IMG/VR virus record: IMGVR_UViG_3300023174_000036 | Location: 62,001 to 126,000 of that record | Reading direction: 5' to 3' (one strand) | DNA length: 64,000 nt | Shown here: positions 1-64,000 of the stretch, piece after piece | Layout: each line of letters opens with the position of its first letter | Position numbering within the stretch: position 1 is the stretch's first letter | Position numbers and translations under genes: made by a program | The notes under the pieces: generated by a model | Databases searched by the model: none | Told to the model about the DNA's origin: nothing | Seen by the model: the letters and a program-made list of their open reading frames with translations, nothing else

Positions 1-3000
1 TTGTTGCGGTTGGCACAATTACGTTACCTTGCACAACACCAGTACCACTGCTGAGTGTGATTAAATTACCACTGCTGGCAGTCTGTTGAATACTTGGAGT
101 ACGTGCGGCAGATCCTCCACCAAATGTTATATTTTGTCCCACTGTTAATCCAGCGGAACTTGCCACGTTAATGGTGTTATTCGTACCAGTCATTGCGGTT
201 GCCGCAACTGCCAATGCTGTATTGGTTTGATAATTTACACCACTGATTGCAAGGGTACCTGTTGGTGCAAAACTGGTGCTGACTGTGTAAGTACCTGCTC
301 CTCCCGACCCACCCACAAACGCTGTGATATAACCTGTCAAACTGTTACCGTAAATGGTGTTGGTTTGTGTGATATTGTGACTTATACTCAAAGTATAACT
401 TAAACCGCTGAATGAAGTTCCGCCAGCAATGGCTGCGGTTGTTGCTGGAGTAATATAGTAAGTGCCTGCGGCACCTGGTGCATAGAAGTTGTATGTTCCA
501 GAACCGTCAGCAATAAAGTTGTTTGACAATGTGATAGTTGTGCTGGCTATGCTAGTCACATAGGTGTTTGTTGGAATACCAGTTCCTGTAACTAACTGTC
601 CGTTGGCAATACTTGCGGCACTGCTCACAACAAACTGATTAAATCCAGCTACCCCAAAACCAGCTGTTGCAGTCAATGTTGGACTAGCAACTGCGGCCAC
701 ACTGCTGGTTACTTGTGCAGTTACAAATGCTGCCGAGCTGGTGATAGTTCCGCCAGTTCCAAGATCGTTTGTTAATGCACTGTAGAAACGTACAAAAGTT
801 GCGGTACATGCTGAAACAACCCATGATGTGTTATATGCACTAACACTTGTACCTGTAATGTCAATACGTTGTCCAACAGCAAATGCCGCTGATCCAGTTG
901 AAGCATAGTTTACCCTAACTTCAAGTCCGTCTGTTACAATGCTGGTGATGTTGAGAAACTGTGCTTGAGGAATTGTCGCAGGGCCACTTAGCACTGCGCC
1001 TGGAACAACAGACCCAACACCCACTGCACTCACAGTCATAACTACTGGAGTTGCAACTATGCTTGAAGTACTTGCAAGTGTTTGTGGAATATTCACAGTC
1101 CATGTGCTTGATGCACTTGTGCTGGTGCCTGTTAAGTTTCCAGTGATATAGTTCCCGCCAAGTACATTGTTTCTAGTAGGATCAAGTGTGCTGATGCTCA
1201 ATACCATACCAATGTTTAGGCCAGCACCGCTTGGTGCTGATGTCACAGTCAATATGTTACCACTGATACTGCCTGTAAATGTAACATCAGTACCTTTGGC
1301 CACACCAGCGAACCAGCTGGCAGTTGCTGCCGCTGTGATAGTTGTGCCAGTTGCAACGTTAGGGCCAGCAATAAACATACCGCTTGTTGGAGTTCCTGTT
1401 GTTGCACCTGGAATCGATAATGCTGTTCCAATAATTTGTTGGAAGTTTGATGTATAACTGTTGCCACTTAGAGCTTGTCCAAGTGCCACAGTACCAGTTA
1501 CTGTTCCGCCAACTGTTAATGTTGTTCCTGATACACTGCTTGCAGATGATGTAAATGCAGTAGTTCCAGTAATAAAAGTAGGAGTGCTTTGAACAAATCC
1601 AAATGTAGTAACTGTGGTTGTTAAACTGCTGGTAAATTGTATCTGACTTGTTGTTGGCGTACCAGTAACCGTCCATGATCCGTTGTAACCAGTAGGAATA
1701 GCACCTACAATTCTAACAGTTTGTCCAGTAACAAACGGAATAGTCTTTTGTGTGGCATATGTCACTGTTACTGTAGTAGAATTTCCGCTCATTGCTGTGA
1801 TAACAATGTTTTGTGCAGTTGTGACACCTGTGCCAGACAGCACCATACCCACTGCAAGGCTTCCAGATTGAGCCATACCTGGACTTAAAATTCCGTTGGC
1901 ATCAATACGAGATGTACCGCTCAATAATGCCACTGCTCTGTTGGCATTTGTTGTTGTGGTTGTTACTGTGGCTACTGATGGTACTATACTTTGTCCTGTG
2001 GCAAGGCCAGCGGTACTACTCAAACTCACCAAATTGCTACCAGGAGTTGTACCAGTAAATGTTGGTGTTAGTTTGCCAGCTGTTGCCAAGAAAGTTCCTT
2101 GACCGTATTTGATGTTGCTCCACGCAGACACTTGCGGCAACACAGTTGCTGGTGTACTCCAAGTGATACCATCAAGAGAATAAGCTGTTGCTGTACTACC
2201 TTGTGCCACTGCTACAAATCGTCCGTTACCATATGTAATGCTGGTCCAGTATGCCAACGCTGGCAATGTACCTGCTGTCCATGACACACCATCAGCTGAA
2301 TATGCAGTAGTTTGTGAAGTACCAATGCTACCGCCAGCAATGGCCACAAACTTAGCAGGGCCGCTGCCGTATGCTACTGATACATAATTGGCAGAAACCA
2401 TACCGCCACCGTTTGTCCATCCTGTGCCAGTTGTGCTAAATGCACTCACAGTGCCATTTGATACAGCAACAAATCGTCCGTTACCAAATGCCACGCTGGT
2501 CCAGTTACCGGCTGGCAAACTGCTCATTGATAACCAAGAATCTCCACCAGTTGTAGTGTATGCAGAAACTGTACTACCAGCGCCACCTGCAACGGCCACA
2601 TGATAAGTTACTGTACTAATTGTTCCAGAAGCCAAACTTACCCAGTTTGTGCTGCCAGAAAGAGCACCTCCTGAAATCCAGTTAAATCCGTCAATAGATG
2701 TTGCTGACACAGTTGAACCGTTGGCAATTGCAACAAATCGACCATTACCAGAAGCATACGATGTTGAAATCCACTTGACAGTGCTTGGTAAAGTTCTTGC
2801 TGTTGTCGCAAATGAGCCAGCTGTAAATTGTACTCTTGGTTCAATACTGTAAGTTGTTGTTGAATCTAAACCTGCCACAATCGCAGTTCCAGGAACAACA
2901 TGATCCCAGCCTGCGGCATGTATAATCATGGTACTGGCAGTTTGATTGCTCAAACCAGCACTAATTACTGGGCCACCACTTATAGAAGCAATACCAATGG

Positions 3001-6000
3001 TGTTGTTTACGGCATCTATATTAGCAACATAGTAAACAGTTGACAATGCAAATCCACCAATAGTTGTTCCAGTAAATGTGATTGGCATTCCAACATAGAA
3101 GGTCACAGTACTTGGAACAGTAATCAATGCGCCAGTTGCTGTTACTGCTGATGCTGTAACTGTGGCAAATGATTCTTTTGCAATAATACCAGTTTTTGTT
3201 CCTGCGCTATAAGAAGTAAAGTATGCAGTTTGTCCCACACCTACTCCACTGATGATGATAATTCTCATACCAAGATATGCGCCGCTGACTGCTGTATCTG
3301 CGGCCGCAATAGTGACGCCAGTCGCTGTTCCTGATTGAGCAACGTTAACGGAATTAACATATCCTGCACCACTGGTCAACATTCTATTTTCAAATACAGC
3401 GTTATCACGCACTTCGTCACCAATTGCATTGGCATTAATACCGCTTGGGCTATTAAATGTGTAAGCTGTTCCTGTATTGGCATATGAATTACCAGCATTG
3501 GTATATTCCAATCTAAGAATAGTGTTGCCGCTAGTAAATGTATTTCCAACAATGGCTTGTAGTGCTCTGTTGTTTACTGTGGCTGTGATAGGAGTTTCGT
3601 TAGAGTCAACACCTTCGGACACTGAACCAAATTTACCATATGAGTTGTTGCCGTTGGTAGCACGAATTTTGCCGCCGTTTTCTGCCAAATAACCAATATG
3701 GCAATAGTATGTAAACACTGATACCAACTCAGATTTTCCTAAGTTAGTAACCCAGTAACCAATACCGTCGCTGAGAATTTGTGTAAAGTCGTTAGCAACG
3801 ATGGATTTATTTCCGCCATTATGTAACGAACCATCAATTTTCATACCAACACAGCCAGTACCAAATGTACTGACGTTTTGTATGTAAGGGCTTCGACGGA
3901 AAATCCAAACGCTTGCATCATCAACGCCAGTTCCCGGATCTAAACTCACATAGGCACCTGCTGTTGGACGCTGAGTTCCGTAGGCATTTGCGGCACCAAG
4001 AGTTCCACTCAGTCCTTGCAATGTCACGTTGCGAATACCAGATCCGTTGCGCACATAGAACATGTTGCTGGCAGTGTATCCGCTGGCTGGTTGAATTACT
4101 GTGCTACGTAATTCATCTCCAATCAATGCAGTATTTTCTGGAACGCTGATTGGAAGAACTTCGCTGTATGTACCTGTCTTAATAAAGATAGATGTAAATG
4201 CACCAGTGGTTGGTGTTGGGATTCCAGCTGTGCTTTGTGCTGTCAATGCATTTGTTATAATAGCCATCAAATTAGTGATAGTAGCTGATGCATTGGCTTC
4301 AGCCGCAGATCCTGAACTTGAAAATGTAACTGCTGGAGTAAAACTGGTCAAAGTTTGATAATTGTTAGCTGGAGCAGTTCTTGTCACTGCATTGATCATC
4401 AAATCTCTTAATTTGTTCAAAGCCGCAATAATAAACGGCATTGCTGAAGCTGTTGAGGCATTGTAAAAAGTTGTTGGGCCACTGAAATATGATAACGCGG
4501 CAATGACAGTTTGTTGATTGCTGTTACGTGTCATGTCTTGACGAATAGCGTCAATAACAAATTGAGAATCTCTAAAAGATTTGGCCGCGTCAAATACTGA
4601 GCTTGGGCTGTAGGGTGAAATACTGTTGGCCTTGGCATACACTTGATACTGAGCCAACTCACGCGGTAACCAAGCAATGTTGTTTCCAATTAATGTATTG
4701 GCATTTGTGTATGCTGTACCAGTAGCCGCAACTTGGCAAGCATATTTGATTGTTAAGAATGGTTTATCCAATGTGCCGCCGTATCCAGCCGCATCGGTAC
4801 CTGTAGGAGCAACATAATAAACGTTGTTGATGTCTCCAAAAGTATCCCAAGTAAGATTACTGCCAGTTACACGTAATACTTGTCCGTCAGTGCCAATAGG
4901 TAATCTTGCAGGACCACTACCGCCATAGTATGTGATGTCGCCTTGTGTGGTCATTACCGCAGTTTCAACACCGCCAGTTAGTAAATTCCAGTAAGTTGAT
5001 GATACATCATTATCAGGACGATTACCAGTGGCCGCAGTATGTGGCAATATACAAACATATGAATTGTTGTTATACTTGATAGTGTCGCCTAAAATATAAC
5101 CTGTAGACGTAGTCCAAGAACCTAACCATTTAAAACCAGGGTTAAGTTGTTGCCAGAAACTTGTGTTGGCTGGTTTATTTCCTGCGCCTGCTGTGTGGTC
5201 AGCTGTGGCTAGGTAAGTGTAGCCGCCTGATCGTACAACGTTACCAACTTTATAGGCTGTTGATGTTGTCCAGTCACCGCTGAATAAAAATCCTGTGCTG
5301 AACAAAGACCAATATGCAGTTGCAGTTGATGGTGTTTGATTTGAGTGATTTTGAATAGCCGCGTATGTATAGCCGCCGTAAGTAACAATATCACCAGCTT
5401 GATATGCAGTTGAAGAACTCCATGTGTCTTCGAATTCTAAGCCTTCAACAAATTGGCTCCATTTAGTGTCGTCAAATGTTGAAGCAGATGTGTAATATGC
5501 TGTGCAAATCCAAAGACCAGCACCCCATTTCACAACATCGTTGTTTTTATATCTAGTTGAAGTTGCAAATGTGCCTTTGTAATCAAAACTTTGATTAAGT
5601 ACATCCCACTTGCTTTGATCATTTTCAAGACCTGATGCCAGTGTTCCTGCACTAGTGTGTCCTAATTTACATCTGTAAATTGTTGCTCCATATTTTACAA
5701 TGTCGCCAATTTTATATGCTGTGCTAATGGCCCATGCATCTTTCCAATCAAATGCAGATGCAAATGTATCCCATTTAGATGAATCTGCTTCAAGTGTAGA
5801 TTGACTTGTGTGACCAAGATTACAAACATACACGATTCCACCGTATTTTACAGTGTCACCAATTTTATAAACTGTTGTTCCGGCCCAAGTACCTAACCAT
5901 ACTTGACCGTCGGATGCTAAATTCCAATTTGTTGTTAAGTCTGTATAAAAGTTAGAAGTAGAAGTATGTCCTAAAATACAAACATACGTTTTTCCGCCGT

Positions 6001-6091
6001 AGCGGACCACATCGTCTTTGATATAGGTGGTTGAGCCAGCCCAAGTATTTTTCCATACAAATCTGATTCTACCTAATTTAAATTCTGCCAT
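1..6091 (-). CDS. Large fibre/appendage-like virion protein (>2030 aa, C-terminus runs off the window start); paralog of 6137..9823
   Basis: Absent from the ORF track, consistent with no stop codon inside the window. ATG at 6091 follows a GGAG SD and reads MAEFKLGRIRFVWKNTWAGSTTYIKDDVVRYGGKTYVC. The same frame reads as sensible T/S/G/V-rich sequence at position 2 (ITLSSGTGVVQGNVIVPTAT). It has W..Y..GD.V.Y.G repeats and shares a central block with the 1228-aa neighbour. Confidence 0.85.
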   Translation of the reverse strand, partial: MAEFKLGRIRFVWKNTWAGSTTYIKDDVVRYGGKTYVCILGHTSTSNFYTDLTTNWNLASDGQVWLGTWAGTTVYKIGDTVKYGGIVYVCNLGHTSQSTLEADSSKWDTFASAFDWKDAWAISTAYKIGDIVKYGATIYRCKLGHTSAGTLASGLENDQSKWDVLNQSFDYKGTFATSTRYKNNDVVKWGAGLWICTAYYTSASTFDDTKWSQFVEGLEFEDTWSSSTAYQAGDIVTYGGYTYAAIQNHSNQTPSTATAYWSLFSTGFLFSGDWTTSTAYKVGNVVRSGGYTYLATADHTAGAGNKPANTSFWQQLNPGFKWLGSWTTSTGYILGDTIKYNNNSYVCILPHTAATGNRPDNDVSSTYWNLLTGGVETAVMTTQGDITYYGGSGPARLPIGTDGQVLRVTGSNLTWDTFGDINNVYYVAPTGTDAAGYGGTLDKPFLTIKYACQVAATGTAYTNANTLIGNNIAWLPRELAQYQVYAKANSISPYSPSSVFDAAKSFRDSQFVIDAIRQDMTRNSNQQTVIAALSYFSGPTTFYNASTASAMPFIIAALNKLRDLMINAVTRTAPANNYQTLTSFTPAVTFSSSGSAAEANASATITNLMAIITNALTAQSTAGIPTPTTGAFTSIFIKTGTYSEVLPISVPENTALIGDELRSTVIQPASGYTASNMFYVRNGSGIRNVTLQGLSGTLGAANAYGTQRPTAGAYVSLDPGTGVDDASVWIFRRSPYIQNVSTFGTGCVGMKIDGSLHNGGNKSIVANDFTQILSDGIGYWVTNLGKSELVSVFTYYCHIGYLAENGGKIRATNGNNSYGKFGSVSEGVDSNETPITATVNNRALQAIVGNTFTSGNTILRLEYTNAGNSYANTGTAYTFNSPSGINANAIGDEVRDNAVFENRMLTSGAGYVNSVNVAQSGTATGVTIAAADTAVSGAYLGMRIIIISGVGVGQTAYFTSYSAGTKTGIIAKESFATVTASAVTATGALITVPSTVTFYVGMPITFTGTTIGGFALSTVYYVANIDAVNNTIGIASISGGPVISAGLSNQTASTMIIHAAGWDHVVPGTAIVAGLDSTTTYSIEPRVQFTAGSFATTARTLPSTVKWISTSYASGNGRFVAIANGSTVSATSIDGFNWISGGALSGSTNWVSLASGTISTVTYHVAVAGGAGSTVSAYTTTGGDSWLSMSSLPAGNWTSVAFGNGRFVAVSNGTVSAFSTTGTGWTNGGGMVSANYVSVAYGSGPAKFVAIAGGSIGTSQTTAYSADGVSWTAGTLPALAYWTSITYGNGRFVAVAQGSTATAYSLDGITWSTPATVLPQVSAWSNIKYGQGTFLATAGKLTPTFTGTTPGSNLVSLSSTAGLATGQSIVPSVATVTTTTTNANRAVALLSGTSRIDANGILSPGMAQSGSLAVGMVLSGTGVTTAQNIVITAMSGNSTTVTVTYATQKTIPFVTGQTVRIVGAIPTGYNGSWTVTGTPTTSQIQFTSSLTTTVTTFGFVQSTPTFITGTTAFTSSASSVSGTTLTVGGTVTGTVALGQALSGNSYTSNFQQIIGTALSIPGATTGTPTSGMFIAGPNVATGTTITAAATASWFAGVAKGTDVTFTGSISGNILTVTSAPSGAGLNIGMVLSISTLDPTRNNVLGGNYITGNLTGTSTSASSTWTVNIPQTLASTSSIVATPVVMTVSAVGVGSVVPGAVLSGPATIPQAQFLNITSIVTDGLEVRVNYASTGSAAFAVGQRIDITGTSVSAYNTSWVVSACTATFVRFYSALTNDLGTGGTITSSAAFVTAQVTSSVAAVASPTLTATAGFGVAGFNQFVVSSAASIANGQLVTGTGIPTNTYVTSIASTTITLSNNFIADGSGTYNFYAPGAAGTYYITPATTAAIAGGTSFSGLSYTLSISHNITQTNTIYGNSLTGYITAFVGGSGGAGTYTVSTSFAPTGTLAISGVNYQTNTALAVAATAMTGTNNTINVASSAGLTVGQNITFGGGSAARTPSIQQTASSGNLITLSSGTGVVQGNVIVPTAT
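4002..4120. repeat. 119-bp exact direct repeat, copy 1 (copy 2 at 8163-8281)
   Basis: GTTCCACTCAGTCCTTGCAATG...CGTAATTCATCTCC is identical at both sites; the offset of 4161 bp keeps it in frame. Confidence 0.95.
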
Positions 6092-6118
6092 TTTCTACTC
6101 CAAATTTAACGTTATAAT

Positions 6119-6126
6119 TATTTATC
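6119..6126 (-). promoter_or_regulatory. T4-type late promoter core (GATAAATA)
   Basis: Matches the TATAAATA-like gp55 consensus; lies 28 nt upstream of the ATG at 6091. Confidence 0.6.
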
Positions 6127-6136
6127 ATTATCCATG

Positions 6137-9100
6137 TTAGCGCATCTGCGCTATAAAATACGAGCTTGCCAACATACTGCCATCTACTCCGCCTGTAAAA
6201 TTAACTCTAGCGGCAAAGTTGATTGATTTTGCAGGATCAGTATTTGTTATGTTACTTGAAACTGCGGCTCCAATTGTAGTTTGATTAAATGAAATTTGTC
6301 CGCTCACCACAGTGTTGGCATTGAGACTTGCACCACCACCACCAATTCTTGATGAAATGTAATTTTTTAATGCTCGTTGTGTGACAATCACATTGTCTGA
6401 ATTCAACGGTAGTGTTGAATCTGTTGAGATTTCAGTAATGGTTGCACTGGTTCCTCCCAACACAATACCGCCCAGTGTAAGTTGTGTGAGTCCATTTAGA
6501 TCAAAGAAGCTGGCGTTCAGTGTGGCAATACCGCTGGCTTGTTCTACTTTAAACAAGTTACCTACTCTATAGTTACCGTCTTGGTCTGTTGCTGTATAGA
6601 AACATCTGCCGCCACCATTTTCTACTGCAAGATTTCCAGTGCGCACTGTGGTAGTATCCACATAAGGATAGTTGGTAGTTGAAAAATTACCAGTTCCTAT
6701 TTCTAACCAGTCGTGACCTGTTAATCTGTTCTGACTATAGTCAGATCTAATTTGAATACTAGTTCCGTGTGCTGGTGCATCTTTCAGTTCAAGTGTTGGG
6801 TTCAGTTGCAATCTGCAACTGTACGGACCTGATCCACTAATTTGGCTCACCGTGACCAATCGATACACTGTTGGCACTCCAACTATTATTATGTTTGCTC
6901 CCGGTGTAGGTACCACTGAGATACCAGAAACATACAAATATGCACCAAATTGGAAACTGTCTGCATATCCTACCCCTGACACAGTTGCAGTTGCTGTCAA
7001 ATATGCTGTTCCACGGTTACTGAATGTGGGTTGTCCCAATACACCATTTCCAACTCGAACAGTATACGTTGCGGCAGATTGTCCTGGTGATATCAATGTC
7101 ACTGTTGGAGGTGTGCCTGAATTATAACCTGATCCAGGATTGATAATTCTAAATCCGCCAATTCGGCCGCCAGATACAGTTACCCTTGCAATGGCTTGAG
7201 TACCACTGGTTGGTGCGGCAATAACTACTCTAGGTTCAATGTTGTATTGACTTGTGGTGTCTAAAACAGACAGTGCGCTGCCTGGTAGGAAATGATCCCA
7301 CCCTTGCGTACCATCAGTTTCTTTGTATATTGTAGCAACTTTGGTAGTTGCATTGTAATCCTGTATGTATCCGTATTGTCCAGCACCTTTACCTGAAATA
7401 ACAACAACTCTCATGCCAAGATAATTTGCTCGAACATTGCCGTCGCCGGCTGCTATGGTAATTGTTCCAGTTGTAGATCCAGCTTGTGCATAACTTTGCG
7501 AAAATATAAACCCGCTGCCGCCAGCACTGTCGCCGTTGAGTGGGTCTCGCAAGCGAATTTCAAAAATTCCACCATCAGTAACTGTGGCCGCAGAAACAAC
7601 TGCTCCTGATCCTGAACCACCAAACGTGTATGCGGCCGCTGAGTCATAGTTTTGTCCTGCATTGGTATATTCTAAAGCAATTATTTGTGAGCCGTTTGTA
7701 AACGCATATCCTATTGATGCTTGCTGGCTGCGATTATTAACTGTGCCAGTAATAGGCACTTCATCTGTATTTGACCCTTCACTAACTGCACCATAGTCTC
7801 CATATGAGTTATTGCCGTTGGTTGCACGAATCTTTCCACCATTTTCTGCCAAATAACCAATGTGACAGTAGTAGGTAAAACAAGAAACCAATTCTGATTT
7901 GCCTCGATTGGTAATCCAATAGCCAATACCATCACTGATAATCATTGTGAAATCATTGGCCACAATGGATTTATTTCCTCCACCATGCACTGCACCGTCT
8001 ACTTTTAATCCAGTACATCCGCTACCAATAGCAGTGACGTTTTGTATATAAGGAGATTTGGTTGTAATTCTAGCTTCGGTAATAGCAATACCAGTTGGAT
8101 CCAAACTTATAAATGCACCTGCGGTTGGGCGTTTTGTCAAGAACGAATTAAATGGTCCTAACGTTCCACTCAGTCCTTGCAATGTCACGTTGCGAATACC
8201 AGATCCGTTGCGCACATAGAACATGTTGCTGGCAGTGTATCCGCTGGCTGGTTGAATTACTGTGCTACGTAATTCATCTCCCACCAATGCCACATCCGCA
8301 GGAATTGTGATTGGCAATATTTCACTGTAAATGCCCGTTTTAATAAAAATTGTTGCGGGCCCAGTAACGTGTTCACATGCATATTTGACTGTTTGGAATG
8401 GCTTGTCTAAGGATACACCGTAACCCAATAATTCATTGTCCGTACCTGTGGGTGCAACATAATAAACTTTTGGAATAACGCCCCATGATTTATATGACAA
8501 TGCTCCGCTGGTGCCTACACGTAATAGCTGTCCGTCGGTACCTACTGGTAACCGCTTTTTAACTCCAGCATCGTACCAAGCGATGTCACCTTGATTGGCC
8601 AGCACGTTGGTAGTTGTGCCTTCAATGTATATTTTCCAGTATGTGCCAGACCCTGCAACATCAGTTACTGGTGCTCGTGGTGTTGATGCAATATGCGCCA
8701 ATTTGCATTCGTATGTTGTAGAACCCTGAGTTGCAAGATCACCCAGTTTAAATTCCACTGGAACAGTTAATCCAATCGTGACTGGATCAGGGTCTGTTAA
8801 TCTCCATAGTCCTCTCCAAGCGTTACCTTGATTTAATACTTTCCAATAGGTTGCATTAGGAGGTTCTATACCTGTATTATCTAGTATTGCCAAATACAAG
8901 TATCCGTTTAATCTAACGACATCCCCAACTCTATAATCCAAAGGACCTACTGGATCCACTGTAGTTGCTGACCATGCTCCTCGAAATTCATAGTTTTCAG
9001 TTACTAATCCCCAATAAGCATTGGCTGTTGCTTGAGGTTGCTGACCAATATTAGTTTGCAATGCTCGATACACATAACCACCATAACCAACAATATCACC

Positions 9101-9823
9101 TTTTTGATAAGACTGCGATGAAGACCAAGGTAATGACTCCCATTGTAGGCCGTCTAGATAGACATCCCAATTAGACACAGTAAATACACTTAACAAAGAA
9201 GTGTGGCTGGTATTGCACTTCCACAACGTTCCGCCATATTTTACTACATCTCCAACCTTGTATCGAGTACTGCCAGTCCAATTGGATTTGTACTCAACCT
9301 GCTGAATAACCAATTCCCATTTGCTAAGATCAGTCTCTAAACCATCTTCCGGTATTGCGGCACTGGTGTGAGCAGTTACACAACGATAAACTTGTGCTCC
9401 GTATTTTACAATGTCATTGACTTTGTATTGTGTTGAGGTAGTCCATGCATTTTTCCAATCTTCAGTTTTGGCCAAAGTAGTCCAAGCGCCTTGATTAGCT
9501 TCCAATCCCAATACAGTTGTTGCCGCGCTGGTGTGACTTGTAAGTGCTCTATAGGCAATTCCACCGTATCTTACTATGTCTCCTGGGTTGTATAAAGTAG
9601 CAGTTGACCATGCTCCTCTCCAAGAGCCACCGTCAAACATCAATACCCAGCGAGGAGTAGCTGCCGTTAAATCAGCAAGAAATGTTGTTGATGCAGTGTG
9701 CGTTACAAAACAAACATAAGATTTTCCGCCGTAATAAACAATGTCGTCTCTTACATATTGTGTAGTTCCGCTCCATGTACCTTTCCAGGTATATCTAATT
9801 TTTGCTATTTTAAAATCGGCCAT
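6137..9823 (-). CDS. Fibre/appendage-like virion protein with carbohydrate-binding-module-like W/Y repeats and a probable beta-helix (pectin-lyase-like) region
   Basis: 1228 aa. Several W-x5-Y-x2-[GN]D[IV]V-x-YGG repeats in the N-terminal third, then a VYYVAPTGTD...KPFQTVKYA...IFIKTGIYSE...GDELRST motif typical of beta-helix starts, and G-x-G-Y-x-x-x-P repeats. Confidence 0.75.
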   Translation of the reverse strand: MADFKIAKIRYTWKGTWSGTTQYVRDDIVYYGGKSYVCFVTHTASTTFLADLTAATPRWVLMFDGGSWRGAWSTATLYNPGDIVRYGGIAYRALTSHTSAATTVLGLEANQGAWTTLAKTEDWKNAWTTSTQYKVNDIVKYGAQVYRCVTAHTSAAIPEDGLETDLSKWELVIQQVEYKSNWTGSTRYKVGDVVKYGGTLWKCNTSHTSLLSVFTVSNWDVYLDGLQWESLPWSSSQSYQKGDIVGYGGYVYRALQTNIGQQPQATANAYWGLVTENYEFRGAWSATTVDPVGPLDYRVGDVVRLNGYLYLAILDNTGIEPPNATYWKVLNQGNAWRGLWRLTDPDPVTIGLTVPVEFKLGDLATQGSTTYECKLAHIASTPRAPVTDVAGSGTYWKIYIEGTTTNVLANQGDIAWYDAGVKKRLPVGTDGQLLRVGTSGALSYKSWGVIPKVYYVAPTGTDNELLGYGVSLDKPFQTVKYACEHVTGPATIFIKTGIYSEILPITIPADVALVGDELRSTVIQPASGYTASNMFYVRNGSGIRNVTLQGLSGTLGPFNSFLTKRPTAGAFISLDPTGIAITEARITTKSPYIQNVTAIGSGCTGLKVDGAVHGGGNKSIVANDFTMIISDGIGYWITNRGKSELVSCFTYYCHIGYLAENGGKIRATNGNNSYGDYGAVSEGSNTDEVPITGTVNNRSQQASIGYAFTNGSQIIALEYTNAGQNYDSAAAYTFGGSGSGAVVSAATVTDGGIFEIRLRDPLNGDSAGGSGFIFSQSYAQAGSTTGTITIAAGDGNVRANYLGMRVVVISGKGAGQYGYIQDYNATTKVATIYKETDGTQGWDHFLPGSALSVLDTTSQYNIEPRVVIAAPTSGTQAIARVTVSGGRIGGFRIINPGSGYNSGTPPTVTLISPGQSAATYTVRVGNGVLGQPTFSNRGTAYLTATATVSGVGYADSFQFGAYLYVSGISVVPTPGANIIIVGVPTVYRLVTVSQISGSGPYSCRLQLNPTLELKDAPAHGTSIQIRSDYSQNRLTGHDWLEIGTGNFSTTNYPYVDTTTVRTGNLAVENGGGRCFYTATDQDGNYRVGNLFKVEQASGIATLNASFFDLNGLTQLTLGGIVLGGTSATITEISTDSTLPLNSDNVIVTQRALKNYISSRIGGGGASLNANTVVSGQISFNQTTIGAAVSSNITNTDPAKSINFAARVNFTGGVDGSMLASSYFIAQMR
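8163..8281. repeat. 119-bp exact direct repeat, copy 2
   Basis: Identical to 4002-4120. Confidence 0.95.
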
Positions 9824-9837
9824 AGTTCTCTCTTAAA

Positions 9838-10209
9838 TTATGTTGATGATATTCCGCTAGGATATGTGTATTTTGTATTTATTCGGGCTACTAATTGGCC
9901 ACTTACCGGATCAACATAATAGTATACATTTCGTTCGTCCCAACGATATTGTTCATACAACAAGTTTTCATATACAATATTATGAAACACATCTCTGCCT
10001 TCAAAGAAATCCGTTCCAATTTCAAAACCTTCGTAGTTATTATCAATGTCACCCGGATTGTTGATTGAAATAGAATCTGATCGACTCAACTGGTTAACAC
10101 GAGTAAGTGTAATTTCGCCGTCATCATTTCTTTTAATACCGTAGAAGTAGGTTGGTTGATCGCCTATTTGTTCTTCTTTTGATCTTCCAAATGAATAATT
10201 TCCTGACAT
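9838..10209 (-). CDS. Hypothetical protein (123 aa), probably virion-associated
   Basis: ORF with AGGAG SD, packed within the structural operon. Confidence 0.75.
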   Translation of the reverse strand: MSGNYSFGRSKEEQIGDQPTYFYGIKRNDDGEITLTRVNQLSRSDSISINNPGDIDNNYEGFEIGTDFFEGRDVFHNIVYENLLYEQYRWDERNVYYYVDPVSGQLVARINTKYTYPSGISST

Positions 10210-10219
10210 AATAATCTCC

Positions 10220-10549
10220 TTATGCTATCTCAGCATAGCTGGCAACTGCGTCAATACTGCTGGCAGTATCACTAGTTATGGTTAGTTTACAACTGTTTGC
10301 TAATACAATTTTTTCACCGTTAGTGACTACCTTTGCACTAGTATACGGCGGAATAATTAGTTGTTTGATATAAAATGCAGTCCTAGGCACAGCATCCGTA
10401 ACGGTAATATCAACAATAACATCATAGTCTGTGGTGTTGGCCAAGTTCAAACCCATAATAGTATAAATGTTTGACGGACTTGTTGTTAAAATGTCAACCG
10501 GAGTTGTTCCTATGTTTGTTTGCGCTGTAGTTCTAAAATATGTAGTCAT
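10220..10549 (-). CDS. Small beta-rich virion protein (109 aa), similar to 15274..15618
   Basis: Shares an IP...EK[IL]VLAN motif with the 114-aa ORF; operon context. Confidence 0.75.
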   Translation of the reverse strand: MTTYFRTTAQTNIGTTPVDILTTSPSNIYTIMGLNLANTTDYDVIVDITVTDAVPRTAFYIKQLIIPPYTSAKVVTNGEKIVLANSCKLTITSDTASSIDAVASYAEIA

Positions 10550-10552
10550 GTT

Positions 10553-12046
10553 TTATCCAATAATTAATGCAGTTGCAATACCAATATCTGTTGCCACGTC
10601 GGCAGTTACACCAGCGGCTGAACCAGCAACGCTGAACCATGCACTGCCAGTCCACATTTCAACAAGATTTAATTCTGTATTGTAACGTATCATTCCTTGT
10701 TCAGTTTCTGATTGGCTTGGTCTTGCACCAACTGTACCAATAGGAATAACAACGCCGTTGGTTCCTGTGATTTTTACATAGCCGCCAAGTGGAGTTCCAG
10801 TCATTGCAGTTGGAGAAACTACTGGTGATGTTAAAGTAACATAATAAGTTCCAGCGCCGCCTGATCCATTTCCAAAACCTGTAATGTAGGTGCCTGCGGA
10901 TACTCCGCCTGAAACAACCATTTTATAAGAAATAGTTCCAGTGACTGATGTAGCTGTTAGCACCAACGGGGTTGCTGTCATTGTGGTTGAGGCAGCGGCC
11001 TGGCTGTTATTAACTAACCACTGGCTGGCGGAACTTGTTCCAGTTCCGCTGATGTTACTGACAATATATGTGCCTGCTTGTACTCCAGGCCCGGTCAGCA
11101 ATTGTCCTGGAACAATAGTTCCAGTTGGTGCTGTTGACACAAACAACGTAGTTCCAGCAATAAGTCCAGTAAATGTTAGTGGAACTCCTTGAGCAACGGT
11201 TCCAGTCCATGTAGTTGCTGGAGTTACTTGTTCGATTGTTGTTACTGCACCAGCCACTACGTTGGTAATTTTATTGTCAGAAAACCTAACATTACCAATC
11301 TGTGTTCCGCCAGAACCAGTTGATATCAAATTAATATCTGTATTGGTGTTTATGGTACTGATTGTTGAGCCGGTAAAATCCAATGCTGAAGTTCTAGCTG
11401 TTGTGGTATTTAAAGTTGTGGCATTGGCATTTACAATGTTGCCGTTTTGTGCATAAACATTTAACCATTGTTTGCCAACGCTACCCAAGCTGTATGTGTT
11501 ATTGATATCTGGCACAATATCACTGTTGATTTCGCCGCCAAATGTGATATTATCAGTGTTGGCATCGCCCAGTGTTAAACTACCATCAGCGGTGATACTG
11601 CCAGTTGCATGTAAATCGCCATTGACCAACACATTGCCGTTGAACTTGGTTTGGCCTGTGCCGGTGGTATTGATAATTAAATCTACGTTGGTTCCAACTG
11701 TGGAAATCACATTGCCCGTCATGGCCAACTGAGTTCCAATAGTTGCACGGCCCTGATACACTACACCGTTTGCGCCACTTGGTACAAAATTAATAGTTGT
11801 ACTGGTGCTACTGATTGTGTTACCGGTTAAAGTGAATGATGCAATAGCTGCCTGATTGGCAGCTTCAATATTTGTTGTTTGTGTTGTTCCGTTTACATCT
11901 AATTGGTACAAGGGCGTGGCGGTATTAACACCTACGCGGCCATTTTTAACATCTAAGTAAAGTAGGCTCGTCTCAAAGGCCAGATTTACACCATTGCGGA
12001 GTAAATTATCCTTTAAGAGCGGACCCGATATTCGACCAACAGCCAT
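10553..12046 (-). CDS. Fibre-like virion structural protein (~497 aa), paralog of 12168..14264
   Basis: Start placed at 12046 by AAGGGAG SD spacing. Shares the N-terminal GRISGPLL..L.RNGVNLAF motif, the LHA.G.IT.DG..TLG motif and the C-terminal VIP.GT..RP...G.[IM]RYN motif with its neighbour. Confidence 0.8.
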   Translation of the reverse strand: MAVGRISGPLLKDNLLRNGVNLAFETSLLYLDVKNGRVGVNTATPLYQLDVNGTTQTTNIEAANQAAIASFTLTGNTISSTSTTINFVPSGANGVVYQGRATIGTQLAMTGNVISTVGTNVDLIINTTGTGQTKFNGNVLVNGDLHATGSITADGSLTLGDANTDNITFGGEINSDIVPDINNTYSLGSVGKQWLNVYAQNGNIVNANATTLNTTTARTSALDFTGSTISTINTNTDINLISTGSGGTQIGNVRFSDNKITNVVAGAVTTIEQVTPATTWTGTVAQGVPLTFTGLIAGTTLFVSTAPTGTIVPGQLLTGPGVQAGTYIVSNISGTGTSSASQWLVNNSQAAASTTMTATPLVLTATSVTGTISYKMVVSGGVSAGTYITGFGNGSGGAGTYYVTLTSPVVSPTAMTGTPLGGYVKITGTNGVVIPIGTVGARPSQSETEQGMIRYNTELNLVEMWTGSAWFSVAGSAAGVTADVATDIGIATALIIG

Positions 12047-12049
12047 CAT

Positions 12050-12155
12050 CGCTCCCTTGTACACCGAGTTTCACGGATAACCACCTTACATAGCGGGTTT
12101 ACCACTGTTGAATATCGTAAAAACTTGGTCAGTCTTTACAGTAATAGTATTTATT
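12050..12155 (-). promoter_or_regulatory. Late promoter (AATAAATA, 12148-12155) followed by a ~95-nt structured 5' leader
   Basis: On the minus strand UAUUACUGU pairs with ACAGUGGUA and encloses AAAGACU/AGUUUUU; CCGCU/GGUGG and CCG/CGG hairpins follow just before the SD. Confidence 0.5.
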
Positions 12156-12167
12156 ATATTTTGGTTT

Positions 12168-14264
12168 TTAACCCAGTATAAGGGCCCAAATGTCCTGTAT
12201 AGCACCAACTTCAGTTGAGCTAAGTACTGGGCTAGTTCCAATGATTGGAATCCATTTGCGTTGTGATGTTAAATTACTGCCGGCAGGCAATGTGTTTAGC
12301 AACGGAGTATTGATTGTTACAGATGTGTTTGTTGACACTGCTGTTATTATTGATCCTCCAGCAAATGCAAGAAGATCAGAAGTAGAAGATATAAAATCTC
12401 CCACATTAAATCCCACAGTATTAGTAGTAAAAATTTGTGTAGCGCCGGCTGTGGCAGTTACTGAATTTGTTGATAAGCTAACAACCTGAGTGTTACTTAC
12501 ATTGGCATACACTTCAATATAATTCACATCGCTATTGTAGCGCATAGTTCCAAGTTCTGCGGCAGCTGGGCGTTGTAGTGTTGTGCCTTTTGGAATTACT
12601 AGTCCTCGTGTGCCGCCGAATTTAGTATAACCAATACCAGTAGCACCAAACTCCAAAGGTACAACAGCATTGTTATGCGTAATTGTGTTGTTTTTAATAT
12701 AAATTTTATTGTTTAAATTTACTTTTCCTGTGCCGCTAATTGTTATGTTAAAAGTTTCGGTGCCTGGATTAACGGAATTGCCAGTTATTGTTAAGCCGCT
12801 TTGCGCCCATGTTCCTGCTGTGACAGTTGTTGAAAACAAATCAGTAACAGTTAAATTTTGAGAATAAACATTGTTCCAATTTTTTGCGCCGCTTCCTAAA
12901 CTATATGTATATGGTGTAGAAGTTGAATCTGTAAATAAATTTTGATCATCTTCTGTTAGAAACAAATCCAAAGTCTCTGTTATCAATTGTTCAGAACTAC
13001 CAACTATTACACCTGTCAGTATTGATGGTATCAAATCACTGCTGACATCTGCGGCAAAAGTGATGTTGTCAGTATCGTCATTACCCAATGTGATGTTGCC
13101 GTCAAATGTGATATTGCCAACAGCATGTAAATTACCATCTATCAAAACACCAGTGTTTTGTTGTATTAAAAAAGGGCCTGATGTATTAAAAGACACTCCG
13201 CCGTTATTGATTATTGTTTGTGTTCCACTAATATCTGTAAGAAATGCTCCACTGTTGGCCACAATTAACAACAACTTTGTATTTGCGCTGTTAGCTAATG
13301 CTGTTGTGGGAACTGAAATACTGGCCGCAACTGGGTCGTAATAGTTTGAACCCACAGTTAATTTTATTTGTGTTAGTTGTCCAATAAAATTATATGCTGT
13401 ATTATAAACCCACCCAATGTATCCGGTTGTTCCTGAATAATTTGTAGCTGTTACATAACTATTAACAGATTTAATTCCATTTAAAAATAGTGCTGTCTGT
13501 CCACTGCTATCTCGTGTTACTGCAAGATGATACCATGTGTTTGTAGACATTGTGGGTACGGTGAATGTGATAGCATCTTGCATGGCCCGATCAACTTGGA
13601 TTATACTGCTAGTCAAAAAGAATATGCTCATTCCAAGGGGAGCATTTGCTCCTAGTATGGTCTGAATTGACGAGCTAAAGTTGCCAGTGCTGTAAAAGAA
13701 ACATTCAAAAGTAAACGCTTGGGTGCCGATTGTTTGGGCATCACTTAGAGAAAGATAGTTACTGCCTGAAAAACTAAGACTGGCAGCAGGTGTGGTACTT
13801 CCAATAATAGTTTTGCCAGTAGGACTAATGTTTATTTCAGTATTAGTAGTACCAGTTAGTGAATTATTTAAAAATGCAAAGTAGCCAGTTGACCCTAATC
13901 CGTTAAAAGTAACCAACTGATCGCCCACGGCTGGGCTGATAGTGATGTTGTTATTGGTAAAGTTCTGTATTTTATCAGTGTCATTGAAAGTGAGATTACC
14001 AATGGCAGCTTGAGCTGTTACTATAAGATCAGATAATGCAGAATTAGTTCTTGCAAAACGGCTGTTGCCTGGAGCAGTCAGTGTTCGTGTTGGAGTGTTT
14101 GTTCCAAAACCCACATACTTGTTTGTAACATTTAAATATAACTTGTCAGTATCAAAAGCAAGATTAACACCGTTGCGACGTAGATCTTCTGACAATAAAG
14201 GACCGCTGATACGTCCTAGCTCTTTACCGCCATTTAAGTTACCACCCGTAAGCGTTAGAGCCAT
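12168..14264 (-). CDS. Fibre-like virion protein with an inserted LamG/concanavalin-A-like lectin domain
   Basis: 698 aa. SLSFSGSNYL...FTFECFFY...NTWYHLAVTRD...LFLNG...FIGQLTQIKLT...NTKLLL is the usual phage LamG-like pattern. Confidence 0.8.
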   Translation of the reverse strand: MALTLTGGNLNGGKELGRISGPLLSEDLRRNGVNLAFDTDKLYLNVTNKYVGFGTNTPTRTLTAPGNSRFARTNSALSDLIVTAQAAIGNLTFNDTDKIQNFTNNNITISPAVGDQLVTFNGLGSTGYFAFLNNSLTGTTNTEINISPTGKTIIGSTTPAASLSFSGSNYLSLSDAQTIGTQAFTFECFFYSTGNFSSSIQTILGANAPLGMSIFFLTSSIIQVDRAMQDAITFTVPTMSTNTWYHLAVTRDSSGQTALFLNGIKSVNSYVTATNYSGTTGYIGWVYNTAYNFIGQLTQIKLTVGSNYYDPVAASISVPTTALANSANTKLLLIVANSGAFLTDISGTQTIINNGGVSFNTSGPFLIQQNTGVLIDGNLHAVGNITFDGNITLGNDDTDNITFAADVSSDLIPSILTGVIVGSSEQLITETLDLFLTEDDQNLFTDSTSTPYTYSLGSGAKNWNNVYSQNLTVTDLFSTTVTAGTWAQSGLTITGNSVNPGTETFNITISGTGKVNLNNKIYIKNNTITHNNAVVPLEFGATGIGYTKFGGTRGLVIPKGTTLQRPAAAELGTMRYNSDVNYIEVYANVSNTQVVSLSTNSVTATAGATQIFTTNTVGFNVGDFISSTSDLLAFAGGSIITAVSTNTSVTINTPLLNTLPAGSNLTSQRKWIPIIGTSPVLSSTEVGAIQDIWALILG

Positions 14265-14275
14265 GTGCTAACTCC

Positions 14276-15274
14276 TTATTGGTCAAAACCAATCAGTGCA
14301 GTAACAGCTTTGCCTGGAGGAACAGGACTGCTAAAATACAAATAATATCCAGTACCTGCTTGGCTTGATTTTGTAATGGTGATTGCAGTGTTTGCATCTA
14401 TTACAGATCCGCTTGTTGCGGCACTTAACACAACACTGGTCAATGCACCGGTATTGGTGTTGGTAGCATAACTTAATACTGTTCTACCTGTAATTGCACT
14501 GCTTCCAGACAGGGTTGCTCCGGTAATGTTCACAGCAGGATATATTGTACTGGCCGCTTCAATTGTTCCGCTGGTTGTTTGAGCGCCTGTGGCAGTGTGT
14601 GCATACGATACTGAAGAAGCAGTTGATCCAGTAACTGTAAAAGAACCATTGTATGCATACGGAATTACTCCAGAAACTATGATTGTTTCTCCAATAGCAA
14701 ACGGTGCAACAGTTCCAGGTGTAAACGTTAATGTAACTGTTGTACCCGTTCCGGATGCAGTCAATGTTGACACTGTTGTATTAAAATACAATGTTGAACT
14801 GCCAATTGCAGAACTTACACTAGTTTTGCCCGCATACACTTCCGAAGGAAAAGTTGGATTTTGTACAACTGTGTAGTTAGTAGTATGTAGTTGTAAAACA
14901 TTTTCAACCAGCACTAACAAGTTAGCGCCAGACCAAGTGTAGCCGCGTTGTATATTGCCAGTTGGTGCTGGATTTAATGGACCGTAATATATTGTGTCAC
15001 CGTCACCGATGCCCAATGTCTGTTGCGTAATTGATCCAGATTCTCTGTAGCGCAATGCTCTCCAAGTACTGCCTTGATATACTTCTATATCTAATGATGT
15101 TGTGTTGTAACGTATCATACCATTGACTGGAACTGATGGTCTAGTCCCATCTGGACCGCTTGGTAATGTCAAATTGTTTTGGCTACCCATTACAATTGCA
15201 TTGTTCGTGTCTACATAAAGCGTATTATCATACACTGCTCTACGATTAAGGGTTTGTCTTCTTAGGAATCTCAT
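14276..15274 (-). CDS. Virion structural protein (332 aa)
   Basis: Carries the LPSG...RP....GMIRYN motif shared with its neighbours; T/S/G-rich; TAATG overlap with the upstream ORF. Confidence 0.75.
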   Translation of the reverse strand: MRFLRRQTLNRRAVYDNTLYVDTNNAIVMGSQNNLTLPSGPDGTRPSVPVNGMIRYNTTSLDIEVYQGSTWRALRYRESGSITQQTLGIGDGDTIYYGPLNPAPTGNIQRGYTWSGANLLVLVENVLQLHTTNYTVVQNPTFPSEVYAGKTSVSSAIGSSTLYFNTTVSTLTASGTGTTVTLTFTPGTVAPFAIGETIIVSGVIPYAYNGSFTVTGSTASSVSYAHTATGAQTTSGTIEAASTIYPAVNITGATLSGSSAITGRTVLSYATNTNTGALTSVVLSAATSGSVIDANTAITITKSSQAGTGYYLYFSSPVPPGKAVTALIGFDQ

Positions 15275-15618
15275 TATACTGTCAATGTGCTTATGGCCAT
15301 TACCAGTGTACTTGCTACACTTGATTTAGCATACAACATATCTCCGTTAGCTAAAACTAATTTTTCTTGATCTAAACTAAGAGTCTCCCCTGCTGTGATA
15401 GGAATAGCATTAACAATTAAATGGTTTGCTGTTAAAGTTACACCAGCTGGAACTGCATACAAAGATAAATTTGCAGTGTTATTTGTTGGATTCGCTGGAT
15501 CAAATGCAAATAGATTGCAAATAATCATGCTGGTGATTGCATTACTGCCGGTGCTAGTGTAAACTGGACTTGCTGGTAAATTTGCCGCGTATGCAATTGG
15601 TGTTGATGTCAATGCCAT
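15274..15618 (-). CDS. Small beta-rich virion protein (114 aa)
   Basis: AAGGA SD; similar to 10220..10549. Confidence 0.75.
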   Translation of the reverse strand: MALTSTPIAYAANLPASPVYTSTGSNAITSMIICNLFAFDPANPTNNTANLSLYAVPAGVTLTANHLIVNAIPITAGETLSLDQEKLVLANGDMLYAKSSVASTLVMAISTLTV

Positions 15619-15627
15619 GTTCTTTCC

Positions 15628-16593
15628 TTATAGTAAAATACTCAATAAAACTGCTCTGCTTCTAGATACCAGTTCGTCTGAGGTATTTACATTTTTAAAA
15701 AATAGTCCAGATTTTCCCGGACCCACTGTTGGTGTAGAATATAATTTAGTTAAACCAGATATCACTGGCGGATCAATGCTTTGATCTGACAAATTCAAAA
15801 CAGCATCAATTTTAACATTATTATTAATTGCAGTCAGTACCAAACTGTTTGACGAAGTGTTTGTAATTGTATCTGTAAACAAGTTAATGTTATTAACACT
15901 CACACCAACTGGGCTAATTGTTGCTCTAATTTGCTGTCCAACAAAAAATTGTATGTTGGTTTGAAATGCCTGTACCTTACTGTCTTCCAATCCAAAACTT
16001 GCACCTGGGGGAAAATACATACGGTCCACAGTTGCAACACCGTTGCTGGCAGCAACATAATTTGTGACAGTTTTCCAATTGGGAATATCATTATCGTTGA
16101 CCACTCGTAGATAATAGTTTGTGCTGTTAGCAACGCTTAGTACACCGCTGGATGATTGCATATCAAAAACTAGATTGCTGGAACCATCATTCACGATTGT
16201 GGCCACTTGCAAACCAGCTTTTTTACCATCGTTGGTTTTTAATACAAATGTTCCGCCCACGTTTGTGGTATTTGGAAAATCATAATGATTTACATTTTCG
16301 TCAAACAAAAACTGGCCTGCTGGGCGAGTACCACGACTAATTTGCACACCAGATTGACCACTAATTGGCGATGCAAGAGTAATGCCTGCACCAGTTTGAT
16401 TCTTGTTCAATACAATAATATTATCTTCAATAGCTAAGTTAGTTGTATTGACTGTTGTTGTTTCGCCTTGTACTACCAAGTCACCTGTGACAATCACAGT
16501 ACCAACATCTACGCCGGTATCCAATGTTATAGTTCCACCGCTAGCAGTTTGTAATCTATAATTGCTTTGACTGACTTTTAGTACTCTTGACAT
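15628..16593 (-). CDS. Virion structural/fibre-associated protein (321 aa)
   Basis: VTGDLVVQGETTTVNTTNLAIEDNIIVLN motif, also seen in 59618..61300 and typical of phage fibre proteins. Confidence 0.75.
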   Translation of the reverse strand: MSRVLKVSQSNYRLQTASGGTITLDTGVDVGTVIVTGDLVVQGETTTVNTTNLAIEDNIIVLNKNQTGAGITLASPISGQSGVQISRGTRPAGQFLFDENVNHYDFPNTTNVGGTFVLKTNDGKKAGLQVATIVNDGSSNLVFDMQSSSGVLSVANSTNYYLRVVNDNDIPNWKTVTNYVAASNGVATVDRMYFPPGASFGLEDSKVQAFQTNIQFFVGQQIRATISPVGVSVNNINLFTDTITNTSSNSLVLTAINNNVKIDAVLNLSDQSIDPPVISGLTKLYSTPTVGPGKSGLFFKNVNTSDELVSRSRAVLLSILL

Positions 16594-16611
16594 TCTATAT
16601 CCTTATAGTTG

Positions 16612-16627
16612 GGGGACCTAAGTCCCC
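16612..16627 (-). other. GC-rich intergenic stem-loop (GGGGAC-TTAG-GTCCCC), possible mRNA stability/processing hairpin
   Basis: Perfect 6-bp stem between two co-oriented genes; no U-tract follows. Confidence 0.5.
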
Positions 16628-16635
16628 GTTCCTAA

Positions 16636-17325
16636 TTAAGCGTTGGCTAATGTTACTGATACACCGTTCACAGCAGAACCCAATGTCCACTTGACTGGCA
16701 CGCCAGTAGCAAATTGTGTTCCTGAATTACGTACCAATACCACCGTACGGTTAGTAATTTTTCTAACCCAGTATGTTCCGCTTGCGCTGTCAGTTGCAAC
16801 AATGGCCATTTCTCCGGCGGCTGCTGGAGTAGCTTGAACTAATTTACAAATTGCTACGCCGTCTTGTGTACGAACTTGAAAACGTCTGCTACCAGTTTGA
16901 CGAACAATATCATTACCGCTTGTGCGATTAGTTGAACCAATTGTGATTGCTTGCACTGATAATGCATTTGGTACTGAAGAAGTTGTCAATGTTGCTACAG
17001 GAGTAGCTGAACCTGTACCACCAGCAACGCTGCCGTTGAATGTGATGGTTGGAGCCGCTGTATAGCCCGTGCCTGGAGATACCACTGTTACTGTATAAGT
17101 TGTTGCGGCAGTTACCACAACACTCAACACTGCTTTTCTACCACCGGCAATTTGTGGTGCAGTAATACTGGCCGCTGGGATGGTATATGTACCATTTACT
17201 AGTGTACCTAATGTACCAGCTGGTGCTGTTACACTTGCTACACCCTCACCGCCAGTTTCTTCTGCTCTGTTTGATGCGTTTGGATTTCTATCTCCAAAAA
17301 ATCTACCATTTAAAGGACGTCCCAT
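16636..17325 (-). CDS. Virion structural protein (229 aa), possibly head decoration or appendage
   Basis: Strong AAGGAG SD and its own late promoter; sits directly downstream of the major capsid gene; contains a PGTGYTAAPTITF motif. Confidence 0.75.
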   Translation of the reverse strand: MGRPLNGRFFGDRNPNASNRAEETGGEGVASVTAPAGTLGTLVNGTYTIPAASITAPQIAGGRKAVLSVVVTAATTYTVTVVSPGTGYTAAPTITFNGSVAGGTGSATPVATLTTSSVPNALSVQAITIGSTNRTSGNDIVRQTGSRRFQVRTQDGVAICKLVQATPAAAGEMAIVATDSASGTYWVRKITNRTVVLVRNSGTQFATGVPVKWTLGSAVNGVSVTLANA

Positions 17326-17346
17326 TTTAGTTTCTCCTTAAGAAAT

Positions 17347-17422
17347 AACAGCGTTCTAGGCTGTACGCGGTTGGATTTCCGCATAAAATTCACACCATGT
17401 GAATCATTACTATGTATTTAGC
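17347..17422 (-). promoter_or_regulatory. Late promoter (GCTAAATA, 17415-17422) and a three-hairpin 5' leader
   Basis: Minus-strand hairpins AUUCACA-UGG-UGUGAAU, AUGCGG-AAAUCCAA-CCGCGU and ACAGC-CUAGAAC-GCUGU lie in series before the SD. Confidence 0.55.
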
Positions 17423-17429
17423 CGAGAAT

Positions 17430-17455
17430 AAAAAAGGACCCGAAGGTCCTTTTTT
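17430..17455 (-). terminator. Intrinsic terminator of the major capsid operon (C-UUCG-G tetraloop, potentially bidirectional)
   Basis: Minus strand reads AAAAAAGGACC-TTCG-GGTCCTTTTTT, 27 nt after the gp23 stop. Confidence 0.9.
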
Positions 17456-17482
17456 AATATTACTTCTAACTTTAATTTCAGA

Positions 17483-18655
17483 TTAACTGAATTTAACGTT
17501 ACCACTAGTAATAGCAACGCGACCTAAGTAGTCAGCGGCATTACCTAGTGAGCTTGCTGTGTTTGACAACTCAACATAGCCATAACGTGTCATGAATGAT
17601 ACGACTGGCTCAAATGTTGATGGGTCTAAAACAACACCACTGCTCATCAATGGAATGTATGGGCAATAGAATGCAGGAGCATCAGACTCTGAACCGCCTT
17701 TGTAGCCGATTAGAACGTCTGTTGAATCTTGTGCATAGCTGTTTACATATACTTTCATTGCATTGTTCAATGTACCAACAAACTTGGTGTTTGTAGGTGC
17801 TTCGAATGTACCTTCTGTTGTACGAGCAAATGCGCTTGTAGTAGCAGACTGTAGAATTGTCAATGCAAATGGGCTAACAACTGCATAGTTACCAGCGCCA
17901 CGACGTGTACGCTGAGCAATCAAGTTAGCAACACGGTTGATCTGAACTGCCAATGCGGCATGCTCATCACCAACGAATGTGGCTGTACCAGATACAGCGG
18001 CTTGGTCGTAAGTTTGTGAAGCTGAACCAGCTAAAGAGATTAGAGATGCAATGATCTCTTGGTCAATTTCAGCTGTAATTTCTTGTGCAAGAGCGGCCAT
18101 GATTTCTGCTTCAACGTCAATGCCTTGTTGGGCTTGTGCGTCTTGAGCGGCTTCAAACGTCCAGCGAGCAGACAATTTACGTGTCTTAGCTTCAACTGTC
18201 TGTTTCAAGATTTGAATAGACATACGCTTACCTGCTTGACCTTCAAGAGTCGCTGTGCTAGCGGCTTTGGCAGTAGAACTGTCATTACCAGAATAAGCAG
18301 CCGCAATCTTGAATGGGCTCAATGCCTCTTCACCAGCTACTACAGAGTCAGCTGTTGCATTGTCTGCATAGCGTACACGTAGAGTGTGAATTTGGCCAAC
18401 TGGGCCAGTCATTGGTTGTACACCAACTAACTCGTTAGCAATAACGGTTGGCATAACACGACGAATCACCGGTAAAATTACGCGGTTTAATGTTGCAACG
18501 TTGCCGGCAGAAGTGGCACCAGCTGATGGGCTTTCTAGCAAATACTTGCGAGTATTTTCAAGTGTTACACCCATTACTGATTTTTTTGTGCCTTGTAAGC
18601 CTTCTAATAGGGCTTCTTTAGTTTCTGCCCAACGTCCGTTTAGTAGTTCTGACAT
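17483..18655 (-). CDS. gp23: Major capsid protein (T4 gp23 family)
   Basis: Hallmark motifs LVGVQPMTGPVGQI, VEAKTRKLSARWTFE, EIDQEII and AFYCPYIPL...DPSTFEPV..FMTRYG. Confidence 0.97.
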   Translation of the reverse strand: MSELLNGRWAETKEALLEGLQGTKKSVMGVTLENTRKYLLESPSAGATSAGNVATLNRVILPVIRRVMPTVIANELVGVQPMTGPVGQIHTLRVRYADNATADSVVAGEEALSPFKIAAAYSGNDSSTAKAASTATLEGQAGKRMSIQILKQTVEAKTRKLSARWTFEAAQDAQAQQGIDVEAEIMAALAQEITAEIDQEIIASLISLAGSASQTYDQAAVSGTATFVGDEHAALAVQINRVANLIAQRTRRGAGNYAVVSPFALTILQSATTSAFARTTEGTFEAPTNTKFVGTLNNAMKVYVNSYAQDSTDVLIGYKGGSESDAPAFYCPYIPLMSSGVVLDPSTFEPVVSFMTRYGYVELSNTASSLGNAADYLGRVAITSGNVKFS

Positions 18656-18666
18656 TTAAATTCTCC

Positions 18667-19767
18667 TTAAATTTTAAGTCCAGCAAGTCTGCGAATATCA
18701 ATAATGTTATTGTTTTCGATCTCACTGCTACGGTTGGTGTTGGAAATTACTTTATTTCCGGTTACTTCTTTAGCCTCTACTAGTGCCTGTTTCTTCTGCG
18801 GAGCCTTGCCATTCAATACTGACGGCAAATACTTTTCAAAACTTTCGTTTAGACGTTCTGTTTTCACAGTCTCCATTAGTTCACCCATGATTGCTTTTTG
18901 TTCCGTGTTTAGTGGAGACAATAGTTCACTCATGATTGCTTTTCTTTCTTGAGCTTCTTTCAAAGCACGTACTTCTGCTTCTTTACTTTCTATTATTTTT
19001 TCAGCTTGCACAACTGCCTGAGCGGCTTCTTGCATTGCCAAATCTTTCATGTCTATGACTTTGAGTAATTTTGCAGTTTCCGATTTGTCATTTAGGTAAC
19101 TCGCTTGGTATTCGGAAGCAAACGCTTCAAATAACTTGCGACCGAAGTCTTGACGACGAGCGGCTTCAATGTCTTCTTTCAATGAAGTAATTTCAGAACG
19201 TAGTCCTGTAGTTACAACACCTTCGACCATTGCGGCTGCACGTTGAACAAATGCTTCTTTTACTTTCTTGATTTCTTGACGACCTTCACGGACTAGGCGT
19301 ACCTTAGTTTCCGCAAGATCTTGTTTGTCTTTGTAAAATTCTGTAATTTCTTGAGCAAGAGCTTCAACTACGAAATTTTCTAATTTACCAAATTTACTTG
19401 CCATTACAACTTGATCTTCGTGCAATTCAGCAACTTCTGACGCTAATTGACGTGTAACGAATTCCTTCATTACCGCAGTGTCTTGCTTCATCTTTTTAGC
19501 ATATTTGACTTTCATCTCAGCTAATTGCTTACGATCATCGGCAAACTCAACAAGTTCAACAGCCAGTTGTTCAGAGATCATGCGATCTACTGCTTCAACC
19601 ATTGCTGACTTATCGTGTTCGTATTTTTGTGCAAATTCTTCGCGTAATTGTTGAGCGACTTGTGTACGAGCTTCGTTTACACGACTTTCGAAAGCCACTT
19701 CAATAGACTCTTTGATCTCTTGTGAAATCACGTTGTTTTCAAATAAACTTTTTAGCGCATCCAACAT
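18667..19767 (-). CDS. gp22: Prohead core scaffold protein (T4 gp22-like)
   Basis: Long E/K/A-rich coiled-coil protein located between the protease and capsid genes, matching the T4 order 21-22-23. Confidence 0.8.
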   Translation of the reverse strand: MLDALKSLFENNVISQEIKESIEVAFESRVNEARTQVAQQLREEFAQKYEHDKSAMVEAVDRMISEQLAVELVEFADDRKQLAEMKVKYAKKMKQDTAVMKEFVTRQLASEVAELHEDQVVMASKFGKLENFVVEALAQEITEFYKDKQDLAETKVRLVREGRQEIKKVKEAFVQRAAAMVEGVVTTGLRSEITSLKEDIEAARRQDFGRKLFEAFASEYQASYLNDKSETAKLLKVIDMKDLAMQEAAQAVVQAEKIIESKEAEVRALKEAQERKAIMSELLSPLNTEQKAIMGELMETVKTERLNESFEKYLPSVLNGKAPQKKQALVEAKEVTGNKVISNTNRSSEIENNNIIDIRRLAGLKI

Positions 19768-19780
19768 GTGATTCTCCTTA

Positions 19781-20416
19781 TTATTGGAGTTTGTTTATTA
19801 TTGATAATAAACTCTCTTTGAGATATTTCTGTGCCTTAGGATCACCTTTCACCTCTTGCGCTATGCGTAAGGCATTTAATCCGCCTCGACTATTCATCAA
19901 GTGTTCATAAATTGGTGTAGGATATGCTCCTGGAGCACTAGGTTGAGCTACCATATCTACTGTGATAATCTCAAAATCTGAAACTTCACCGGAACCGTCT
20001 TCTTTGACGTTTCCGGATCCGCGTGAACTGACACCCAATTTGACCCCTGACTCTAACATAGTACGAATCAATTGTCCCATTGGGGTTGGTAAAATTTTCA
20101 GTTTACCGTAACCATTAGGACCGTCCATCCACATATTTGTTATCATGTGGGACACACGGTCCAGGTTAATTTTTAGATCATCTGGATGATCCACTTCTCC
20201 GAGTACTGAATAACCGTTCTGAATCTGATCGTTTAGGGTTTTGACAGCCTTGCCAATCTCATTCACAGGGTAAACACGCTGGTTAGCGTTACGAATACCG
20301 CCCTGGATACAAATCCCGGACATGTATAAGTTTTTCCCATCTTTGTCATCAGACTCAACGATCATTTTTGCTTCGTTGAAACTGAGATTCTCTCGGAGAT
20401 ATAACATATTTTTCAA
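19781..20416 (-). CDS. gp21: Prohead core protease (T4 gp21 family)
   Basis: N.N.RVYP, GEVDHP (catalytic His), VSH, GVSSRGSG (catalytic Ser), and D.VAQPSAPGA motifs. Confidence 0.95.
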   Translation of the reverse strand: MKNMLYLRENLSFNEAKMIVESDDKDGKNLYMSGICIQGGIRNANQRVYPVNEIGKAVKTLNDQIQNGYSVLGEVDHPDDLKINLDRVSHMITNMWMDGPNGYGKLKILPTPMGQLIRTMLESGVKLGVSSRGSGNVKEDGSGEVSDFEIITVDMVAQPSAPGAYPTPIYEHLMNSRGGLNALRIAQEVKGDPKAQKYLKESLLSIINKLQ

Positions 20417-20429
20417 TGTTGTCTCTTAA

Positions 20430-21338
20430 TTACTTGGCACGCTTTGGTGCGCCGTTCAACATACTAGTTGTGAATTTTTCACCATCACGACTGTTTTTGC
20501 CCGTTTCTGCACCTACGTTTTGTCCTGCTGGCGAACCTTTACGCTCAGCACCGTGACCTGGTTCTTTCTTTTTAAACGCTGTCTTACCTGCGTTGCCGCC
20601 TGGTACATTTACGTTTCCAAAGTTTTCTTCTTTAGTACTTGGGTTTAACAGACCACCCTTTGTACCACCGGTGCCTGATTCTTCTCTGCTACCCGCCATT
20701 AAGTTTGCGCCACCCATTCTGTTTGGCTTTGCAACTGGGCTTTTTGTATTTTGTCCATTGTCGCCATGCTTAGGAGCTGGAACTTTGTTTTTGTACTCTA
20801 ACATTAGTTCGTCGTCGCCTTCCATTGGCTCCATTGCCATCATGTCATCACCTTCTTCTGGCATTACATCCATGGAATCCATGTCGCCCATGTCGTCACC
20901 GCCCATGTGCTCTTCGCCTTCTTCGCCAGCCATTAGCTGTTCAAATTCTGCTTTTAATTCTTCTAAAGCGTCTTCTAGATCTAAAATGCGATCTGATTGT
21001 TCTGCATCATCCATAGAACCTTCTTCGTCGCCTTCTTCGTCGCCAAAATCCATTTCGTCTTCGCTGTCGTCTTCGCTGTCGTCTTCGCTGTCGTCATCCA
21101 TGTCAGCGTCGTCGGCTTCGTCGTCAGCTGGTTCTTCGCTGTCGTCTTCTTCGTCGCCAAATGCTTCTTGAGCATATGGGTTACCTGAGTCAGTTGCTTC
21201 AAAATCTTCAGATAGTAACTCTTCATAGATTTCACGTGATTTAGCAACTACGATATTGTGGAATATTTCTTTTGCTGTTTCTTGATCTTCGTTGATCAAA
21301 GCTTCAAGCATTGCTTCAAATTGAGCGCGGTCAGTCAT
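20430..21338 (-). CDS. Highly acidic prohead core-like protein (positional analogue of T4 gp67/gp68)
   Basis: 302 aa with a D/E-rich low-complexity middle and a basic G/K-rich tail; lies between the portal and protease genes. Confidence 0.65.
   Translation of the reverse strand: MTDRAQFEAMLEALINEDQETAKEIFHNIVVAKSREIYEELLSEDFEATDSGNPYAQEAFGDEEDDSEEPADDEADDADMDDDSEDDSEDDSEDEMDFGDEEGDEEGSMDDAEQSDRILDLEDALEELKAEFEQLMAGEEGEEHMGGDDMGDMDSMDVMPEEGDDMMAMEPMEGDDELMLEYKNKVPAPKHGDNGQNTKSPVAKPNRMGGANLMAGSREESGTGGTKGGLLNPSTKEENFGNVNVPGGNAGKTAFKKKEPGHGAERKGSPAGQNVGAETGKNSRDGEKFTTSMLNGAPKRAK
21055..21095. repeat. 12-bp tandem repeat (TCGTCTTCGCTG x ~3.4) encoding DDSE/SEDD
   Basis: Directly visible; in-frame coding repeat within the acidic protein. 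Confidence 0.9.
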
Positions 21339-21376
21339 GTTTATTCTCCTGTGATTTGTGATACAAGGCTGTAATA

Positions 21377-21384
21377 TATTTACA
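21377..21384 (-). promoter_or_regulatory. Late promoter core (TGTAAATA) for the core/protease/scaffold/capsid operon
   Basis: TAAATA core about 40 nt upstream of the ATG at 21338, with an AGGAG SD in between. Confidence 0.55.
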
Positions 21385-21445
21385 CTTTAATTACAAAAGT
21401 GGGTAGATATAGCATAAATTTAGCCTTTTTTATGCTATAGTTTGA

Positions 21446-21685
21446 TTATTGTGGTGCTGCCAGTGGTGCGGCATACATTGAATGTATAAATTCTAATTCA
21501 TTTTCCTGTTCTAGAATATGTGCTTCACTACTTTTTCTAAGTTCATTGATTTGTTTTAATGTTAATCTTGTTTTACGAGTGTCGTCAGTATGTAACATAG
21601 TGTCGTCACGCTCGGGGCTATAACGTAACTCGTTACCTAAGTCACGAGTATTTGGATCAATATAAAACAATTCTCTAAGTATCAT
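21446..21685 (-). CDS. Hypothetical head-module protein (79 aa, MILRELFY...)
   Basis: Start reassigned to the ATG at 21685, just after the portal stop; contains DTRKTRLTLKQINELRK. Confidence 0.7.
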   Translation of the reverse strand: MILRELFYIDPNTRDLGNELRYSPERDDTMLHTDDTRKTRLTLKQINELRKSSEAHILEQENELEFIHSMYAAPLAAPQ

Positions 21686-21692
21686 CTTGTAT

Positions 21693-23426
21693 TTATGCGG
21701 CAGGTGCAGTTGCTGGGCCTGCAGGTGCAACTGGAGGAACCGCTCCTTCTTCAGGCATAGCATCTTCCATGTCTTCTGGAGGAGTCATGTCGCCTGCGGC
21801 TCCTAAGTCGCCTTCAATACCAGCGGCGCTGAGTCCTGCACTGCGTAGTTCGCCGGCAGCGTCAGTACTGGTTGGTTGACCTTTACCGCTTTCTTCGCCC
21901 CACATGCGTTCGTTTTCTGCTACTTCTTCGTCTGTTAATCCCAAGAAACGTTTTAGTGCAAATCGTTTGCTCATGTAAGGCACGGCTTGCACTGTGTTAA
22001 ATGTGTTGATACGTTCAGCATCAATACTGGCTTGCTTGCTACTTGCAAAGTTTAACGGCGGATTAAACTTTAATTCAAACAAGTTTGCATCTATATTCAT
22101 GCCTTTGAAATACATGAATCGTTTGAATTCCACATCAAAAACAGTTGCTACCAGTGCTTGTAATCGTTCACAATACTTGTTGAATCGCAGTTCTTGAATG
22201 TATGCTGTGCCCACACGTCCGTCATTAAAACTTGCTTGACTATCGTCTGCACCTGTTGGCAAGTAGCTACTGGGTATACGTAAACCACGGAATAACTTGT
22301 TGGTAAAATACTTTAAATCGTCAATTTCGCCAAGATTTGTGCCGCCTGCAAGTGTTTCTACCTTGCTGCCGCGACCTTCAGCTGTTGTTGGAAAGAAGTA
22401 ATCTTCGTTGATGCTTAGTGGATTATACGCTGAATCAATAACGTTTTGGCCGCCGCCGCTTTGACTTGGAATACGTCTTTGATGGATTTCGTTTTTAACA
22501 CGTTCTACAAATGCCATGGCCAAGTGACTTGGCATGTTGCCCACGTCAATATGAAACACTCTACGCTCCGGAGCACGTTGTATACGATAGATTAAAATTG
22601 CATCTTCAAGCAACTCTTTCTGTTTGTAAACTTTAAAAATGTTTTCTAAAAGACTGTTACCAAATGGAAAATTGTTGTCTAAACCTTCACTTAGACTCAA
22701 ATGAATCACATGTTCCGCATCAATAGCATGTTCAGTTTCGCTGATGCCAAATCTATTTGAGCCGCCACTTGTTGGAAAAGATCCGTTGGTGCCTTTGTTT
22801 GAGGCCATGCCGGTTAGGCCGCTGTTGGGCAATCCACCACCTGCATTTTTAGGGTTAATATTGGCAGTGATCTGTGTGGCCACCAAACTCATAAAGTTAG
22901 GAGCAAGATCTTTAACTATGTACTGCTCTGGCTTTTTGCCGTCACTTTCATTCACAATGACTTTGACCAGCTTGCTTGGATCCATCCAGTTCCACTTTTG
23001 TGTTTCAGGATCACGTATGAAAAAACAATCACCGTATTTGAAAGTATTGCGTAAAATTCTAAAGATTCTAATGTCAAACTGTTGCAACTTGACCCACTGT
23101 TGCAAGTACTCAGCTAATATTCTAACTTCGCTGTTAGTGGCTTTGTTTCTCCATTGCACAGTGAACGGACTTTTGCCGTCTTTGAGTTTTTGTGTGCAAA
23201 ATTCTGCAAGAATATCCAAAGCCGCATTGACTTCTGGATCGCTGTCCATGACTTCGTATTGTTGATAACGTTCAATTCTGTTTGGGCTACCTGTGTACAC
23301 ATCGGGCAAGTAGTTACTGTAGTTTGTCTGGCTTGGCCCAGGACGACTGGCACCACCCATATTTCCCGAAATAGGGCTAAGGGACGATGACACATCCGCA
23401 GGCGTAAAATATTTTTTCCATGACAT
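21693..23426 (-). CDS. gp20: Portal vertex protein (T4 gp20 family)
   Basis: LLEDAILIYRIQRAPERRVFHIDVGNMP, EDYFFP, RGSKVETLAGG.NLGEIDD.KYF and ELRF.K motifs. Confidence 0.96.
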   Translation of the reverse strand: MSWKKYFTPADVSSSLSPISGNMGGASRPGPSQTNYSNYLPDVYTGSPNRIERYQQYEVMDSDPEVNAALDILAEFCTQKLKDGKSPFTVQWRNKATNSEVRILAEYLQQWVKLQQFDIRIFRILRNTFKYGDCFFIRDPETQKWNWMDPSKLVKVIVNESDGKKPEQYIVKDLAPNFMSLVATQITANINPKNAGGGLPNSGLTGMASNKGTNGSFPTSGGSNRFGISETEHAIDAEHVIHLSLSEGLDNNFPFGNSLLENIFKVYKQKELLEDAILIYRIQRAPERRVFHIDVGNMPSHLAMAFVERVKNEIHQRRIPSQSGGGQNVIDSAYNPLSINEDYFFPTTAEGRGSKVETLAGGTNLGEIDDLKYFTNKLFRGLRIPSSYLPTGADDSQASFNDGRVGTAYIQELRFNKYCERLQALVATVFDVEFKRFMYFKGMNIDANLFELKFNPPLNFASSKQASIDAERINTFNTVQAVPYMSKRFALKRFLGLTDEEVAENERMWGEESGKGQPTSTDAAGELRSAGLSAAGIEGDLGAAGDMTPPEDMEDAMPEEGAVPPVAPAGPATAPAA

Positions 23427-23441
23427 ATAAGTGTTATATCC

Positions 23442-25967
23442 TTAACCGAATCTATTACCTGACAGTCGTTTAGTGGCTTTAACTTGCTTAGTTGCAGTTT
23501 CAACTGTTTCGGCGCTGTGTTCTATTAGTTGTCGTATGCTTGTATTTAACTGAATTAATTGTTCGTTAAGATCATTTAGGCCAACTTTGTTTGATTGTTC
23601 TTCAAACTTTGGTTCTTCGGTTTTGTATTCAATTTCTTCCAAATCATTTGGTACAGCTTTATCAGTACTGGGTTTGGTTATGGAATCTATAGACTCTGAT
23701 TCAGCATTGTTAATTTTAGCTCTGTTAATTTCAGGTGTTACAGCATTATTAATTTTAGCGGCTTGTGCTTCTACTTTCTTTTGAGCATCTACCTGGCCCA
23801 ATCCCTGTGATATATTTTTCTGTATATCAGTAATGCTTACTGATTTTGTGTTGGGTTCTGTAACAGTTTTAGTTGTGGTGCCCGCACTGATTCGAGCTTC
23901 TATCTTAGAAGATATTTCTAACATTTTTGCTTCAAGTGCTTTGGCCTGTGGATTATCTTTCATGGCCCGTATAACATCTATGCCTTTGGCATCTGGTCCA
24001 AGATTGCTTTTTACTTGAGATCGTATGCCATCTCTATCTGTTTGATATTGTGCTTTGACTGCTTCTAATTCTTTCTTAGCGGCTTTGGCATCATCATTTT
24101 CAACACTGGATCTGGTAGTAGAACCACCACCACTTACTGAACTAATTGTAGTTGTGATCTCTTTTAAACCGCTGGTAATTTTGCTAACATCAAGTCCACC
24201 AGCACCAACGGTTGGTGTTTTAGTTGTTGCAGATTTCATTACATCATTAATAGCATTGCTTGCTGAACCAGACAACAAGTTCTTTAATTGTTCAGGAGTT
24301 ACCACTGTTTCCCCTTTGTGTAATTTTGCCACTACATCTTTGGGTTCAGTTGCTTGTCCTATTTCACCTAGTGTACCGTGTTCGCGTTTAGGACCTTCGC
24401 CGGCTGCTTTTCGTTGTTTAGCAACTTCAGAAGACTGTCCTGGTGCCACAGTTTCTACTATTTTGGTGCCGGCTGCTTTAAATCGTTTATCGGCTTCATC
24501 TTGATTTGTGTTATTACCAAATGCTCGCTCTAATGTTTGTCTAACTGCATTGATTTTGTCAGGACTTTGTCCTAATTCTTTATTAAATCCTGCCAATGCG
24601 CCGCTTGCTGCCGCGGCATTCATCCTTGCAGATTCATATACCGAGTTTAGTGCTTGAGTAGCTCGTGCGCCTTCGTTTTGTGTACCCGGGGCTCCGTAAG
24701 GACGATCTCTGCCTTCTTGAGTTCTACCACTTATGGCTGCATCTCCCAGTCCAACTAGCTGTGCTTGTTGTGCTTGTTCAGCAGTTAGTCCTGTACGTTG
24801 TGCGGCACCTTGGCCAAATTTTTGAGTATTTTCTGCTTGAGCTCGTTCGTAAGCGGCTTTTTGATTTGGATCTTGTGTAGTCAGTGCTCGCTGTGCAAAT
24901 TGTTTGCTGTTTTGATATTGATTTGCTCTAGCAACTTCAGATCTCATGCGTTCTTCTGCCGCAATTTTTTGAGGATCGTCTTCAGCTAGTCCAGCAGTTC
25001 GTCTAACATCTCTGGCAGCTCGCATGTATTGCCCTGCTCGTCCACCGGTAGAAACTTGCAATTGTGTTCGTTGATCTTTACTAAGAGCGCCACCGGCTAT
25101 GATAGTACTGGTGATGTTTTGCATAGATTGCCCTAGTCCGGCAGTTGCTAATCTAGTTGCTTGTAATGCATCTCTAGTTTGATCATTGCCAACTGCTTGC
25201 AGTTCCAATTGCCCTCTAGCAGATTTGTTATACTCTTGCATACTTGCAATAATCTGTTCTCGCCCAACTCCAGTAACAGTTGACAGTCTGTTGATGTTAT
25301 TGGACATTTCAGCAGTCTTGGCCAATAACTCTTCTCTGCCTTCTTTTGAATTCAGTTGGGTAGTTTTGCCTCCAGCCGCAATGGCGGCAATTTGTGCAAT
25401 CTCTTCTGGACTTACCCCAGCTAATCCTTTTAACTTTTGTGCTTGTGGAGTACCTTGTACGTCTTTAGCAAACTCTAAAAATTTTCTAGAACTTAATTCA
25501 TTAGATTGGTCAATAGTTTTTAAACTGTTTCCAGCAGTCTTAGTTAATTGGTCAATATAGTCTTTACCGTTTTTATATCCTGCTTTTTGTGCGTCTGCGG
25601 TTAATTGTGTGTAGTCTAGCTGGCCTATTCCAATCTTATTTGCTTGGTTAGCTAAGTCTCTGTATTCTTCTATTAATTTATAACTTGCCTTGCCTAATTG
25701 CCCACCTATGGATGCAACAGCCTCTAAGCTATTTTTGGCAGCATCACTGGCATTTCTAACATTCATAAATCCACTAGCAAGCTGTGGTAATTCTCTTGTC
25801 ATCAGACCGAGGAAATCGCTAGTACCTTTATTAAAAATTTCTAGTGGGTTACTGGTTGGGGCAGCAACCGGAGAAGCGGCTTTCTTGGCTTCTGAATTGT
25901 TGCCTAGAGCTTCTTTTATTGCTTCAAGTAGCTTAGTTGCTATTTGTCCGTAATCTAACTCTGCCAT
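23442..25967 (-). CDS. Tape-measure-like / baseplate hub tail-length protein (~841 aa)
   Basis: Long A/Q/K-rich helical protein with an HGT.G...AKLHKGETVVTPEQ motif of the kind seen in tape-measure proteins; adjacent to a gp26-like gene. Start set at ATG 25967 after a GGGGA SD. Confidence 0.6.
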   Translation of the reverse strand: MAELDYGQIATKLLEAIKEALGNNSEAKKAASPVAAPTSNPLEIFNKGTSDFLGLMTRELPQLASGFMNVRNASDAAKNSLEAVASIGGQLGKASYKLIEEYRDLANQANKIGIGQLDYTQLTADAQKAGYKNGKDYIDQLTKTAGNSLKTIDQSNELSSRKFLEFAKDVQGTPQAQKLKGLAGVSPEEIAQIAAIAAGGKTTQLNSKEGREELLAKTAEMSNNINRLSTVTGVGREQIIASMQEYNKSARGQLELQAVGNDQTRDALQATRLATAGLGQSMQNITSTIIAGGALSKDQRTQLQVSTGGRAGQYMRAARDVRRTAGLAEDDPQKIAAEERMRSEVARANQYQNSKQFAQRALTTQDPNQKAAYERAQAENTQKFGQGAAQRTGLTAEQAQQAQLVGLGDAAISGRTQEGRDRPYGAPGTQNEGARATQALNSVYESARMNAAAASGALAGFNKELGQSPDKINAVRQTLERAFGNNTNQDEADKRFKAAGTKIVETVAPGQSSEVAKQRKAAGEGPKREHGTLGEIGQATEPKDVVAKLHKGETVVTPEQLKNLLSGSASNAINDVMKSATTKTPTVGAGGLDVSKITSGLKEITTTISSVSGGGSTTRSSVENDDAKAAKKELEAVKAQYQTDRDGIRSQVKSNLGPDAKGIDVIRAMKDNPQAKALEAKMLEISSKIEARISAGTTTKTVTEPNTKSVSITDIQKNISQGLGQVDAQKKVEAQAAKINNAVTPEINRAKINNAESESIDSITKPSTDKAVPNDLEEIEYKTEEPKFEEQSNKVGLNDLNEQLIQLNTSIRQLIEHSAETVETATKQVKATKRLSGNRFG

Positions 25968-25993
25968 AAAAAAAATCCCCAAAAATATGCGTA

Positions 25994-26020
25994 TATAAAT
26001 AGCTATACATTATATTTATC
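25994..26020. promoter_or_regulatory. Pair of opposed late promoters: TATAAATA (+, 25994-26001) and GATAAATA (-, 26013-26020)
   Basis: Both match the gp55 consensus and lie in the 64-bp gap between divergent genes. Confidence 0.65.
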
Positions 26021-26031
26021 AGGAGTCAGAT

Positions 26032-26859
26032 ATGTCCCAAAATCCCTTACAACAGTTTTTTAGACAACCAAAAATTTATATTACATTGCCCAGCAAGGGT
26101 GTTTTTAATAGTCCAGAGTCGTTGTCGGGAACTTTTGAAAATATGCCAGTTTATGGCATGACTGGCATGGATGAAATTATTTTAAAGACTCCTGATGCAT
26201 TGATGTCCGGCGAAAGCACTGTTAAACTAATTCAAAGCTGTTGCCCCAGTATCAAAGATGCTTGGTCATTGACCACACTGGATACCAATCTAGTGTATGC
26301 CGCTATACGGATTGCCACTTACGGACATGAATTGTCAGTAACACAAACGTGCGCAGAATGTGAAACTGAAAATGATTTTGACATTGATTTGAATCATGTT
26401 GTAGAACATTATGGCAATTGCCATTACAATCACAAGTTGGTGTTGGATGGATTAACTGTTAAAACTAGACCGTTGACATTTAAAGAATCCAACGATTTTA
26501 GTTTGGAAAATTACAACTTGCAACAAAAATTAAATCAAGCAGATCAAATTGAAGATGTTACTGAAAAACAACGATTGTTCAAAGAACTGTTTGAAGAACT
26601 GTCAGTAACTCAACAGAAAATATTTTCAAAGAGTGTGGAAGCTGTTGAAGTTGGCGATCAGGTGGTTACTGATACAGTTTATATTGAAGAGTGGCTGAAA
26701 AATTGTGACAAGAGTGTGTTTGAAAAACTCAAAAAACATGTTGAAGACAACAGAACAGCTTGGGACATGCCCACATGGCCAGCAAAATGTGAAAAATGTG
26801 AAGCAGAGTCTAAGATTTATATTGAGCTTGATAACTCTAGTTTTTTCGACAACGCCTAA
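26032..26859 (+). CDS. gp26: Baseplate hub assembly protein / tail assembly chaperone (T4 gp26-like)
   Basis: P.IYITLPS.G N-terminus, MT..DE..L, IR.A..G, CxxC motifs (CAEC, CEKC) and a terminal SSFF; AGGAG SD. Confidence 0.8.
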   Translation: MSQNPLQQFFRQPKIYITLPSKGVFNSPESLSGTFENMPVYGMTGMDEIILKTPDALMSGESTVKLIQSCCPSIKDAWSLTTLDTNLVYAAIRIATYGHELSVTQTCAECETENDFDIDLNHVVEHYGNCHYNHKLVLDGLTVKTRPLTFKESNDFSLENYNLQQKLNQADQIEDVTEKQRLFKELFEELSVTQQKIFSKSVEAVEVGDQVVTDTVYIEEWLKNCDKSVFEKLKKHVEDNRTAWDMPTWPAKCEKCEAESKIYIELDNSSFFDNA

Positions 26860-27080
26860 TTAGATTCTCTCCCGAAGAGATACTTGAAGAACTAGTTAGG
26901 CTGGACAAACAGGCCAAAGAATTTAAACAAGAGTTGTTTAGAATCAGTTGGTACATGCGGGGAGGTGTAACAGTAAATGAACTACTGCACATCTACAGCT
27001 ATGAAGATCGACAGGCAATCTACGCTGTGATCAATGAAAACATTGAAATAACCAAAGAATCAAACATGCCTCTGTTGTAA
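26841..27080 (+). CDS. -1 frame extension of gp26 (gp51-like segment), reached by a probable programmed frameshift; alternatively a 41-aa ORF from ATG 26955
   Basis: The frame opens right after an in-frame TAG (26838-40), exactly at T_TTT_TTC (26841-47), and reads FFRQRLIRFSPEEILEELVRLDKQAKEFKQELFRISWYMRGGVTVNELLHIYSYEDRQAIYAVINENIEITKESNMPLL*. Confidence 0.7.
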   Translation, partial: FFRQRLIRFSPEEILEELVRLDKQAKEFKQELFRISWYMRGGVTVNELLHIYSYEDRQAIYAVINENIEITKESNMPLL

Positions 27081-27081
27081 G

Positions 27082-28281
27082 TTAATATCGTTTGACACGC
27101 ACATGATTGTTCATGCGATTGACTTCAAACCCGTTACCCATGTCTTCCCAATCACCGTTGGGATTTTTATTTGGCAACATTTTTCCAGCAGTATTTGTAT
27201 TGGTGGGATTAGTATCAGTTTGGCTATCAGCATCAGCTGGCGTTACTTTTCCAGCTTGTTTTTTCTTTTCTGCTTCAGCGTCTGCTGGATTGTTTGGATT
27301 GGGATAATCAGTTGGCAATAACCCAGCAGGAATGTCAGAGTCTTTGTAAGCAGTTGCTTTTAAAAACTTGACCCATTCTTTTTTAATTAAATCTTCAGTC
27401 CACACCAGCGGTTGACCAATCACACTGGCAATTGTGACTTTGTCGCTGAACAACAACGGACCAATAATAGGAATGGCATTGAGTTGCCACAGCATAAAGT
27501 TGTCAATGAAGTTTCTTACACTGAGGTCGCCGCCAAACTTGTGTGCGTCCAAGAATGACAACCATAAAGTTTTACCAGCAAGTCCAGTAACTTTGTTGGA
27601 AACAATAGCACTAGCCCAACCCAACACTGGCACTTTGTTCCATGCACTTGGGAAAGTTGCAACTAATTGTGCAAACAGCACTGCTAAAACTTCTTTGTGA
27701 TAATCGTGAAATGCTTCAAGATCAAATCCAGGCTTGCCATCTTCCGCAATGCCGTCTGGGCCAACTGACAGTTTATCCAATGCCCAGTCCATCTGTTTCC
27801 AGTATAGGTTTACTGCTTCCCAGATGTCTGCGGCTTGCCAAGCATACAGAACTTTTGATAGACCGTTTGCAGTTAATGATTTCCAAGATGATCGTGCTTT
27901 ACGAGCTTGATTTCTTATGTGCGCTGGTAACACCGCAGGAGCATCAGGTTCTTCTCTAGGTTTGGGTTTTGGCTTATTGATGGCTTTCCAGTCGTTGTAC
28001 AATTTGTTGTGATAACCAACTGTGTCTTTTTCAACTTGTTCAATAAATTCTGGATCGTTCTTGTATTGACTCTTGCTGATGCGCTCGTCCAGCATTTTAT
28101 CCAGTTCAGCACGAGGCACTTTGATGCCTTTTTTGGTATAAGTGTTGAATACTTGAGAGCCTATGTCAGTGGCCACTTCACGACCAAATGCGGCTTTGGC
28201 AGTTTGTTTGCCAAGAAACTTCCACGCATATTCAGCAGTTTCACCTGCGGCACCTTCAAGAATAACATCCAACACTTTCAT
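27082..28281 (-). CDS. Hypothetical late protein (399 aa) with hydrophobic segments; candidate internal head protein
   Basis: Has its own perfect late promoter; N-terminus MKVLDVILE; hydrophobic stretches in the C-terminal half. Confidence 0.7.
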   Translation of the reverse strand: MKVLDVILEGAAGETAEYAWKFLGKQTAKAAFGREVATDIGSQVFNTYTKKGIKVPRAELDKMLDERISKSQYKNDPEFIEQVEKDTVGYHNKLYNDWKAINKPKPKPREEPDAPAVLPAHIRNQARKARSSWKSLTANGLSKVLYAWQAADIWEAVNLYWKQMDWALDKLSVGPDGIAEDGKPGFDLEAFHDYHKEVLAVLFAQLVATFPSAWNKVPVLGWASAIVSNKVTGLAGKTLWLSFLDAHKFGGDLSVRNFIDNFMLWQLNAIPIIGPLLFSDKVTIASVIGQPLVWTEDLIKKEWVKFLKATAYKDSDIPAGLLPTDYPNPNNPADAEAEKKKQAGKVTPADADSQTDTNPTNTNTAGKMLPNKNPNGDWEDMGNGFEVNRMNNHVRVKRY

Positions 28282-28302
28282 AGAGATTTTTCCATTATGA
28301 CA

Positions 28303-28310
28303 TATTTATA
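28303..28310 (-). promoter_or_regulatory. Late promoter TATAAATA
   Basis: Exact T4 late consensus, 22 nt upstream of the ATG at 28281. Confidence 0.75.
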
Positions 28311-28318
28311 CACTATCA

Positions 28319-28405
28319 AGATGAACTACGTTCATCTGTTCATCGCTTGCGCTCGAACTTTTCTTTCTTTTTCAACAGTAGCACATGATTAACTGCGAAG
28401 CAGTT
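28319..28405. other. Cluster of mini-hairpins (GNA triloops on opposite strands) flanking a pyrimidine/purine tract; candidate replication origin element
   Basis: AGATGAAC-GTA-GTTCATCT (- strand, 28319-37); GTTC.GA.GC-GCAA-GC.GA.T.GAAC (- strand); CTTTTCTTTCTTTTTC tract; AACTGC-GAA-GCAGTT (+ strand, 28391-405). Confidence 0.4.
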
Positions 28406-28785
28406 TAAATATTATCTAGATTGTTCAGTCACACTTTGCCCTGGCGGGCAAAAATGAAACATTATCTGAGTTGAACATGTCACACTAGCGTTACAGCAAT
28501 TACAGAGGCGGTTGTCCGGTACCTCGAGCTGAGTCTTTATACAACGGCGGGTCTTAATATATACGCTAACACACATCAAGCCGTGGGTATTTCTCCCTCT
28601 TTTAGCCTTTTTTACTGGGTTTCATAAACTAAACGGGTTATAGGCATATCCCATCAGCATCCTTGCGGGTAGTAGTTTACTGGTCTGTCGCCAAGCAGAT
28701 ACACCTTACCGTCACACATCAGAACGGATTCAGGGCACACTATCAACGCCTGTGCGGGCTTATTTGGCGATTAAACGGCCTGAAT
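28390..28785 (-). ncRNA. Candidate large structured non-coding RNA downstream of the GIY-YIG gene
   Basis: About 400 nt without a credible ORF in an otherwise gene-dense genome; many stems, some with G-U pairs that work only on the minus strand; a CC-GCAA-GG GNRA loop. Confidence 0.55.
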
Positions 28786-28787
28786 TA

Positions 28788-29213
28788 TTAGCCTTTGAGT
28801 ATATGCGAACCATGTACACGGACACTGATCTGGCCGTTATAATAGTCTTTTGATTCTAGAACTTTGTGGGTAAACTGTTCTCTGGCCTCGATGTAAGAGC
28901 ATTGCGCCTTGGATGTGCAATAATATAGGATTTCTCTTGTGAAGTTTTCTTTGCCTAATTTCAATACGTCCACGTTTAATTCCAGGTTTGACCCATAATA
29001 ATCACGCCAGTCGCTGTCGACTTTGCTACGTATTTTCTTTTTTTTCTTAGTGCCGTTCTTAAGTTTAACTACTTTGTAGCTGGTCTTAGCGAACTTGGCT
29101 AGTTTTTTGCCTATATATTTGCGTCCAGAGATGACATTTGTTATCAAGTACACGAAACCAACACAATCTTCGGGCAGTGTTTCAACAATTTCGTTTTGAT
29201 AAGTCCATGACAT
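28788..29213 (-). CDS. Stand-alone GIY-YIG family nuclease (T4 endonuclease II-like size) with a Lys-rich insertion
   Basis: GFVYLIT...RKYIGKK motif, a conserved E (YIEAREQ) and N (YYNG); 141 aa with no appended DNA-binding domain. Confidence 0.8.
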   Translation of the reverse strand: MSWTYQNEIVETLPEDCVGFVYLITNVISGRKYIGKKLAKFAKTSYKVVKLKNGTKKKKKIRSKVDSDWRDYYGSNLELNVDVLKLGKENFTREILYYCTSKAQCSYIEAREQFTHKVLESKDYYNGQISVRVHGSHILKG

Positions 29214-29228
29214 GCAGTAGTTAGCATA

Positions 29229-29480
29229 TCATTCCGCCGTGTCACCTTTCTTTTGAGCCTTGGTTTCGTCCAAATGTACTCTGTACTGTTGAACTTTTTC
29301 CCTGCGTTCACGTGCAATGATACGAATCTGCGCTAGCCAGTAGCGCATATTTTCTCCTGCCCGTCTTGTGCCTTTGTTGATCCAGTTTTGATTTGCTTTG
29401 AAATATTGCCTAAAGGCTTCCATTAAACGCTCATGCGTTTCTTCGTCCTGATAATCTAATGGAGGTACCCGTTTGCTCAT
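29229..29480 (-). CDS. Small basic helical protein (83 aa), possibly related to histone-H1-like Hc1 proteins
   Basis: HE.L..AF..Y...N..W..KG.R.AG...R..L..I...ARERR..VQ pattern; TAATG-coupled to gp46. Confidence 0.55.
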   Translation of the reverse strand: MSKRVPPLDYQDEETHERLMEAFRQYFKANQNWINKGTRRAGENMRYWLAQIRIIARERREKVQQYRVHLDETKAQKKGDTAE

Positions 29481-31258
29481 TATTCTGTTACTTCTAAGTC
29501 GTTGGCATAGTTTGTAAAGCCATTTTCCTTAATAACTTTAAGAACATTGTTCACACGACCAATTAATTCGTCCTTGTGACTGATCAAGAAAATATTCTTC
29601 TTGCGTTCACGTGCCATTTTCTTAAGTACAGCCAATGCGCCTTCAACTCCTGATGCGTCTAAGCCGTTATCCACTAACTCGTCAACAAACAACAAGTTAA
29701 TTGATTGATATAAACTTTCCCAAACATCACGGAAACTCCAACTCAAACCTAGTATCAAACGATTGCGTTCACCACGGCTCAAGTTATCAAAGTCAAGATC
29801 TTGCCCCAGCTGTGTGATAATAACAGTTAAATCGTTTTGGAACACCACAGTATGCGGTAATCCCATCTTGTCAAGATAATATGTAAGTCTATTGTTGAGA
29901 TATGCCAAGTTCTGATCAATAATCTTCTTACGGATAAAACTATCCTTGCTGGTCAACAGCTTTAGCAAGAACTCTTGATGATCTTTAAGCGTGTTCAGTT
30001 GATTAACATTGTCCCATGAGATAGTCTGCATGGCAGTGTGCTGTAGTTCGTCAATTTGCTCTTGATAAGGATCCGTTTCGCCTGCTTTGATTGTTAATTG
30101 CGTTTCCAGTGTCTTGAGATTGTTTTGATGTTTGAGTGCTTGCTCAACAGAGTCGTAATAAGTGTTGGGACGTCCAGACACTTCACCAATGCCTTTGATC
30201 TCTTTCATGATCTTGGTCAAGTCGCTGTTAACTTTGTCCAAATACTTTTGTGCTTCTGCCAAATGTTGTTGAGCAGTGGTACTCATTTCTTCATGTTTGT
30301 GATCATGTAGTTCTTGCTCACAAGCGTGACACTTTTTGTCTTTCAACTTAGCAAGCTCGTCAGCGTACTTTTTTACGCTTCGCTCCGCTTGCGCTGTCGC
30401 GCTGTCTAACGTAGCCCGTTCCTTATTTAGGCTTTTCAGCTTCGCTGTCTGTTCTTCGAACAGTTTCAAGTCATTATGCTTGGTCAGCTCAGAATCAATG
30501 TCTACATTTTCTAATTCCACAATAGCTCTTGCTATTTTTTCTATTTCTTCAGTGTGCTGATTGTTCCATGCATTTTGTCTAGATGTTAATGAGTCAATAC
30601 TTTGTTGTATTTTTTCGTTAGACTTTTTTGCGGCTTCAATATCTGCATTTTCTTGATAGATATTGTCCTTGGTAGTCTTAATCATCTCTTTAAGACCTTC
30701 AGCTTTTTCACTGAGTAAGGTAATACCAAGCAACTGCTCAATAATTACACGCTGATCATTTGCCTTCATAGATAAGAAAGGCTCTGTATAAGTGTTAAGC
30801 GCAACAATGTGCCTAAACATATCATGACTCATGCCCAACAAGTCGTCAAGATCTCGTTGCGTTTCACGCATATCGCCTTGAGCATCGTCAGTTTCTTCTG
30901 TATCCTGTGCTTGGTTATTAACAAAGAATTGCAACACGTTGGGTTTACGCCCACGTTCAATGCGATATTCAGTGCCGTCTTTATCAAATGTAAGTGTAAC
31001 CAACATATTTTTATTGTTGATTTTATTGATCAAGTTGTCTTTTTTGATGTTAGTGAGCGCATTACCGTATAACGCATAGCTTAATGCATTTACAATAGTG
31101 GTTTTACCAGTACCGTTACGTGATCCGCTGTCATCACCGCCTTGATCCAAGTTCTCTCCAAGGACAAGTGTTAGATTTTCTTTATCAAAGTTTACAGCCT
31201 GGGTTTGATTACCCACACTCATGAAATTCTTAACTGTTAAATCTTTAATCTTTATCAT
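29480..31258 (-). CDS. gp46: Recombination ATPase subunit (T4 gp46 / Rad50 / SbcC family)
   Basis: Walker A RNGTGKT, coiled coils with a CHAC zinc hook, LSRGE signature, Walker B LLFVDE, and ISH H-loop. Confidence 0.95.
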   Translation of the reverse strand: MIKIKDLTVKNFMSVGNQTQAVNFDKENLTLVLGENLDQGGDDSGSRNGTGKTTIVNALSYALYGNALTNIKKDNLINKINNKNMLVTLTFDKDGTEYRIERGRKPNVLQFFVNNQAQDTEETDDAQGDMRETQRDLDDLLGMSHDMFRHIVALNTYTEPFLSMKANDQRVIIEQLLGITLLSEKAEGLKEMIKTTKDNIYQENADIEAAKKSNEKIQQSIDSLTSRQNAWNNQHTEEIEKIARAIVELENVDIDSELTKHNDLKLFEEQTAKLKSLNKERATLDSATAQAERSVKKYADELAKLKDKKCHACEQELHDHKHEEMSTTAQQHLAEAQKYLDKVNSDLTKIMKEIKGIGEVSGRPNTYYDSVEQALKHQNNLKTLETQLTIKAGETDPYQEQIDELQHTAMQTISWDNVNQLNTLKDHQEFLLKLLTSKDSFIRKKIIDQNLAYLNNRLTYYLDKMGLPHTVVFQNDLTVIITQLGQDLDFDNLSRGERNRLILGLSWSFRDVWESLYQSINLLFVDELVDNGLDASGVEGALAVLKKMARERKKNIFLISHKDELIGRVNNVLKVIKENGFTNYANDLEVTE

Positions 31259-32268
31259 AGGCTATTATAAATGTTCAGTAATAGATTCTTATCGAACTGA
31301 TCAGAATCAATGTTTACGATTTGACTGCTAACAATTTGATCAACACTTTCAAAAGATTGCACATCAATATTGGTATTAATTTCAATCTCTTTCTTTTCCG
31401 CAATCAAGGTAAGTTCGCGAATATTATAATCAGCAATAAACTTTTCTTTAATGAAACTTGCTTCTTCATAACTGATATCAATATCCAGTGCAACCCGCAA
31501 ATGTTGTTTGGGTTTGATAATTTTATCAGCATCGTCGATCAATTGGCTTAGTTTAACAGTACGGAACGTAGGTTGAGCAGGCCAACTGTGATATTCAGGT
31601 TGCCCATCCCACTCTAATATCATCATACCGCGGTCGTCATCCCATGTATCTGCATAATTGTGGGGAAACGCATTGCCAATATAGATCATATTACGCTGTT
31701 GCTGACGTTTGTGGAAGTGTCCACTAAATCCTAGTTCGTAATTTTGAAAACTATCTAGTTGAATCTCGCCATGATCTGGCATCTGTACCATAGCGTTCAT
31801 AAAGAAGCTGGGCAATTCAAAGTGTCCAAAGATGTACTTGCCGCCTTTCTTACCAATGCTTCGCCACTCATCTCCTACAAGCCACGGGCAGAGTGTAACA
31901 TCCCCAATGGTAGTCGGTTCGTGTACCACAGTGATTCCGGGAATATACTTGCCAAACTCAACGGAATGGATATCACGTTTGTCTTTATAATATAAATCAT
32001 GATTACCAGGAAAAAAGTAAAACTGATCAAATGCTTTACCCAGTTTTTCCAGTGCTCGAAGCGAGTAGTCCATAGTAGTGATATTAAGACTATTGCGATT
32101 GTGATGCCAATCGCCCATAAAAATTCCTGTGTCACACCCTTCCTCCTTTGCTTTAGCAATGTACCAATCCACAAAGTCTTCGCAATCTTGATTGTGTACA
32201 CTACTATTGCTTTTTAATCCAAAGTGTATGTCTGTGAAACACGCTACTTTTTTAAACAAATTACTCAC
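31255..32268 (-). CDS. gp47: Recombination nuclease subunit (T4 gp47 / Mre11 / SbcD family)
   Basis: Metallophosphoesterase motifs DIHFG, GDWHH, GNHD, GHFE and SGHFH. Start reassigned to GTG 32268, which overlaps the gp55 stop. Confidence 0.95.
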   Translation of the reverse strand: MSNLFKKVACFTDIHFGLKSNSSVHNQDCEDFVDWYIAKAKEEGCDTGIFMGDWHHNRNSLNITTMDYSLRALEKLGKAFDQFYFFPGNHDLYYKDKRDIHSVEFGKYIPGITVVHEPTTIGDVTLCPWLVGDEWRSIGKKGGKYIFGHFELPSFFMNAMVQMPDHGEIQLDSFQNYELGFSGHFHKRQQQRNMIYIGNAFPHNYADTWDDDRGMMILEWDGQPEYHSWPAQPTFRTVKLSQLIDDADKIIKPKQHLRVALDIDISYEEASFIKEKFIADYNIRELTLIAEKKEIEINTNIDVQSFESVDQIVSSQIVNIDSDQFDKNLLLNIYNSL

Positions 32269-33094
32269 TAGACGTGTCCTCGTTGTGTCGTTTAAGTGCG
32301 GCCGCATGTTCGCCAGCACCAGTTCTGCTGTAACTAGGGTTCATGCCATTTATTTCCAAAATGTCATCACGAATATTTTGGTTACGCTTCTCGATATTAA
32401 TAACACGTACAAAACTATTTGTAACAGCCGCCGTGAAATACGCAAACGGGTTATCCGATTTACTTTCATCAAACTGTAATCCTATTTGTGTTAATTGCAA
32501 GATTGCCTGACCCTTCATTTCGTCGTTGTAAGTGTAACCACGAACATTGCCTCGTGTGGCATATCGCTCACACAATTTTAACATCATCCGAGCTAAAGTT
32601 GGAGTAATTTGGCCCGCATCTTTATCAAACTTGCCTTTGATTAGATCACCCTTCCAATGACTCTTGCCCACACATACTAGTTCGTCTTTGTCATCAAACT
32701 TCCAGTGTTGGAATGGAGGAAAGTTTACTTTGTCTCTATGATCAGCAAGTGTTTTTGGATTTTTCTTTCTGATACCGTTAAGTGGAATATGATCAAATGT
32801 CATGATCCTGAATACTAAATCGGTTTTTAACATTTTTTTGTAGTCTACTTCGCAGTCTGCTTGTTTGACTTTTTCACCAGCGGCTTTGCGCCTTTGGTAT
32901 TCCGCATCGCCAATGCGTTTGGCCCTTGCACGTTTGGCTTCTGCTATGGTTCTGATGTTAATTTTAGATATATCGGATAAAATCAAATCATATTGGTGAT
33001 AAATTGGGTCTGTAAAACTGCAATATGAGCTTTTACTTCTATGTATTTCCAACAACATATCCTTGTTGTTTAGGTAATTAACTTTCACTGTCAT
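32261..33094 (-). CDS. gp55: Late-transcription sigma factor (T4 gp55 family)
   Basis: YLNNKD N-terminus, N.RGYTY.DEM, and FD..KS.NPFAYFT....NSF.R.I..EK motifs; adjacent to gp47/gp46 as in T4-like phages. Confidence 0.9.
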   Translation of the reverse strand: MTVKVNYLNNKDMLLEIHRSKSSYCSFTDPIYHQYDLILSDISKINIRTIAEAKRARAKRIGDAEYQRRKAAGEKVKQADCEVDYKKMLKTDLVFRIMTFDHIPLNGIRKKNPKTLADHRDKVNFPPFQHWKFDDKDELVCVGKSHWKGDLIKGKFDKDAGQITPTLARMMLKLCERYATRGNVRGYTYNDEMKGQAILQLTQIGLQFDESKSDNPFAYFTAAVTNSFVRVINIEKRNQNIRDDILEINGMNPSYSRTGAGEHAAALKRHNEDTSSE

Positions 33095-33116
33095 TAGATG
33101 AGTCCTCGTAAGTTAC

Positions 33117-33145
33117 ATTATAAACTACGCACTTATTAAAGTCAA
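33117..33145 (-). promoter_or_regulatory. Host sigma70-type promoter of the gp55-gp47-gp46 operon
   Basis: Minus strand TTGACT (33145-33140), 17-bp spacer, TATAAT (33122-33117). Confidence 0.85.
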
Positions 33146-33152
33146 ATAAATA
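33145..33152 (+). promoter_or_regulatory. Late promoter core (AATAAATA) of the baseplate operon
   Basis: TAAATA core 24 nt upstream of the ATG at 33176. Confidence 0.6.
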
Positions 33153-33175
33153 ATACACCAAAGAGGGATATTATT

Positions 33176-34183
33176 ATGGGTTTATTTGATACAGGTGCCA
33201 GCCTTGCTTCAACATTAGGCAAATCTGCCAATGCAATAGGCGCAATTGGCAGTGCAGTAGGTACAGCTGGTCGATTGAGTTCTGCTATCTCTGCCGGATA
33301 CAATGTTGGCGGAGTTGCCAGTGCAATTCGAGCAATAAACTTACCCGCCGCTGGAGAAGCAATTGGAGATGTCTTAGGAGCAGTGGCTGAATTTACAGAC
33401 TCTGACAATGCAAATGATTGGCGAGTTAGATTAAGCATGGCCAAATGGACCAGTTTCAAAGGTAGTCCAGTGCTACAACCATTAAAAGATGCAGGCGGAT
33501 TAATATTTCCTTACACTCCTAAAATTAACATTGCGTCAAAAGCAAACTATGGCACTATCCCAACTACTCACACAAACTACACATTTCAAAACTTTAAAAA
33601 TAGTGATCCTGGATCGATAACTATTACAGCACCTATGTATGTTTCTGACGCCGCGGAAGGGTTGTACTGGATCGCAATGGTACACTATTTAAGAAGTCTA
33701 ACCAAAATGTTTGCAGGAAATGATCCAAAAGCCGGCAACCCACCTCCCATTGTATTTTTAAATGGATATGGAAATTATGTTTTTAAAAATGTTCCAGTGG
33801 TTGTGACATCTATGCAAGTGAGTTTAGAAAATACTTGTGATTATATCAGTGTACCAGTTGTTGGATCAGCGGCAGGCGAAATAGAAGGACTTGCTGATTC
33901 AATCAGTGGCACTGCCAGTGCATTAGGCGGATTGTTTGGCGGATCAGTTGCCAGTGTTGCTGGAGCAGTTGGTAGTATTGCTGGTGGCATAGGACAAGTT
34001 GCTGGACTTGCAGGAAGTTTAGGGTTTGGCGGATCAGTCAGCGGTGGTATATCACATGTTCCAACAAAAAGTTCTTTTACCGTAACAGTACAACCAATCT
34101 ACAGTAGAACTAGTAGTCGTAAATTCAGTCTTGATAGATTTGTATCAGGTGGATATCTTAACAGTCCTTTTGGATATATTTAA
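33176..34183 (+). CDS. Baseplate/tail-tube junction-like protein (gp48/gp54-like), 335 aa
   Basis: First gene of the baseplate operon; core GLIFPYTP...GNPPPIVFLNGYG..VF..VPVVV segment flanked by G/A/S-rich regions. The specific assignment is positional. Confidence 0.55.
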   Translation: MGLFDTGASLASTLGKSANAIGAIGSAVGTAGRLSSAISAGYNVGGVASAIRAINLPAAGEAIGDVLGAVAEFTDSDNANDWRVRLSMAKWTSFKGSPVLQPLKDAGGLIFPYTPKINIASKANYGTIPTTHTNYTFQNFKNSDPGSITITAPMYVSDAAEGLYWIAMVHYLRSLTKMFAGNDPKAGNPPPIVFLNGYGNYVFKNVPVVVTSMQVSLENTCDYISVPVVGSAAGEIEGLADSISGTASALGGLFGGSVASVAGAVGSIAGGIGQVAGLAGSLGFGGSVSGGISHVPTKSSFTVTVQPIYSRTSSRKFSLDRFVSGGYLNSPFGYI

Positions 34184-34184
34184 A

Positions 34185-34487
34185 ATGGGTGCAACTTACA
34201 AAAATACAAGTCCGTGGTTTTCTACTCCTATTAAAAAAAACTATCTGGATGTTTTAAGAATTAGGACAGTTAGTGCTGAGCCCGATGACTTCTTATATGG
34301 GATAGAAAGTCAATACACTTACCGACCCGACTTGTTGGCGTTTGACTTGTATGGTGATCCTACATTGTGGTGGGTGTTCATACAACGAAATCTTGATGTG
34401 TTACAAGATCCAGTATTTGATTTTGTTCCTGGAAAAAACATATACATTCCAAAAAAATCAAGTCTGTTTAACATACTAGGATTATAA
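34185..34487 (+). CDS. Baseplate wedge protein (gp53-like, LysM-type fold)
   Basis: YRPDLLAFDLYGDPTLWWVF...N...DP.FDF.PG..IYIP motif; start set at ATG 34185. Confidence 0.8.
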   Translation: MGATYKNTSPWFSTPIKKNYLDVLRIRTVSAEPDDFLYGIESQYTYRPDLLAFDLYGDPTLWWVFIQRNLDVLQDPVFDFVPGKNIYIPKKSSLFNILGL

Positions 34488-36730
34488 TGAGTTTTCTTGA
34501 CCAAGCAACAAGTGCAGTGGGCAAAGTGGCAAAAATTGCCGGAGTTGCAGTTGTGGCTTCTAAAGTAGTTTCTAGTTTAGGATCTGCTTCAGGCTTGTCA
34601 TCTCTAGTTGATGCTGTATCAGGAGCGTTTAAATCTTTTAATACAATCTTCAAACAGCTGGACGGTGTGTCTTTACCCATGCCTAATCCGTTACATGCAT
34701 ATGCAAGTTATAATTATATTATAGGTTTAGGGGTATTAACAGACGACGAGCTAAACGACCCGGCCGCAAGTTACATGGGAGTATCTAGACCACGCTTGAT
34801 TTGCAAATCTGCCGCAATGGATCCAAATAATCGTGTGGAAACTGCTTACGGAAAATTTGATTTCTTCATTGATGATTTAGTACTGGAAAGTCAAATAGGA
34901 TTACAAGATGGTGAAAACACCAATGTCAGCAACATAACTTTCAAGGTAACTGAACCATACAGTATGGGCATGTTTTTAACGGCGTGCCAACAACTTGCAC
35001 TTGAGCAAGGACACGATACTTGGCAAGAAGCACCATACATATTAAGTCTTGAGTTTCGAGGCAATACAGAAACTGGAAAATTGGTCAGCATTCCAAAAAC
35101 TTCTCGTTATATTCCCATACTTATTAGCGACATAGATTTTACAGTCACTGATAAAGGTACAGTTTATGAAGTAAAAGCAATACCGTTTGGCGGCATAGCA
35201 CTTACTGACGCCAACAGCAATCTTACCAGCGATGTAACTGTTACTGGTGCAAGTGTACAACAGTTATTACAATCTGGAGAAAAAAGTTTACAGGTTGCAC
35301 TTAATAAAAGACAAAAATTATTAGTTGATGCTGGTGTAATTGATGTAGCTGATGAATATCTTATACTATTTCCGCAAAATTTATCTTCAGAATCAACCAG
35401 TTCATCATTTGGAGATTCTGAAAATTTTGCCCCAGCAAGCGGCAGTACTGATGTTGCATCAAGCTCAACAGTGGAAAAATCATTGGGTGTTTCAAGAAAT
35501 GGCCCAAACAATAATTTACAGCAAAGCGGCGACCAAGCCAACGAAATTGGCAAGGCATTACTGGATTTTGATAAAGACAGTGCGACCCGAGATGCAGTGC
35601 CAGCTGGAAAAGACAGCGAAGTTTATGATAACAAATCAGGAACATTTTTCAAAGGCAAATTAACAATAGATCCGGGAAAAAGTGACTTCAAATTTTCACA
35701 AGACAGTGACATTGTTAATGCAATTAATCAAGTAATTTTAAAAAGCACATATATTAAAAAAACATTTGACGCACAAAACTTAACACCTGAAGGATACAGA
35801 AATTGGTGGAGAGTGGATGCTCAAGTGTATAACATTGGACCAACCAGAGCCAACACTGGCACAAAACCTAAATTATATGTGTATAGAGTCGTGCCGTATA
35901 ATGTACACTCCAGCAGATTAATGCCAGCGGGCAAACGAGCGCCAGGTTACGACAATTTAAAATTACAAGTTGTGAAAGAATACAACTATATCTATACAGG
36001 CGCCAACGTTGACATTTTAAAATTTGAAATAAAATACAATACTGGTTTTTCATATGAACTTGCCGCTGACGGATTACAACGAACTCAAGACAGTGTTAAA
36101 GAAACAGCCGCTGGCGGCAGCAAAGACAATGAAAAAGAAATAGTTAATCCTATGCCACCTGGACAACTACCTACTCCAGGCACCACTTCAACGGTTATAA
36201 AATTTATAAAAACACTAACCGGAACCGACAAAGGCGGAGGTGGATCTGCAGATAGTCAAGCAACTCGTGCGGCGCGGCTGTTCCACGATGCGGTAACTAA
36301 TAGCCAACAATCGATGATGGATTTAGATATGGAAATTATTGGAGATCCTTATTTTATTGTACAAAGCGGCCAAGGCAATTACACCGCATCGGCAACACAA
36401 TACACTAATCTAAACGACGACGGCTCAGTAAATTATCAAAACGGTGAAGTTGACATAATTGTAAATTTTAGAACACCAGTAGACATTAATCAAACAAGCG
36501 GGCTATACAATTTTGGCGGCGGAGCTACTGCCTTAATGACACAGTGGAGCGGATTGTATTCTGTGACAGATGTCATAAGCACTTTTAGAGATGGCCAGTT
36601 CAAACAAACGTTGAAGGGCTTTAGAAGGCCATTGCAAGAATTGCTAGAAGAAGCAGGCGTAGCTGACACATATGGAACAACAAAAGATGCCCAGCCAAAA
36701 GCAGAAGACGTGGCCACAGAGGAAGAATAA
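34487..36730 (+). CDS. Baseplate hub protein (gp27/VgrG-N-like), 747 aa
   Basis: Lies between the gp53-like and gp5-like genes; MEIIGDP and SGLYSV..V.S.F..G.FKQTL C-terminal hub motif. Confidence 0.65.
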   Translation: MSFLDQATSAVGKVAKIAGVAVVASKVVSSLGSASGLSSLVDAVSGAFKSFNTIFKQLDGVSLPMPNPLHAYASYNYIIGLGVLTDDELNDPAASYMGVSRPRLICKSAAMDPNNRVETAYGKFDFFIDDLVLESQIGLQDGENTNVSNITFKVTEPYSMGMFLTACQQLALEQGHDTWQEAPYILSLEFRGNTETGKLVSIPKTSRYIPILISDIDFTVTDKGTVYEVKAIPFGGIALTDANSNLTSDVTVTGASVQQLLQSGEKSLQVALNKRQKLLVDAGVIDVADEYLILFPQNLSSESTSSSFGDSENFAPASGSTDVASSSTVEKSLGVSRNGPNNNLQQSGDQANEIGKALLDFDKDSATRDAVPAGKDSEVYDNKSGTFFKGKLTIDPGKSDFKFSQDSDIVNAINQVILKSTYIKKTFDAQNLTPEGYRNWWRVDAQVYNIGPTRANTGTKPKLYVYRVVPYNVHSSRLMPAGKRAPGYDNLKLQVVKEYNYIYTGANVDILKFEIKYNTGFSYELAADGLQRTQDSVKETAAGGSKDNEKEIVNPMPPGQLPTPGTTSTVIKFIKTLTGTDKGGGGSADSQATRAARLFHDAVTNSQQSMMDLDMEIIGDPYFIVQSGQGNYTASATQYTNLNDDGSVNYQNGEVDIIVNFRTPVDINQTSGLYNFGGGATALMTQWSGLYSVTDVISTFRDGQFKQTLKGFRRPLQELLEEAGVADTYGTTKDAQPKAEDVATEEE

Positions 36731-38397
36731 TGGGTTCTGAAAATAATTTTAACTATGCGTCCACAGGATCACCTGATTCCAGGCCAGGACCGTTTCTTGC
36801 CACAGTAATCGGCCACCAAGACCCCACATACATGGGCACCATTGAAGTGGAGTTGTTAAGACCAACAGGCAACACCAGCGACGAAACTTCAATCCATCAA
36901 GTAAAATATATGAGTCCATTTTACGGAGTTACTTCAGCAAGTCACCTTGGCGAAAACGATGACTATAGTAGCACACAAAAAAGTTATGGCTGGTGGGCAG
37001 TACCTCCTGATGTGGGTACCACGGTTGTGGTAATTTTCATTGACGGCGATGCTCGTCGTGGTTACTGGATTGGTTGTGTACAAGATGAAGGCATGAATTT
37101 TATGGTGCCTGGTCTTGCGGCAACACAAAAAGTTGTTGAAGATGTAGAGTCTGATAATGCAGGTAATTATGGCAGAGTTCCAGTAGCAGAATACAATAAG
37201 AAAGTAAATGATTTAAAAGACCCAGACGTTACACAATTACTTAAACCTAAACATCCGTTGGCAGACGCTTTGGATCGTCAAGGTTTGTTGTTTGATGACA
37301 TTAGAGGTATCACAACCAGCAGTGCCAGACGAGAAGTTCCAAGTATGGTGTTTGGTATCAGCACACCAGGCCCAGTTGATAAACGAGATGGTGCTCCCCG
37401 CGGCCGCATTGGAAAAAAAGAATGGAAAATTGACAATGCATTTGTTGGTAGACTTGGCGGCAGCACTTGGGTAATGGACGACGGCGACTCTAGATTTTTG
37501 CGAAAGAAACCAGCAAGCGAAGGCCCTCCAGAATATGCATCTTTAGAAGATGGTGATACTGATGGTGATGTAGAAATTCCACACAACGAATTAATTCGTA
37601 TTAGAACTAGGACTGGACATCAAATACTGTTACACAACAGTGAAGATTTAATTTATATTACCAATGCTAGAGGAACAGCATGGATTGAATTGACCAGTGA
37701 CGGTAAGATAGATGTTTATGCAAAAGATAGTATAAGTGTAAGAACAGAAAACGATTTAAATTTTTATGCTGATAGAGACATCAATATGGAAGCAGGACGC
37801 AACTTTAATCTAAAAGTTTCGGAGCGTCATCAAACGGAAGTGGGGAAAGATAAAATTTGTATTGTAAATGGAAATGTTGCCATAAAAGTTGACGGTACAC
37901 AGGACGAAACAATCACCGGAGCCCACACCCAATCATTTGAAGCAACATGGGATGTTACTACTGGTGAGCAGACCAATATAACTGTTGGAGCAGGATTTGA
38001 TTTGAACACAAGTGACTCTAACAAATTAACATCTGGTGGAAATATGGAAATCGCCGCCGCTAACACTACAATATCTGGTGGAAATATTAATCTTAATGGT
38101 CCATCGGCCGCATCGGCTGGATCAGCTACTGCCGCAACAGTGCCAGAACCTTTAGAAACAATTGACAATCCTACAGAAATAGAAGGCGACACTATTACTA
38201 GTATCATGGCCCGTGTTCCTACTACTGAACCATATCCACATCATGAGAATTTAGATGGTTCTAAGTTTAAGCCAGACGCAACGGACAGAGAAGCAGTAAC
38301 CGCTATAGAAGTTCCAACAGCTTGGAAAACATATTCAACGACTAATGATACATTTAAAATAATTCCGCCAGAAGCACCACCAGAGGAGCAACAATAA
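36730..38397 (+). CDS. gp5: Baseplate central spike (gp5/VgrG-like), no lysozyme domain recognised
   Basis: N-terminal OB-fold motifs (DP.YMG.IEV, PPDVGTTVVV.F..G....GYWIG), RTRTGHQI, and beta-helix repeats (VNGN, VDGT, ITGA, INLN). Confidence 0.75.
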   Translation: MGSENNFNYASTGSPDSRPGPFLATVIGHQDPTYMGTIEVELLRPTGNTSDETSIHQVKYMSPFYGVTSASHLGENDDYSSTQKSYGWWAVPPDVGTTVVVIFIDGDARRGYWIGCVQDEGMNFMVPGLAATQKVVEDVESDNAGNYGRVPVAEYNKKVNDLKDPDVTQLLKPKHPLADALDRQGLLFDDIRGITTSSARREVPSMVFGISTPGPVDKRDGAPRGRIGKKEWKIDNAFVGRLGGSTWVMDDGDSRFLRKKPASEGPPEYASLEDGDTDGDVEIPHNELIRIRTRTGHQILLHNSEDLIYITNARGTAWIELTSDGKIDVYAKDSISVRTENDLNFYADRDINMEAGRNFNLKVSERHQTEVGKDKICIVNGNVAIKVDGTQDETITGAHTQSFEATWDVTTGEQTNITVGAGFDLNTSDSNKLTSGGNMEIAAANTTISGGNINLNGPSAASAGSATAATVPEPLETIDNPTEIEGDTITSIMARVPTTEPYPHHENLDGSKFKPDATDREAVTAIEVPTAWKTYSTTNDTFKIIPPEAPPEEQQ

Positions 38398-38840
38398 TGA
38401 GTTCAAATGCAAAATTATATAAAAAAATAACCCTGCCCGCGGCGAGTCAGCCTGATAATCTTGGCGAAAAAAAATACAAAGGATTTAGTACAGTTAACAC
38501 TAACACAGAAAACTATAATCTTTATGACTTTGAGTTAATTAAACAAGATTTGTTTAATCATTTTTACACACGTCAGGGTGAGAGATTGATGCAACCCGAT
38601 TTTGGAACAATTATTTGGGACTTGTTGTTTGAACCATTAACACCAGAAATAAAAAATCTAGTGTTAGAAAATATCAATCAAATAGTCAATTATGATCCGC
38701 GAGTAAAGGCAGAAAACGTTACAGTGACAGCGTATGATCAGGGCATACAGGTACAATGCACCTTGATATTTTTACCTTATAATATTTCGCAAACTTTGCA
38801 GTTACGATTTGATCAAGCTAACGGTCTACTAATGCAGTAA
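38397..38840 (+). CDS. gp25: Baseplate wedge / sheath initiator (T4 gp25 family)
   Basis: LIKQDL.NHF.TRQGERLMQPDFGTIIWDLLFEP...YDPRV motif. Confidence 0.92.
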   Translation: MSSNAKLYKKITLPAASQPDNLGEKKYKGFSTVNTNTENYNLYDFELIKQDLFNHFYTRQGERLMQPDFGTIIWDLLFEPLTPEIKNLVLENINQIVNYDPRVKAENVTVTAYDQGIQVQCTLIFLPYNISQTLQLRFDQANGLLMQ

Positions 38841-38861
38841 AATACGCAGTTAATCTTTGAA

Positions 38862-38869
38862 AATAAATA
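38862..38869 (+). promoter_or_regulatory. Late promoter core (AATAAATA)
   Basis: Upstream of an AGGA SD and the ATG at 38887. Confidence 0.6.
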
Positions 38870-38886
38870 CAATACTAGGATAAAAT

Positions 38887-41800
38887 ATGAGCTCTATTGA
38901 TAGACAAAATAACTTGCTGATTACTGAAGATTGGAAAAAGATTTATCAGTCTTTTAAAAATGCAGATTTCCAAAGCTATGACTTTGAAAATCTTCGCAGG
39001 ACCATGATCACCTATCTTCGAACAAATTACCCTGAAGATTTTAACGATTATATTGAATCCAGCGAGTATCTTGCTCTAGTGGATCTTATTGCTTTCCTTG
39101 GACAAAGCATTGCGTTCCGTGTAGATTTAAATGCTCGCGAAAACTTTTTAGAGCTGGCAGAACGCCGTGACAGTGTACTACGTTTAGCACGATTAATCAG
39201 CTACAATGCCAAGCGTAATATTCCAGCCAAAGGTTTATTAAAATTTACTACAGTGCGAACAACTGAAACTGTAGTAGATAGCAACGGAAGAAACTTAGCA
39301 GGTCAAGTTATCACATGGAACGACCCATCAAATGCCAACTGGTTAGATCAGTTTACCAAAGTGATGAATGCTGCCATGCCTGCCACACAACAATTTGGAA
39401 ACCCTGCATCCAAAGCAGATATCTACGGCATTCCAACAAGTCAATATAGATTTCAAGGATCCAACACAGATGTGCCAGTGTATGCTTTTTCAAAATCAAT
39501 AGCAGGTAAATCTATGAATTTTGAAATTACCAGCACCACATTCACAGGCGAAGATTATATCTATGAAGAAGCTCCAAAAGTAGGTAACAGTCCTGCTTGT
39601 GTTTATAGAGACGACGGCCATGGCGCCGCCAGTATTAACACTGGATTCTTTTTCAATTTTACACAGGGCACGTTAAATGCAGGAGCATTTACTATTAGCC
39701 AACCTAGTACAAATGAAAGTATAGATATTGCAACACAAAATATTAATAACACAGATGTGTGGCTTTATAGATTAGATCAAAATGGTGCAGAATCAGAATT
39801 ATGGACTAAAATTCCAGAGCTAACTGGTAACAATGTCATTTATAATAGTCTTAATAAAAGTATAAAAAATATATATGCTGTAGTTACTAGAACAGGAGAT
39901 GCTGTTAGTTTAGCATTTAGTGATGGTACATTTGGCACATTGCCTCTTGGAGATTTTAGAACTTACTATCGAATTAGTAACGGACTTTCTTATATTATAA
40001 ATCCTGCAGATGTTAGAAATATTTCTATATCTATTCCATATACTTCTCGCAAAGGACAAAATGAAACGCTAACAGTTACATTAAGTTTAGTAAGCACTGT
40101 CTCCAATGCCGCAGCCAGCGAAACTAATGCATATATTAAAGCAAATGCATCAGCCACTTACTATACACAAAACAGAATGATAACAGCCGAAGACTATAAC
40201 ATTAGTCCGTTGTCAGCTAATCAACAAGTTGCTAAAATAAAATCAGTTAATAGAACATCTAGCGGTATTAGTAGATATTTTGATCTTAAAGATCCTACTG
40301 GGAAATACAGTAGTACTAATTTATTTGGAAATGACGGGGTTATATTCCAAGAATCATACACACTGCCTATCAAATTTAAATATACCACTAAGGTAGATAT
40401 TGAAGGAATAATTTATAATCAAATCGTTGATATCATCAAAAATGAAGATTTGAGAAATTTTTATTACTCAAACTTTATTAACTTTTTATCTACAAGTTTA
40501 AACATTGTATGGTATAACAAAACATCTGATACAACTTCTAGTACTGGTTATGTTGGAGAATTAAACGACACCAGACCTTATCCGGTAGGCTCTTATACAG
40601 CAACAGATTTAAAATATTTAACAGCCAATGCTTTGGTAAAATTTACAGCCCCGACTGGTTACTATTTTGACCTCAATAAGTCAAACGCATTAAAAGTTGG
40701 AGATGCCACATTGTCTGGCCGCTCAAGTTATATATGGGCACAAGTGGTATCTGTTAACGCAAACGGCACTGCCGCTGGAACAGGAATTCTTTCCAGCGGT
40801 CTTGGGCCTATTACTTTAAATCAAGTGATTCCCTCAACTGCGCAGATAACACAAATTATTCCTAAACTATCATTATCAATTCCCAGCTCAGTAATAACAC
40901 AAATGATAGATTTAATATACAGTAACAGACCATTTGGACTGCGCTATGATGCAACTGATCAGAGCTGGAAAATTATCTTTGAAACTAATTTGGATGCAAC
41001 ATCTGGTTTTAGCTTGTCTAATCAAGGCAGTTTATCTAATTTAAAGAACGATTCAAGTTGGATATTATTGTTTACTACTGATAACGATTTTTATACAATT
41101 ACAACTAGATTGTTGCGATATGTATTTGAAAGTGATGACGAAATAAGATTTTTCTTTGAAGATAATACAGCAGTTTATGACAGCACTTCTAATTCAGTTG
41201 TGAAAGATTTAATTAATATTTTAAGTATAAACACAAAACCTGGATCATCTGGCAAGCCTTTTACACAGGATTTAAAATGGGATATTGTAGCATCATTTAA
41301 CGGATTAGACGGTTACATTGATAATAAAAAAATAGTGGTATCGTTCCAAGATTCAGATAACAACGACATAGTTGATAATCCTCAATTGTTCCTTGATATT
41401 GTTGATTACCAGAATATTCAAAATTCTTTTATAGTACAAGAAAAATACGCTATCTCAGCTGGACAAAATGATTATCGTTATAGAAGTAATTCTGATAACA
41501 AAGTATTATTTTTTGCAACTCAAAGCAGTATTGGATCGTTATCTCAATATAAAGACGGACAGTATTTTTACTTCTCAGATACTGGAGTAGTTAAAAAATT
41601 AAATTTAACAAAATCTTTATTGGTGCCAACATTGGATTACAAAGTATATGTTGGCAGAGATAATTTAAAATTTCAGTACATTCATAGAGCCGATTACGAA
41701 TCTAGAATAGATCCAGGTGCAAGCAACATCATGGATATTTACGTATTAACCAAGAGTTACGACACACTATTCCGTCAGTGGTTGGATGGCTCAACGGTGG

Positions 41801-42339
41801 TTAAGCCGTTACCTCCAAGTTCAGCTGAATTGTACAATTTAATTGCTCCAAAATTGAATTTAATCAAATCAATCAGCGATGAAATTGTGTACCACCCAGT
41901 TACATATAAATTGTTATTTGGAACTTCGGCAACAATTGATTTGCAAGCCAGTTTTAAAATAACCAAAAGTTTAAATTCAGTAGTTTCAGAAAACGATATC
42001 AAATCAAGGGCAATAACTGCAATCAACCAATTTTTCACATTAGATAATTGGAATTTTGGAGATATATTTTATTTTACAGAATTATCAACTTATGTAATGA
42101 CACAGCTTGCTCCTGATATTACTAATTTTATTATTGTGCCAAGACAAGACGGATCTTACTTTGGTAGTTTATTTGAAATAAAATGCCCAAGTGATCAGAT
42201 TTTTATCAGTAGTGCAACGGTAGATGATATTGAAATAATTACCGGAATAACTTCAGGCAATATTAAATCAGTGACTGGACAAGCACTCAGCGCAGTATCA
42301 TCACAAAACACAACTAGCTCAACATACGGAAATATCTAA
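38887..42339 (+). CDS. gp6: Baseplate wedge subunit (T4 gp6 family), 1150 aa
   Basis: DFE.L...M..YL....P..FND..ESS...L.D..A, E.FL..A.RR.SV...A....Y, F.DG.FG..P and QNRMITAEDY motifs; follows gp25. Confidence 0.88.
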   Translation: MSSIDRQNNLLITEDWKKIYQSFKNADFQSYDFENLRRTMITYLRTNYPEDFNDYIESSEYLALVDLIAFLGQSIAFRVDLNARENFLELAERRDSVLRLARLISYNAKRNIPAKGLLKFTTVRTTETVVDSNGRNLAGQVITWNDPSNANWLDQFTKVMNAAMPATQQFGNPASKADIYGIPTSQYRFQGSNTDVPVYAFSKSIAGKSMNFEITSTTFTGEDYIYEEAPKVGNSPACVYRDDGHGAASINTGFFFNFTQGTLNAGAFTISQPSTNESIDIATQNINNTDVWLYRLDQNGAESELWTKIPELTGNNVIYNSLNKSIKNIYAVVTRTGDAVSLAFSDGTFGTLPLGDFRTYYRISNGLSYIINPADVRNISISIPYTSRKGQNETLTVTLSLVSTVSNAAASETNAYIKANASATYYTQNRMITAEDYNISPLSANQQVAKIKSVNRTSSGISRYFDLKDPTGKYSSTNLFGNDGVIFQESYTLPIKFKYTTKVDIEGIIYNQIVDIIKNEDLRNFYYSNFINFLSTSLNIVWYNKTSDTTSSTGYVGELNDTRPYPVGSYTATDLKYLTANALVKFTAPTGYYFDLNKSNALKVGDATLSGRSSYIWAQVVSVNANGTAAGTGILSSGLGPITLNQVIPSTAQITQIIPKLSLSIPSSVITQMIDLIYSNRPFGLRYDATDQSWKIIFETNLDATSGFSLSNQGSLSNLKNDSSWILLFTTDNDFYTITTRLLRYVFESDDEIRFFFEDNTAVYDSTSNSVVKDLINILSINTKPGSSGKPFTQDLKWDIVASFNGLDGYIDNKKIVVSFQDSDNNDIVDNPQLFLDIVDYQNIQNSFIVQEKYAISAGQNDYRYRSNSDNKVLFFATQSSIGSLSQYKDGQYFYFSDTGVVKKLNLTKSLLVPTLDYKVYVGRDNLKFQYIHRADYESRIDPGASNIMDIYVLTKSYDTLFRQWLDGSTVVKPLPPSSAELYNLIAPKLNLIKSISDEIVYHPVTYKLLFGTSATIDLQASFKITKSLNSVVSENDIKSRAITAINQFFTLDNWNFGDIFYFTELSTYVMTQLAPDITNFIIVPRQDGSYFGSLFEIKCPSDQIFISSATVDDIEIITGITSGNIKSVTGQALSAVSSQNTTSSTYGNI

Positions 42340-45300
42340 TGACTGATTTTACAAATCCATCAGGGTCTAAAGGACTTAGTGTAAATTTAATACCTAACTT
42401 TTTTAAAACAGATGCTAATAAACGATTTTTACAAGCAACAGTAGATCAGCTGGTAGCACCTGGCACGGTTAAAAAAGTTAACGGATTTGTTGGCAGACCG
42501 TATTCAAAATCAACTTCAGGTACAGATTTATTCATTGAAGCTCCAAATTTAGTTCGTCAGAATTACCAATTGGAGCCAGCATTAACTGTACAGGATACAT
42601 TAGGTAATAATACTTTCTTTAAAGACTACATTGATTACATAAACCAACTGAGTGTATTTGGAGCCAACGTATCCAATCATGATAGGCTTAATAAACAAGA
42701 ATTTTATTCTTGGAATCCTCATATTGATTGGGATAAGTTTGTTAATTTTCAAAATTACTACTGGTTATCGTACGGCCCTGAGACTATTAAAATATTTGGT
42801 CAACAACTTACAGCACAGAGTACTTATAAAATTGCCCTTGAATATCAAGGACAAAACAATCAGTATGTGTTTACTCCCGACGGGTTAACTCCAAACCCTG
42901 TGATTAAATTATACAGAGGACAAACTTATAAATTTATTATATCTAGTCCAAGCAATCCAATCAGCATAAAAACTGCAAGATCAACCGGTATCGACGATAG
43001 GTATGAAATACCGGGGATAGACTCTTATGGAGTTGAAAGTGGAGTAATCACAATGACTATTCCTGTAAACTCTCCAAATGTTTTATATTATCAAAGCGAG
43101 ACTGATGTAAATTTAGGCGGACTCTTTGAAATATACAATATAGATGAAAATTCATCCATTAACATTAAATCAGAAATTTTAGGTAAAGTTAACTATACAC
43201 TAAGTGATGGCACTGCATTGAGTAATGGCATGAAGGTATCGTTTGGTGGACAAGTTTCTCCCGCGGAATATGCAACGGGTGAATACTATGTTGAAGGAGT
43301 AGGCACTGCTATTCAATTGATTGAAAAATCAATTTTAGAAATCTCAACAACTTATACAGAATCTGAAACATTGTTATTTGATTCTAACCCCTTTGATATA
43401 GATGCGTTTAGCGATTCTACCGGCTTTGCAAAAACATTAGACTATATGGTTATTAATAGAGCAAGTCGAGATCATAACCCTTGGTCTCGATATAACCGAT
43501 GGTTTCATAAAGATGTAATAAATGCCAGCGCATCATTTAATAAAACGATAGCATCTTTGGATCAAAGCCTTAGAGCAGTACGTCCTATTATTGAATTCAA
43601 TGCAGATTTAAAATTATTTAATTTTGGTACAGATGCAATTTTTGATATTGACTTAGTTGATTCGTTCACAACAGATGCATTTTCAACCATTGAAGGCAGT
43701 CTGGGATATAGCATTGATGGAATCAGTTTATCTGAAGGACAAAAAATATTATTTTTATCGGATACAGATAGATTAGTTAAAAATAAAATTTTTAAAGTAG
43801 AGTTTATAGATGTTAAGCATCTATCTGCTAATTCACGCCAAATTCATTTAGTTGAACTACACTCACCAGCTGATAATGAAGTAGTACTAGTAAAACAAGG
43901 AATTGCAAATCAAGGATTAATGTATTGGTTCACTGGTACCACATGGATTTCAGCACAGCAAAAAACTAATACCAACCAGTTTCCGTTGTTTGATGTAGTT
44001 GATGCAACTGGAACTAGTTTTAGCAATATAGACAAGTATGATGGAACTACTTTTAAAGGAACTTACTTATTTTCTTATAGGGTTAATCCAACAGGAATAA
44101 GCGACTCGAATCTTGGATTTGCGCTTTCTTACAGAAATATAGAAAATATAGGAGATATTGTTTTTGATTTCAATTTTGATACAGACGTATTTTCTTATAG
44201 AGAATCTGTTAATATTATAACTGTTCCTGTTAATACAGGGTATCTCAGTACAAAAGATTATGCAGGAAATACAATTTACAAAAATGCATGGGAAACTTGT
44301 ACAGCACCAAATACTCAAGCTGGTATACGAATTTACAAAAATTCAAACAAAACTAATAATTTTAAATTAGATATCTTTGATAATATTTCAGATCTTAAAG
44401 ATTTAGTAGTTCGTGTATACATTAATGGTAAACGTTTAGCAACTGATCATTGGTCGGTAGTTGATGCCCCAGACTACAAAACAATTAAATTAAAAGCAGA
44501 TATTTTAAAAACTGATGTATTAACAATAAAAACATACGCCTCACAGCCAATAAATTCTAATGGATTTTATGAAATTCCATTAAATTTACAACACAATCCT
44601 TTGAACAGCGGATTAACAACATTAACGCTGGGTGAAGTAATTGATCATGTAGACAGCATTGTTGATAATATCTATGCAGCCGATGCTGGCAACATAGAAG
44701 GAAATAATTATGATGTAAAGTCTGATTTTACAAAAACTCTTACTTTTATTGGAACCTTCCCAGGCGCAAGTAATTTACGAGATTTAGGTAATATAACACC
44801 GTACGGTACTAAGTTTGTACAACACAGTAGCCCTTCAAGTATTTCTTTATATCACATTACAACTGAAACCAACAATGTGATCCGAGCAATACAAGAAAGC
44901 AGAGACAAGTATATTCAATTTAAAAAGAATTTCTTAGCAGTGGCATTAAATTTAGGAATTGAAACTACTCCGTCTAAACAAGTTGATTTAATACTGGAAC
45001 AAATTAACAAAGATAAATCTAAAACAGATCCATATTATTTTAGTGATATGGTGCCGTATCGTGCCGGCGTAAAAACAAATATCACAGTTGTTGATCCTCG
45101 AATAAAAACATATCCGTTAAAAACAAACTTTATATTAGATACTTTATCCAATAAAGCTGTTATTGTCTATGTTAACGATTTACAATTAATTTATCAAGCA
45201 GATTATTATTTTAATGAGCAAGGATTTGTTGTTATCAACCATACTCTAGTTGAAAACGATACAATATCTATTGTTGAATATGACAGCACAGACGGCTCAT

Positions 45301-48300
45301 TCATTCCAGAAACTCCAACTAAATTAGGCATGTGGCCAAAATACAAACCAATGCTTTATTTAGATACAACATTGGTTACTCCACGTTGGATGATACAAGG
45401 ACACGATGGTAGTCATGTACTTGCATACGGTACATACGGCGCAAGCGGTGTTGCCGACTATCGAGATGCAATTATCCTTGAATTAGAAAAAAGAATTTTT
45501 AACAATATCAAAGTAGAATACAATACAGAAATTTTTGATATTGCAGAACTAGTACCTAGTTATAATAGACCTGGAGATTATTCTAGAAAAGAATTTGATC
45601 AAGTACTAGCTCCTTCGTTTTATCAATGGGCTTCGTTAGTTGATAGAGATTTTACAAAACCGTTAAGTTTTGACAGAAATAATCCTTTTACTTTTAAATA
45701 TAATTCCTTTAGCACTCCTGATGGTCAAGAAACTCCAGGATACTGGCGCGGAATTTATCAGTGGATTTATGATACAGACCGACCAAATATTTGCCCGTGG
45801 GAAATGTTAGGATTTAGTATTGAACCGTTATGGTGGAAAACATTATACGGCCCAGCACCGTATACCAGCGATAATCTTGTGATGTGGAAAGACATATCCG
45901 AAGGCTTTATACGAAACCCAAATGCACCAGCAGTTCAGACAAAAAAATATATTAAACCGTTTTTATTAAAACATTTACCTGTAGATGCTACTGGTAACTT
46001 GGTTAATCCGTTGGTATCTGGATTTATTTCTGGAACAATAACAGCTCATTCTCAAACAGATTTTGTATTTGGTGACGGTAGCCCTGTTGAAACTGCTTGG
46101 AGAAGAAGTAGCCACTATGCGTTCAGCGTTATATTAACAGCGATCTTATTAAAACCTTCTGATACTTTTGGAAAATTATTAGATAGGTCTAGAATAACAA
46201 GAAATCTTTGCGGACAACTGATTTATAATGAAACTGGTTTACGAATCAAATCGGAAGTTGTTAAGTTTCCAAGCATCTATTCCAGTACCGAACGTGTACA
46301 GACATCGGGCATTATCAATTATATTATCAATTATATTCTAAGTGATAATTTAAAATCTTACGATACGTATGCTTATGATTTAACTTATATTAATACAAAA
46401 TTAAGTCATAGAGTAGGCGCATTTACATCAAAAGAAAAATTTAAATTATTACTAGACTCTAAATCTCCGTTGTCAACTAGCAGTGTGTTTGTGCCTCCCG
46501 AAGATTACACTGTAATTTTAAATTCTTCTTCTCCAATAAAGAAATTAACATACAGCGGAGTAATTGTTAGTAAATTAGCCGACGGTTATGAAATTAAAGG
46601 ATACAGTAGAAGTACTCCTTATTTTAAATACTATCAGTATCAACAGTCTGGTATCACTATAAACATTGGCGGAATATCTGAAAATTTTGTTGCATGGACA
46701 GCCAACGAACGTTACGGGCTTGGCCAAGTTGTCAAATATAATAATCAATATTTTAGATCATTAGTAACGCACACCACTTCAGGCACTTTTAGTGATTCCT
46801 ATTACGAAGCATTACCGCGTTTACCAATTATTGGCGGTCGCGATGCAGTGATAAGAAAATCGTGGGATAAATCTATTATCAACACTAGCCCGTACGGTAC
46901 TAAATTTGAAAAAATACAAGACGTTGTTGATTTCTTGTTGGGATACGGTGAGTGGTTAAAAGATGAAGGATTTATATTTGATGAATTTAACCCAATACTA
47001 AACGCAGTCACTAATTGGGAAACCAGTGTCAAAGAATTCTTGTTCTGGACAACACAAAATTGGAGCACAGGCGAGGATAAATGGGCCGAGTGGACGCCAG
47101 GTATGCGTATGACATATGGCGATATAGTTCGTTATAACGGCGACTATTTCAAAGCTAATAAAAATTCAACTGCCTCAGTGTTTTTAGAAACTGACTTTAC
47201 AAAATTAGACGGCCTTAACAACAACGGTGGTTCCGCAATAAGTCTAAGTCCTGCAGCCGCAAAGCTGACATTTAAAACAGAATTAAGCGTAATAGATGAC
47301 ATCCGAAATCCATTTAACGGATATGAAATTTTTAAAGTTGATGGCACACCTCTTGAACCTACTTTCATTAATTCTTATAGAGAAGACAACGCAGTTAGTT
47401 ACAGTCCGCGCGGAGAAGATGGTATCTACGGCGCAACATTTTATCTAATACAGCAAGAGCATGTTGTTTTGTTAAACAATGTTACTATATTTAATGATAC
47501 AATTTTCAAACCAGAAACTGGTTATAAACAGGATAGAATTAAAGTTGCAGGTTATGTCAGCACCAACTGGTATGGTGGGTTAGATATTCCTGGATTTATT
47601 CTTGATGTTGCTAAGATACAAAATTGGACTCCGTGGGAGGATTACGACCTTGGCGATATTGTAAAATACAAGCAATTCTACTATACTGCAAGTAGATTTT
47701 TACCAGGAGCAGTTTCTTTTGTTAATGAAGATTGGATATTGTTAGATAAAAAACCAGTAACGCAACTATTACCAAACTGGACATATAAGGCAGAACAGTT
47801 TACTGACTTTTATAGTTTAGATAGTGATAATTTTGACACTGCACAACAACAGTTAGCTCAGCACTTAATTGGGTATCAAAAGAGACAGTATCTTACAAAC
47901 ATCATCAAAGATGATGTAAGCGAGTTCAAATTTTATCAAGGAATGATTCGCGAAAAAGGAACACAAAACAGTTTAAACAAATTGTTTGATGTGAAATCTG
48001 CACTTGGCGAAGAAAGTTTAAAATTTTACGAAGAGTGGGCAATTAGAACTGGTCAGTACGGAGCTAGCGAAGCATTTGAGGCTATAGAATTTGTGTTAGA
48101 AGAATCAAAAATGAGAAGTAATCCTCAAGGGTTTTACCTATCAGAAAATTTTGACGATCCAAACGATTTCATAATCACATACAATTCGAGCCAAGTATAT
48201 TTAAAACCAGTTGGATACACATCTAATCCATGGCCTGTATTAACACAATATCGTCCTTATTTAAGAAGCGCAGGTTATTTTAGATCTGACGAAGTGTATA

Positions 48301-51300
48301 CTACTGTAAAATCTCTTGAAGACATTGTATCAACAAATACAGACCCATCACTTTTTCAACCAAACATATCTGTAGCAGTTACTTTTGAAGGAACTGGATG
48401 GAATGTGTACAAATATATTGATTCTAATGTTACTGTTACTAATGTAGATTACAATAACAGTACAAAAACTTTAACTATTAAATTAAGCGAACTAGTAGAT
48501 TTTGCAGTTGGCTCTTACATAGGCATAGACCAAGTTGATTTAATAAAAGGATTTTATAAAATTCTTTCAGTATCACTGAATACATTCACAGTCTCTGCAA
48601 CAATTCCAAGTTGGGTTCCTCCATTTACGCAATCTCAGAATGTAATAATTTTTAGATTTGTTAGCCAAAGGTCAGCGGCAATGGATTTGGTTGATAATCT
48701 AACACGCCCTCCTTTGATTCCTGGTGACAAATTATGGATTGATTCTGATAGTAATAATAAATGGGCCGTGTGGGAATATTCCCCAGTATACAGTAGAAAA
48801 CTTATTCCAAACTCTAATCCTGTTGATGGTGTAAATTATGGAAAAACTATTTCTTGTACCAAACTAGGAAAAATTATTGCAATTGGTTCTAACTCTGGCG
48901 ACACAGAGATATGGGATAAATCTGGATACAATGCGCAGTGGATACAAAGACAACTTGTTACTAAACCGTTTGTCAGCTATTCGCCTAATGTATCTAAACT
49001 AGCAACGGTAGTTGCATTATCGTTTGACGGAAAATGGTTAGCTACAGGAAGTCCGCTAGCAAGCAATGCATACACAAAATTAAAAGGCAATTTTAATACT
49101 AATACTGCATATGTTACAGATGATATTGTATACCTAGGCAACAGCGGTGCATATACTGGATTTTATCAAGCACTACAAAACAATACCAATAGTACAATGC
49201 CACGTCCAGATGGTGTTGCGGGACTAATACCCAATGTATCATCTTGGAAAAAAATAAAATATGTTTCCACAATACTTGGTGGAACATCTAGCAATTTAAC
49301 AGAGCAAGGTGTTATTAGTCTTTATAGCAAAGATGCTAATAATATTTTTACACTTGTTGACACAATCATAAGTCCGTTCCCAACCAATAATGAAAAATTT
49401 GGTTCTCAATTAGCATTTGCTAACGACATCTTATATATTTCAGCAGTTGGATATAATAGTAATGCCGGTCGTGTTTATAAATTAAAACATTCAGTGGATG
49501 TTCAAGCAACTACATATTATAATCCTGTTGGCAGTTTAGGTACTACATTAAAAGTTACTTCTACAGTAGGAGTTTTACCTGGCATGCTGATTACTGGTGT
49601 TGGATTCACTTCTGGCCAAATTGTATCTTCTGTAACAGATTCAACAACACTGACAATTTCACAACGACCAGATATAACACCTACAGGTCTAATTAAATTT
49701 TCAACTGTGGGTTGGGGATTTGATCTATCGGCAACTTTATCTGGAGATGTTGCAAATCGAAATTTTGGATCAGGCATAGTAGCAACTGACGACGACAGTA
49801 CGTTAGTAGTTACTGCCAATAACGATTCTTTATCTGGACAAATTAAAATTTATAGATCAGGAACACTATCTCAAACTATAACAGGAAACAATTTAAATTT
49901 TGGAAAGAGTGTTGATATTTCTGATAATGCAGACTACTTGGTAATTTCTGATAGTTTAGCAGATAATGAAAAACCTAAAGCAGGTACAGTAAATGTTTAT
50001 AAATTCACAGCATCTGTATTTGTGCAATATCAAACATTGAAAAATCACAAACCAGAAAATTCAGGATACTTTGGAAGTAAAGTTGCATTTATAGATGATT
50101 ATAAAACTATTGTGATTTATAGTTCTGATGAAGATACTGTTCTAAAAACTATCTTTGACGAAAACGAAACAATTTTTGATAAAAATTCTACTAATGTATC
50201 ACAACTGGCAACTGAGTCTGGCCGTGTTGATGTGTACGACATGTACGAAACAAAATGGATTTATAGTGAAACTTTAGAAAATTTACAGACAGCCGGCGCA
50301 GGATTTGGACAAAGTATTGCTACAGGCAATAATCATATTATTGTAACGGCTCCTTTTGAATTCGATCAAAATTTACAATCGGGTATAGTGATTGATTATG
50401 AGAAAAAAGAAAATACTTTTAGCTGGACAATTAAACATCAGCAAACAACTGTGCCTGATCCTTCTAAAATAAAATCTGCATTTTTATACAACAAAGCTAC
50501 TGGCGAATTAGTAAAGTACATAGATGTTATTGATTTAGCACAGGGTAAAATTGCAGGCCCGGCCAGAGAAGAAATCAAATATTCATGTTACTATGATCCT
50601 GCCACTTACTCTATTAGCAATGCCAGCGATGATGTAACAGTTGACTCTGGTGCTCCGTGGGGCAAATCACAAGTTGGTTATATCTGGTGGGATTTACGAA
50701 CTACTAAGCTAATTGATGCTTACGACAACTCTGTAGTCTATAGAAATAGCGTATGGAATTCATTGGCAGTTGGAGCAACAGTAGACTTGTATGAATGGGT
50801 TGAAAGCACATTATTACCGGCAGCATGGGATGTTCAGTCTGACACCGAAGCTGGGATTGCTAATGGTATCAGCGGTAAGAGTTTGTACGGAAATAATGTT
50901 TATTCTATCAAAGAAAGATTTGACACTGGATCTCAAACAAAGAAGTACACGTATTATTATTGGGTGAAAAATAAAAAAACTATTCCTAATATACCTAGTA
51001 GGAATTTATCGGCTAGCGATATTGCAAGTTTAATTGAGAACCCACGCGGTTCTGCTTACACATATCTTGCATTAACTGGAACAAACTCATTTAGTTTAGT
51101 AAATGCCGCAGAATATTTACAAGATTCTAATATAGTACTATCAGTAGAGTATTGGACTGTAAATAATACATCTCAAAATATCCATAGCCAGTGGAAAATT
51201 ATTAATAATGATTCTGCCACAGTAATTCCTGCACATCTTGAACAGAAATGGTTTGACAGTTTATGCGGCAAGGATGCCATAGGTAGAGATGTTCCAGATG

Positions 51301-54300
51301 CTTCGCTGGCAGAAAAACTTCGCTACGGCATAGAAAATCGACCTAGACAAAGTATGTTTATCAATAGATTTGAAGCATTGAAACAGTTGGTCGAAGAAAC
51401 CAATGCAGTGCTGTTGGAAAATCCAATTGTTGACAGTCGAAATATTGCCAACATTGACGTAAAAGAATCTGCACCTAATCTAGTATCTGGATTGTATGAT
51501 ACTACTCAAGCAACTTCGGAAGAGCTACGTTTTGTGAACGTTGGGGCTTTTAGAAGACCAGTGATAGACAGTTGTACTATTGTTGATGGTAAAATAACAG
51601 ACATCAACATTTCTTATACTGGTAGAGGATACTTAGTTGCTCCGTATATTTCAATATCAGGCAGCGGCGAAGGTGCAATAGTTAGAGCTGTATTAAGTAG
51701 TAATGGAACGGGACAAATTGTTGGAGTAACTATTATAAACTCAGGAGAAGGGTATGATGACAATACCGTTGCAACTGTTCGAGATTATTCTGCATTAGTA
51801 ATAAATGATTCAGGAGCTCGAGGTGTTTGGAGTATATACTCGTATGATCCAGATGGAAAACTTTGGTCTAGAACAAAATCTCAATCGTACGACGTAACTG
51901 CATACTGGAAGAAAACTGATTGGTTTGCATCCGGTTACAGTCAATTCACTGCAATTGATCATGCAGTAGATATGGTTTCGGATTTAAAAACACTAAATGA
52001 CACTGTTGGACAAATTATCAAAGTTCGAACAACTACCACAGGTTGGTCATTATTAGAAAAAATATCCAACATAGAGTCGTTTGATTATACACAAATGTAC
52101 AAAGTGATTGGTTTGGAAAACGGCACAATACAATTAAGCTCCGCACTGTATCAGTCGTCAACCGTTAGTACAGGATACGATGGAACAACGTATGATGGAA
52201 TCGCATTTGATAATAATCCTAATTTAGAACTTAGAATTATTTTAGAATCTTTAAAGAACGATATTTTTACTGATGACTTGAAAATAAAATATTTAAATCT
52301 ATTTTTTACAACAGTAAGATATGCATTAAGCGAACAAGTTTATTTAGATTGGATATTTAAGACAAGTTTCATTAAAGCACGTCACAATGTTGGAGAACTG
52401 TCAACTCCGGTAACATACAACAACGATAATTTGTCAAACTTTCAAGATTATATAAATGAGGTAAAACCATTTAAATCTAAAATTAGAGAATATGTTAGTG
52501 GTTATCAGTTGGTAGATCCAACTCCTACTATGGTTTCAGATTTTGACTTGCCGCCTATATATAGAAATAATGCGATAACAACAATTGCTACAAATGCAAC
52601 TCGAGGAGTTATAACAGCAGACGATGCTACTATTAGACAATATCCTTGGAAAAACTGGTTAGACAATGTTGGATTTATTGTAACAGATATAAAAATTATC
52701 AATGGAGGATCTGGTTATATCGGAGAACCTGTTGTAAAAATTACAAATGATTCTGGAAGTGGCGCAACTGCTAGAGCATTTTTTACAAATGGAGTAATTA
52801 ATCGAATTATTCTACTTACTCACGGTACCGGATACCTATCAGCACCAACTGTGACACTTACAGGTGGATTGTCTCCAACTGGTGTTGCGGCTCGTGCAGT
52901 TGCAATTATTGGAAATAGTGTATCGTCTTCTGAACATCACGGTGTTATTAGATCCAGTTTAATTAAAATAAAATTTGATAGAATATCAAGTTCTTATTTC
53001 TTTGTTAACCTAGAAGAAACTGAGTTTATTAACACTACTGGAAATTTACAATATAAACTAACGTATGCGCCGGATGTTATCATCGGGGCCGCAACAGTTA
53101 CAATTAACAATATTCCAGTATTGCGAGAAAACTATAAATTAACAACAGTTACAACAACAACTGATTATACTAAGTATTCAGGATTGATAACATTTGTGCC
53201 AGGTACGCAACCAAAGTCTGGACAAGTGCTTAAAATTGTTTATCTAAAGAATCAATCTTTGTTAAATGCTGCCGATAGAATACATCATTATTACAATCCA
53301 CAAGACGGTGATATTGGTAATGATTTATCGCAATTAATGACTGGAGTGGACTACGGTGGAGTAATAATACAAGGTCTTGGATTTGACATCAGTGCAGGTT
53401 GGGGAACAACGCCTTGGTTCACGGACAAGTGGGATAGTTTTGATCCGTTATTCGACGACTACATACTAACTGTAGCAGCCAATACACATTCTTTTACATT
53501 GCCGTATACTCCTTCCGTGGGAACTAAAATTAATACGTATTATGTAGGTTTAAATTTAACTACAATACCAGTAGTGACTAATACATTGATTTATCCGTAC
53601 ACTTACATTGGAACAAATCCCACAGCAACATTGGTAAGAAATGCAACAGCAGGAGGAACATCAGCAAATTATATTCCAGTGGGAGCTTATGATCCAACTT
53701 CAGTTATTATAAAAGTAGCAAGTGTTACTGGCATATTGCCAGGGATGTCTGTACTAGGTGTAGGTTTTACTTCAAAACAAATTGTATTGTTAACTAATCC
53801 TACATATAACACAGTTACATTAAGTGCTCCGCCAAATGTACAACCTAACGGTACTTTGTATTTCACTAAGAGTGTTGCAGGATCTACCACATTATCGTTA
53901 AGCAGTACAATTGGATTAAAAGTTGGTGATAAGGTATCTACATCTTCCGCACCTTCTTTTGGTGTTGACACTGTAATTAAAACGATTCTAAACAGCACAG
54001 AAATTTTGTTGAATCAAATAATTTATGTTACAGTTCCAACAGCGGCAACTCTTGTGTTCACTAGACCTTTAAACAAATATACTGACATAACTATTTCTAA
54101 TGGATTTGTAAACTTAACGAATTCCTTAACTTCTGGAAGTGTTATCAATATTACCAGCACGTTACCAAGTGTTAAATTAGACGACGAAAATTTTGGAACA
54201 CCTCAGCAAACTAATACCAGCGCAATCGTATCTACGTTTGTTGGCAACGGCAATTCAAACATTATAACTATTCCTAATACTTTTACAGTATCAGCTGGCG

Positions 54301-56807
54301 ACAAATTTATACTTCGAAAGAGTACCAGCGATGGATCAATTGTTCCCCAGGATATTGATTACGACTCATTGGTTACCGGTGGCGATATGAATTATGCCAC
54401 TGCTTCAGGTCTAAATGCAGATGATATCTTAATTGACGGCGATGGATTTGTAACCCCAACTAGTAGCCCTGCTCCTGAAGAAGTAGTGCCTGGGCAAGTG
54501 GTTGATGCAGTTGCTATCAAAGTATACGATCAGCCAAATTCTGGAGCCGCTAATATTAAAGTTGACAATTTTGTTGGAGATGGGTTAACACGAACATTCA
54601 AAATGTCTCAAACGCCAAACAGCGCAGAATCAATTGTTGTTAAAAAATCTAATATTATTTTAAATTCAGATCAATACACAATTGATTATAGAAATAGAGA
54701 AATATCATTAACATCAACTCCACCAATCGGGGAAATAGTAAGCATTTATAACATAGGATTTAACGGCAATAATATCTTAGATATTGATTATTTTGTTTCC
54801 GACGGAACAACAACTGAATTTATTACTAAAGCTCCTTGGTTATCAGCAGTGACTAGTATTGTTTATATAGATGGTGTTGTTGCAACTCCTGAATTGTTCC
54901 AAACAGATGCAAGTTATGAAACTGCAAATCGTGTTGCACTACGATTTGAATCAGCACCTGCTAATAATGCATTGATAAATTATGTTATTGTTTCAGGCAA
55001 CCAAAAAACATTTGCAATAACTAAAAAAGAAAAAATTGTTACTACAGGAACAAACACTTACACACTGGCATTCCCAGTGGGAAATAATTTACCTGCTGAA
55101 GCAAACATGATTGTTAGAGTAAATCAAAACATTTTACCTTCACCTATCAGCAGTTATTTTACAATAAAAAATAATAAATTATCTTATAAAGTTGATCCAA
55201 CAAGGATAGTTCCGTATTCTACTCCTATTACAAATATTTTGGTCATTGTTGGGACAACAGTTCTAAAGTTGGGAACCGATTATACTGTAGATCCAGGTGG
55301 CTTAACTATCAAAATAAACAAGATAACTTATGCAACTTATGTTAATAAAACATTAATAGTGACAGTAAACAGCTCGCAAGGTTACCTGTATAACCCAACT
55401 AATAATACCATTGTGTTTTCGCAATCGTATACCAGTGCAGATGTAGTTGAGGTTATTAGTTCTTATAATCATGACATATTAGATTTGCAAAGAACTGCAA
55501 TCACAATCAGTACTAATTTATCAATAACTCAAAATTCAACAGAGTACTACACTTATAAAGAAGCGTTATCTGGATTGATTGCACTTGACAGAACTGTGAT
55601 TTCTGATGAATACATATGGGTCATAAAGAATAATACACTACTAACACCGTCAGTAGACTACAAATTGAACGACAACAAACAAAGTATTCAACTTGCAACT
55701 ACACCTGCTATTAGTGATGTGTTCACATTGATTACATTTGGTAATAATGTTTTAGGATCAACAATATCTTATATGCAATTTAAAGACATGTTGAATCGTG
55801 TGCATTACAAACGATTAAGTAGAAATAAACAAACACGATTGATGCAACCTTTAAAATTCAATGATACCAGCATAGTGGTTGATGATGCAAGCAATTTTGA
55901 TGCTCCAAATCCTTCTATTAATCGTCCAGGTATTATTGAGATTCGTGGCGAGCGCATAGAATATTTTGGTCTAACAGGGAATACATTAAGCAAGTTACGC
56001 CGCGGCACATTAGGTACTGGTGTACCAACATTGCACAAAATTGGAACTTTGGTACAAGATATAGGACCATCGGAAACATTGCCTTATACTGAATCCTCTG
56101 TAATACAGCAAATAGAATCTGACGGTTCGTCTGTTATCAACTTAAATTTTGTTCCTACAAAAGTAGTAGAAACAGCCGTTAATTTTACAATAGGCCGCCA
56201 ATATAAAATTGTTACTCTGGGAACAACAGATTGGAATAAAGTTGCCAACACAACAGGAGTGTTGTATGCTGTTGGCAGTACAGTGACCATAGCTAAATCA
56301 GCAACAGGTACGGGCACAGCAATATCTACATCTTATGGCCAGAGTGATGAAATAGAAGTGTTTATTGGCGGTTATAATATTGATACAGTTTGGACTTCCA
56401 ACGTAGCTTATGCAGTTGGTGCAATAGTTATTTCAGGTAGCTATACATATCAAGCAACCGTTGCGCATACCAGTAAGGCAAACTTTAAACAAGATTACGA
56501 TTTGGGTTATTGGAAGTTATTTGTTGGCAACACTCGATTAAAGAAAACGCCTTACATAGTACACCACGAATTGCAAAGTTCAGTGGAATCGCTAAATCCT
56601 AGCAATTTTGATCAACTCATGGCTGCTGAATTCACCGTGGACGGTATTTCTGCGGCTGTTCAACTAACAACACCTGTTGATATAGGAGTCAAAGTAACTG
56701 TTGTTAAGAGAATGGGTACAGATTGGGACAGCAAGTTAAATATACAATACGATTCGGGTGCTATAACTGAATTTTTAAAAGCAACTCCGGGTATTTGGTA
56801 TTCATAA
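42339..56807 (+). CDS. Giant multi-domain baseplate/virion protein (4822 aa; gp7 positional analogue)
   Basis: Uninterrupted 14.5-kb ORF, TAATG-coupled to gp6; contains W..Y..G.IV.Y repeats, FG-GAP/beta-propeller-like repeats and G.GY...P repeats. Confidence 0.8.
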   Translation: MTDFTNPSGSKGLSVNLIPNFFKTDANKRFLQATVDQLVAPGTVKKVNGFVGRPYSKSTSGTDLFIEAPNLVRQNYQLEPALTVQDTLGNNTFFKDYIDYINQLSVFGANVSNHDRLNKQEFYSWNPHIDWDKFVNFQNYYWLSYGPETIKIFGQQLTAQSTYKIALEYQGQNNQYVFTPDGLTPNPVIKLYRGQTYKFIISSPSNPISIKTARSTGIDDRYEIPGIDSYGVESGVITMTIPVNSPNVLYYQSETDVNLGGLFEIYNIDENSSINIKSEILGKVNYTLSDGTALSNGMKVSFGGQVSPAEYATGEYYVEGVGTAIQLIEKSILEISTTYTESETLLFDSNPFDIDAFSDSTGFAKTLDYMVINRASRDHNPWSRYNRWFHKDVINASASFNKTIASLDQSLRAVRPIIEFNADLKLFNFGTDAIFDIDLVDSFTTDAFSTIEGSLGYSIDGISLSEGQKILFLSDTDRLVKNKIFKVEFIDVKHLSANSRQIHLVELHSPADNEVVLVKQGIANQGLMYWFTGTTWISAQQKTNTNQFPLFDVVDATGTSFSNIDKYDGTTFKGTYLFSYRVNPTGISDSNLGFALSYRNIENIGDIVFDFNFDTDVFSYRESVNIITVPVNTGYLSTKDYAGNTIYKNAWETCTAPNTQAGIRIYKNSNKTNNFKLDIFDNISDLKDLVVRVYINGKRLATDHWSVVDAPDYKTIKLKADILKTDVLTIKTYASQPINSNGFYEIPLNLQHNPLNSGLTTLTLGEVIDHVDSIVDNIYAADAGNIEGNNYDVKSDFTKTLTFIGTFPGASNLRDLGNITPYGTKFVQHSSPSSISLYHITTETNNVIRAIQESRDKYIQFKKNFLAVALNLGIETTPSKQVDLILEQINKDKSKTDPYYFSDMVPYRAGVKTNITVVDPRIKTYPLKTNFILDTLSNKAVIVYVNDLQLIYQADYYFNEQGFVVINHTLVENDTISIVEYDSTDGSFIPETPTKLGMWPKYKPMLYLDTTLVTPRWMIQGHDGSHVLAYGTYGASGVADYRDAIILELEKRIFNNIKVEYNTEIFDIAELVPSYNRPGDYSRKEFDQVLAPSFYQWASLVDRDFTKPLSFDRNNPFTFKYNSFSTPDGQETPGYWRGIYQWIYDTDRPNICPWEMLGFSIEPLWWKTLYGPAPYTSDNLVMWKDISEGFIRNPNAPAVQTKKYIKPFLLKHLPVDATGNLVNPLVSGFISGTITAHSQTDFVFGDGSPVETAWRRSSHYAFSVILTAILLKPSDTFGKLLDRSRITRNLCGQLIYNETGLRIKSEVVKFPSIYSSTERVQTSGIINYIINYILSDNLKSYDTYAYDLTYINTKLSHRVGAFTSKEKFKLLLDSKSPLSTSSVFVPPEDYTVILNSSSPIKKLTYSGVIVSKLADGYEIKGYSRSTPYFKYYQYQQSGITINIGGISENFVAWTANERYGLGQVVKYNNQYFRSLVTHTTSGTFSDSYYEALPRLPIIGGRDAVIRKSWDKSIINTSPYGTKFEKIQDVVDFLLGYGEWLKDEGFIFDEFNPILNAVTNWETSVKEFLFWTTQNWSTGEDKWAEWTPGMRMTYGDIVRYNGDYFKANKNSTASVFLETDFTKLDGLNNNGGSAISLSPAAAKLTFKTELSVIDDIRNPFNGYEIFKVDGTPLEPTFINSYREDNAVSYSPRGEDGIYGATFYLIQQEHVVLLNNVTIFNDTIFKPETGYKQDRIKVAGYVSTNWYGGLDIPGFILDVAKIQNWTPWEDYDLGDIVKYKQFYYTASRFLPGAVSFVNEDWILLDKKPVTQLLPNWTYKAEQFTDFYSLDSDNFDTAQQQLAQHLIGYQKRQYLTNIIKDDVSEFKFYQGMIREKGTQNSLNKLFDVKSALGEESLKFYEEWAIRTGQYGASEAFEAIEFVLEESKMRSNPQGFYLSENFDDPNDFIITYNSSQVYLKPVGYTSNPWPVLTQYRPYLRSAGYFRSDEVYTTVKSLEDIVSTNTDPSLFQPNISVAVTFEGTGWNVYKYIDSNVTVTNVDYNNSTKTLTIKLSELVDFAVGSYIGIDQVDLIKGFYKILSVSLNTFTVSATIPSWVPPFTQSQNVIIFRFVSQRSAAMDLVDNLTRPPLIPGDKLWIDSDSNNKWAVWEYSPVYSRKLIPNSNPVDGVNYGKTISCTKLGKIIAIGSNSGDTEIWDKSGYNAQWIQRQLVTKPFVSYSPNVSKLATVVALSFDGKWLATGSPLASNAYTKLKGNFNTNTAYVTDDIVYLGNSGAYTGFYQALQNNTNSTMPRPDGVAGLIPNVSSWKKIKYVSTILGGTSSNLTEQGVISLYSKDANNIFTLVDTIISPFPTNNEKFGSQLAFANDILYISAVGYNSNAGRVYKLKHSVDVQATTYYNPVGSLGTTLKVTSTVGVLPGMLITGVGFTSGQIVSSVTDSTTLTISQRPDITPTGLIKFSTVGWGFDLSATLSGDVANRNFGSGIVATDDDSTLVVTANNDSLSGQIKIYRSGTLSQTITGNNLNFGKSVDISDNADYLVISDSLADNEKPKAGTVNVYKFTASVFVQYQTLKNHKPENSGYFGSKVAFIDDYKTIVIYSSDEDTVLKTIFDENETIFDKNSTNVSQLATESGRVDVYDMYETKWIYSETLENLQTAGAGFGQSIATGNNHIIVTAPFEFDQNLQSGIVIDYEKKENTFSWTIKHQQTTVPDPSKIKSAFLYNKATGELVKYIDVIDLAQGKIAGPAREEIKYSCYYDPATYSISNASDDVTVDSGAPWGKSQVGYIWWDLRTTKLIDAYDNSVVYRNSVWNSLAVGATVDLYEWVESTLLPAAWDVQSDTEAGIANGISGKSLYGNNVYSIKERFDTGSQTKKYTYYYWVKNKKTIPNIPSRNLSASDIASLIENPRGSAYTYLALTGTNSFSLVNAAEYLQDSNIVLSVEYWTVNNTSQNIHSQWKIINNDSATVIPAHLEQKWFDSLCGKDAIGRDVPDASLAEKLRYGIENRPRQSMFINRFEALKQLVEETNAVLLENPIVDSRNIANIDVKESAPNLVSGLYDTTQATSEELRFVNVGAFRRPVIDSCTIVDGKITDINISYTGRGYLVAPYISISGSGEGAIVRAVLSSNGTGQIVGVTIINSGEGYDDNTVATVRDYSALVINDSGARGVWSIYSYDPDGKLWSRTKSQSYDVTAYWKKTDWFASGYSQFTAIDHAVDMVSDLKTLNDTVGQIIKVRTTTTGWSLLEKISNIESFDYTQMYKVIGLENGTIQLSSALYQSSTVSTGYDGTTYDGIAFDNNPNLELRIILESLKNDIFTDDLKIKYLNLFFTTVRYALSEQVYLDWIFKTSFIKARHNVGELSTPVTYNNDNLSNFQDYINEVKPFKSKIREYVSGYQLVDPTPTMVSDFDLPPIYRNNAITTIATNATRGVITADDATIRQYPWKNWLDNVGFIVTDIKIINGGSGYIGEPVVKITNDSGSGATARAFFTNGVINRIILLTHGTGYLSAPTVTLTGGLSPTGVAARAVAIIGNSVSSSEHHGVIRSSLIKIKFDRISSSYFFVNLEETEFINTTGNLQYKLTYAPDVIIGAATVTINNIPVLRENYKLTTVTTTTDYTKYSGLITFVPGTQPKSGQVLKIVYLKNQSLLNAADRIHHYYNPQDGDIGNDLSQLMTGVDYGGVIIQGLGFDISAGWGTTPWFTDKWDSFDPLFDDYILTVAANTHSFTLPYTPSVGTKINTYYVGLNLTTIPVVTNTLIYPYTYIGTNPTATLVRNATAGGTSANYIPVGAYDPTSVIIKVASVTGILPGMSVLGVGFTSKQIVLLTNPTYNTVTLSAPPNVQPNGTLYFTKSVAGSTTLSLSSTIGLKVGDKVSTSSAPSFGVDTVIKTILNSTEILLNQIIYVTVPTAATLVFTRPLNKYTDITISNGFVNLTNSLTSGSVINITSTLPSVKLDDENFGTPQQTNTSAIVSTFVGNGNSNIITIPNTFTVSAGDKFILRKSTSDGSIVPQDIDYDSLVTGGDMNYATASGLNADDILIDGDGFVTPTSSPAPEEVVPGQVVDAVAIKVYDQPNSGAANIKVDNFVGDGLTRTFKMSQTPNSAESIVVKKSNIILNSDQYTIDYRNREISLTSTPPIGEIVSIYNIGFNGNNILDIDYFVSDGTTTEFITKAPWLSAVTSIVYIDGVVATPELFQTDASYETANRVALRFESAPANNALINYVIVSGNQKTFAITKKEKIVTTGTNTYTLAFPVGNNLPAEANMIVRVNQNILPSPISSYFTIKNNKLSYKVDPTRIVPYSTPITNILVIVGTTVLKLGTDYTVDPGGLTIKINKITYATYVNKTLIVTVNSSQGYLYNPTNNTIVFSQSYTSADVVEVISSYNHDILDLQRTAITISTNLSITQNSTEYYTYKEALSGLIALDRTVISDEYIWVIKNNTLLTPSVDYKLNDNKQSIQLATTPAISDVFTLITFGNNVLGSTISYMQFKDMLNRVHYKRLSRNKQTRLMQPLKFNDTSIVVDDASNFDAPNPSINRPGIIEIRGERIEYFGLTGNTLSKLRRGTLGTGVPTLHKIGTLVQDIGPSETLPYTESSVIQQIESDGSSVINLNFVPTKVVETAVNFTIGRQYKIVTLGTTDWNKVANTTGVLYAVGSTVTIAKSATGTGTAISTSYGQSDEIEVFIGGYNIDTVWTSNVAYAVGAIVISGSYTYQATVAHTSKANFKQDYDLGYWKLFVGNTRLKKTPYIVHHELQSSVESLNPSNFDQLMAAEFTVDGISAAVQLTTPVDIGVKVTVVKRMGTDWDSKLNIQYDSGAITEFLKATPGIWYS

Positions 56808-56848
56808 ATTCAATACTTATAACATTAAACTAGCAGATAATAATACTT

Positions 56849-56856
56849 GATAAATA
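56849..56856 (+). promoter_or_regulatory. Late promoter core (GATAAATA)
   Basis: Lies 21 nt upstream of the ATG at 56877. Confidence 0.6.
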
Positions 56857-56876
56857 CAATATAAAGAGAGTCTACT

Positions 56877-57491
56877 ATGCAGAGTCAAGAAACAACTGGA
56901 ATCCACATTGAAGGGCATATTAAAATATGGGACCCTGAGTCTAAAACCGTCTATATTAACAAGCGTAATGCTATTCATTATGAAAACATCAGCATAGCAT
57001 TGGCTAACAGTATAGCAAACAGCGGTAACGGATTTGTGTACGAGATGGCATTTGGTAACGGCGGAACTGCCATTGACCCAACTGGCATTATCACATACTT
57101 AACTTCAAACAGTTCGGGATCTAATGCTAGTTTATACAATCAAACTTTCCAGAAAGTAGTTAATCAAAATTCCGTTAATAACAAAGACCCCAGCAGAAAC
57201 TTCATTGAAGTTAGACACGTTACTGGCACAAACTATACAGATGTATTTGTAACCTGTTTATTAGACTATGGCGATGGAAACACTTCGGGACAGCAGGCCT
57301 TTGATAACACAACAGATGCAAACGGTTCATTTGTGTTTGATGAACTAGGTTTAAAATCTTACAGTGCCAGTGGATCTAGTTTGTTGTTGACACATGTGAT
57401 TTTTCACCCTGTACAGAAATCTTTAAATCGACTAATTCAAATTGATTACACTGTGCGTATACAAAGTTTGACTGGCATTGTGGGAGTATAA
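56877..57491 (+). CDS. Virion/baseplate structural protein (204 aa)
   Basis: FDELGL...LLTHVIFHPVQKS...I.YT C-terminal pattern resembling fibre-attachment domains; late promoter upstream. Confidence 0.65.
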   Translation: MQSQETTGIHIEGHIKIWDPESKTVYINKRNAIHYENISIALANSIANSGNGFVYEMAFGNGGTAIDPTGIITYLTSNSSGSNASLYNQTFQKVVNQNSVNNKDPSRNFIEVRHVTGTNYTDVFVTCLLDYGDGNTSGQQAFDNTTDANGSFVFDELGLKSYSASGSSLLLTHVIFHPVQKSLNRLIQIDYTVRIQSLTGIVGV

Positions 57492-57494
57492 CAC

Positions 57495-59618
57495 ATGAGT
57501 TATCAAGTTACATTCACCGAAACAACTAATCCTGCAAAACCTGCGCTAACTGTAGCAGATCAAACTTTAAATTCACAAACAAGTTTAACTTTTGTAGGAA
57601 AAAATTATGCGGGTTATGCTCCAGTTGTTGCAAACAACTTTTTGCATTTATTAGAAAATTTTGCAAATAACACAGCCCCGGCAAATCCAGTTGAAGGGCA
57701 ATTATGGTATGATAATACCAGCGGTGTAAGTTTGTTAAAAGTGTTTGACGGAACAATTTGGACATCGGCGGGTTCTGTAAAAAAAGCAGGTGCGGCTCCT
57801 TTAGCCGCTAACAGCAATCCGGGAGACTTGTGGGTCAACACTACCACAGCACAGTTATATGTGTTCTCTGGTAGCAATTGGCTGTTGGTTGGTCCGCAGT
57901 TCAGTTCTGGCAGTTTAACAGGCACGGTAGTTGACACAATTGTTGACACATCCAACGTAACTCACAGTGTGATATCTTTATACGCCAACAACTATCAGTT
58001 GGCAATCATCAGCAAAGAAACATTTACTCCAAAATCAACAATTGTTGGATTTACAACTATTAATCAAGGTTTTAATCTTAGCTCAACTGATTCAACTAAC
58101 ACCACAAGTTTATCAAGAATATGGGGAACTGCCAGTAACTCTGATGCATTATTAGTTTCAGGCGTTTCAATACCTTCTGCAAATTTTTTAAGGTCTGATA
58201 CATCTAGTACTAGTAACTTTCCTTTAACAATCCGAGCTGACGGCGGCTTGACTATTGGTAGCAATTCCAGCTTTAATATTGGACGAGATGGCACCAGCAC
58301 AGTTTTATATTCAAAGTCTAGTGGAGATAGTGTTGATTTTAGATTAAACAACAACAGCATACCAGTCACAGTGTTACATATTGATGCTTTAGCTAGAGTA
58401 GGTATTGGATCAAACAACACTGCACCCACTGCTACATTGGATGTTGCTGGAACATTTACATCTAGCGGTGACTTATCAGTAACCAGCACCACTAATGCAA
58501 CATCGTTAACTACTGGAAGCATTAAAACAACAGGCGGACTTGCAGTCAGCAAAAATATCAGAGTTGGTAAAGATGTAACTATCAACGGCCAACTATATTT
58601 GAATACATTAGACCCTGCTACGGGATTAGAATCTCCAGGTTCTGTAATATTACCATCCACAACTGGAATATTTGATATTGGTTCCAGTACTGCATCTTTT
58701 AGAAATATATATGCTGATTCTTTTGTGGGAAATTTTTCCGGAACATTCACTGGAACATTACAGGGCAGTATTAGTGGATCAGCCGCAAGACTAGCCAGTC
58801 CAACAGTTTTTAGTATGCAAGGCGATGTCAGTAGTGATAATATCAGCTTTACAGGACAAAGCTCATTAGGAACTGCAACATTTACAACAACAATTAGTCA
58901 AAACTTTATTAGTAACAAACCAGCGGCAACTGATTCATTATTATCTGATCAAATTTTAGTTTATCGTAGCGGCAGTAGTAACTTGCTACGAATGACCAAA
59001 GAAACGTTGTTGAGCCATGTGGCAACAGTTCCTATTGGTGTAATAATGCCATATGCAGGAACAACAGTACCTGACGGTTATTTGTTATGCGATGGTAGTG
59101 AAGTTAAAACAGCTGATTATCCTGCGTTGTACGGAGTTATAGGATACACATACAAATCAGCAACATTATTACAAGGCGCCGCAACATTTGCATTACCTGA
59201 TTTGAGAGGTCGATTCCCGTTAGGTAGAGACAGCATGGACAACGGCCAGCGTATTCCGTCAAAAGACGATGCCAGTATTTTGATTGATGCTGGCGGCGGT
59301 TCAGCTAATAGAGTCACTGACGTCACAGCTGACATAGTTGGTACAGGGTCCGGCTCGCAAACAGTTACGTTGTCAATTAATAATTTACCAGACCATAAAC
59401 ATAATCTCAGCAGTACATCTGCTCAGTATTATGCGGCAGGATTGCCCAGCGGTGTTAGTGACACGGCAGCAGTTCCAGGATTAGGTCTTCCAAATTCAAG
59501 TACTGGTTCTGGATTACCAAATAGTGGCGGAATCATTTCAAGTACACTAGGATCAGCAGTTACAATAATGAATCCGTATACAACTATAAATTATATAATT
59601 TTTACTGGTGTCCTATAA
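57495..59618 (+). CDS. Tail fibre protein with phage tail collar domain
   Basis: VPIGVIMPYAG...PDGYLLCDG...YPALY.VIG..Y...F.LPDLRGRFPLG collar motif, LP.H.H, and a C-terminal NYII. Confidence 0.85.
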   Translation: MSYQVTFTETTNPAKPALTVADQTLNSQTSLTFVGKNYAGYAPVVANNFLHLLENFANNTAPANPVEGQLWYDNTSGVSLLKVFDGTIWTSAGSVKKAGAAPLAANSNPGDLWVNTTTAQLYVFSGSNWLLVGPQFSSGSLTGTVVDTIVDTSNVTHSVISLYANNYQLAIISKETFTPKSTIVGFTTINQGFNLSSTDSTNTTSLSRIWGTASNSDALLVSGVSIPSANFLRSDTSSTSNFPLTIRADGGLTIGSNSSFNIGRDGTSTVLYSKSSGDSVDFRLNNNSIPVTVLHIDALARVGIGSNNTAPTATLDVAGTFTSSGDLSVTSTTNATSLTTGSIKTTGGLAVSKNIRVGKDVTINGQLYLNTLDPATGLESPGSVILPSTTGIFDIGSSTASFRNIYADSFVGNFSGTFTGTLQGSISGSAARLASPTVFSMQGDVSSDNISFTGQSSLGTATFTTTISQNFISNKPAATDSLLSDQILVYRSGSSNLLRMTKETLLSHVATVPIGVIMPYAGTTVPDGYLLCDGSEVKTADYPALYGVIGYTYKSATLLQGAATFALPDLRGRFPLGRDSMDNGQRIPSKDDASILIDAGGGSANRVTDVTADIVGTGSGSQTVTLSINNLPDHKHNLSSTSAQYYAAGLPSGVSDTAAVPGLGLPNSSTGSGLPNSGGIISSTLGSAVTIMNPYTTINYIIFTGVL

Positions 59619-61300
59619 TGAGCTATACAATTACAAAAACAGATGGTACAACAATAACACAAATTGTTGACGGAAGTTTAGATCAAACTTCAACAGACCT
59701 TACTCTTATTGGAAAAAATCTTGCAGGCTACGGTATTTTTATCAATGAAAACTTAGTTAAATTATTAGAAAATTTTGCAAGTACTTCACAGCCTTCCTAT
59801 CCGTTAACTGGACAATTATGGTTTGATACTACTGAAAATAGATTAAAAGTGTACGACGGCAACAATTTTAAAGTCAGCGGCGGCACTATTATTTCTAAAA
59901 CTCCTCCAAGTTCAATCTCAGCAGGAGATATCTGGATTGACAGTACTAGACAACAGCTATATTTTAATGACGGATTATCAACAAAACTTGCAGGACCAAT
60001 TTACACATCGGCTCAGGGAATTACCGGATTCAATGCTGAAGACATACTTGATACTGTTGGTGTTTCCCATACTATTTTAAAATTATATGTAGCACAATCT
60101 TTGTTAGGAATTTTCAGTAAAGACTCGTTCACGCCAGGCTCAGCAATTGCTGGGTTCTCGGGAAGTATTGCATCTGGATTTAATGTCAGTACATTATCTG
60201 GAGTAAAATTTGCAGTGCCAACATCTCAAGCAGACTCGTTGTTAGCCGCAGATGGTACTCCAAGAACTGCTGCCAATTTTTTATCTACACTAGACGACTC
60301 TGCCACAACTGGTACAATATCTATACAAAATGCAGTTCCGTTAGTGTTAGGAGAAGGTGCAAGTACTGAAATTAATGCTACTACATCTATATTTCAATTT
60401 AAATCAAATACTAGCAATCAAAACTTTGGTGTTAATTTATTAAGTGGCAGCGGTTTAACAACTGCATTTTTTATTAATGCCACAAGTCAGCGCATGGGAG
60501 TATATACTGAACTTCCAACAGCAACTTTAGATGTTAACGGAGATGCACGTATTCGAGGAAGTTTAACAGTGGAAGGTAATTTAACTTCAGTTAATACAAC
60601 CAATGTTGAAATAGCCGACAAATTAATCGAGCTTGCAAAAGTAGCTTCTCCTTCAAATTCTACAGCCAATGGCGGCGGACTCTCAGTCGAAGGCGGCACC
60701 GACGGTGATAAAACTCTTACTTGGAACAGCACTGGATCAACTTGGTCGTCTTCTGAAAATTTCAATCTAGCAACTAACAAAGTATATAGAATTGCAGGTT
60801 TTGATGTATTGAGTCAAACTAGTTTAGGCACAACTGTTGCAAGTGCGCCAGGTTTGACCAGTGTTGGAATATTAACTAGCTTGCAAGTTAGCAATTTAAA
60901 TTTTAGCAACACTACGATAGCTAGCACAACAGCTAATGCTAATATTGTGCTAAGTCCCAACGGATCTGGAACGGTAAGTGTGAATAATGCTAATATTTCA
61001 AATTTAGCCACTCCTACTGCACCGGGGCATGGTGCCAATAAATCATATGTAGATTACACAGTACGAATAGCTTCACTAGGATTAAGCGCAGATACTACTG
61101 GTTTAACTCCTGCACAAATTGCTACAGTAATTCTTGCAAAAATATTCCCGCCCACTGAGCACGAATCTGGTACAAAATTGCGTTTAATCTGTACAGATAA
61201 ACCAGAAGCTGGAACTGATCTTAATAGTCGATACAAACAATTTAACTTAACACCAACCGTTGGCGATACAAAAGAATGGCAATACGGTGGCCCGCTATAA
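59618..61300 (+). CDS. Tail-fibre-like protein (560 aa), N-terminal paralog of its neighbours
   Basis: Shared N-terminus L..IGKN.AGYG...NEN.V.LLENFA....P..P..GQ.W.D. Confidence 0.75.
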   Translation: MSYTITKTDGTTITQIVDGSLDQTSTDLTLIGKNLAGYGIFINENLVKLLENFASTSQPSYPLTGQLWFDTTENRLKVYDGNNFKVSGGTIISKTPPSSISAGDIWIDSTRQQLYFNDGLSTKLAGPIYTSAQGITGFNAEDILDTVGVSHTILKLYVAQSLLGIFSKDSFTPGSAIAGFSGSIASGFNVSTLSGVKFAVPTSQADSLLAADGTPRTAANFLSTLDDSATTGTISIQNAVPLVLGEGASTEINATTSIFQFKSNTSNQNFGVNLLSGSGLTTAFFINATSQRMGVYTELPTATLDVNGDARIRGSLTVEGNLTSVNTTNVEIADKLIELAKVASPSNSTANGGGLSVEGGTDGDKTLTWNSTGSTWSSSENFNLATNKVYRIAGFDVLSQTSLGTTVASAPGLTSVGILTSLQVSNLNFSNTTIASTTANANIVLSPNGSGTVSVNNANISNLATPTAPGHGANKSYVDYTVRIASLGLSADTTGLTPAQIATVILAKIFPPTEHESGTKLRLICTDKPEAGTDLNSRYKQFNLTPTVGDTKEWQYGGPL

Positions 61301-61311
61301 CAGCAAATTAG

Positions 61312-61319
61312 CATAAATA
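61312..61319 (+). promoter_or_regulatory. Late promoter core (CATAAATA)
   Basis: Upstream of the ATG at 61342. Confidence 0.55.
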
Positions 61320-61341
61320 CTGAAATAAGGAAAAGAGCGCA

Positions 61342-62817
61342 ATGGCATACACTATAAACAGATATAATGGAGCACAAATTACAGTAGTTGCTGACGGCAC
61401 TATTGATACTACGCTCGATGTTAAATTAATTGGTAAAAATTACGCAGGTTATGGTGAAATACAAAATGAAAATCTTGTATTTTTACTTGAAAATTTTGCT
61501 AGCCCCACACAACCTCCACGCCCACTTTCGGGACAAGTATGGTTTGATAGTTCTAACAACAAGTTAAAATTTTACGACGGCACAAAATTTAAAACAACTG
61601 GCGGTGCTGAAGTTTCTACCACACCTCCAACTGGATTATCAGAAGGTGATTTTTGGTGGGACAAATCAAACACCCAACTACATGCATGGACTGGATCTAG
61701 ATTTGAATTGATTGGTCCGCAAGGCGTTGCTGGATCAGCAACAACACAGATGCGCTCAGTTAGTTTAACAGATACCAACGGTGCTCCTCATGCAGTTATA
61801 CAAGGTATTTCCAACGGACAAACTATTTTCACTATTAGTTCTGATGCAGATTTCACACTAAACGCCGCTGTTAATGCAATTACTGGTTTTACAAAAATTC
61901 GTCAAGGTGTTACCTTATGCTACACTAACTCAGAAGGTTCACAACTTGGTCAAACCACCAGCGGACACAGATTCTTTGGAACAGCAACAAACTCGGAAAG
62001 ATTGGGCGGATACGAAATTAGTGAATTTGTAAGAGCTGGCGCAACTAGTTTTACTTCTTCAATCAATTTTGCTGATGTAGGATACACAGTTGGTAATCCA
62101 GTTGTCAAATTACGTGTATTCAATGACAGCGCCACTACTCCAACAATTTATAACCAGCAAGGTGACACTATTGTTTTTAAAACAACTGTTGCAAGTGCCG
62201 AAAAGACTCCAATGAAACTGGTAGGTACTGATATTGTACCTGGTATAACTCTTACTTCCAACTTAGGATCTCCTACATTAAAGTTCAAAGACGTGTATGC
62301 AAACTACATATACGCCACAATTGAACAAGCAGATAAATTAACTGTTAATGGTGTTTACAGATCTGCAAGTACTGACCCTGGCATTAACACTATTGCCGCT
62401 AGAGATGGAATAGGAACTCTTTCAGCAATTTTATTCTCAGGAGTAGCAACACAAGCTAATTATGCTGACTTGGCAGAAAAATATCTTGCTGATGCTGAAT
62501 ATGAAGTTGGTACAGTTTTAATGATTGGCGGTGAAAAAGAAGTTACTGCTTGTACCATTGGTAGTCGAGCAATTGGCCCAGTGTCTGCAAATCCTGCCTA
62601 TTTGATGAATAAAGATTTAGAAAACGGAACAGTCATTGCATTAAAAGGAAGAGTTCCAGTGAAAGTTACTGGGCCTATTGTTAAAGGTCAGCATTTGGTT
62701 GCTGGTTTAAACGGAACAGCACAGTCCGCTGGTGCTGGAAATCCAGACACGTTTGCTATAGCATTAGAAAGTAACATTGATCCTTTAGTTAAATTAGTTG
62801 AATGCATAATATTATAA
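61342..62817 (+). CDS. Tail-fibre-like protein (491 aa) with a C-terminal ADLAE putative auto-chaperone domain
   Basis: Same N-terminal anchor; C-terminal YADLAEKY...GTVL.IGG..EVT...VS.NPAYLMN...IAL.GRVPVKV.G...KG..LV. Confidence 0.75.
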   Translation: MAYTINRYNGAQITVVADGTIDTTLDVKLIGKNYAGYGEIQNENLVFLLENFASPTQPPRPLSGQVWFDSSNNKLKFYDGTKFKTTGGAEVSTTPPTGLSEGDFWWDKSNTQLHAWTGSRFELIGPQGVAGSATTQMRSVSLTDTNGAPHAVIQGISNGQTIFTISSDADFTLNAAVNAITGFTKIRQGVTLCYTNSEGSQLGQTTSGHRFFGTATNSERLGGYEISEFVRAGATSFTSSINFADVGYTVGNPVVKLRVFNDSATTPTIYNQQGDTIVFKTTVASAEKTPMKLVGTDIVPGITLTSNLGSPTLKFKDVYANYIYATIEQADKLTVNGVYRSASTDPGINTIAARDGIGTLSAILFSGVATQANYADLAEKYLADAEYEVGTVLMIGGEKEVTACTIGSRAIGPVSANPAYLMNKDLENGTVIALKGRVPVKVTGPIVKGQHLVAGLNGTAQSAGAGNPDTFAIALESNIDPLVKLVECIIL

Positions 62818-62827
62818 AGGAATCACT

Positions 62828-63709
62828 ATGGCCGGCGCAAACACTGCTGTTTTAGCAACTGATTACAATACTATACAATCTAAAGTCAATAATATATTGG
62901 GTACTGGCTCAGGTGACTACGGCTACGGGCAACCAGTTACTAGTAGCCAAGTTGCTAGAACAAACAGGATTACAGTGGCTCAATGGAACGCTTTAAGAAA
63001 TGATTTATTAAAAGCACGTAGACATCAAACTGCAACAGATGAAAGCGGACTTTTATCTATTGCATCGACTACGACTCGTATAAGAGAATCTGACAGATTG
63101 GCTTATAACACATTTTCTGATACTATCACCACAAACAGATTGGTAACACCTCCTAGTGATCAAGCGTCGCTGACAAATTTACAAACCGTAACCAGAACCT
63201 CCCCATGGGCAACTACTATTAGTCATCAGGTAACTGTAACTTTTGCATCAGCAGATGAAAGTAGATATTTTTTTAATAGCGGCAGTTCTATCAAATTTAG
63301 TTCTTCAATGACTGGATATTCCGCTGGTCTTAGTTTATTGGTCAATCAATCATGGGCCACCTTGCTAGCAAACATGGGAATTATTAGTTTTAATGCGTAC
63401 TCAACTACCAAAACCGGAACAGGAACTGCTCAAACAATTGGTTTTTATAATTTAACCACTACAAATCAATTGGTTTTCACTAAACTAGTTGAAGCAGGTA
63501 ACCAGTATACTCCTAATCGTTATGAGCTGTACGTAAGAAAATCTGGAAACAGCATCATTTTTACGCCAACTTGGAGTTATGTAGAAGATGGAAATTATGG
63601 AAATTTTGAACCAGCGGATGGCACATTGACCAGTCTGATTCAGGCATACACTGCTAGCGGAGCCAACGTTTCAGTAACACCTCCAACAAGTTCCACAACT
63701 AATTTATAA
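62828..63709 (+). CDS. Virion structural protein (293 aa)
   Basis: DYN.IQ......LG.GSGD.GYGQ N-terminus shared with the next ORF; RYFFNSG motif. Confidence 0.75.
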   Translation: MAGANTAVLATDYNTIQSKVNNILGTGSGDYGYGQPVTSSQVARTNRITVAQWNALRNDLLKARRHQTATDESGLLSIASTTTRIRESDRLAYNTFSDTITTNRLVTPPSDQASLTNLQTVTRTSPWATTISHQVTVTFASADESRYFFNSGSSIKFSSSMTGYSAGLSLLVNQSWATLLANMGIISFNAYSTTKTGTGTAQTIGFYNLTTTNQLVFTKLVEAGNQYTPNRYELYVRKSGNSIIFTPTWSYVEDGNYGNFEPADGTLTSLIQAYTASGANVSVTPPTSSTTNL

Positions 63710-63751
63710 AAATGTGTAAGTTAAGGTATTTTTTGATACCAATACTTTGAT

Positions 63752-63759
63752 AATAAATA
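63752..63759 (+). promoter_or_regulatory. Late promoter core (AATAAATA)
   Basis: Upstream of an AGGGG SD and the ATG at 63781. Confidence 0.55.
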
Positions 63760-63780
63760 CACATATAATAGGGGACAGTA

Positions 63781-64000
63781 ATGGCAGCAGGCGTCGGATC
63801 TAAAGTAGAATATTTAGATTACAATCAAATACAAACTATATTAAACAATGTTCTTGGCTCGGGGTCAGGAGACTCGGGCTACGGACAAACAGTTAGTAGT
63901 AGTCAAGTTGCCCAAAATTCGCTAGTCACAGTTTCCCAATGGAATTCGTTAAGAAACGATCTTCTCAAAGCTAGACAGCATCAAAGCGGTGTGGATGAAT
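63781..64000 (+). CDS. Virion structural protein, partial (runs off the window end); paralog of 62828..63709
   Basis: MAAGVGSKVEYLDYNQIQTILNNVLGSGSGDSGYGQTVSSSQVAQNSLVTVSQWNSLRNDLLKARQHQ aligns by eye with the previous ORF's N-terminus. Confidence 0.8.
   Translation, partial: MAAGVGSKVEYLDYNQIQTILNNVLGSGSGDSGYGQTVSSSQVAQNSLVTVSQWNSLRNDLLKARQHQSGVDE

What the first reader, a model, noticed from the sequence alone, without database searches (positions are those of the whole stretch)
26832..27080. Probable programmed -1 frameshift making gp26 and a gp26-'gp51' fusion: a lambda G/GT-style chaperone pair in a T4-like phage
Seen: gp26 ends AGT TTT TTC GAC AAC GCC TAA, containing a canonical X_XXY_YYZ heptamer (T_TTT_TTC, 26841-47) three codons before the stop. 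The -1 frame is closed by TAG immediately before the heptamer, opens exactly at it, and runs to TAA at 27078-80, filling the gap to the next gene. Its first ATG is 38 codons in and has no evident SD. Predicted products are 275 aa and ~349 aa. Established: many long-tailed phages make tail assembly chaperones G and GT by a -1 frameshift next to the tape-measure gene, whereas T4-like gp26 and gp51 are normally annotated as separate genes. Inference: gp26/gp51 here are the G/GT equivalents, and the adjacent tape-measure-like gene fits that model.
Basis: partly seen in the sequence, partly recalled or inferred. Interest (0 to 1): 0.8.

Follow-up and report, generated by a model that had tools for sequence, protein, structure and literature searches.

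The report
Frameshifted tail chaperone in jumbo phage
A giant freshwater phage very probably makes a short and a long version of its tail-assembly chaperone from one gene by letting ribosomes slip back one base, a strongly conserved but already published trick of T4-like phages.

Summary
The gp26-like gene (26032-26859, Pfam PF12322) carries an in-phase T_TTT_TTC at 26841-47. The -1 frame opens there and runs 77 codons to 27080.

It is not chance. All 75 related IMG/VR loci with a complete 3' end (33-100% identity) keep the heptamer and a 77-codon -1 ORF (one copy is 72 codons). That ORF's amino acids are conserved from its first codon, while the 0-frame tail varies from 1 to 14 codons.

A hairpin 6 nt downstream shows covariation. 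Ten cultured jumbo phages and 77 of 78 cyanophage-type loci show the same site.

T4 gp51 is a gp26 paralogue with a C-terminal tail. The short cyanophage 'gp51' is that tail. So the shift product corresponds to T4 gp51, a hub-assembly chaperone. In SP-15-like phages the gene sits between the tube and tape-measure genes.

However, the concept is published (Vladimirov, Gautam and Davidson 2022, seen only through citing papers). This is therefore a new member of a known kind in a jumbo phage.

Transcriptional slippage at the T run is not excluded. No protein evidence exists.

The parts
25994..26001 (+). TATAAATA, a T4-type late-promoter-like octamer 30 nt upstream of the gp26 start
   Evidence: only two copies in the window, both just upstream of gene starts. 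A gp55-like late sigma factor is encoded at 32261-33094. Promoter function is inferred, not tested.
26021..26025 (+). AGGAG Shine-Dalgarno of the gp26-like gene, 6 nt before the ATG
   Evidence: Read from the sequence. No comparable motif precedes ATG 26955 or TTG 26934 in the -1 frame.
26032..26859 (+). gp26-like gene giving the short product of 275 aa (tail/hub assembly chaperone, Pfam PF12322)
   Evidence: Pfam PF12322 at 61.6 bits against a cut-off of 24.5, and phrog_150 baseplate hub. AF2 model with pLDDT 86 and pTM 0.80. BFVD structural matches to baseplate hub (assembly) proteins of many myophages. Four invariant Cys residues.
26841..26847 (+). Slippery heptamer T_TTT_TTC in the X_XXY_YYZ phase
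   Evidence: Invariant in 75/75 jumbo-type loci and 77/78 cyanophage-type loci. Present in eight cultured jumbo phages and P-SSM4; XacN1 has T_TTT_TTT, as has CM1. The preceding codon always ends in T although its amino acid varies. The second Phe codon is TTC in 51/51 sequences although TTT makes up 85% of Phe codons upstream.
26848..26853 (+). 6-nt spacer between the heptamer and the hairpin
26854..26901 (+). Stimulatory hairpin candidate. The 10-bp stem pairs 26854-63 with 26892-901 around a 28-nt loop that holds a small inner stem. The 0-frame stop TAA 26857-59 lies in the 5' arm.
   Evidence: Fold of -16.5 kcal/mol with z = -3.2. On 50 sequences, 85.8% of cells are paired against 74% when shuffled and 14-52% when slid. 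42 cells have changes on both sides against 10.8 expected, in 8 of 11 pairs. The Arg codon in the 3' arm is AGG in 31 and GGG in 8 of 50 sequences. There is no Rfam match.
26847..27080 (+). -1 frame extension of 77 codons plus TAA. It is added to residues 1-272 to give the 349-aa long product.
   Evidence: It is 77 codons in 74 of 75 loci (72 in one) and conserved from codon 1: an invariant Arg coded by all four CGN codons. Column entropy in codons 2-36 is 1.0/0.7/1.33 by -1-frame codon position, a coding signature. The AF2 model has pLDDT 91.6 and is a helical domain whose long first helix (residues 9-36) lies upstream of the first Met. Gene callers elsewhere call pieces of it as 55-108-aa hypothetical proteins.
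27146..27163 (+). Terminator-like hairpin followed by a T-rich tail, 66 nt after the end of the extension
   Evidence: This is a consensus match only.
23442..25967 (-). Divergent neighbour of 841 aa counted from its ATG, a tape-measure-like virion protein
   Evidence: No Pfam or PHROG hit. ESM Atlas feature hits to TMP_3, TMP_2 and PhageMin_Tail clusters at 0.90-0.91, which are leads only. The RaK2 protein at the same position is annotated as similar to a tape measure protein. The PA5oct protein at that position is virion-associated by MS and 798 aa long, for a 136-nm tail (PMC3936114). Correspondence to the window's gene rests on gene position between the portal gene and gp26, not on an alignment.

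Best explanation
The gp26-like gene encodes the short form (275 aa) of a T4-type tail/hub assembly chaperone.

Proposed mechanism. A minority of ribosomes decoding TTT-TTC at 26842-47 slip back one base on T_TTT_TTC, both tRNA-Phe re-pairing. A hairpin starting 6 nt downstream helps. These ribosomes continue in the -1 frame for 77 codons and make a 349-aa long form with an extra three-helix C-terminal domain.

Relation to known systems. The two forms correspond to T4 gp26 (short) and gp51 (long), which T4 encodes as two paralogous genes. They are the functional analogue of lambda G and GT. By inference, the common part holds the tape-measure protein during tail initiation, the extension docks it to the tube or hub, and neither form stays in the virion.

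Shown: the sequence architecture, its conservation, coding selection on the -1 frame from the slip site, hairpin covariation, and the paralogy of gp26 and gp51.

Inferred: that slippage is ribosomal, its efficiency, and the chaperone roles of each part.
For: - Architecture.
- Jumbo-type loci: 75/75 keep the in-phase heptamer and the -1 ORF (77 codons in all but one 72-codon copy), while the 0-frame tail varies from 1 to 14 codons and is not conserved.
- The first -1 codon is always Arg, using all four CGN codons. The coding periodicity of the -1 frame is already present in codons 2-36.
- The window has no ATG, GTG or TTG in the first 29 -1 codons. The PA5oct extension has no Met at all.
- Hairpin: z = -3.2; 85.8% paired against 14-52% when slid; 42 double-change cells; forced AGG/GGG codons. 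PA5oct has a hairpin 5 nt after its heptamer. Cyanophage-type loci have their own hairpin at 6 nt, 77.6% paired against 23-44% when slid.
- The same site occurs in 121Q, PA5oct, Atu_ph07, RaK2, fHe-Yen9-04, CBB, SCTP-2, Phosso, XacN1, CM1 and P-SSM4 and in 77/78 cyanophage-type loci.
- T4 gp51 matches PF12322 over residues 1-201. The P-SSM4 'gp51' maps to the C-terminal part of phrog_634, which covers T4 gp51 147-246. The cyanophage shift product aligns end to end with T4 gp51 (E 3e-8). The jumbo shift product aligns with the cyanophage one through the junction (E 7e-12).
- One locus, L143, has the two parts fused in one frame.
- Chaperone role: gp26 and gp51 are listed as hub assembly chaperones, and gp51 is absent from particles (PMC3004832). 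In SP-15, LIS04, HSE3 and Mel-JY01 the gene lies between the tube gene and the next long ORF, which is annotated as tape measure in LIS04 and HSE3.
- Published concept.
Against: - There is no protein or ribosome data.
- The RNA-library contig shows only the genomic T6 run and cannot show rare variants.
- U_UUU_UUC efficiency in the unknown host is not known.
- The extension shows no significant sequence similarity to the T4 or cyanophage gp51 tail.
- The gp26 model has no structural match to any solved protein, solved chaperones included.
- The gene is not between the tube and tape-measure genes here, and the tape-measure identity of the neighbour is a lead only.
- Hairpin arms lie in conserved coding sequence, so part of the pairing signal could come from protein constraint.
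- In the more distant loci L049, L069 and L076 no convincing hairpin was found (z between -0.6 and +0.1).
Confidence: 0.78

Rival explanations
1. Transcriptional slippage. RNA polymerase adds one U while copying the T6 run, so a fraction of mRNAs encode the long form in a single frame. Ribosomes do not shift.
For: - The common denominator across the family is a T run at the Phe-Phe codons.
- In SP-15, LIS04 and Mel-JY01 a T6 or T7 run occurs in a different phase, with the extension in the +1 frame. A phase-independent mechanism would explain that.
- XacN1 and CM1 have T7.
- The title of Vladimirov et al. [quoted passage not shown] I could not read the paper.
Against: - The run is exactly six T in 51/51 jumbo-type and 72/72 cyanophage-type non-redundant sequences and is never preceded by T. 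To my knowledge, efficient bacterial slippage needs about 8-9 identical bases.
- The phase is always X_XXY_YYZ.
- Conserved hairpins sit 5-6 nt downstream in two lineages with different sequences. That is the classical -1 frameshift layout and has no known role in polymerase slippage.
- HSE3 and GXN1 have the +1 arrangement with TTC TTT and no run.
- Assembled RNA and DNA contigs carry T6. This is weak evidence, since rare variants are dropped.
Confidence: 0.12
2. Two separate genes. The -1 ORF is translated on its own, by coupling or re-initiation after the gp26 stop or from an internal start, giving a free small protein as annotated in 121Q, fHe-Yen9-04, CBB and the cyanophages.
For: - Some genomes have an ATG 2-4 codons after the heptamer, for example 121Q with TAATG, many cyanophage-type loci, and the annotated P-SSM4 gp51.
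- Gene callers routinely call it as a separate ORF.
Against: - That ATG is not conserved. It is Leu in many cyanophage-type loci, where the first Met comes only 18-33 codons in.
- In the window's clade the first Met is usually residue 37, inside the invariant WYMRGG motif. PA5oct has none.
- Residues 1-36 are under coding selection and form the first helix of a confidently predicted domain.
- There is no Shine-Dalgarno motif before ATG 26955.
- A separate gene gives no reason for an invariant in-phase heptamer.
- In T4 the tail is covalently joined to a gp26-like domain.
Confidence: 0.06
3. Chance open frame. The heptamer exists only because the family ends in Phe-Phe, and the -1 ORF is not expressed.
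For: Phe-Phe near the C-terminus is a family feature that T4 gp26 also has (FFELL).
Against: - T4 encodes its Phe-Phe as TTC TTT.
- Relatives keep TTT TTC plus a preceding wobble T against codon usage.
- A 77-codon frame stays open in nearly every copy, with amino-acid conservation and codon periodicity, across relatives down to 33% identity.
Confidence: 0.01

Closest known systems
T4 gp26 and gp51 (hub/tail assembly chaperones; identified as the T4-like TAC pair by Vladimirov, Gautam and Davidson, Virology 2022, known here only through citing papers)
   Same: Same protein family: PF12322 hits the window protein, T4 gp26 and T4 gp51. There is a short form, and a long form that equals the short-type domain plus a C-terminal tail. 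Both carry the Phe-Phe motif at the junction.
   Different: T4 uses two divergent paralogous genes. Its gene 26 ends TTC TTT GAG TTA CTA TAA with no slippery site and is followed by gene 25. The window uses one gene plus a -1 shift. Its 77-aa tail is not detectably similar in sequence to the T4 gp51 tail.
gp26 and the short 'gp51' of T4-like cyanophages (for example P-SSM4)
   Same: Identical heptamer T_TTT_TTC in the same phase, a -1 ORF starting with Arg, a 0-frame stop 1-3 codons later, and a hairpin about 6 nt downstream.
   Different: The cyanophage tail is 58-68 aa and clearly homologous to the T4 gp51 C-terminus (phrog_634). It often has an ATG four codons in and is annotated as its own gene. 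Sullivan et al. 2010 noted it is only about 20% of the T4 gp51 length. The hairpin sequences differ.
Lambda gpG/gpGT and the conserved tail-chaperone frameshift of long-tailed phages (Levin 1993; Xu, Hendrix and Duda 2004; from my own knowledge)
   Same: A -1 shift on a heptamer near the end of the short ORF. The long form is the short form plus an extra domain and is made in a small fixed proportion. There is an association with the tape-measure gene. In SP-15-like relatives the gene occupies the same slot between the tube and tape-measure genes.
   Different: The protein fold is unrelated as far as tested (no PDB match). The protein is about twice as long and carries two CxxC pairs. Here it is not between the tube and tape-measure genes, and it is divergent from the tape-measure-like gene. 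The heptamer differs (G_GGA_AAG in lambda). It has a downstream hairpin; to my knowledge lambda has no reported stimulatory structure.
T7 gene 10A/10B -1 frameshift at G_GUU_UUC
   Same: tRNA-Phe slips from UUC to UUU in a bacterial ribosome. It is cited together with the T4-like TAC poly-T sites in PMC12846349.
   Different: It is a capsid gene with a different heptamer, and it needs a distant 3' element (my own knowledge).
Transcriptional slippage on homopolymer runs (for example Thermus dnaX and IS elements; from my own knowledge)
   Same: A run of T at the point where the frames change.
   Different: The run is only 6 nt, phase-locked and followed by a hairpin.

Membership tests
Pfam PF12322 T4_baseplate (gp26/gp51 family) | HMM match above the gathering score | tested here: met
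   61.6 bits against a cut-off of 24.5, covering residues 60-272. phrog_150 at 3.9e-20. BFVD structural matches to baseplate hub (assembly) proteins, with TM up to 0.88.
Pfam PF12322 T4_baseplate (gp26/gp51 family) | Long form carries the gp51-type C-terminal tail (phrog_634) | tested here: inconclusive
   The window extension gives no phrog_634 hit. hhalign of extension profiles gives E = 0.15, and there is no match to the T4 gp51 C-terminus. The position, the junction (FF|R..L), the length and a shared [LM]..[SP]..[ED]R motif agree.
Programmed -1 frameshift tail assembly chaperone pair (G/GT type) | Second ORF in the -1 frame overlapping the end of the first, without a conserved start of its own | tested here: met
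Programmed -1 frameshift tail assembly chaperone pair (G/GT type) | In-phase X_XXY_YYZ heptamer in the overlap, conserved in relatives | tested here: met
   75/75 and 77/78 loci plus 11 cultured phages (ten jumbo phages and P-SSM4).
Programmed -1 frameshift tail assembly chaperone pair (G/GT type) | Gene lies between the tail tube gene and the tape-measure gene | tested here: not met
   In the window it lies between a divergent tape-measure-like gene and an unknown convergent gene, with no tube gene adjacent. The feature is met by family members in SP-15, LIS04, HSE3 and Mel-JY01.
Programmed -1 frameshift tail assembly chaperone pair (G/GT type) | Fold related to solved tail assembly chaperones | tested here: not met
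   Foldseek of a confident model (pLDDT 86) against the PDB gave a best E of 0.76. phmmer against PDB sequences gave nothing.
Programmed -1 frameshift tail assembly chaperone pair (G/GT type) | Both products are made in a fixed ratio, are needed for tail assembly and are absent from virions | not testable with these tools
   Only T4 genetics as reviewed in PMC3004832 is available.
Transcriptional slippage site | Long homopolymer run (about 8-9 or more) whose phase is free | tested here: not met
   The run is exactly T6, phase-locked and never preceded by T.
Rfam frameshift elements | Match to a curated frameshift-stimulating RNA family | tested here: not met
   No Rfam match at E <= 1 in 26700-27200.

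The most novel reading that the evidence does not exclude
The gp26-family chaperone may be a natural series of interchangeable ways to make a short and a long form at the same Phe-Phe codons.

- A -1 shift with lineage-specific hairpins in proteobacterial jumbo phages and cyanophages.
- A +1 arrangement in SP-15-like Firmicute phages, Mel-JY01 and LR756508, some without any T run.
- Two paralogous genes in T4.
- A straight fusion in one metagenomic genome (L143).

If the 2022 paper covers only classical T4-like phages, three things would be new: the extension to the RaK2/121Q/PA5oct/Atu_ph07 jumbo phages, the hairpins, and the +1 class. They would also argue for ribosomal rather than polymerase slippage.
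Probability: 0.35. Interest if true: 0.6.

Novelty: new member of a known kind. Interest (0 to 1): 0.42.

Why it matters
- It explains why no database record examined here annotates the long product. PA5oct leaves the region blank, 121Q, CBB and the cyanophages call a free small ORF, and one Yersinia phage calls the gene a metal ATPase.
- It explains the long-noted oddity that cyanophage gp51 is only a fifth of the T4 gp51 length.
- It gives jumbo phages of the RaK2/121Q/PA5oct type a candidate tail assembly chaperone and, next to it, a candidate tape measure.
- For recoding research, the family offers a very deeply conserved bacterial U_UUU_UUC site with covarying hairpins.

The principle itself is already in the literature, so the gain is annotation and breadth rather than a new mechanism.

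Tried and rejected
- DNA search of the locus against GenBank phages found no match.
- BLASTP of the window gp26 against T4 gp26, and of the extension against T4 gp51, gave nothing. The link needs profiles.
- RNAalifold on all 50 sequences predicted no consensus structure. The stem only shows when named and counted.
- Folds of the distant loci L049, L069 and L076 were not better than shuffles.
- Extension profiles against the cyanophage or T4 tail were not significant.
- Foldseek of gp26 against the PDB gave no match. Foldseek of the extension against BFVD gave only small uncharacterised phage proteins at E >= 0.1.
I repeated it with permitted rows only.
- Laid contigs cannot show rare U insertions.
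- SP-15 relatives in IMG/VR: only SP-15 itself was found.
- Vladimirov et al. 2022 is not held in the library. Its content is known only from two citing sentences.
- The jumbo-phage papers that name these phages in the searchable library show no occurrence of 'frameshift' or 'tail assembly chaperone'.
Full report
**1. Observation.** ORF 26032-26859 (+) encodes 275 aa and ends AGT TTT TTC GAC AAC GCC TAA. T_TTT_TTC occupies 26841-47 in the X_XXY_YYZ phase. The -1 frame is closed by TAG 26838-40, opens at the heptamer and runs to TAA 27078-80. A slip gives 272 + 77 = 349 aa. The first ATG in that frame is at 26955 and the only earlier alternative start is TTG 26934. Neither has a Shine-Dalgarno motif like the AGGAG before the gp26 start. 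Among 44 long stop-to-stop ORFs of the window, three have an in-phase XXXYYYZ near their end. Only this one is followed by a long -1 ORF that no known gene explains.

**2. What the gene and genome are.** The protein matches Pfam PF12322 (T4_baseplate, 61.6 bits against a cut-off of 24.5) and phrog_150 'baseplate hub'. The window is identical to part of a 356-kb IMG/VR contig. The nearest cultured relatives share only 25-30% identity. They are jumbo phages: 121Q/PBECO4, RaK2, PA5oct, Atu_ph07, XacN1 and others.

The window carries a T4-like core:
- major head protein 17483-18655
- prohead protease 19781-20416
- portal 21693-23426
- gp46/47-like nuclease 29480-32319
- gp55-like late sigma factor 32261-33094
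- gp5-, gp25- and gp6-like baseplate genes 36730-42339

So it is 'T4-like' only in the broad sense.

**3. Conservation in relatives.** Of 76 IMG/VR loci encoding relatives (33-100% identity), 75 have a complete 3' end. All 75 have in-phase TTTTTTC, and in 74 of them the -1 ORF after it is 77 codons; one copy is 72 codons.
- The 0-frame tail after the heptamer is 1 to 14 codons long and not conserved.
- The -1 peptide is conserved from its first residue (R..L..S..EI...L..L....K.FK.ELFRISWYMRGGV...).
- The first -1 codon is always Arg and uses all four CGN codons, so there is amino-acid selection with free synonymous change.
- Column entropy by -1-frame codon position is 1.0/0.7/1.33 in codons 2-36. 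That is the same coding signature as downstream and as in gp26 itself.
- The usual first Met is residue 37, inside the invariant WYMRGG motif.
- The codon before the Phe-Phe always ends in T although it encodes Ser, Asn, Thr, Gly or Asp. The second Phe is TTC in 51/51 non-redundant sequences although 85% of upstream Phe codons are TTT.

**4. RNA structure.** Six nucleotides after the heptamer a 10-bp stem (26854-63 with 26892-901) closes a 28-nt loop. The 0-frame stop lies in its 5' arm. The window folds at -16.5 kcal/mol, z = -3.2. Counted on 50 non-redundant sequences, 85.8% of cells pair, against 74% when shuffled and 14-52% when the partner is slid. There are 42 cells changed on both sides against 10.8 expected, in 8 of 11 pairs. 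The Arg codon in the 3' arm is AGG or GGG in 39 of 50 sequences, which points to an RNA-level constraint. RNAalifold on the whole set found nothing, distant loci have no convincing hairpin, and there is no Rfam match. PA5oct has a similar hairpin 5 nt after its heptamer. The cyanophage-type clade has a different one at 6 nt, 77.6% paired against 23-44% when slid, with one pair seen as TA/GC/AT.

**5. Cultured phages.**
- In-phase T_TTT_TTC plus a 70-77-codon -1 ORF occurs in 121Q, PA5oct, Atu_ph07, RaK2, fHe-Yen9-04, CBB, SCTP-2 and Phosso.
- XacN1 and CM1 have T_TTT_TTT.
- The PA5oct extension contains no Met and lies in an unannotated gap.
- None of the annotated records examined carries a joined (slippage) feature.

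**6. Link to gp51.**
- In T4, genes 26 and 51 are divergent. Gene 26 ends ...FFELL with TTC TTT and is followed by gene 25.
- PF12322 matches both T4 gp26 (residues 1-206) and T4 gp51 (1-201, E 4e-52). gp51 is therefore a gp26 paralogue with about 48 extra C-terminal residues.
- In cyanophage P-SSM4 the 61-aa 'gp51' follows gp26 in the -1 frame after the same heptamer. It maps to the part of phrog_634 that covers the C-terminus of T4 gp51.
- Of 78 cyanophage-type loci, 77 keep the heptamer and a 58-68-codon -1 ORF conserved from codon 1. The ATG used for annotation is Leu in many of them.
- The virtual shift product aligns end to end with T4 gp51 across the junction (E 3e-8).
- The jumbo shift product aligns with the cyanophage one through the junction, E 7e-12. 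Beyond the first residues, however, the window's extension is not significantly similar to the gp51 tail.
- One locus, L143, has the site 2 nt shorter and the two parts in one frame.

**7. Chaperone identity.** Leiman et al. list gp26 and gp51 as hub assembly chaperones and state that gp51 is required but absent from the particle (PMC3004832). In SP-15, LIS04, HSE3 and Mel-JY01 the family member lies in the order sheath, tube, gp26-like gene, then the next long ORF, which is annotated as tape measure in LIS04 and HSE3. That is the classical chaperone slot.

In the window the divergent neighbour (23442-25967, 841 aa) has no family hit. It does resemble tape-measure clusters by language-model features at 0.90-0.91, which is a lead only. 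The RaK2 protein at the same position was annotated as tape-measure-like. The PA5oct protein at that position is virion-associated and 798 aa long, for a 136-nm tail (PMC3936114). That is about 0.17 nm per residue, the usual tape-measure scaling (my own knowledge). These correspondences rest on gene position between the portal gene and gp26, not on an alignment.

**8. Structures.** The gp26 model is confident (pLDDT 86, pTM 0.80). It matches predicted baseplate hub (assembly) proteins of many myophages but no solved structure. It has two invariant CxxC pairs. The extension folds with pLDDT 91.6 into helices 9-36, 43-48 and 52-72. The part upstream of the first Met is therefore an integral helix.

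**9. Mechanism and rivals.**
- *Ribosomal -1 slippage* fits the evidence best: phase lock, exact T6C, a hairpin at 5-6 nt in two lineages, and a near-cognate tRNA-Phe shift as in T7 gene 10.
- *Transcriptional slippage* is not excluded. The run of T is the family's common feature, and in SP-15, LIS04 and Mel-JY01 a T6-T7 run stands in another phase with the extension in the +1 frame. However, HSE3 and GXN1 have the +1 arrangement without a run, the run here is short, and polymerase slippage gives no role to the hairpins.
- *Independent initiation* is contradicted by the missing or unconserved start codons and by the conservation of residues 1-36.
- *Reads:* DNA contigs of three runs and an RNA-library contig (26811-27076) carry the genomic T6. 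This rules out an assembly error but says nothing about rare transcripts. One of the DNA runs may be the window's own source.

**10. Novelty.** PRFect's authors summarise Vladimirov, Gautam and Davidson (Virology 2022) as showing that some T4-like phages carry a short gene and a long fusion gene instead of frameshifting (PMC10885494). A 2025 paper cites the same work for poly-T -1 slippery sequences in the TAC-N genes of T4-like phages (PMC12846349). I could not read the paper itself.

The concept is therefore known. What may go beyond it is the extension to the RaK2/121Q/PA5oct/Atu_ph07 jumbo phages, the covarying hairpins and the +1 class. The jumbo-phage papers naming these phages that I could search show no occurrence of 'frameshift' or 'tail assembly chaperone'. 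Sullivan et al. 2010 recorded the short cyanophage gp51 without an explanation.

**11. Verdict.** This is a new member of a known kind. It has moderate interest, mainly for annotation and as a well-conserved model site.

Noticed in passing
L143:2195-2230 (IMGVR_UViG_3300049043_000112, 236-kb contig): The slip site is 2 nt shorter (TCTTTTTGG), so the gp26-like domain and the 'gp51' tail form one continuous ORF (...EGLTSFWLGMAHVDL...). This is either a natural fusion that makes only the long form or an assembly error in the T run.
   Followed up: partly
L090:2188-2413 (SP-15), L173 (LIS04), L174 (HSE3), L175 (GXN1), L176 (Mel-JY01), L088 (LR756508): In these phages the extension ORF lies in the +1 frame relative to the gp26-like gene. 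SP-15 and LIS04 have T6 and Mel-JY01 has T7, starting at codon position 1. HSE3 and GXN1 have TTC TTT CGT with no run. In SP-15, LIS04, HSE3 and Mel-JY01 the gene sits in the order sheath, tube, gp26-like gene, then the next long ORF (annotated tape measure in LIS04 and HSE3). This suggests a +1 recoding class in the same family.
   Followed up: partly
L083:1189-2064 (Yersinia phage fHe-Yen9-04) and L078:4852-5076 (PA5oct): The fHe-Yen9-04 gp26 homologue is annotated as a 'Lead, cadmium, zinc and mercury transporting ATPase', probably because of its CxxC pairs. In PA5oct the Met-less extension ORF lies in an unannotated 224-nt gap.
   Followed up: partly
window 25994-26001 (+) and 28303-28310 (-): These are the only two TATAAATA octamers in 64 kb (about 6 expected by chance). 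Both lie 20-30 nt upstream of gene starts: gp26 and the 399-aa ORF 27082-28281. They look like T4-type late promoters, and a gp55-like sigma factor is encoded at 32261-33094.
   Followed up: partly
window 28788-29213 (-): A SegE-like GIY-YIG homing endonuclease ORF (Pfam PF19835, 5e-32) sits between the structural genes and the gp46/47-like nuclease genes.
   Followed up: no
window 42339-56807 (+): A single 4822-aa ORF directly follows the gp6-like baseplate wedge gene. It was not analysed.
   Followed up: no
window 26350-26361 and 26788-26799 (residues C107, C110, C253, C256): Two CxxC pairs are invariant in all 56 aligned jumbo-phage gp26 homologues, which suggests a zinc-binding site. To my knowledge that is unusual for a tail assembly chaperone.
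   Followed up: no
window 27082-28281 (-): A convergent 399-aa ORF ends 1 nt after the extension's stop codon. It has no Pfam or PHROG match. A terminator-like hairpin on the + strand (27146-27163) lies inside its 3' end.
   Followed up: no
L081:1980-1986 (XacN1) and L087:1971-1977 (Stenotrophomonas phage CM1): These two phages use T_TTT_TTT instead of T_TTT_TTC, and their extensions begin with Tyr rather than Arg.
   Followed up: no

What the first reader, a model, noticed from the sequence alone, without database searches (positions are those of the whole stretch)
28390..29213. Minimal GIY-YIG nuclease followed immediately by a ~400-nt highly structured non-coding element: candidate protein-RNA system
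Seen: the largest non-coding gap in the window starts right at the nuclease's tandem stop codons. On the same strand it folds by eye into a series of stems: GCACA/UGUGC, CCGU/ACGG, UCUG/CAGA, CC-GCAA-GG, GGG/CCC twice, ACGGC/GCCGU enclosing a long UUGAUGUGU/AUAUAUUAA helix with several G-U pairs, GAGG/CCUC enclosing CGG/CCG, and UUUGCCC/GGGCAAA. The G-U pairs would be A-C mismatches on the plus strand, which points to a minus-strand RNA. I see no tRNA, tmRNA, RNase P or intron consensus. Established: some compact nucleases (IscB, TnpB, HEARO-associated HNH) work with an adjacent structured RNA. Inference: an undescribed large phage ncRNA that either partners the nuclease as a ribonucleoprotein or serves as an origin primer. 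I see no clear variable guide segment in this single copy.
Basis: partly seen in the sequence, partly recalled or inferred. Interest (0 to 1): 0.8.

Follow-up and report, generated by a model that had tools for sequence, protein, structure and literature searches.

The report
Large mobile-element RNA beside small nuclease
The gap after the small nuclease gene holds a real, roughly 460-base folded RNA whose first third has been a function-less catalogue entry since 2010, and which carries two unpaired stretches that always share the same variable six letters, a feature that gives a concrete way to test what it does.

Summary
Window 28319-28780 (minus strand) is one conserved, structured RNA that starts at the tandem TAA stops of a 141-aa SegE-type GIY-YIG gene.

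It is not wholly undescribed. Bases 28622-28760 match Rfam RF01718 (Polynucleobacter-1 RNA, 69.8 bits against a cut-off of 37). The 2010 paper already placed that RNA downstream of PSSM2_218-like genes, which I show are this GIY-YIG family.

New here:
- The RNA is about 460 nt. It has a middle domain with two covarying pseudoknots and a 3' domain of two tandem modules. Neither part is in the Rfam model.
- The two modules carry the same variable 6-mer (over 20 versions; concordance perfect at positions 1 and 2 across 148 RNAs). No complementary partner was found nearby.
- The nuclease link is lineage synteny. About 97% of phage-type RNAs have the GIY-YIG upstream, sometimes inverted, separated by another gene, or replaced by a PD-(D/E)xK nuclease.
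- At least 120 Polynucleobacter-type copies have no adjacent GIY-YIG and instead precede a catalytic-domain-only tyrosine recombinase.
- Close GIY-YIG relatives exist without the RNA.

Best reading: an autonomous, trans-acting RNA of mobile elements. A dedicated guide-RNA partnership is unproven but not excluded.

The parts
28788..29213 (-). 141-aa stand-alone SegE-type GIY-YIG nuclease domain, with no DNA-binding domain; tandem TAA TAA stop
   Evidence: Pfam PF19835 at 5e-32 covering residues 3-129. PHROG 447, whose name 'NAD synthetase' is a misnomer. 39% identical to P-SSM2 PSSM2_218. dN about 0.15 with saturated dS against distant phages.
28319..28780 (-). Whole conserved structured RNA, about 460 nt
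   Evidence: BLAST and nhmmer conservation across L005-L251. Covariation. Element map.
28622..28760 (-). 5' domain, which is Rfam RF01718 Polynucleobacter-1 RNA (helices P1-P6)
   Evidence: cmscan 69.8 bits against gathering score 37, model positions 1-141. The same hit lies 15-30 nt after the GIY-YIG stop in 16 of 20 related loci.
28485..28612 (-). Middle domain: conserved AAGGCUAAAAG joiner, hairpin P7 (28585-28597), long hairpin P8 (28544-28584), and P9 (28494-28531) holding the motif GGUACCGGACAACCGCC (28507-28523; most of its positions are invariant)
   Evidence: The 2010 supplementary alignment marks part of this as a 'tail' with a pseudoknot.
28563..28569 (-). Pseudoknot 1, 5' strand (the P8 loop, UUAGCGU), pairing with 28485-28491 (ACGCUAG)
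   Evidence: 7 pairs, 88-100% canonical, with 10-39 double changes per pair in 148 sequences. Also found by RNAalifold.
28541..28545 (-). Pseudoknot 2, 5' strand (GUUGU), pairing with the P9 loop at 28511-28515 (ACAAC)
   Evidence: 5 pairs, 99-100% canonical, with 59 and 43 double changes in two of them.
28460..28485 (-). Module 1 of the 3' domain (GUGUGAC ... AACUC + variable core). Core A, AGAUAAU, lies at 28461-28467
28435..28452 (-). Hairpin H1 (UUUGCCC-GCCA-GGGCAAA) between the two modules
   Evidence: Folds better than shuffles in 127/127 distinct homologues.
28410..28434 (-). Module 2 (GUGUGAC ... AAUCU + variable core). Core B, AGAUAAU, lies at 28411-28417 and is identical to core A
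   Evidence: Perfect A/B concordance at the variable positions. The same rule holds in the Polynucleobacter-type RNA.
28319..28403 (-). 3' end: UUCG hairpin H2 (28393-28403), an A-rich linker, GNRA-capped stem H3 (28338-28358) and terminal hairpin H4 (28319-28337)
   Evidence: H4 has 8 pairs at 98-100% canonical with up to 56 double changes. H3 beats shuffles in 125/125 sequences and H2 in 58/87.
28303..28310 (-). T4-type late promoter TATAAATA for the downstream 399-aa gene. It is not part of the RNA and marks its outer limit
   Evidence: Read from the sequence. An ATAAAT box is conserved wherever a same-strand gene follows.

Best explanation
The gap encodes one autonomous, trans-acting structured RNA of about 460 nt. 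It is a full-length form of the Polynucleobacter-1 family.

Where it lives. Mobile elements carry it: a clade of uncultured freshwater and marine T4-like phages, and a genomic or defence island in Polynucleobacter.

How it is made. In this phage it is probably the 3' tail of the early gp47-gp46-orf83-GIY-YIG transcript. In marine relatives it probably has its own promoter, because the nuclease gene there is inverted behind a terminator.

How it is built. A variable 5' domain (the Rfam part) and a double-pseudoknotted middle domain form a scaffold. The 3' domain presents two unpaired stretches with the same 6-nt sequence.

How it probably works (inferred). These twin stretches are specificity determinants that base-pair with a fast-changing nucleic-acid partner in trans. 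That partner could be two copies of one site, or both strands of one site.

The nuclease. The neighbouring GIY-YIG is a strongly conserved, stand-alone catalytic domain. It is most simply a phage DNA endonuclease working with gp46/47, as T4 DenA does. It sits next to the RNA through clade synteny, not as a dedicated RNA-bound partner.

Shown: the RNA's extent, its structure, its family, the twin-core rule, and the neighbour statistics. Inferred: trans pairing, the transcription pattern, and the nuclease's role.
For: Family, extent and structure:
- Rfam match.
- Conservation over q1-q470, where q counts bases on the minus strand from 28787.
- Eight helices, two of them pseudoknots, covary in a structure-blind alignment of 148 sequences. 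Other hairpins beat shuffles.

Twin cores:
- Position 1 is A/A in 71 and G/G in 75 sequences, with none discordant (mutual information 1.0 bit). The next best column anywhere in the RNA scores 0.19.
- There are at least 10 phage-type versions and at least 12 Polynucleobacter-type versions, with the 6-mers identical in 98 of 113.
- The spacing of 47-62 nt shows no bias toward multiples of three, so the region is not coding.

Independence from the nuclease:
- 120 Polynucleobacter-type contigs have no adjacent GIY-YIG.
- L225 has RF01718 at 96.8 bits with no nuclease nearby.
- L067 has a GIY-YIG 80% identical, placed after nrdB, with no RNA within 3 kb.
- No GIY-YIG homologue at or below 56% identity has a large gap explained by this RNA downstream; two (L114, L118) have unexplained 308- and 597-nt gaps that nhmmer does not match.
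- L098 has the GIY-YIG inverted behind a terminator, while gp46 and the RNA keep their strand.

Selection: for the GIY-YIG, dN is about 0.15 while dS is saturated, as it is for gp46.

Not a 5' leader: many loci have a convergent baseplate gene right after the RNA.

Transcription: RNA-library contigs cover the RNA and span the GIY-YIG stop.
Against: - No partner for the twin cores was found. I checked flanks of 3-14 kb on each side and the 64-kb window.
- Within T4-like phages the RNA and GIY-YIG are adjacent in about 97% of loci and stay adjacent even after inversion. That could reflect selection for linkage.
- In three contexts the nearest gene is a small DNA-cutting or DNA-joining enzyme, two of which clearly lack the usual DNA-recognition domain: the GIY-YIG, the PDDEXK_15 nuclease (domain content not assessed), and the Xer-like catalytic domain alone. 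Pure chance does not predict this.
- The transcript evidence comes only from assembled contigs, which may include carried-over DNA.
- The DenA-like role for the nuclease is inference. Neither sequence nor fold search tied it to T4 EndoII or any other solved GIY-YIG structure.
Confidence: 0.5

Rival explanations
1. Guide or specificity RNA for domain-minimal DNA enzymes. The RNA binds the neighbouring enzyme: the GIY-YIG in phages, a PD-(D/E)xK nuclease in one locus, or a catalytic-domain-only tyrosine recombinase in Polynucleobacter islands. Its two identical cores direct the enzyme to DNA, for example to the two strands or two half-sites of a target. For a tyrosine recombinase they could instead direct it to two partner sites, which must share an identical crossover core.
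For: - The GIY-YIG is only the catalytic domain: 141 aa, with Pfam covering residues 3-129.
- The recombinase aligns only to residues about 100-290 of XerD/XerA.
- Linkage is about 97% in phage-type loci and 69 of 80, plus 4 further away, in Polynucleobacter-type loci.
- Adjacency survives inversion.
- One locus has a nuclease of a different fold in the same slot.
- Both lineages keep the twin fast-changing 6-mers in unpaired stretches.
Against: - Each linkage sits inside one syntenic lineage, so each counts as roughly one evolutionary event.
- The RNA occurs without any nuclease (L225), and the GIY-YIG occurs without the RNA (L067, cyanophages, Melnitz).
- Extra genes sit between the GIY-YIG and the RNA in about 5% of loci.
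- The cores do not covary with the GIY-YIG protein or gene.
- No matching or complementary DNA was found at the element's borders or flanks.
- Six nucleotides is very short for a guide.
- No published RNA-guided GIY-YIG or tyrosine recombinase turned up.
Confidence: 0.2
2. Free-standing homing endonuclease parked beside a conserved RNA gene. The GIY-YIG (and in L194 the PD-(D/E)xK gene) is a selfish endonuclease gene whose cleavage site lies in or near the highly conserved RNA gene. The RNA itself has an unrelated function.
For: - The best protein matches are SegE and group I intron endonucleases and PADLOC 'homing endonuclease' models.
- The gene occurs in either orientation.
- A different nuclease family occupies the same slot in L194.
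- An 80%-identical copy lies at another classic homing-endonuclease hot spot, next to nrdB.
- Some closer phage pairs show lower dS for the GIY-YIG than for gp46, which suggests exchange between phages.
Against: - It is near-fixed rather than sporadic.
- It is under strong purifying selection over saturated dS and is more conserved than gp46.
- It has no DNA-binding domain.
- The wider family is present in several hundred cyanophage genome records.
Confidence: 0.15
3. Cis-acting mRNA element. It would be a 3' UTR that stabilises or regulates the GIY-YIG/gp46 message, or a leader for the downstream gene.
For: It starts at the stop codon, and no sigma-70-like promoter was found between the ORF and the RNA. 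RNA-library contigs span the junction. The 2010 main-text table listed a possible cis-regulatory role.
Against: - A late promoter lies between the RNA and the next gene.
- In many loci a convergent gene follows.
- The RNA is kept when the GIY-YIG is inverted, separated or absent.
- About 460 nt with two pseudoknots is far more than a stabiliser needs.
Confidence: 0.07
4. DNA-level element. It would be a replication origin or primer region, or a recombination or integration site whose two direct repeats must share a core.
For: Two direct repeats must stay identical, as iterons or crossover cores do. A tyrosine recombinase lies next to the Polynucleobacter-type copy, inside an island with a tRNA-Phe gene some kb away. 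One contig repeats the last 61 nt of the RNA 6.3 kb away.
Against: - Compensatory base-pair changes, including G-U pairs on one strand only, show selection at the RNA level.
- The repeats are only about 50 bp apart and direct.
- No att-like duplicates were found in 29 of 30 long contigs.
- The T4-like phages have no recombinase.
Confidence: 0.05

Closest known systems
Rfam RF01718, Polynucleobacter-1 RNA (Weinberg et al. 2010, Genome Biol 11:R31, PMC2864571)
   Same: Window 28622-28760 matches the full 141-nt model well above threshold. The habitat is the same (fresh water). The position is the same: downstream of PSSM2_218-like genes, which are the GIY-YIG family here. The function is still unknown.
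   Different: - The Rfam model covers only the first third.
- The most widely kept part is the 3' half, which also occurs with other, non-RF01718 5' domains (L052, L058, L083, L089, L096, L098, L099).
- The 2010 alignment marked part of the middle domain as an optional 'tail' with a pseudoknot. It left the two-module 3' domain as unannotated flank.
- The authors found it in no purified phage. Here it sits in T4-like phage contigs.
Guide RNAs of mobile-element enzymes: TnpB/IscB omega RNAs (including HEARO) and IS110 bridge RNA
   Same: A large structured RNA is encoded next to a compact DNA enzyme on a mobile element. Short variable segments sit inside a conserved scaffold. Like a bridge RNA, it has two separate variable stretches.
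   Different: - The enzyme families differ: GIY-YIG, PD-(D/E)xK and tyrosine recombinase rather than RuvC/HNH or DEDD.
- There is no Rfam match to these RNAs.
- The two variable stretches are identical to each other. They are not complementary to different donor and target DNAs.
- No matching DNA was found.
- Co-occurrence is not obligatory.
T4 Seg-type free-standing GIY-YIG homing endonucleases and T4 endonuclease II (DenA)
   Same: The protein is a SegE-like GIY-YIG domain by profile. It is about the size of DenA (136 aa, from my own knowledge). It sits beside gp46/47, or in a relative beside nrdB, where T4 keeps denA.
   Different: - It has no C-terminal DNA-binding domain, unlike Seg proteins.
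- It has no detectable sequence or fold match to any solved GIY-YIG structure.
- It carries a long beta-hairpin insertion at about residues 40-66.
- It is near-fixed and strongly conserved, unlike typical homing genes.
Large orphan bacterial and phage RNAs (GOLLD, ROOL, OLE, raiA)
   Same: Several hundred nucleotides, many covarying helices and pseudoknots, frequent residence on phages or other mobile elements, and no known function.
   Different: No Rfam match to any of them. The twin identical variable stretches are not a known feature of those RNAs (from my own knowledge).

Membership tests
Rfam RF01718 Polynucleobacter-1 RNA | Covariance-model score at or above the curated gathering score, over the full model | tested here: met
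   69.8 bits against 37, model positions 1-141, E 1e-14.
Rfam RF01718 Polynucleobacter-1 RNA | Model helices kept by compensatory changes in relatives | tested here: met
   P1, the outer helix and the inner hairpin are 97-100% canonical, with up to 72 double changes per pair. Sixteen of 20 related loci score 71-120 bits.
Rfam RF01718 Polynucleobacter-1 RNA | Lies downstream of GOS11034 / PSSM2_218-like genes, as described in 2010 | tested here: met
   PSSM2_218 is 39% identical to the window's GIY-YIG, E 2e-19.
GIY-YIG nuclease superfamily, SegE-type domain (PF19835) | Profile match above the curated cut-off, with the GIY and YIG tyrosines and the downstream Arg/Glu/Asn conserved | tested here: met
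   111 bits against 25. Y22, Y33, G35 and N126 are invariant in 21 diverse homologues; R93 is in at least 90% of them. R93, E94 and N126 are invariant in the 9-sequence set. Mapping these onto I-TevI catalytic residues is inferred.
GIY-YIG nuclease superfamily, SegE-type domain (PF19835) | Fold resembles solved GIY-YIG domains | tested here: inconclusive
   The AlphaFold2 model is confident (pLDDT 90.9) with a beta-beta-[insertion]-alpha-beta-alpha order. Foldseek against the PDB gave nothing below E 0.15.
Free-standing homing endonuclease (Seg/Mob type) | Nuclease domain joined to a DNA-binding domain | tested here: not met
   141 aa, with the catalytic-domain profile covering residues 3-129.
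Free-standing homing endonuclease (Seg/Mob type) | Sporadic presence among close relatives and relaxed selection | tested here: not met
   Present in 99 of about 102 informative RNA loci. dN 0.15 with saturated dS, and more conserved than gp46.
Free-standing homing endonuclease (Seg/Mob type) | Site-specific cleavage of nuclease-less alleles, and homing | not testable with these tools
   Needs enzyme assays and mixed infections.
RNA-guided nuclease or recombinase systems (TnpB/IscB omega RNA, IS110 bridge RNA) | Characteristic effector (RuvC/HNH or DEDD recombinase) and a matching RNA family | tested here: not met
   The effector is a GIY-YIG. There are no Rfam hits other than RF01718 at E up to 1.
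RNA-guided nuclease or recombinase systems (TnpB/IscB omega RNA, IS110 bridge RNA) | Variable RNA segment complementary to DNA at the element's border or target | tested here: not met
   No sense or antisense copy of the cores lies at any consistent place in the flanks or is enriched in the window.
RNA-guided nuclease or recombinase systems (TnpB/IscB omega RNA, IS110 bridge RNA) | Obligatory co-occurrence of RNA and effector | tested here: not met
   The RNA occurs without the GIY-YIG. The GIY-YIG occurs without the RNA.
RNA-guided nuclease or recombinase systems (TnpB/IscB omega RNA, IS110 bridge RNA) | Physical RNA-protein complex and RNA-programmed activity | not testable with these tools
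   Needs pull-down and cleavage or recombination assays.
Group I intron carrying a GIY-YIG gene | Intron RNA on both sides of the ORF, and a match to intron models | tested here: not met
   Only 15 nt separate the ORF start from the upstream orf83. There is no intron hit at E up to 1.
tRNA / tmRNA | Detected by ARAGORN or the Rfam tmRNA models | tested here: not met
   No genes in the window and no Rfam hit.

The most novel reading that the evidence does not exclude
The RNA is a portable targeting subunit for DNA enzymes that have lost their own DNA-recognition domains. These are a GIY-YIG nuclease in T4-like phages, a PD-(D/E)xK nuclease in one phage, and a catalytic-domain-only Xer-like tyrosine recombinase in Polynucleobacter islands. 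Its two identical, rapidly changing 6-nt stretches would read two matching DNA sites. That would be a new class of RNA-guided DNA cutting or recombination, unrelated to the CRISPR, OMEGA or bridge-RNA systems.
Probability: 0.15. Interest if true: 0.95.

Novelty: new variant of a known kind. Interest (0 to 1): 0.6.

Why it matters
Polynucleobacter-1 has been an orphan Rfam entry since 2010. This work shows four things:
- The catalogued 141 nt are the more changeable front of a much larger, double-pseudoknotted RNA.
- The RNA travels on T4-like phages and on a bacterial island.
- Its usual protein neighbour is a nuclease. That neighbour gene is still widely mis-named 'NAD synthetase' in phage annotations.
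- It carries two copies of a fast-evolving 6-mer that are forced to stay identical.

The last point turns "function unknown" into an experiment. Change one or both cores, then look for the partner they bind.

If the recurring neighbours (small nucleases and a small recombinase) prove to be clients of the RNA, this would be a new kind of RNA-directed DNA enzyme. If not, it is still one of the few large, complex phage RNAs with a clear handle on specificity.

Tried and rejected
- Coding or ribosome-hopping reading of the twin cores. Many versions look like a codon plus UAA/UGA. Rejected: the A-B spacing varies from 47 to 62 nt with no bias toward multiples of three, and mini-ORFs are not conserved.
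- A and B pairing with each other, or palindromic dimerisation. This fits the AG and GG versions but fails for the GC version (by hand). Minimum-free-energy folds disagree between homologues.
- A complementary partner in cis. None appeared in the RNA alignment (mutual-information scan), in the GIY-YIG gene or protein, or in the flanks. Hairpins in the window that display the complement are not conserved.
- Promoter (-10 box) reading of the cores. It does not fit the GAUGAA, CUGAG or CCACAG versions.
- Codon or T-box-like reading. Position 1 is a purine in every version, which argues for a structural constraint instead. There is no T-box hit in Rfam. The GGUACCG shared with the T-box sequence is from memory and was not tested.
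- Recent horizontal spread as the reason the GIY-YIG is more conserved than gp46. Rejected for distant pairs, because synonymous sites are saturated.
- freshwater-2 RNA as the partner. It is a separate 5' leader.
- Isolated phages carrying the RNA. blastn of the region against 50,697 phage records found only gp46 matches. Melnitz, ACP17, phiN3 and V45v66 have no RF01718.
- Att-like duplication of the RNA's end near the recombinase. Seen in 1 of 30 long contigs only.
- Technical failures. A profile search of the PDB found nothing.
- Steps skipped. I did not run the count of structure pairs or build covariance models. The long dot-bracket strings would have had to be typed in, and the structure-blind nhmmer alignment already gave unbiased pair counts.
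Full report
**1. What is at the coordinates**

The window comes from an uncultured T4-like phage. On the minus strand the gene order is:
- a Mre11-like gp47 (31255-32319),
- a Rad50-like gp46 (29480-31258),
- an 83-aa ORF,
- a 141-aa ORF (28788-29213),
- a 506-nt gap,
- a 399-aa ORF.

A T4 baseplate gene lies on the other strand.

The 141-aa protein matches Pfam SegE_GIY-YIG at 5e-32 over the whole profile. It also matches PHROG 447. The ORF ends in TAA TAA.

A scan of the window with Rfam's gathering thresholds gives two hits. One is freshwater-2 at 17323-17404. The other is RF01718, Polynucleobacter-1 RNA, at 28622-28760 on the minus strand (69.8 bits against a cut-off of 37, full model). 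It remains the only hit in the gap at E up to 1. ARAGORN finds no tRNA or tmRNA.

**2. What was already known**

The only paper in the library that names the family is Weinberg et al. 2010. Its supplement makes three points:
- The 3' half is not always detected.
- Most examples lie downstream of genes of family GOS11034, possibly related to PSSM2_218 of cyanophage P-SSM2.
- None was found in a purified phage.

PSSM2_218 is annotated 'NAD synthetase'. It is 39% identical to the window's GIY-YIG, E 2e-19. The nuclease-RNA neighbourhood was therefore seen in 2010 without the protein being recognised as a nuclease.

The original Stockholm file marks an optional 'tail' with a pseudoknot. It carries the more distal sequence only as flank.

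**3. Extent and structure of the RNA**

IMG/VR holds more than 573 relatives of the protein. In nearly all of the 80 fetched loci whose downstream sequence is long enough, the non-coding stretch after the gene is conserved at 70-99% identity. It runs from the stop codon to about q470, where q counts bases on the minus strand from 28787.

RF01718 is found 15-30 nt after the stop, on the same strand, in 16 of 20 diverse loci.

I aligned 148 non-redundant RNAs with nhmmer, which ignores structure. Eight helices are 88-100% canonical with many double compensatory changes. They are three helices of the Rfam part, the tip of the long hairpin P8, the inner stem of P9, the terminal hairpin H4, and two pseudoknots:
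- The P8 loop (28563-28569) pairs with 28485-28491.
- GUUGU (28541-28545) pairs with the P9 loop (28511-28515).

RNAalifold on 39 sequences recovers the first pseudoknot and most of the hairpins.

Hairpins whose length varies are mis-registered in the alignment. I tested them by folding each homologue separately. P7, P8, P9, H1 and H3 beat shuffled sequence in 100/101, 136/137, 107/114, 127/127 and 125/125 distinct sequences. H2 does so in 58/87.

The RNA spans 28319-28780. A late promoter TATAAATA follows at 28303-28310.

The single-sequence fold energy is not significant by itself (z = -1.45).

**4. Which part is the core**

In more distant loci only the 3' half is recognisable (profile positions about 244-464). 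This holds for L052, L083, L089, L090, L096, L099 and L100, and on the opposite strand for L097 and L098. L058 keeps only the last 110 nt or so.

The seven of these that I re-scanned (L052, L058, L083, L089, L096, L098, L099) have no RF01718 hit even at E 0.01. The Rfam model therefore describes an exchangeable 5' domain. The conserved core is not in Rfam.

**5. The twin cores**

The 3' domain is a tandem pair of modules. Each module has GUGUGAC, about 7 nt, AACUC or AAUCU, a variable core, and then a hairpin.

The cores are AGAUAAU at 28461-28467 and again at 28411-28417. They are the same in each RNA but differ between RNAs.

- Among 180 aligned instances, nearly all pairs are identical, and mismatches fall almost only at the seventh base.
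- Among 148 non-redundant RNAs, position 1 is A/A in 71 and G/G in 75, with no discordant case. That is a mutual information of 1.0 bit, and no other column exceeds 0.19.
- Position 2 is equally concordant.
- Phage-type versions include AGAUAA, GGAUAA, GCAUAA, GGAUGA, AGAUGA, GAAUGA and AGCUGA. The marine L098 has GCCACA.

The spacing is 47-62 nt with no bias toward multiples of three, so this is not a reading-frame effect.

I found no complementary or third copy in any of these places:
- the RNA itself,
- the GIY-YIG gene or protein,
- the flanks of 3-14 kb,
- the 64-kb window.

Parallel change with no partner in cis is most simply explained if both stretches recognise the same partner in trans. 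That step is inference.

**6. Is the nuclease a partner?**

I scanned IMG/VR for the RNA motif alone (GGTACCGNAYRACCGCC). Of 118 loci:
- 94 have the GIY-YIG directly upstream on the same strand.
- 5 have it upstream with an extra 257-335-aa ORF in between. A sixth locus, L164, has the same kind of extra ORF directly upstream of the RNA, but the stored piece is too short to show whether a GIY-YIG lies beyond it.
- 11 are too short to tell.
- 5 are chance matches in coding sequence.
- L194 has a 188-aa PDDEXK_15 endonuclease in the same slot (Pfam 5.6e-30).
- L225 carries a good RF01718 (96.8 bits) in a different context. A DNA ligase, a WYL gene and a winged-helix gene lie upstream, a D-Ala-D-Ala carboxypeptidase and an IscA-like gene lie downstream, and no nuclease is present.

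gp46 and gp47 are present in nearly all loci that have the GIY-YIG and enough upstream sequence to tell. The association is therefore no tighter than the clade's synteny.

In the marine L097 and L098 the GIY-YIG gene is inverted. It lies between a terminator that ends the gp46 unit and the RNA, and both gp46 and the RNA keep their strand. The RNA there must have its own promoter.

From the protein's side:
- Homologues at or above about 57% identity usually have a 380-510-nt gap downstream.
- Most homologues at or below 56% have none.
- The two exceptions, L114 and L118, have 308- and 597-nt gaps in which nhmmer finds no trace of this RNA.
- P-SSM2, Melnitz, ACP17, phiN3 and V45v66 lack the RNA.
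- L067 has a copy 80% identical placed after nrdB, with no RNA within 3 kb.

**7. Selection on the nuclease**

Between phages whose gp46 proteins are only 50-60% identical, the GIY-YIG stays 75-83% identical. For these pairs synonymous sites are saturated in both genes. Codon identity at conserved residues is 0.41-0.53 in each. dN is about 0.15 for the GIY-YIG against 0.3-0.5 for gp46.

This is strong purifying selection, not recent transfer. It is unlike a decaying homing gene. Some closer pairs do show lower dS for the GIY-YIG than for gp46, which suggests occasional exchange.

The protein is a bare catalytic domain. An AlphaFold2 model is confident (pLDDT 90.9) and has a long beta-hairpin insertion. 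Neither sequence search, profile search nor Foldseek against the PDB finds a relative.

It sits beside gp46/47, or beside nrdB in L067 and Melnitz. That recalls T4 endonuclease II (denA), but this comparison rests on my own knowledge and is not shown here.

**8. A second lineage with a different neighbour**

The Polynucleobacter-type variant has the motif GGAGAYAGCGAAACCGCCCTT. It is absent from IMG/VR but present in at least 120 freshwater metagenome contigs. None has an adjacent GIY-YIG.

The neighbourhood is conserved:
- 69 of 80 contigs with enough sequence have a 188-230-aa tyrosine recombinase downstream on the same strand, and 4 more have it further off.
- 69 of 71 have a DUF6641 gene upstream on the opposite strand.

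The recombinase aligns only with the catalytic domain of XerD/XerA.

The wider neighbourhood looks like a genomic or defence island. It holds a restriction-modification pair, a second integrase, AAA and STAND ATPases, a 385-aa GIY-YIG protein, and in two contigs a tRNA-Phe gene.

The twin-core rule holds here too. The 6-mers are identical in 98 of 113 contigs, with at least 12 versions such as AGCGAA, AUCAAA, ACCAAA and GACAAA. Again there is no partner in the flanks.

Only 1 of 30 long contigs repeats the end of the RNA elsewhere.

**9. Transcription**

Four freshwater metatranscriptome assemblies contain the region. Some contigs span the GIY-YIG stop into the RNA (28479-28868 and 28580-28800). 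In two libraries the 3' domain bin has the highest summed depth.

These are assembled contigs from relatives, and DNA carry-over cannot be excluded. This shows presence in RNA libraries and nothing more.

No sigma-70-like promoter or intrinsic terminator was found around the RNA in the window.

**10. Weighing the readings**

The RNA is clearly a gene in its own right, and its fold is under selection.

In each case where the RNA or the protein turns up in a new context (L225, the whole Polynucleobacter lineage, L067, cyanophages), the pair is not kept together. I therefore rank an autonomous trans-acting RNA first (0.5).

I do not dismiss the guide-RNA idea (0.2; 0.15 for its boldest form), for three reasons:
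- Three different small DNA enzymes sit next to it in different contexts, and two of them clearly lack the usual DNA-recognition domain.
- The GIY-YIG stays adjacent even after inversion.

Literature searches found no RNA-guided GIY-YIG or tyrosine recombinase.

The other readings rank lower. A homing endonuclease parked beside a conserved RNA gene gets 0.15. A cis-acting UTR gets 0.07, and a DNA-level origin or recombination site gets 0.05.

**11. Verdict**

The feature is real. It is a new, much larger variant of a known orphan RNA family. The proposed nuclease-RNA partnership is unproven and is not required by the data. The twin-core rule is the most useful new fact, and it remains unexplained.

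Noticed in passing
window 17323-17404 (-): Rfam RF02980 freshwater-2 RNA (73.1 bits against a cut-off of 49.9). It lies just upstream of an ORF whose ATG is near 17325, and a terminator-like hairpin lies upstream of it. It is a second catalogued orphan RNA motif in the same phage.
   Followed up: partly
window 27082-28281 (-) and related loci: The 399-aa late gene after the RNA is hypervariable (30-97% identity) or absent. Its first residues (MK-I/V-Y-E-I) and its late promoter are conserved. In many relatives a convergent baseplate gene follows the RNA directly. It has no Pfam, PHROG or NCBIfam match.
   Followed up: partly
L194:8819-9385: A 188-aa PDDEXK_15 phage endonuclease occupies the slot between the orf83 homologue and the RNA, where the GIY-YIG normally sits.
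   Followed up: partly
L035:3372-4274; L145, L148, L155, L202, L206; probably L164, L087, L095: An extra 257-362-aa ORF is inserted between the GIY-YIG and the RNA. It mostly has no family match. One copy (L148) has a weak methyltransferase-like hit.
   Followed up: partly
L058:3427-3800; also L052, L083, L089, L090: Alternative 5' and middle domains replace the RF01718 part while the 3' core is kept. L058 contains a T-arm-like GGGTTCGAACC, but ARAGORN calls no tRNA there.
   Followed up: partly
Phage records in GenBank: Hundreds of cyanophage and other phage homologues of this GIY-YIG domain are annotated 'NAD synthetase' (PHROG 447). This looks like a propagated misannotation.
   Followed up: no
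L290, 6.3 kb upstream of the RNA: A 61-nt direct copy (93% identical) of the RNA's 3' terminal part. It may be an att-like repeat bounding an element that carries the RNA. Seen in only 1 of 30 long contigs.
   Followed up: no
L093, L116 (genome contigs): Two contigs binned into an uncultured Polynucleobacter genome carry phage-type GIY-YIG genes, one with the RNA. This hints that Polynucleobacter hosts some of these phages. Many other hits are phage contigs mis-binned into assembled genomes of unrelated phyla.
   Followed up: no
window 28788-29213 protein model: The confident AlphaFold2 model has a long, lysine-rich beta-hairpin insertion (about residues 40-66) between the YIG strand and the first helix. 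No solved structure resembles the model in Foldseek.
   Followed up: partly
All core versions: The first base of the twin core is a purine in every version. The third base is mostly A in the AT-rich phages and mostly C in the Polynucleobacter type. In phages the next three bases read UAA or UGA. I have no explanation.
   Followed up: partly
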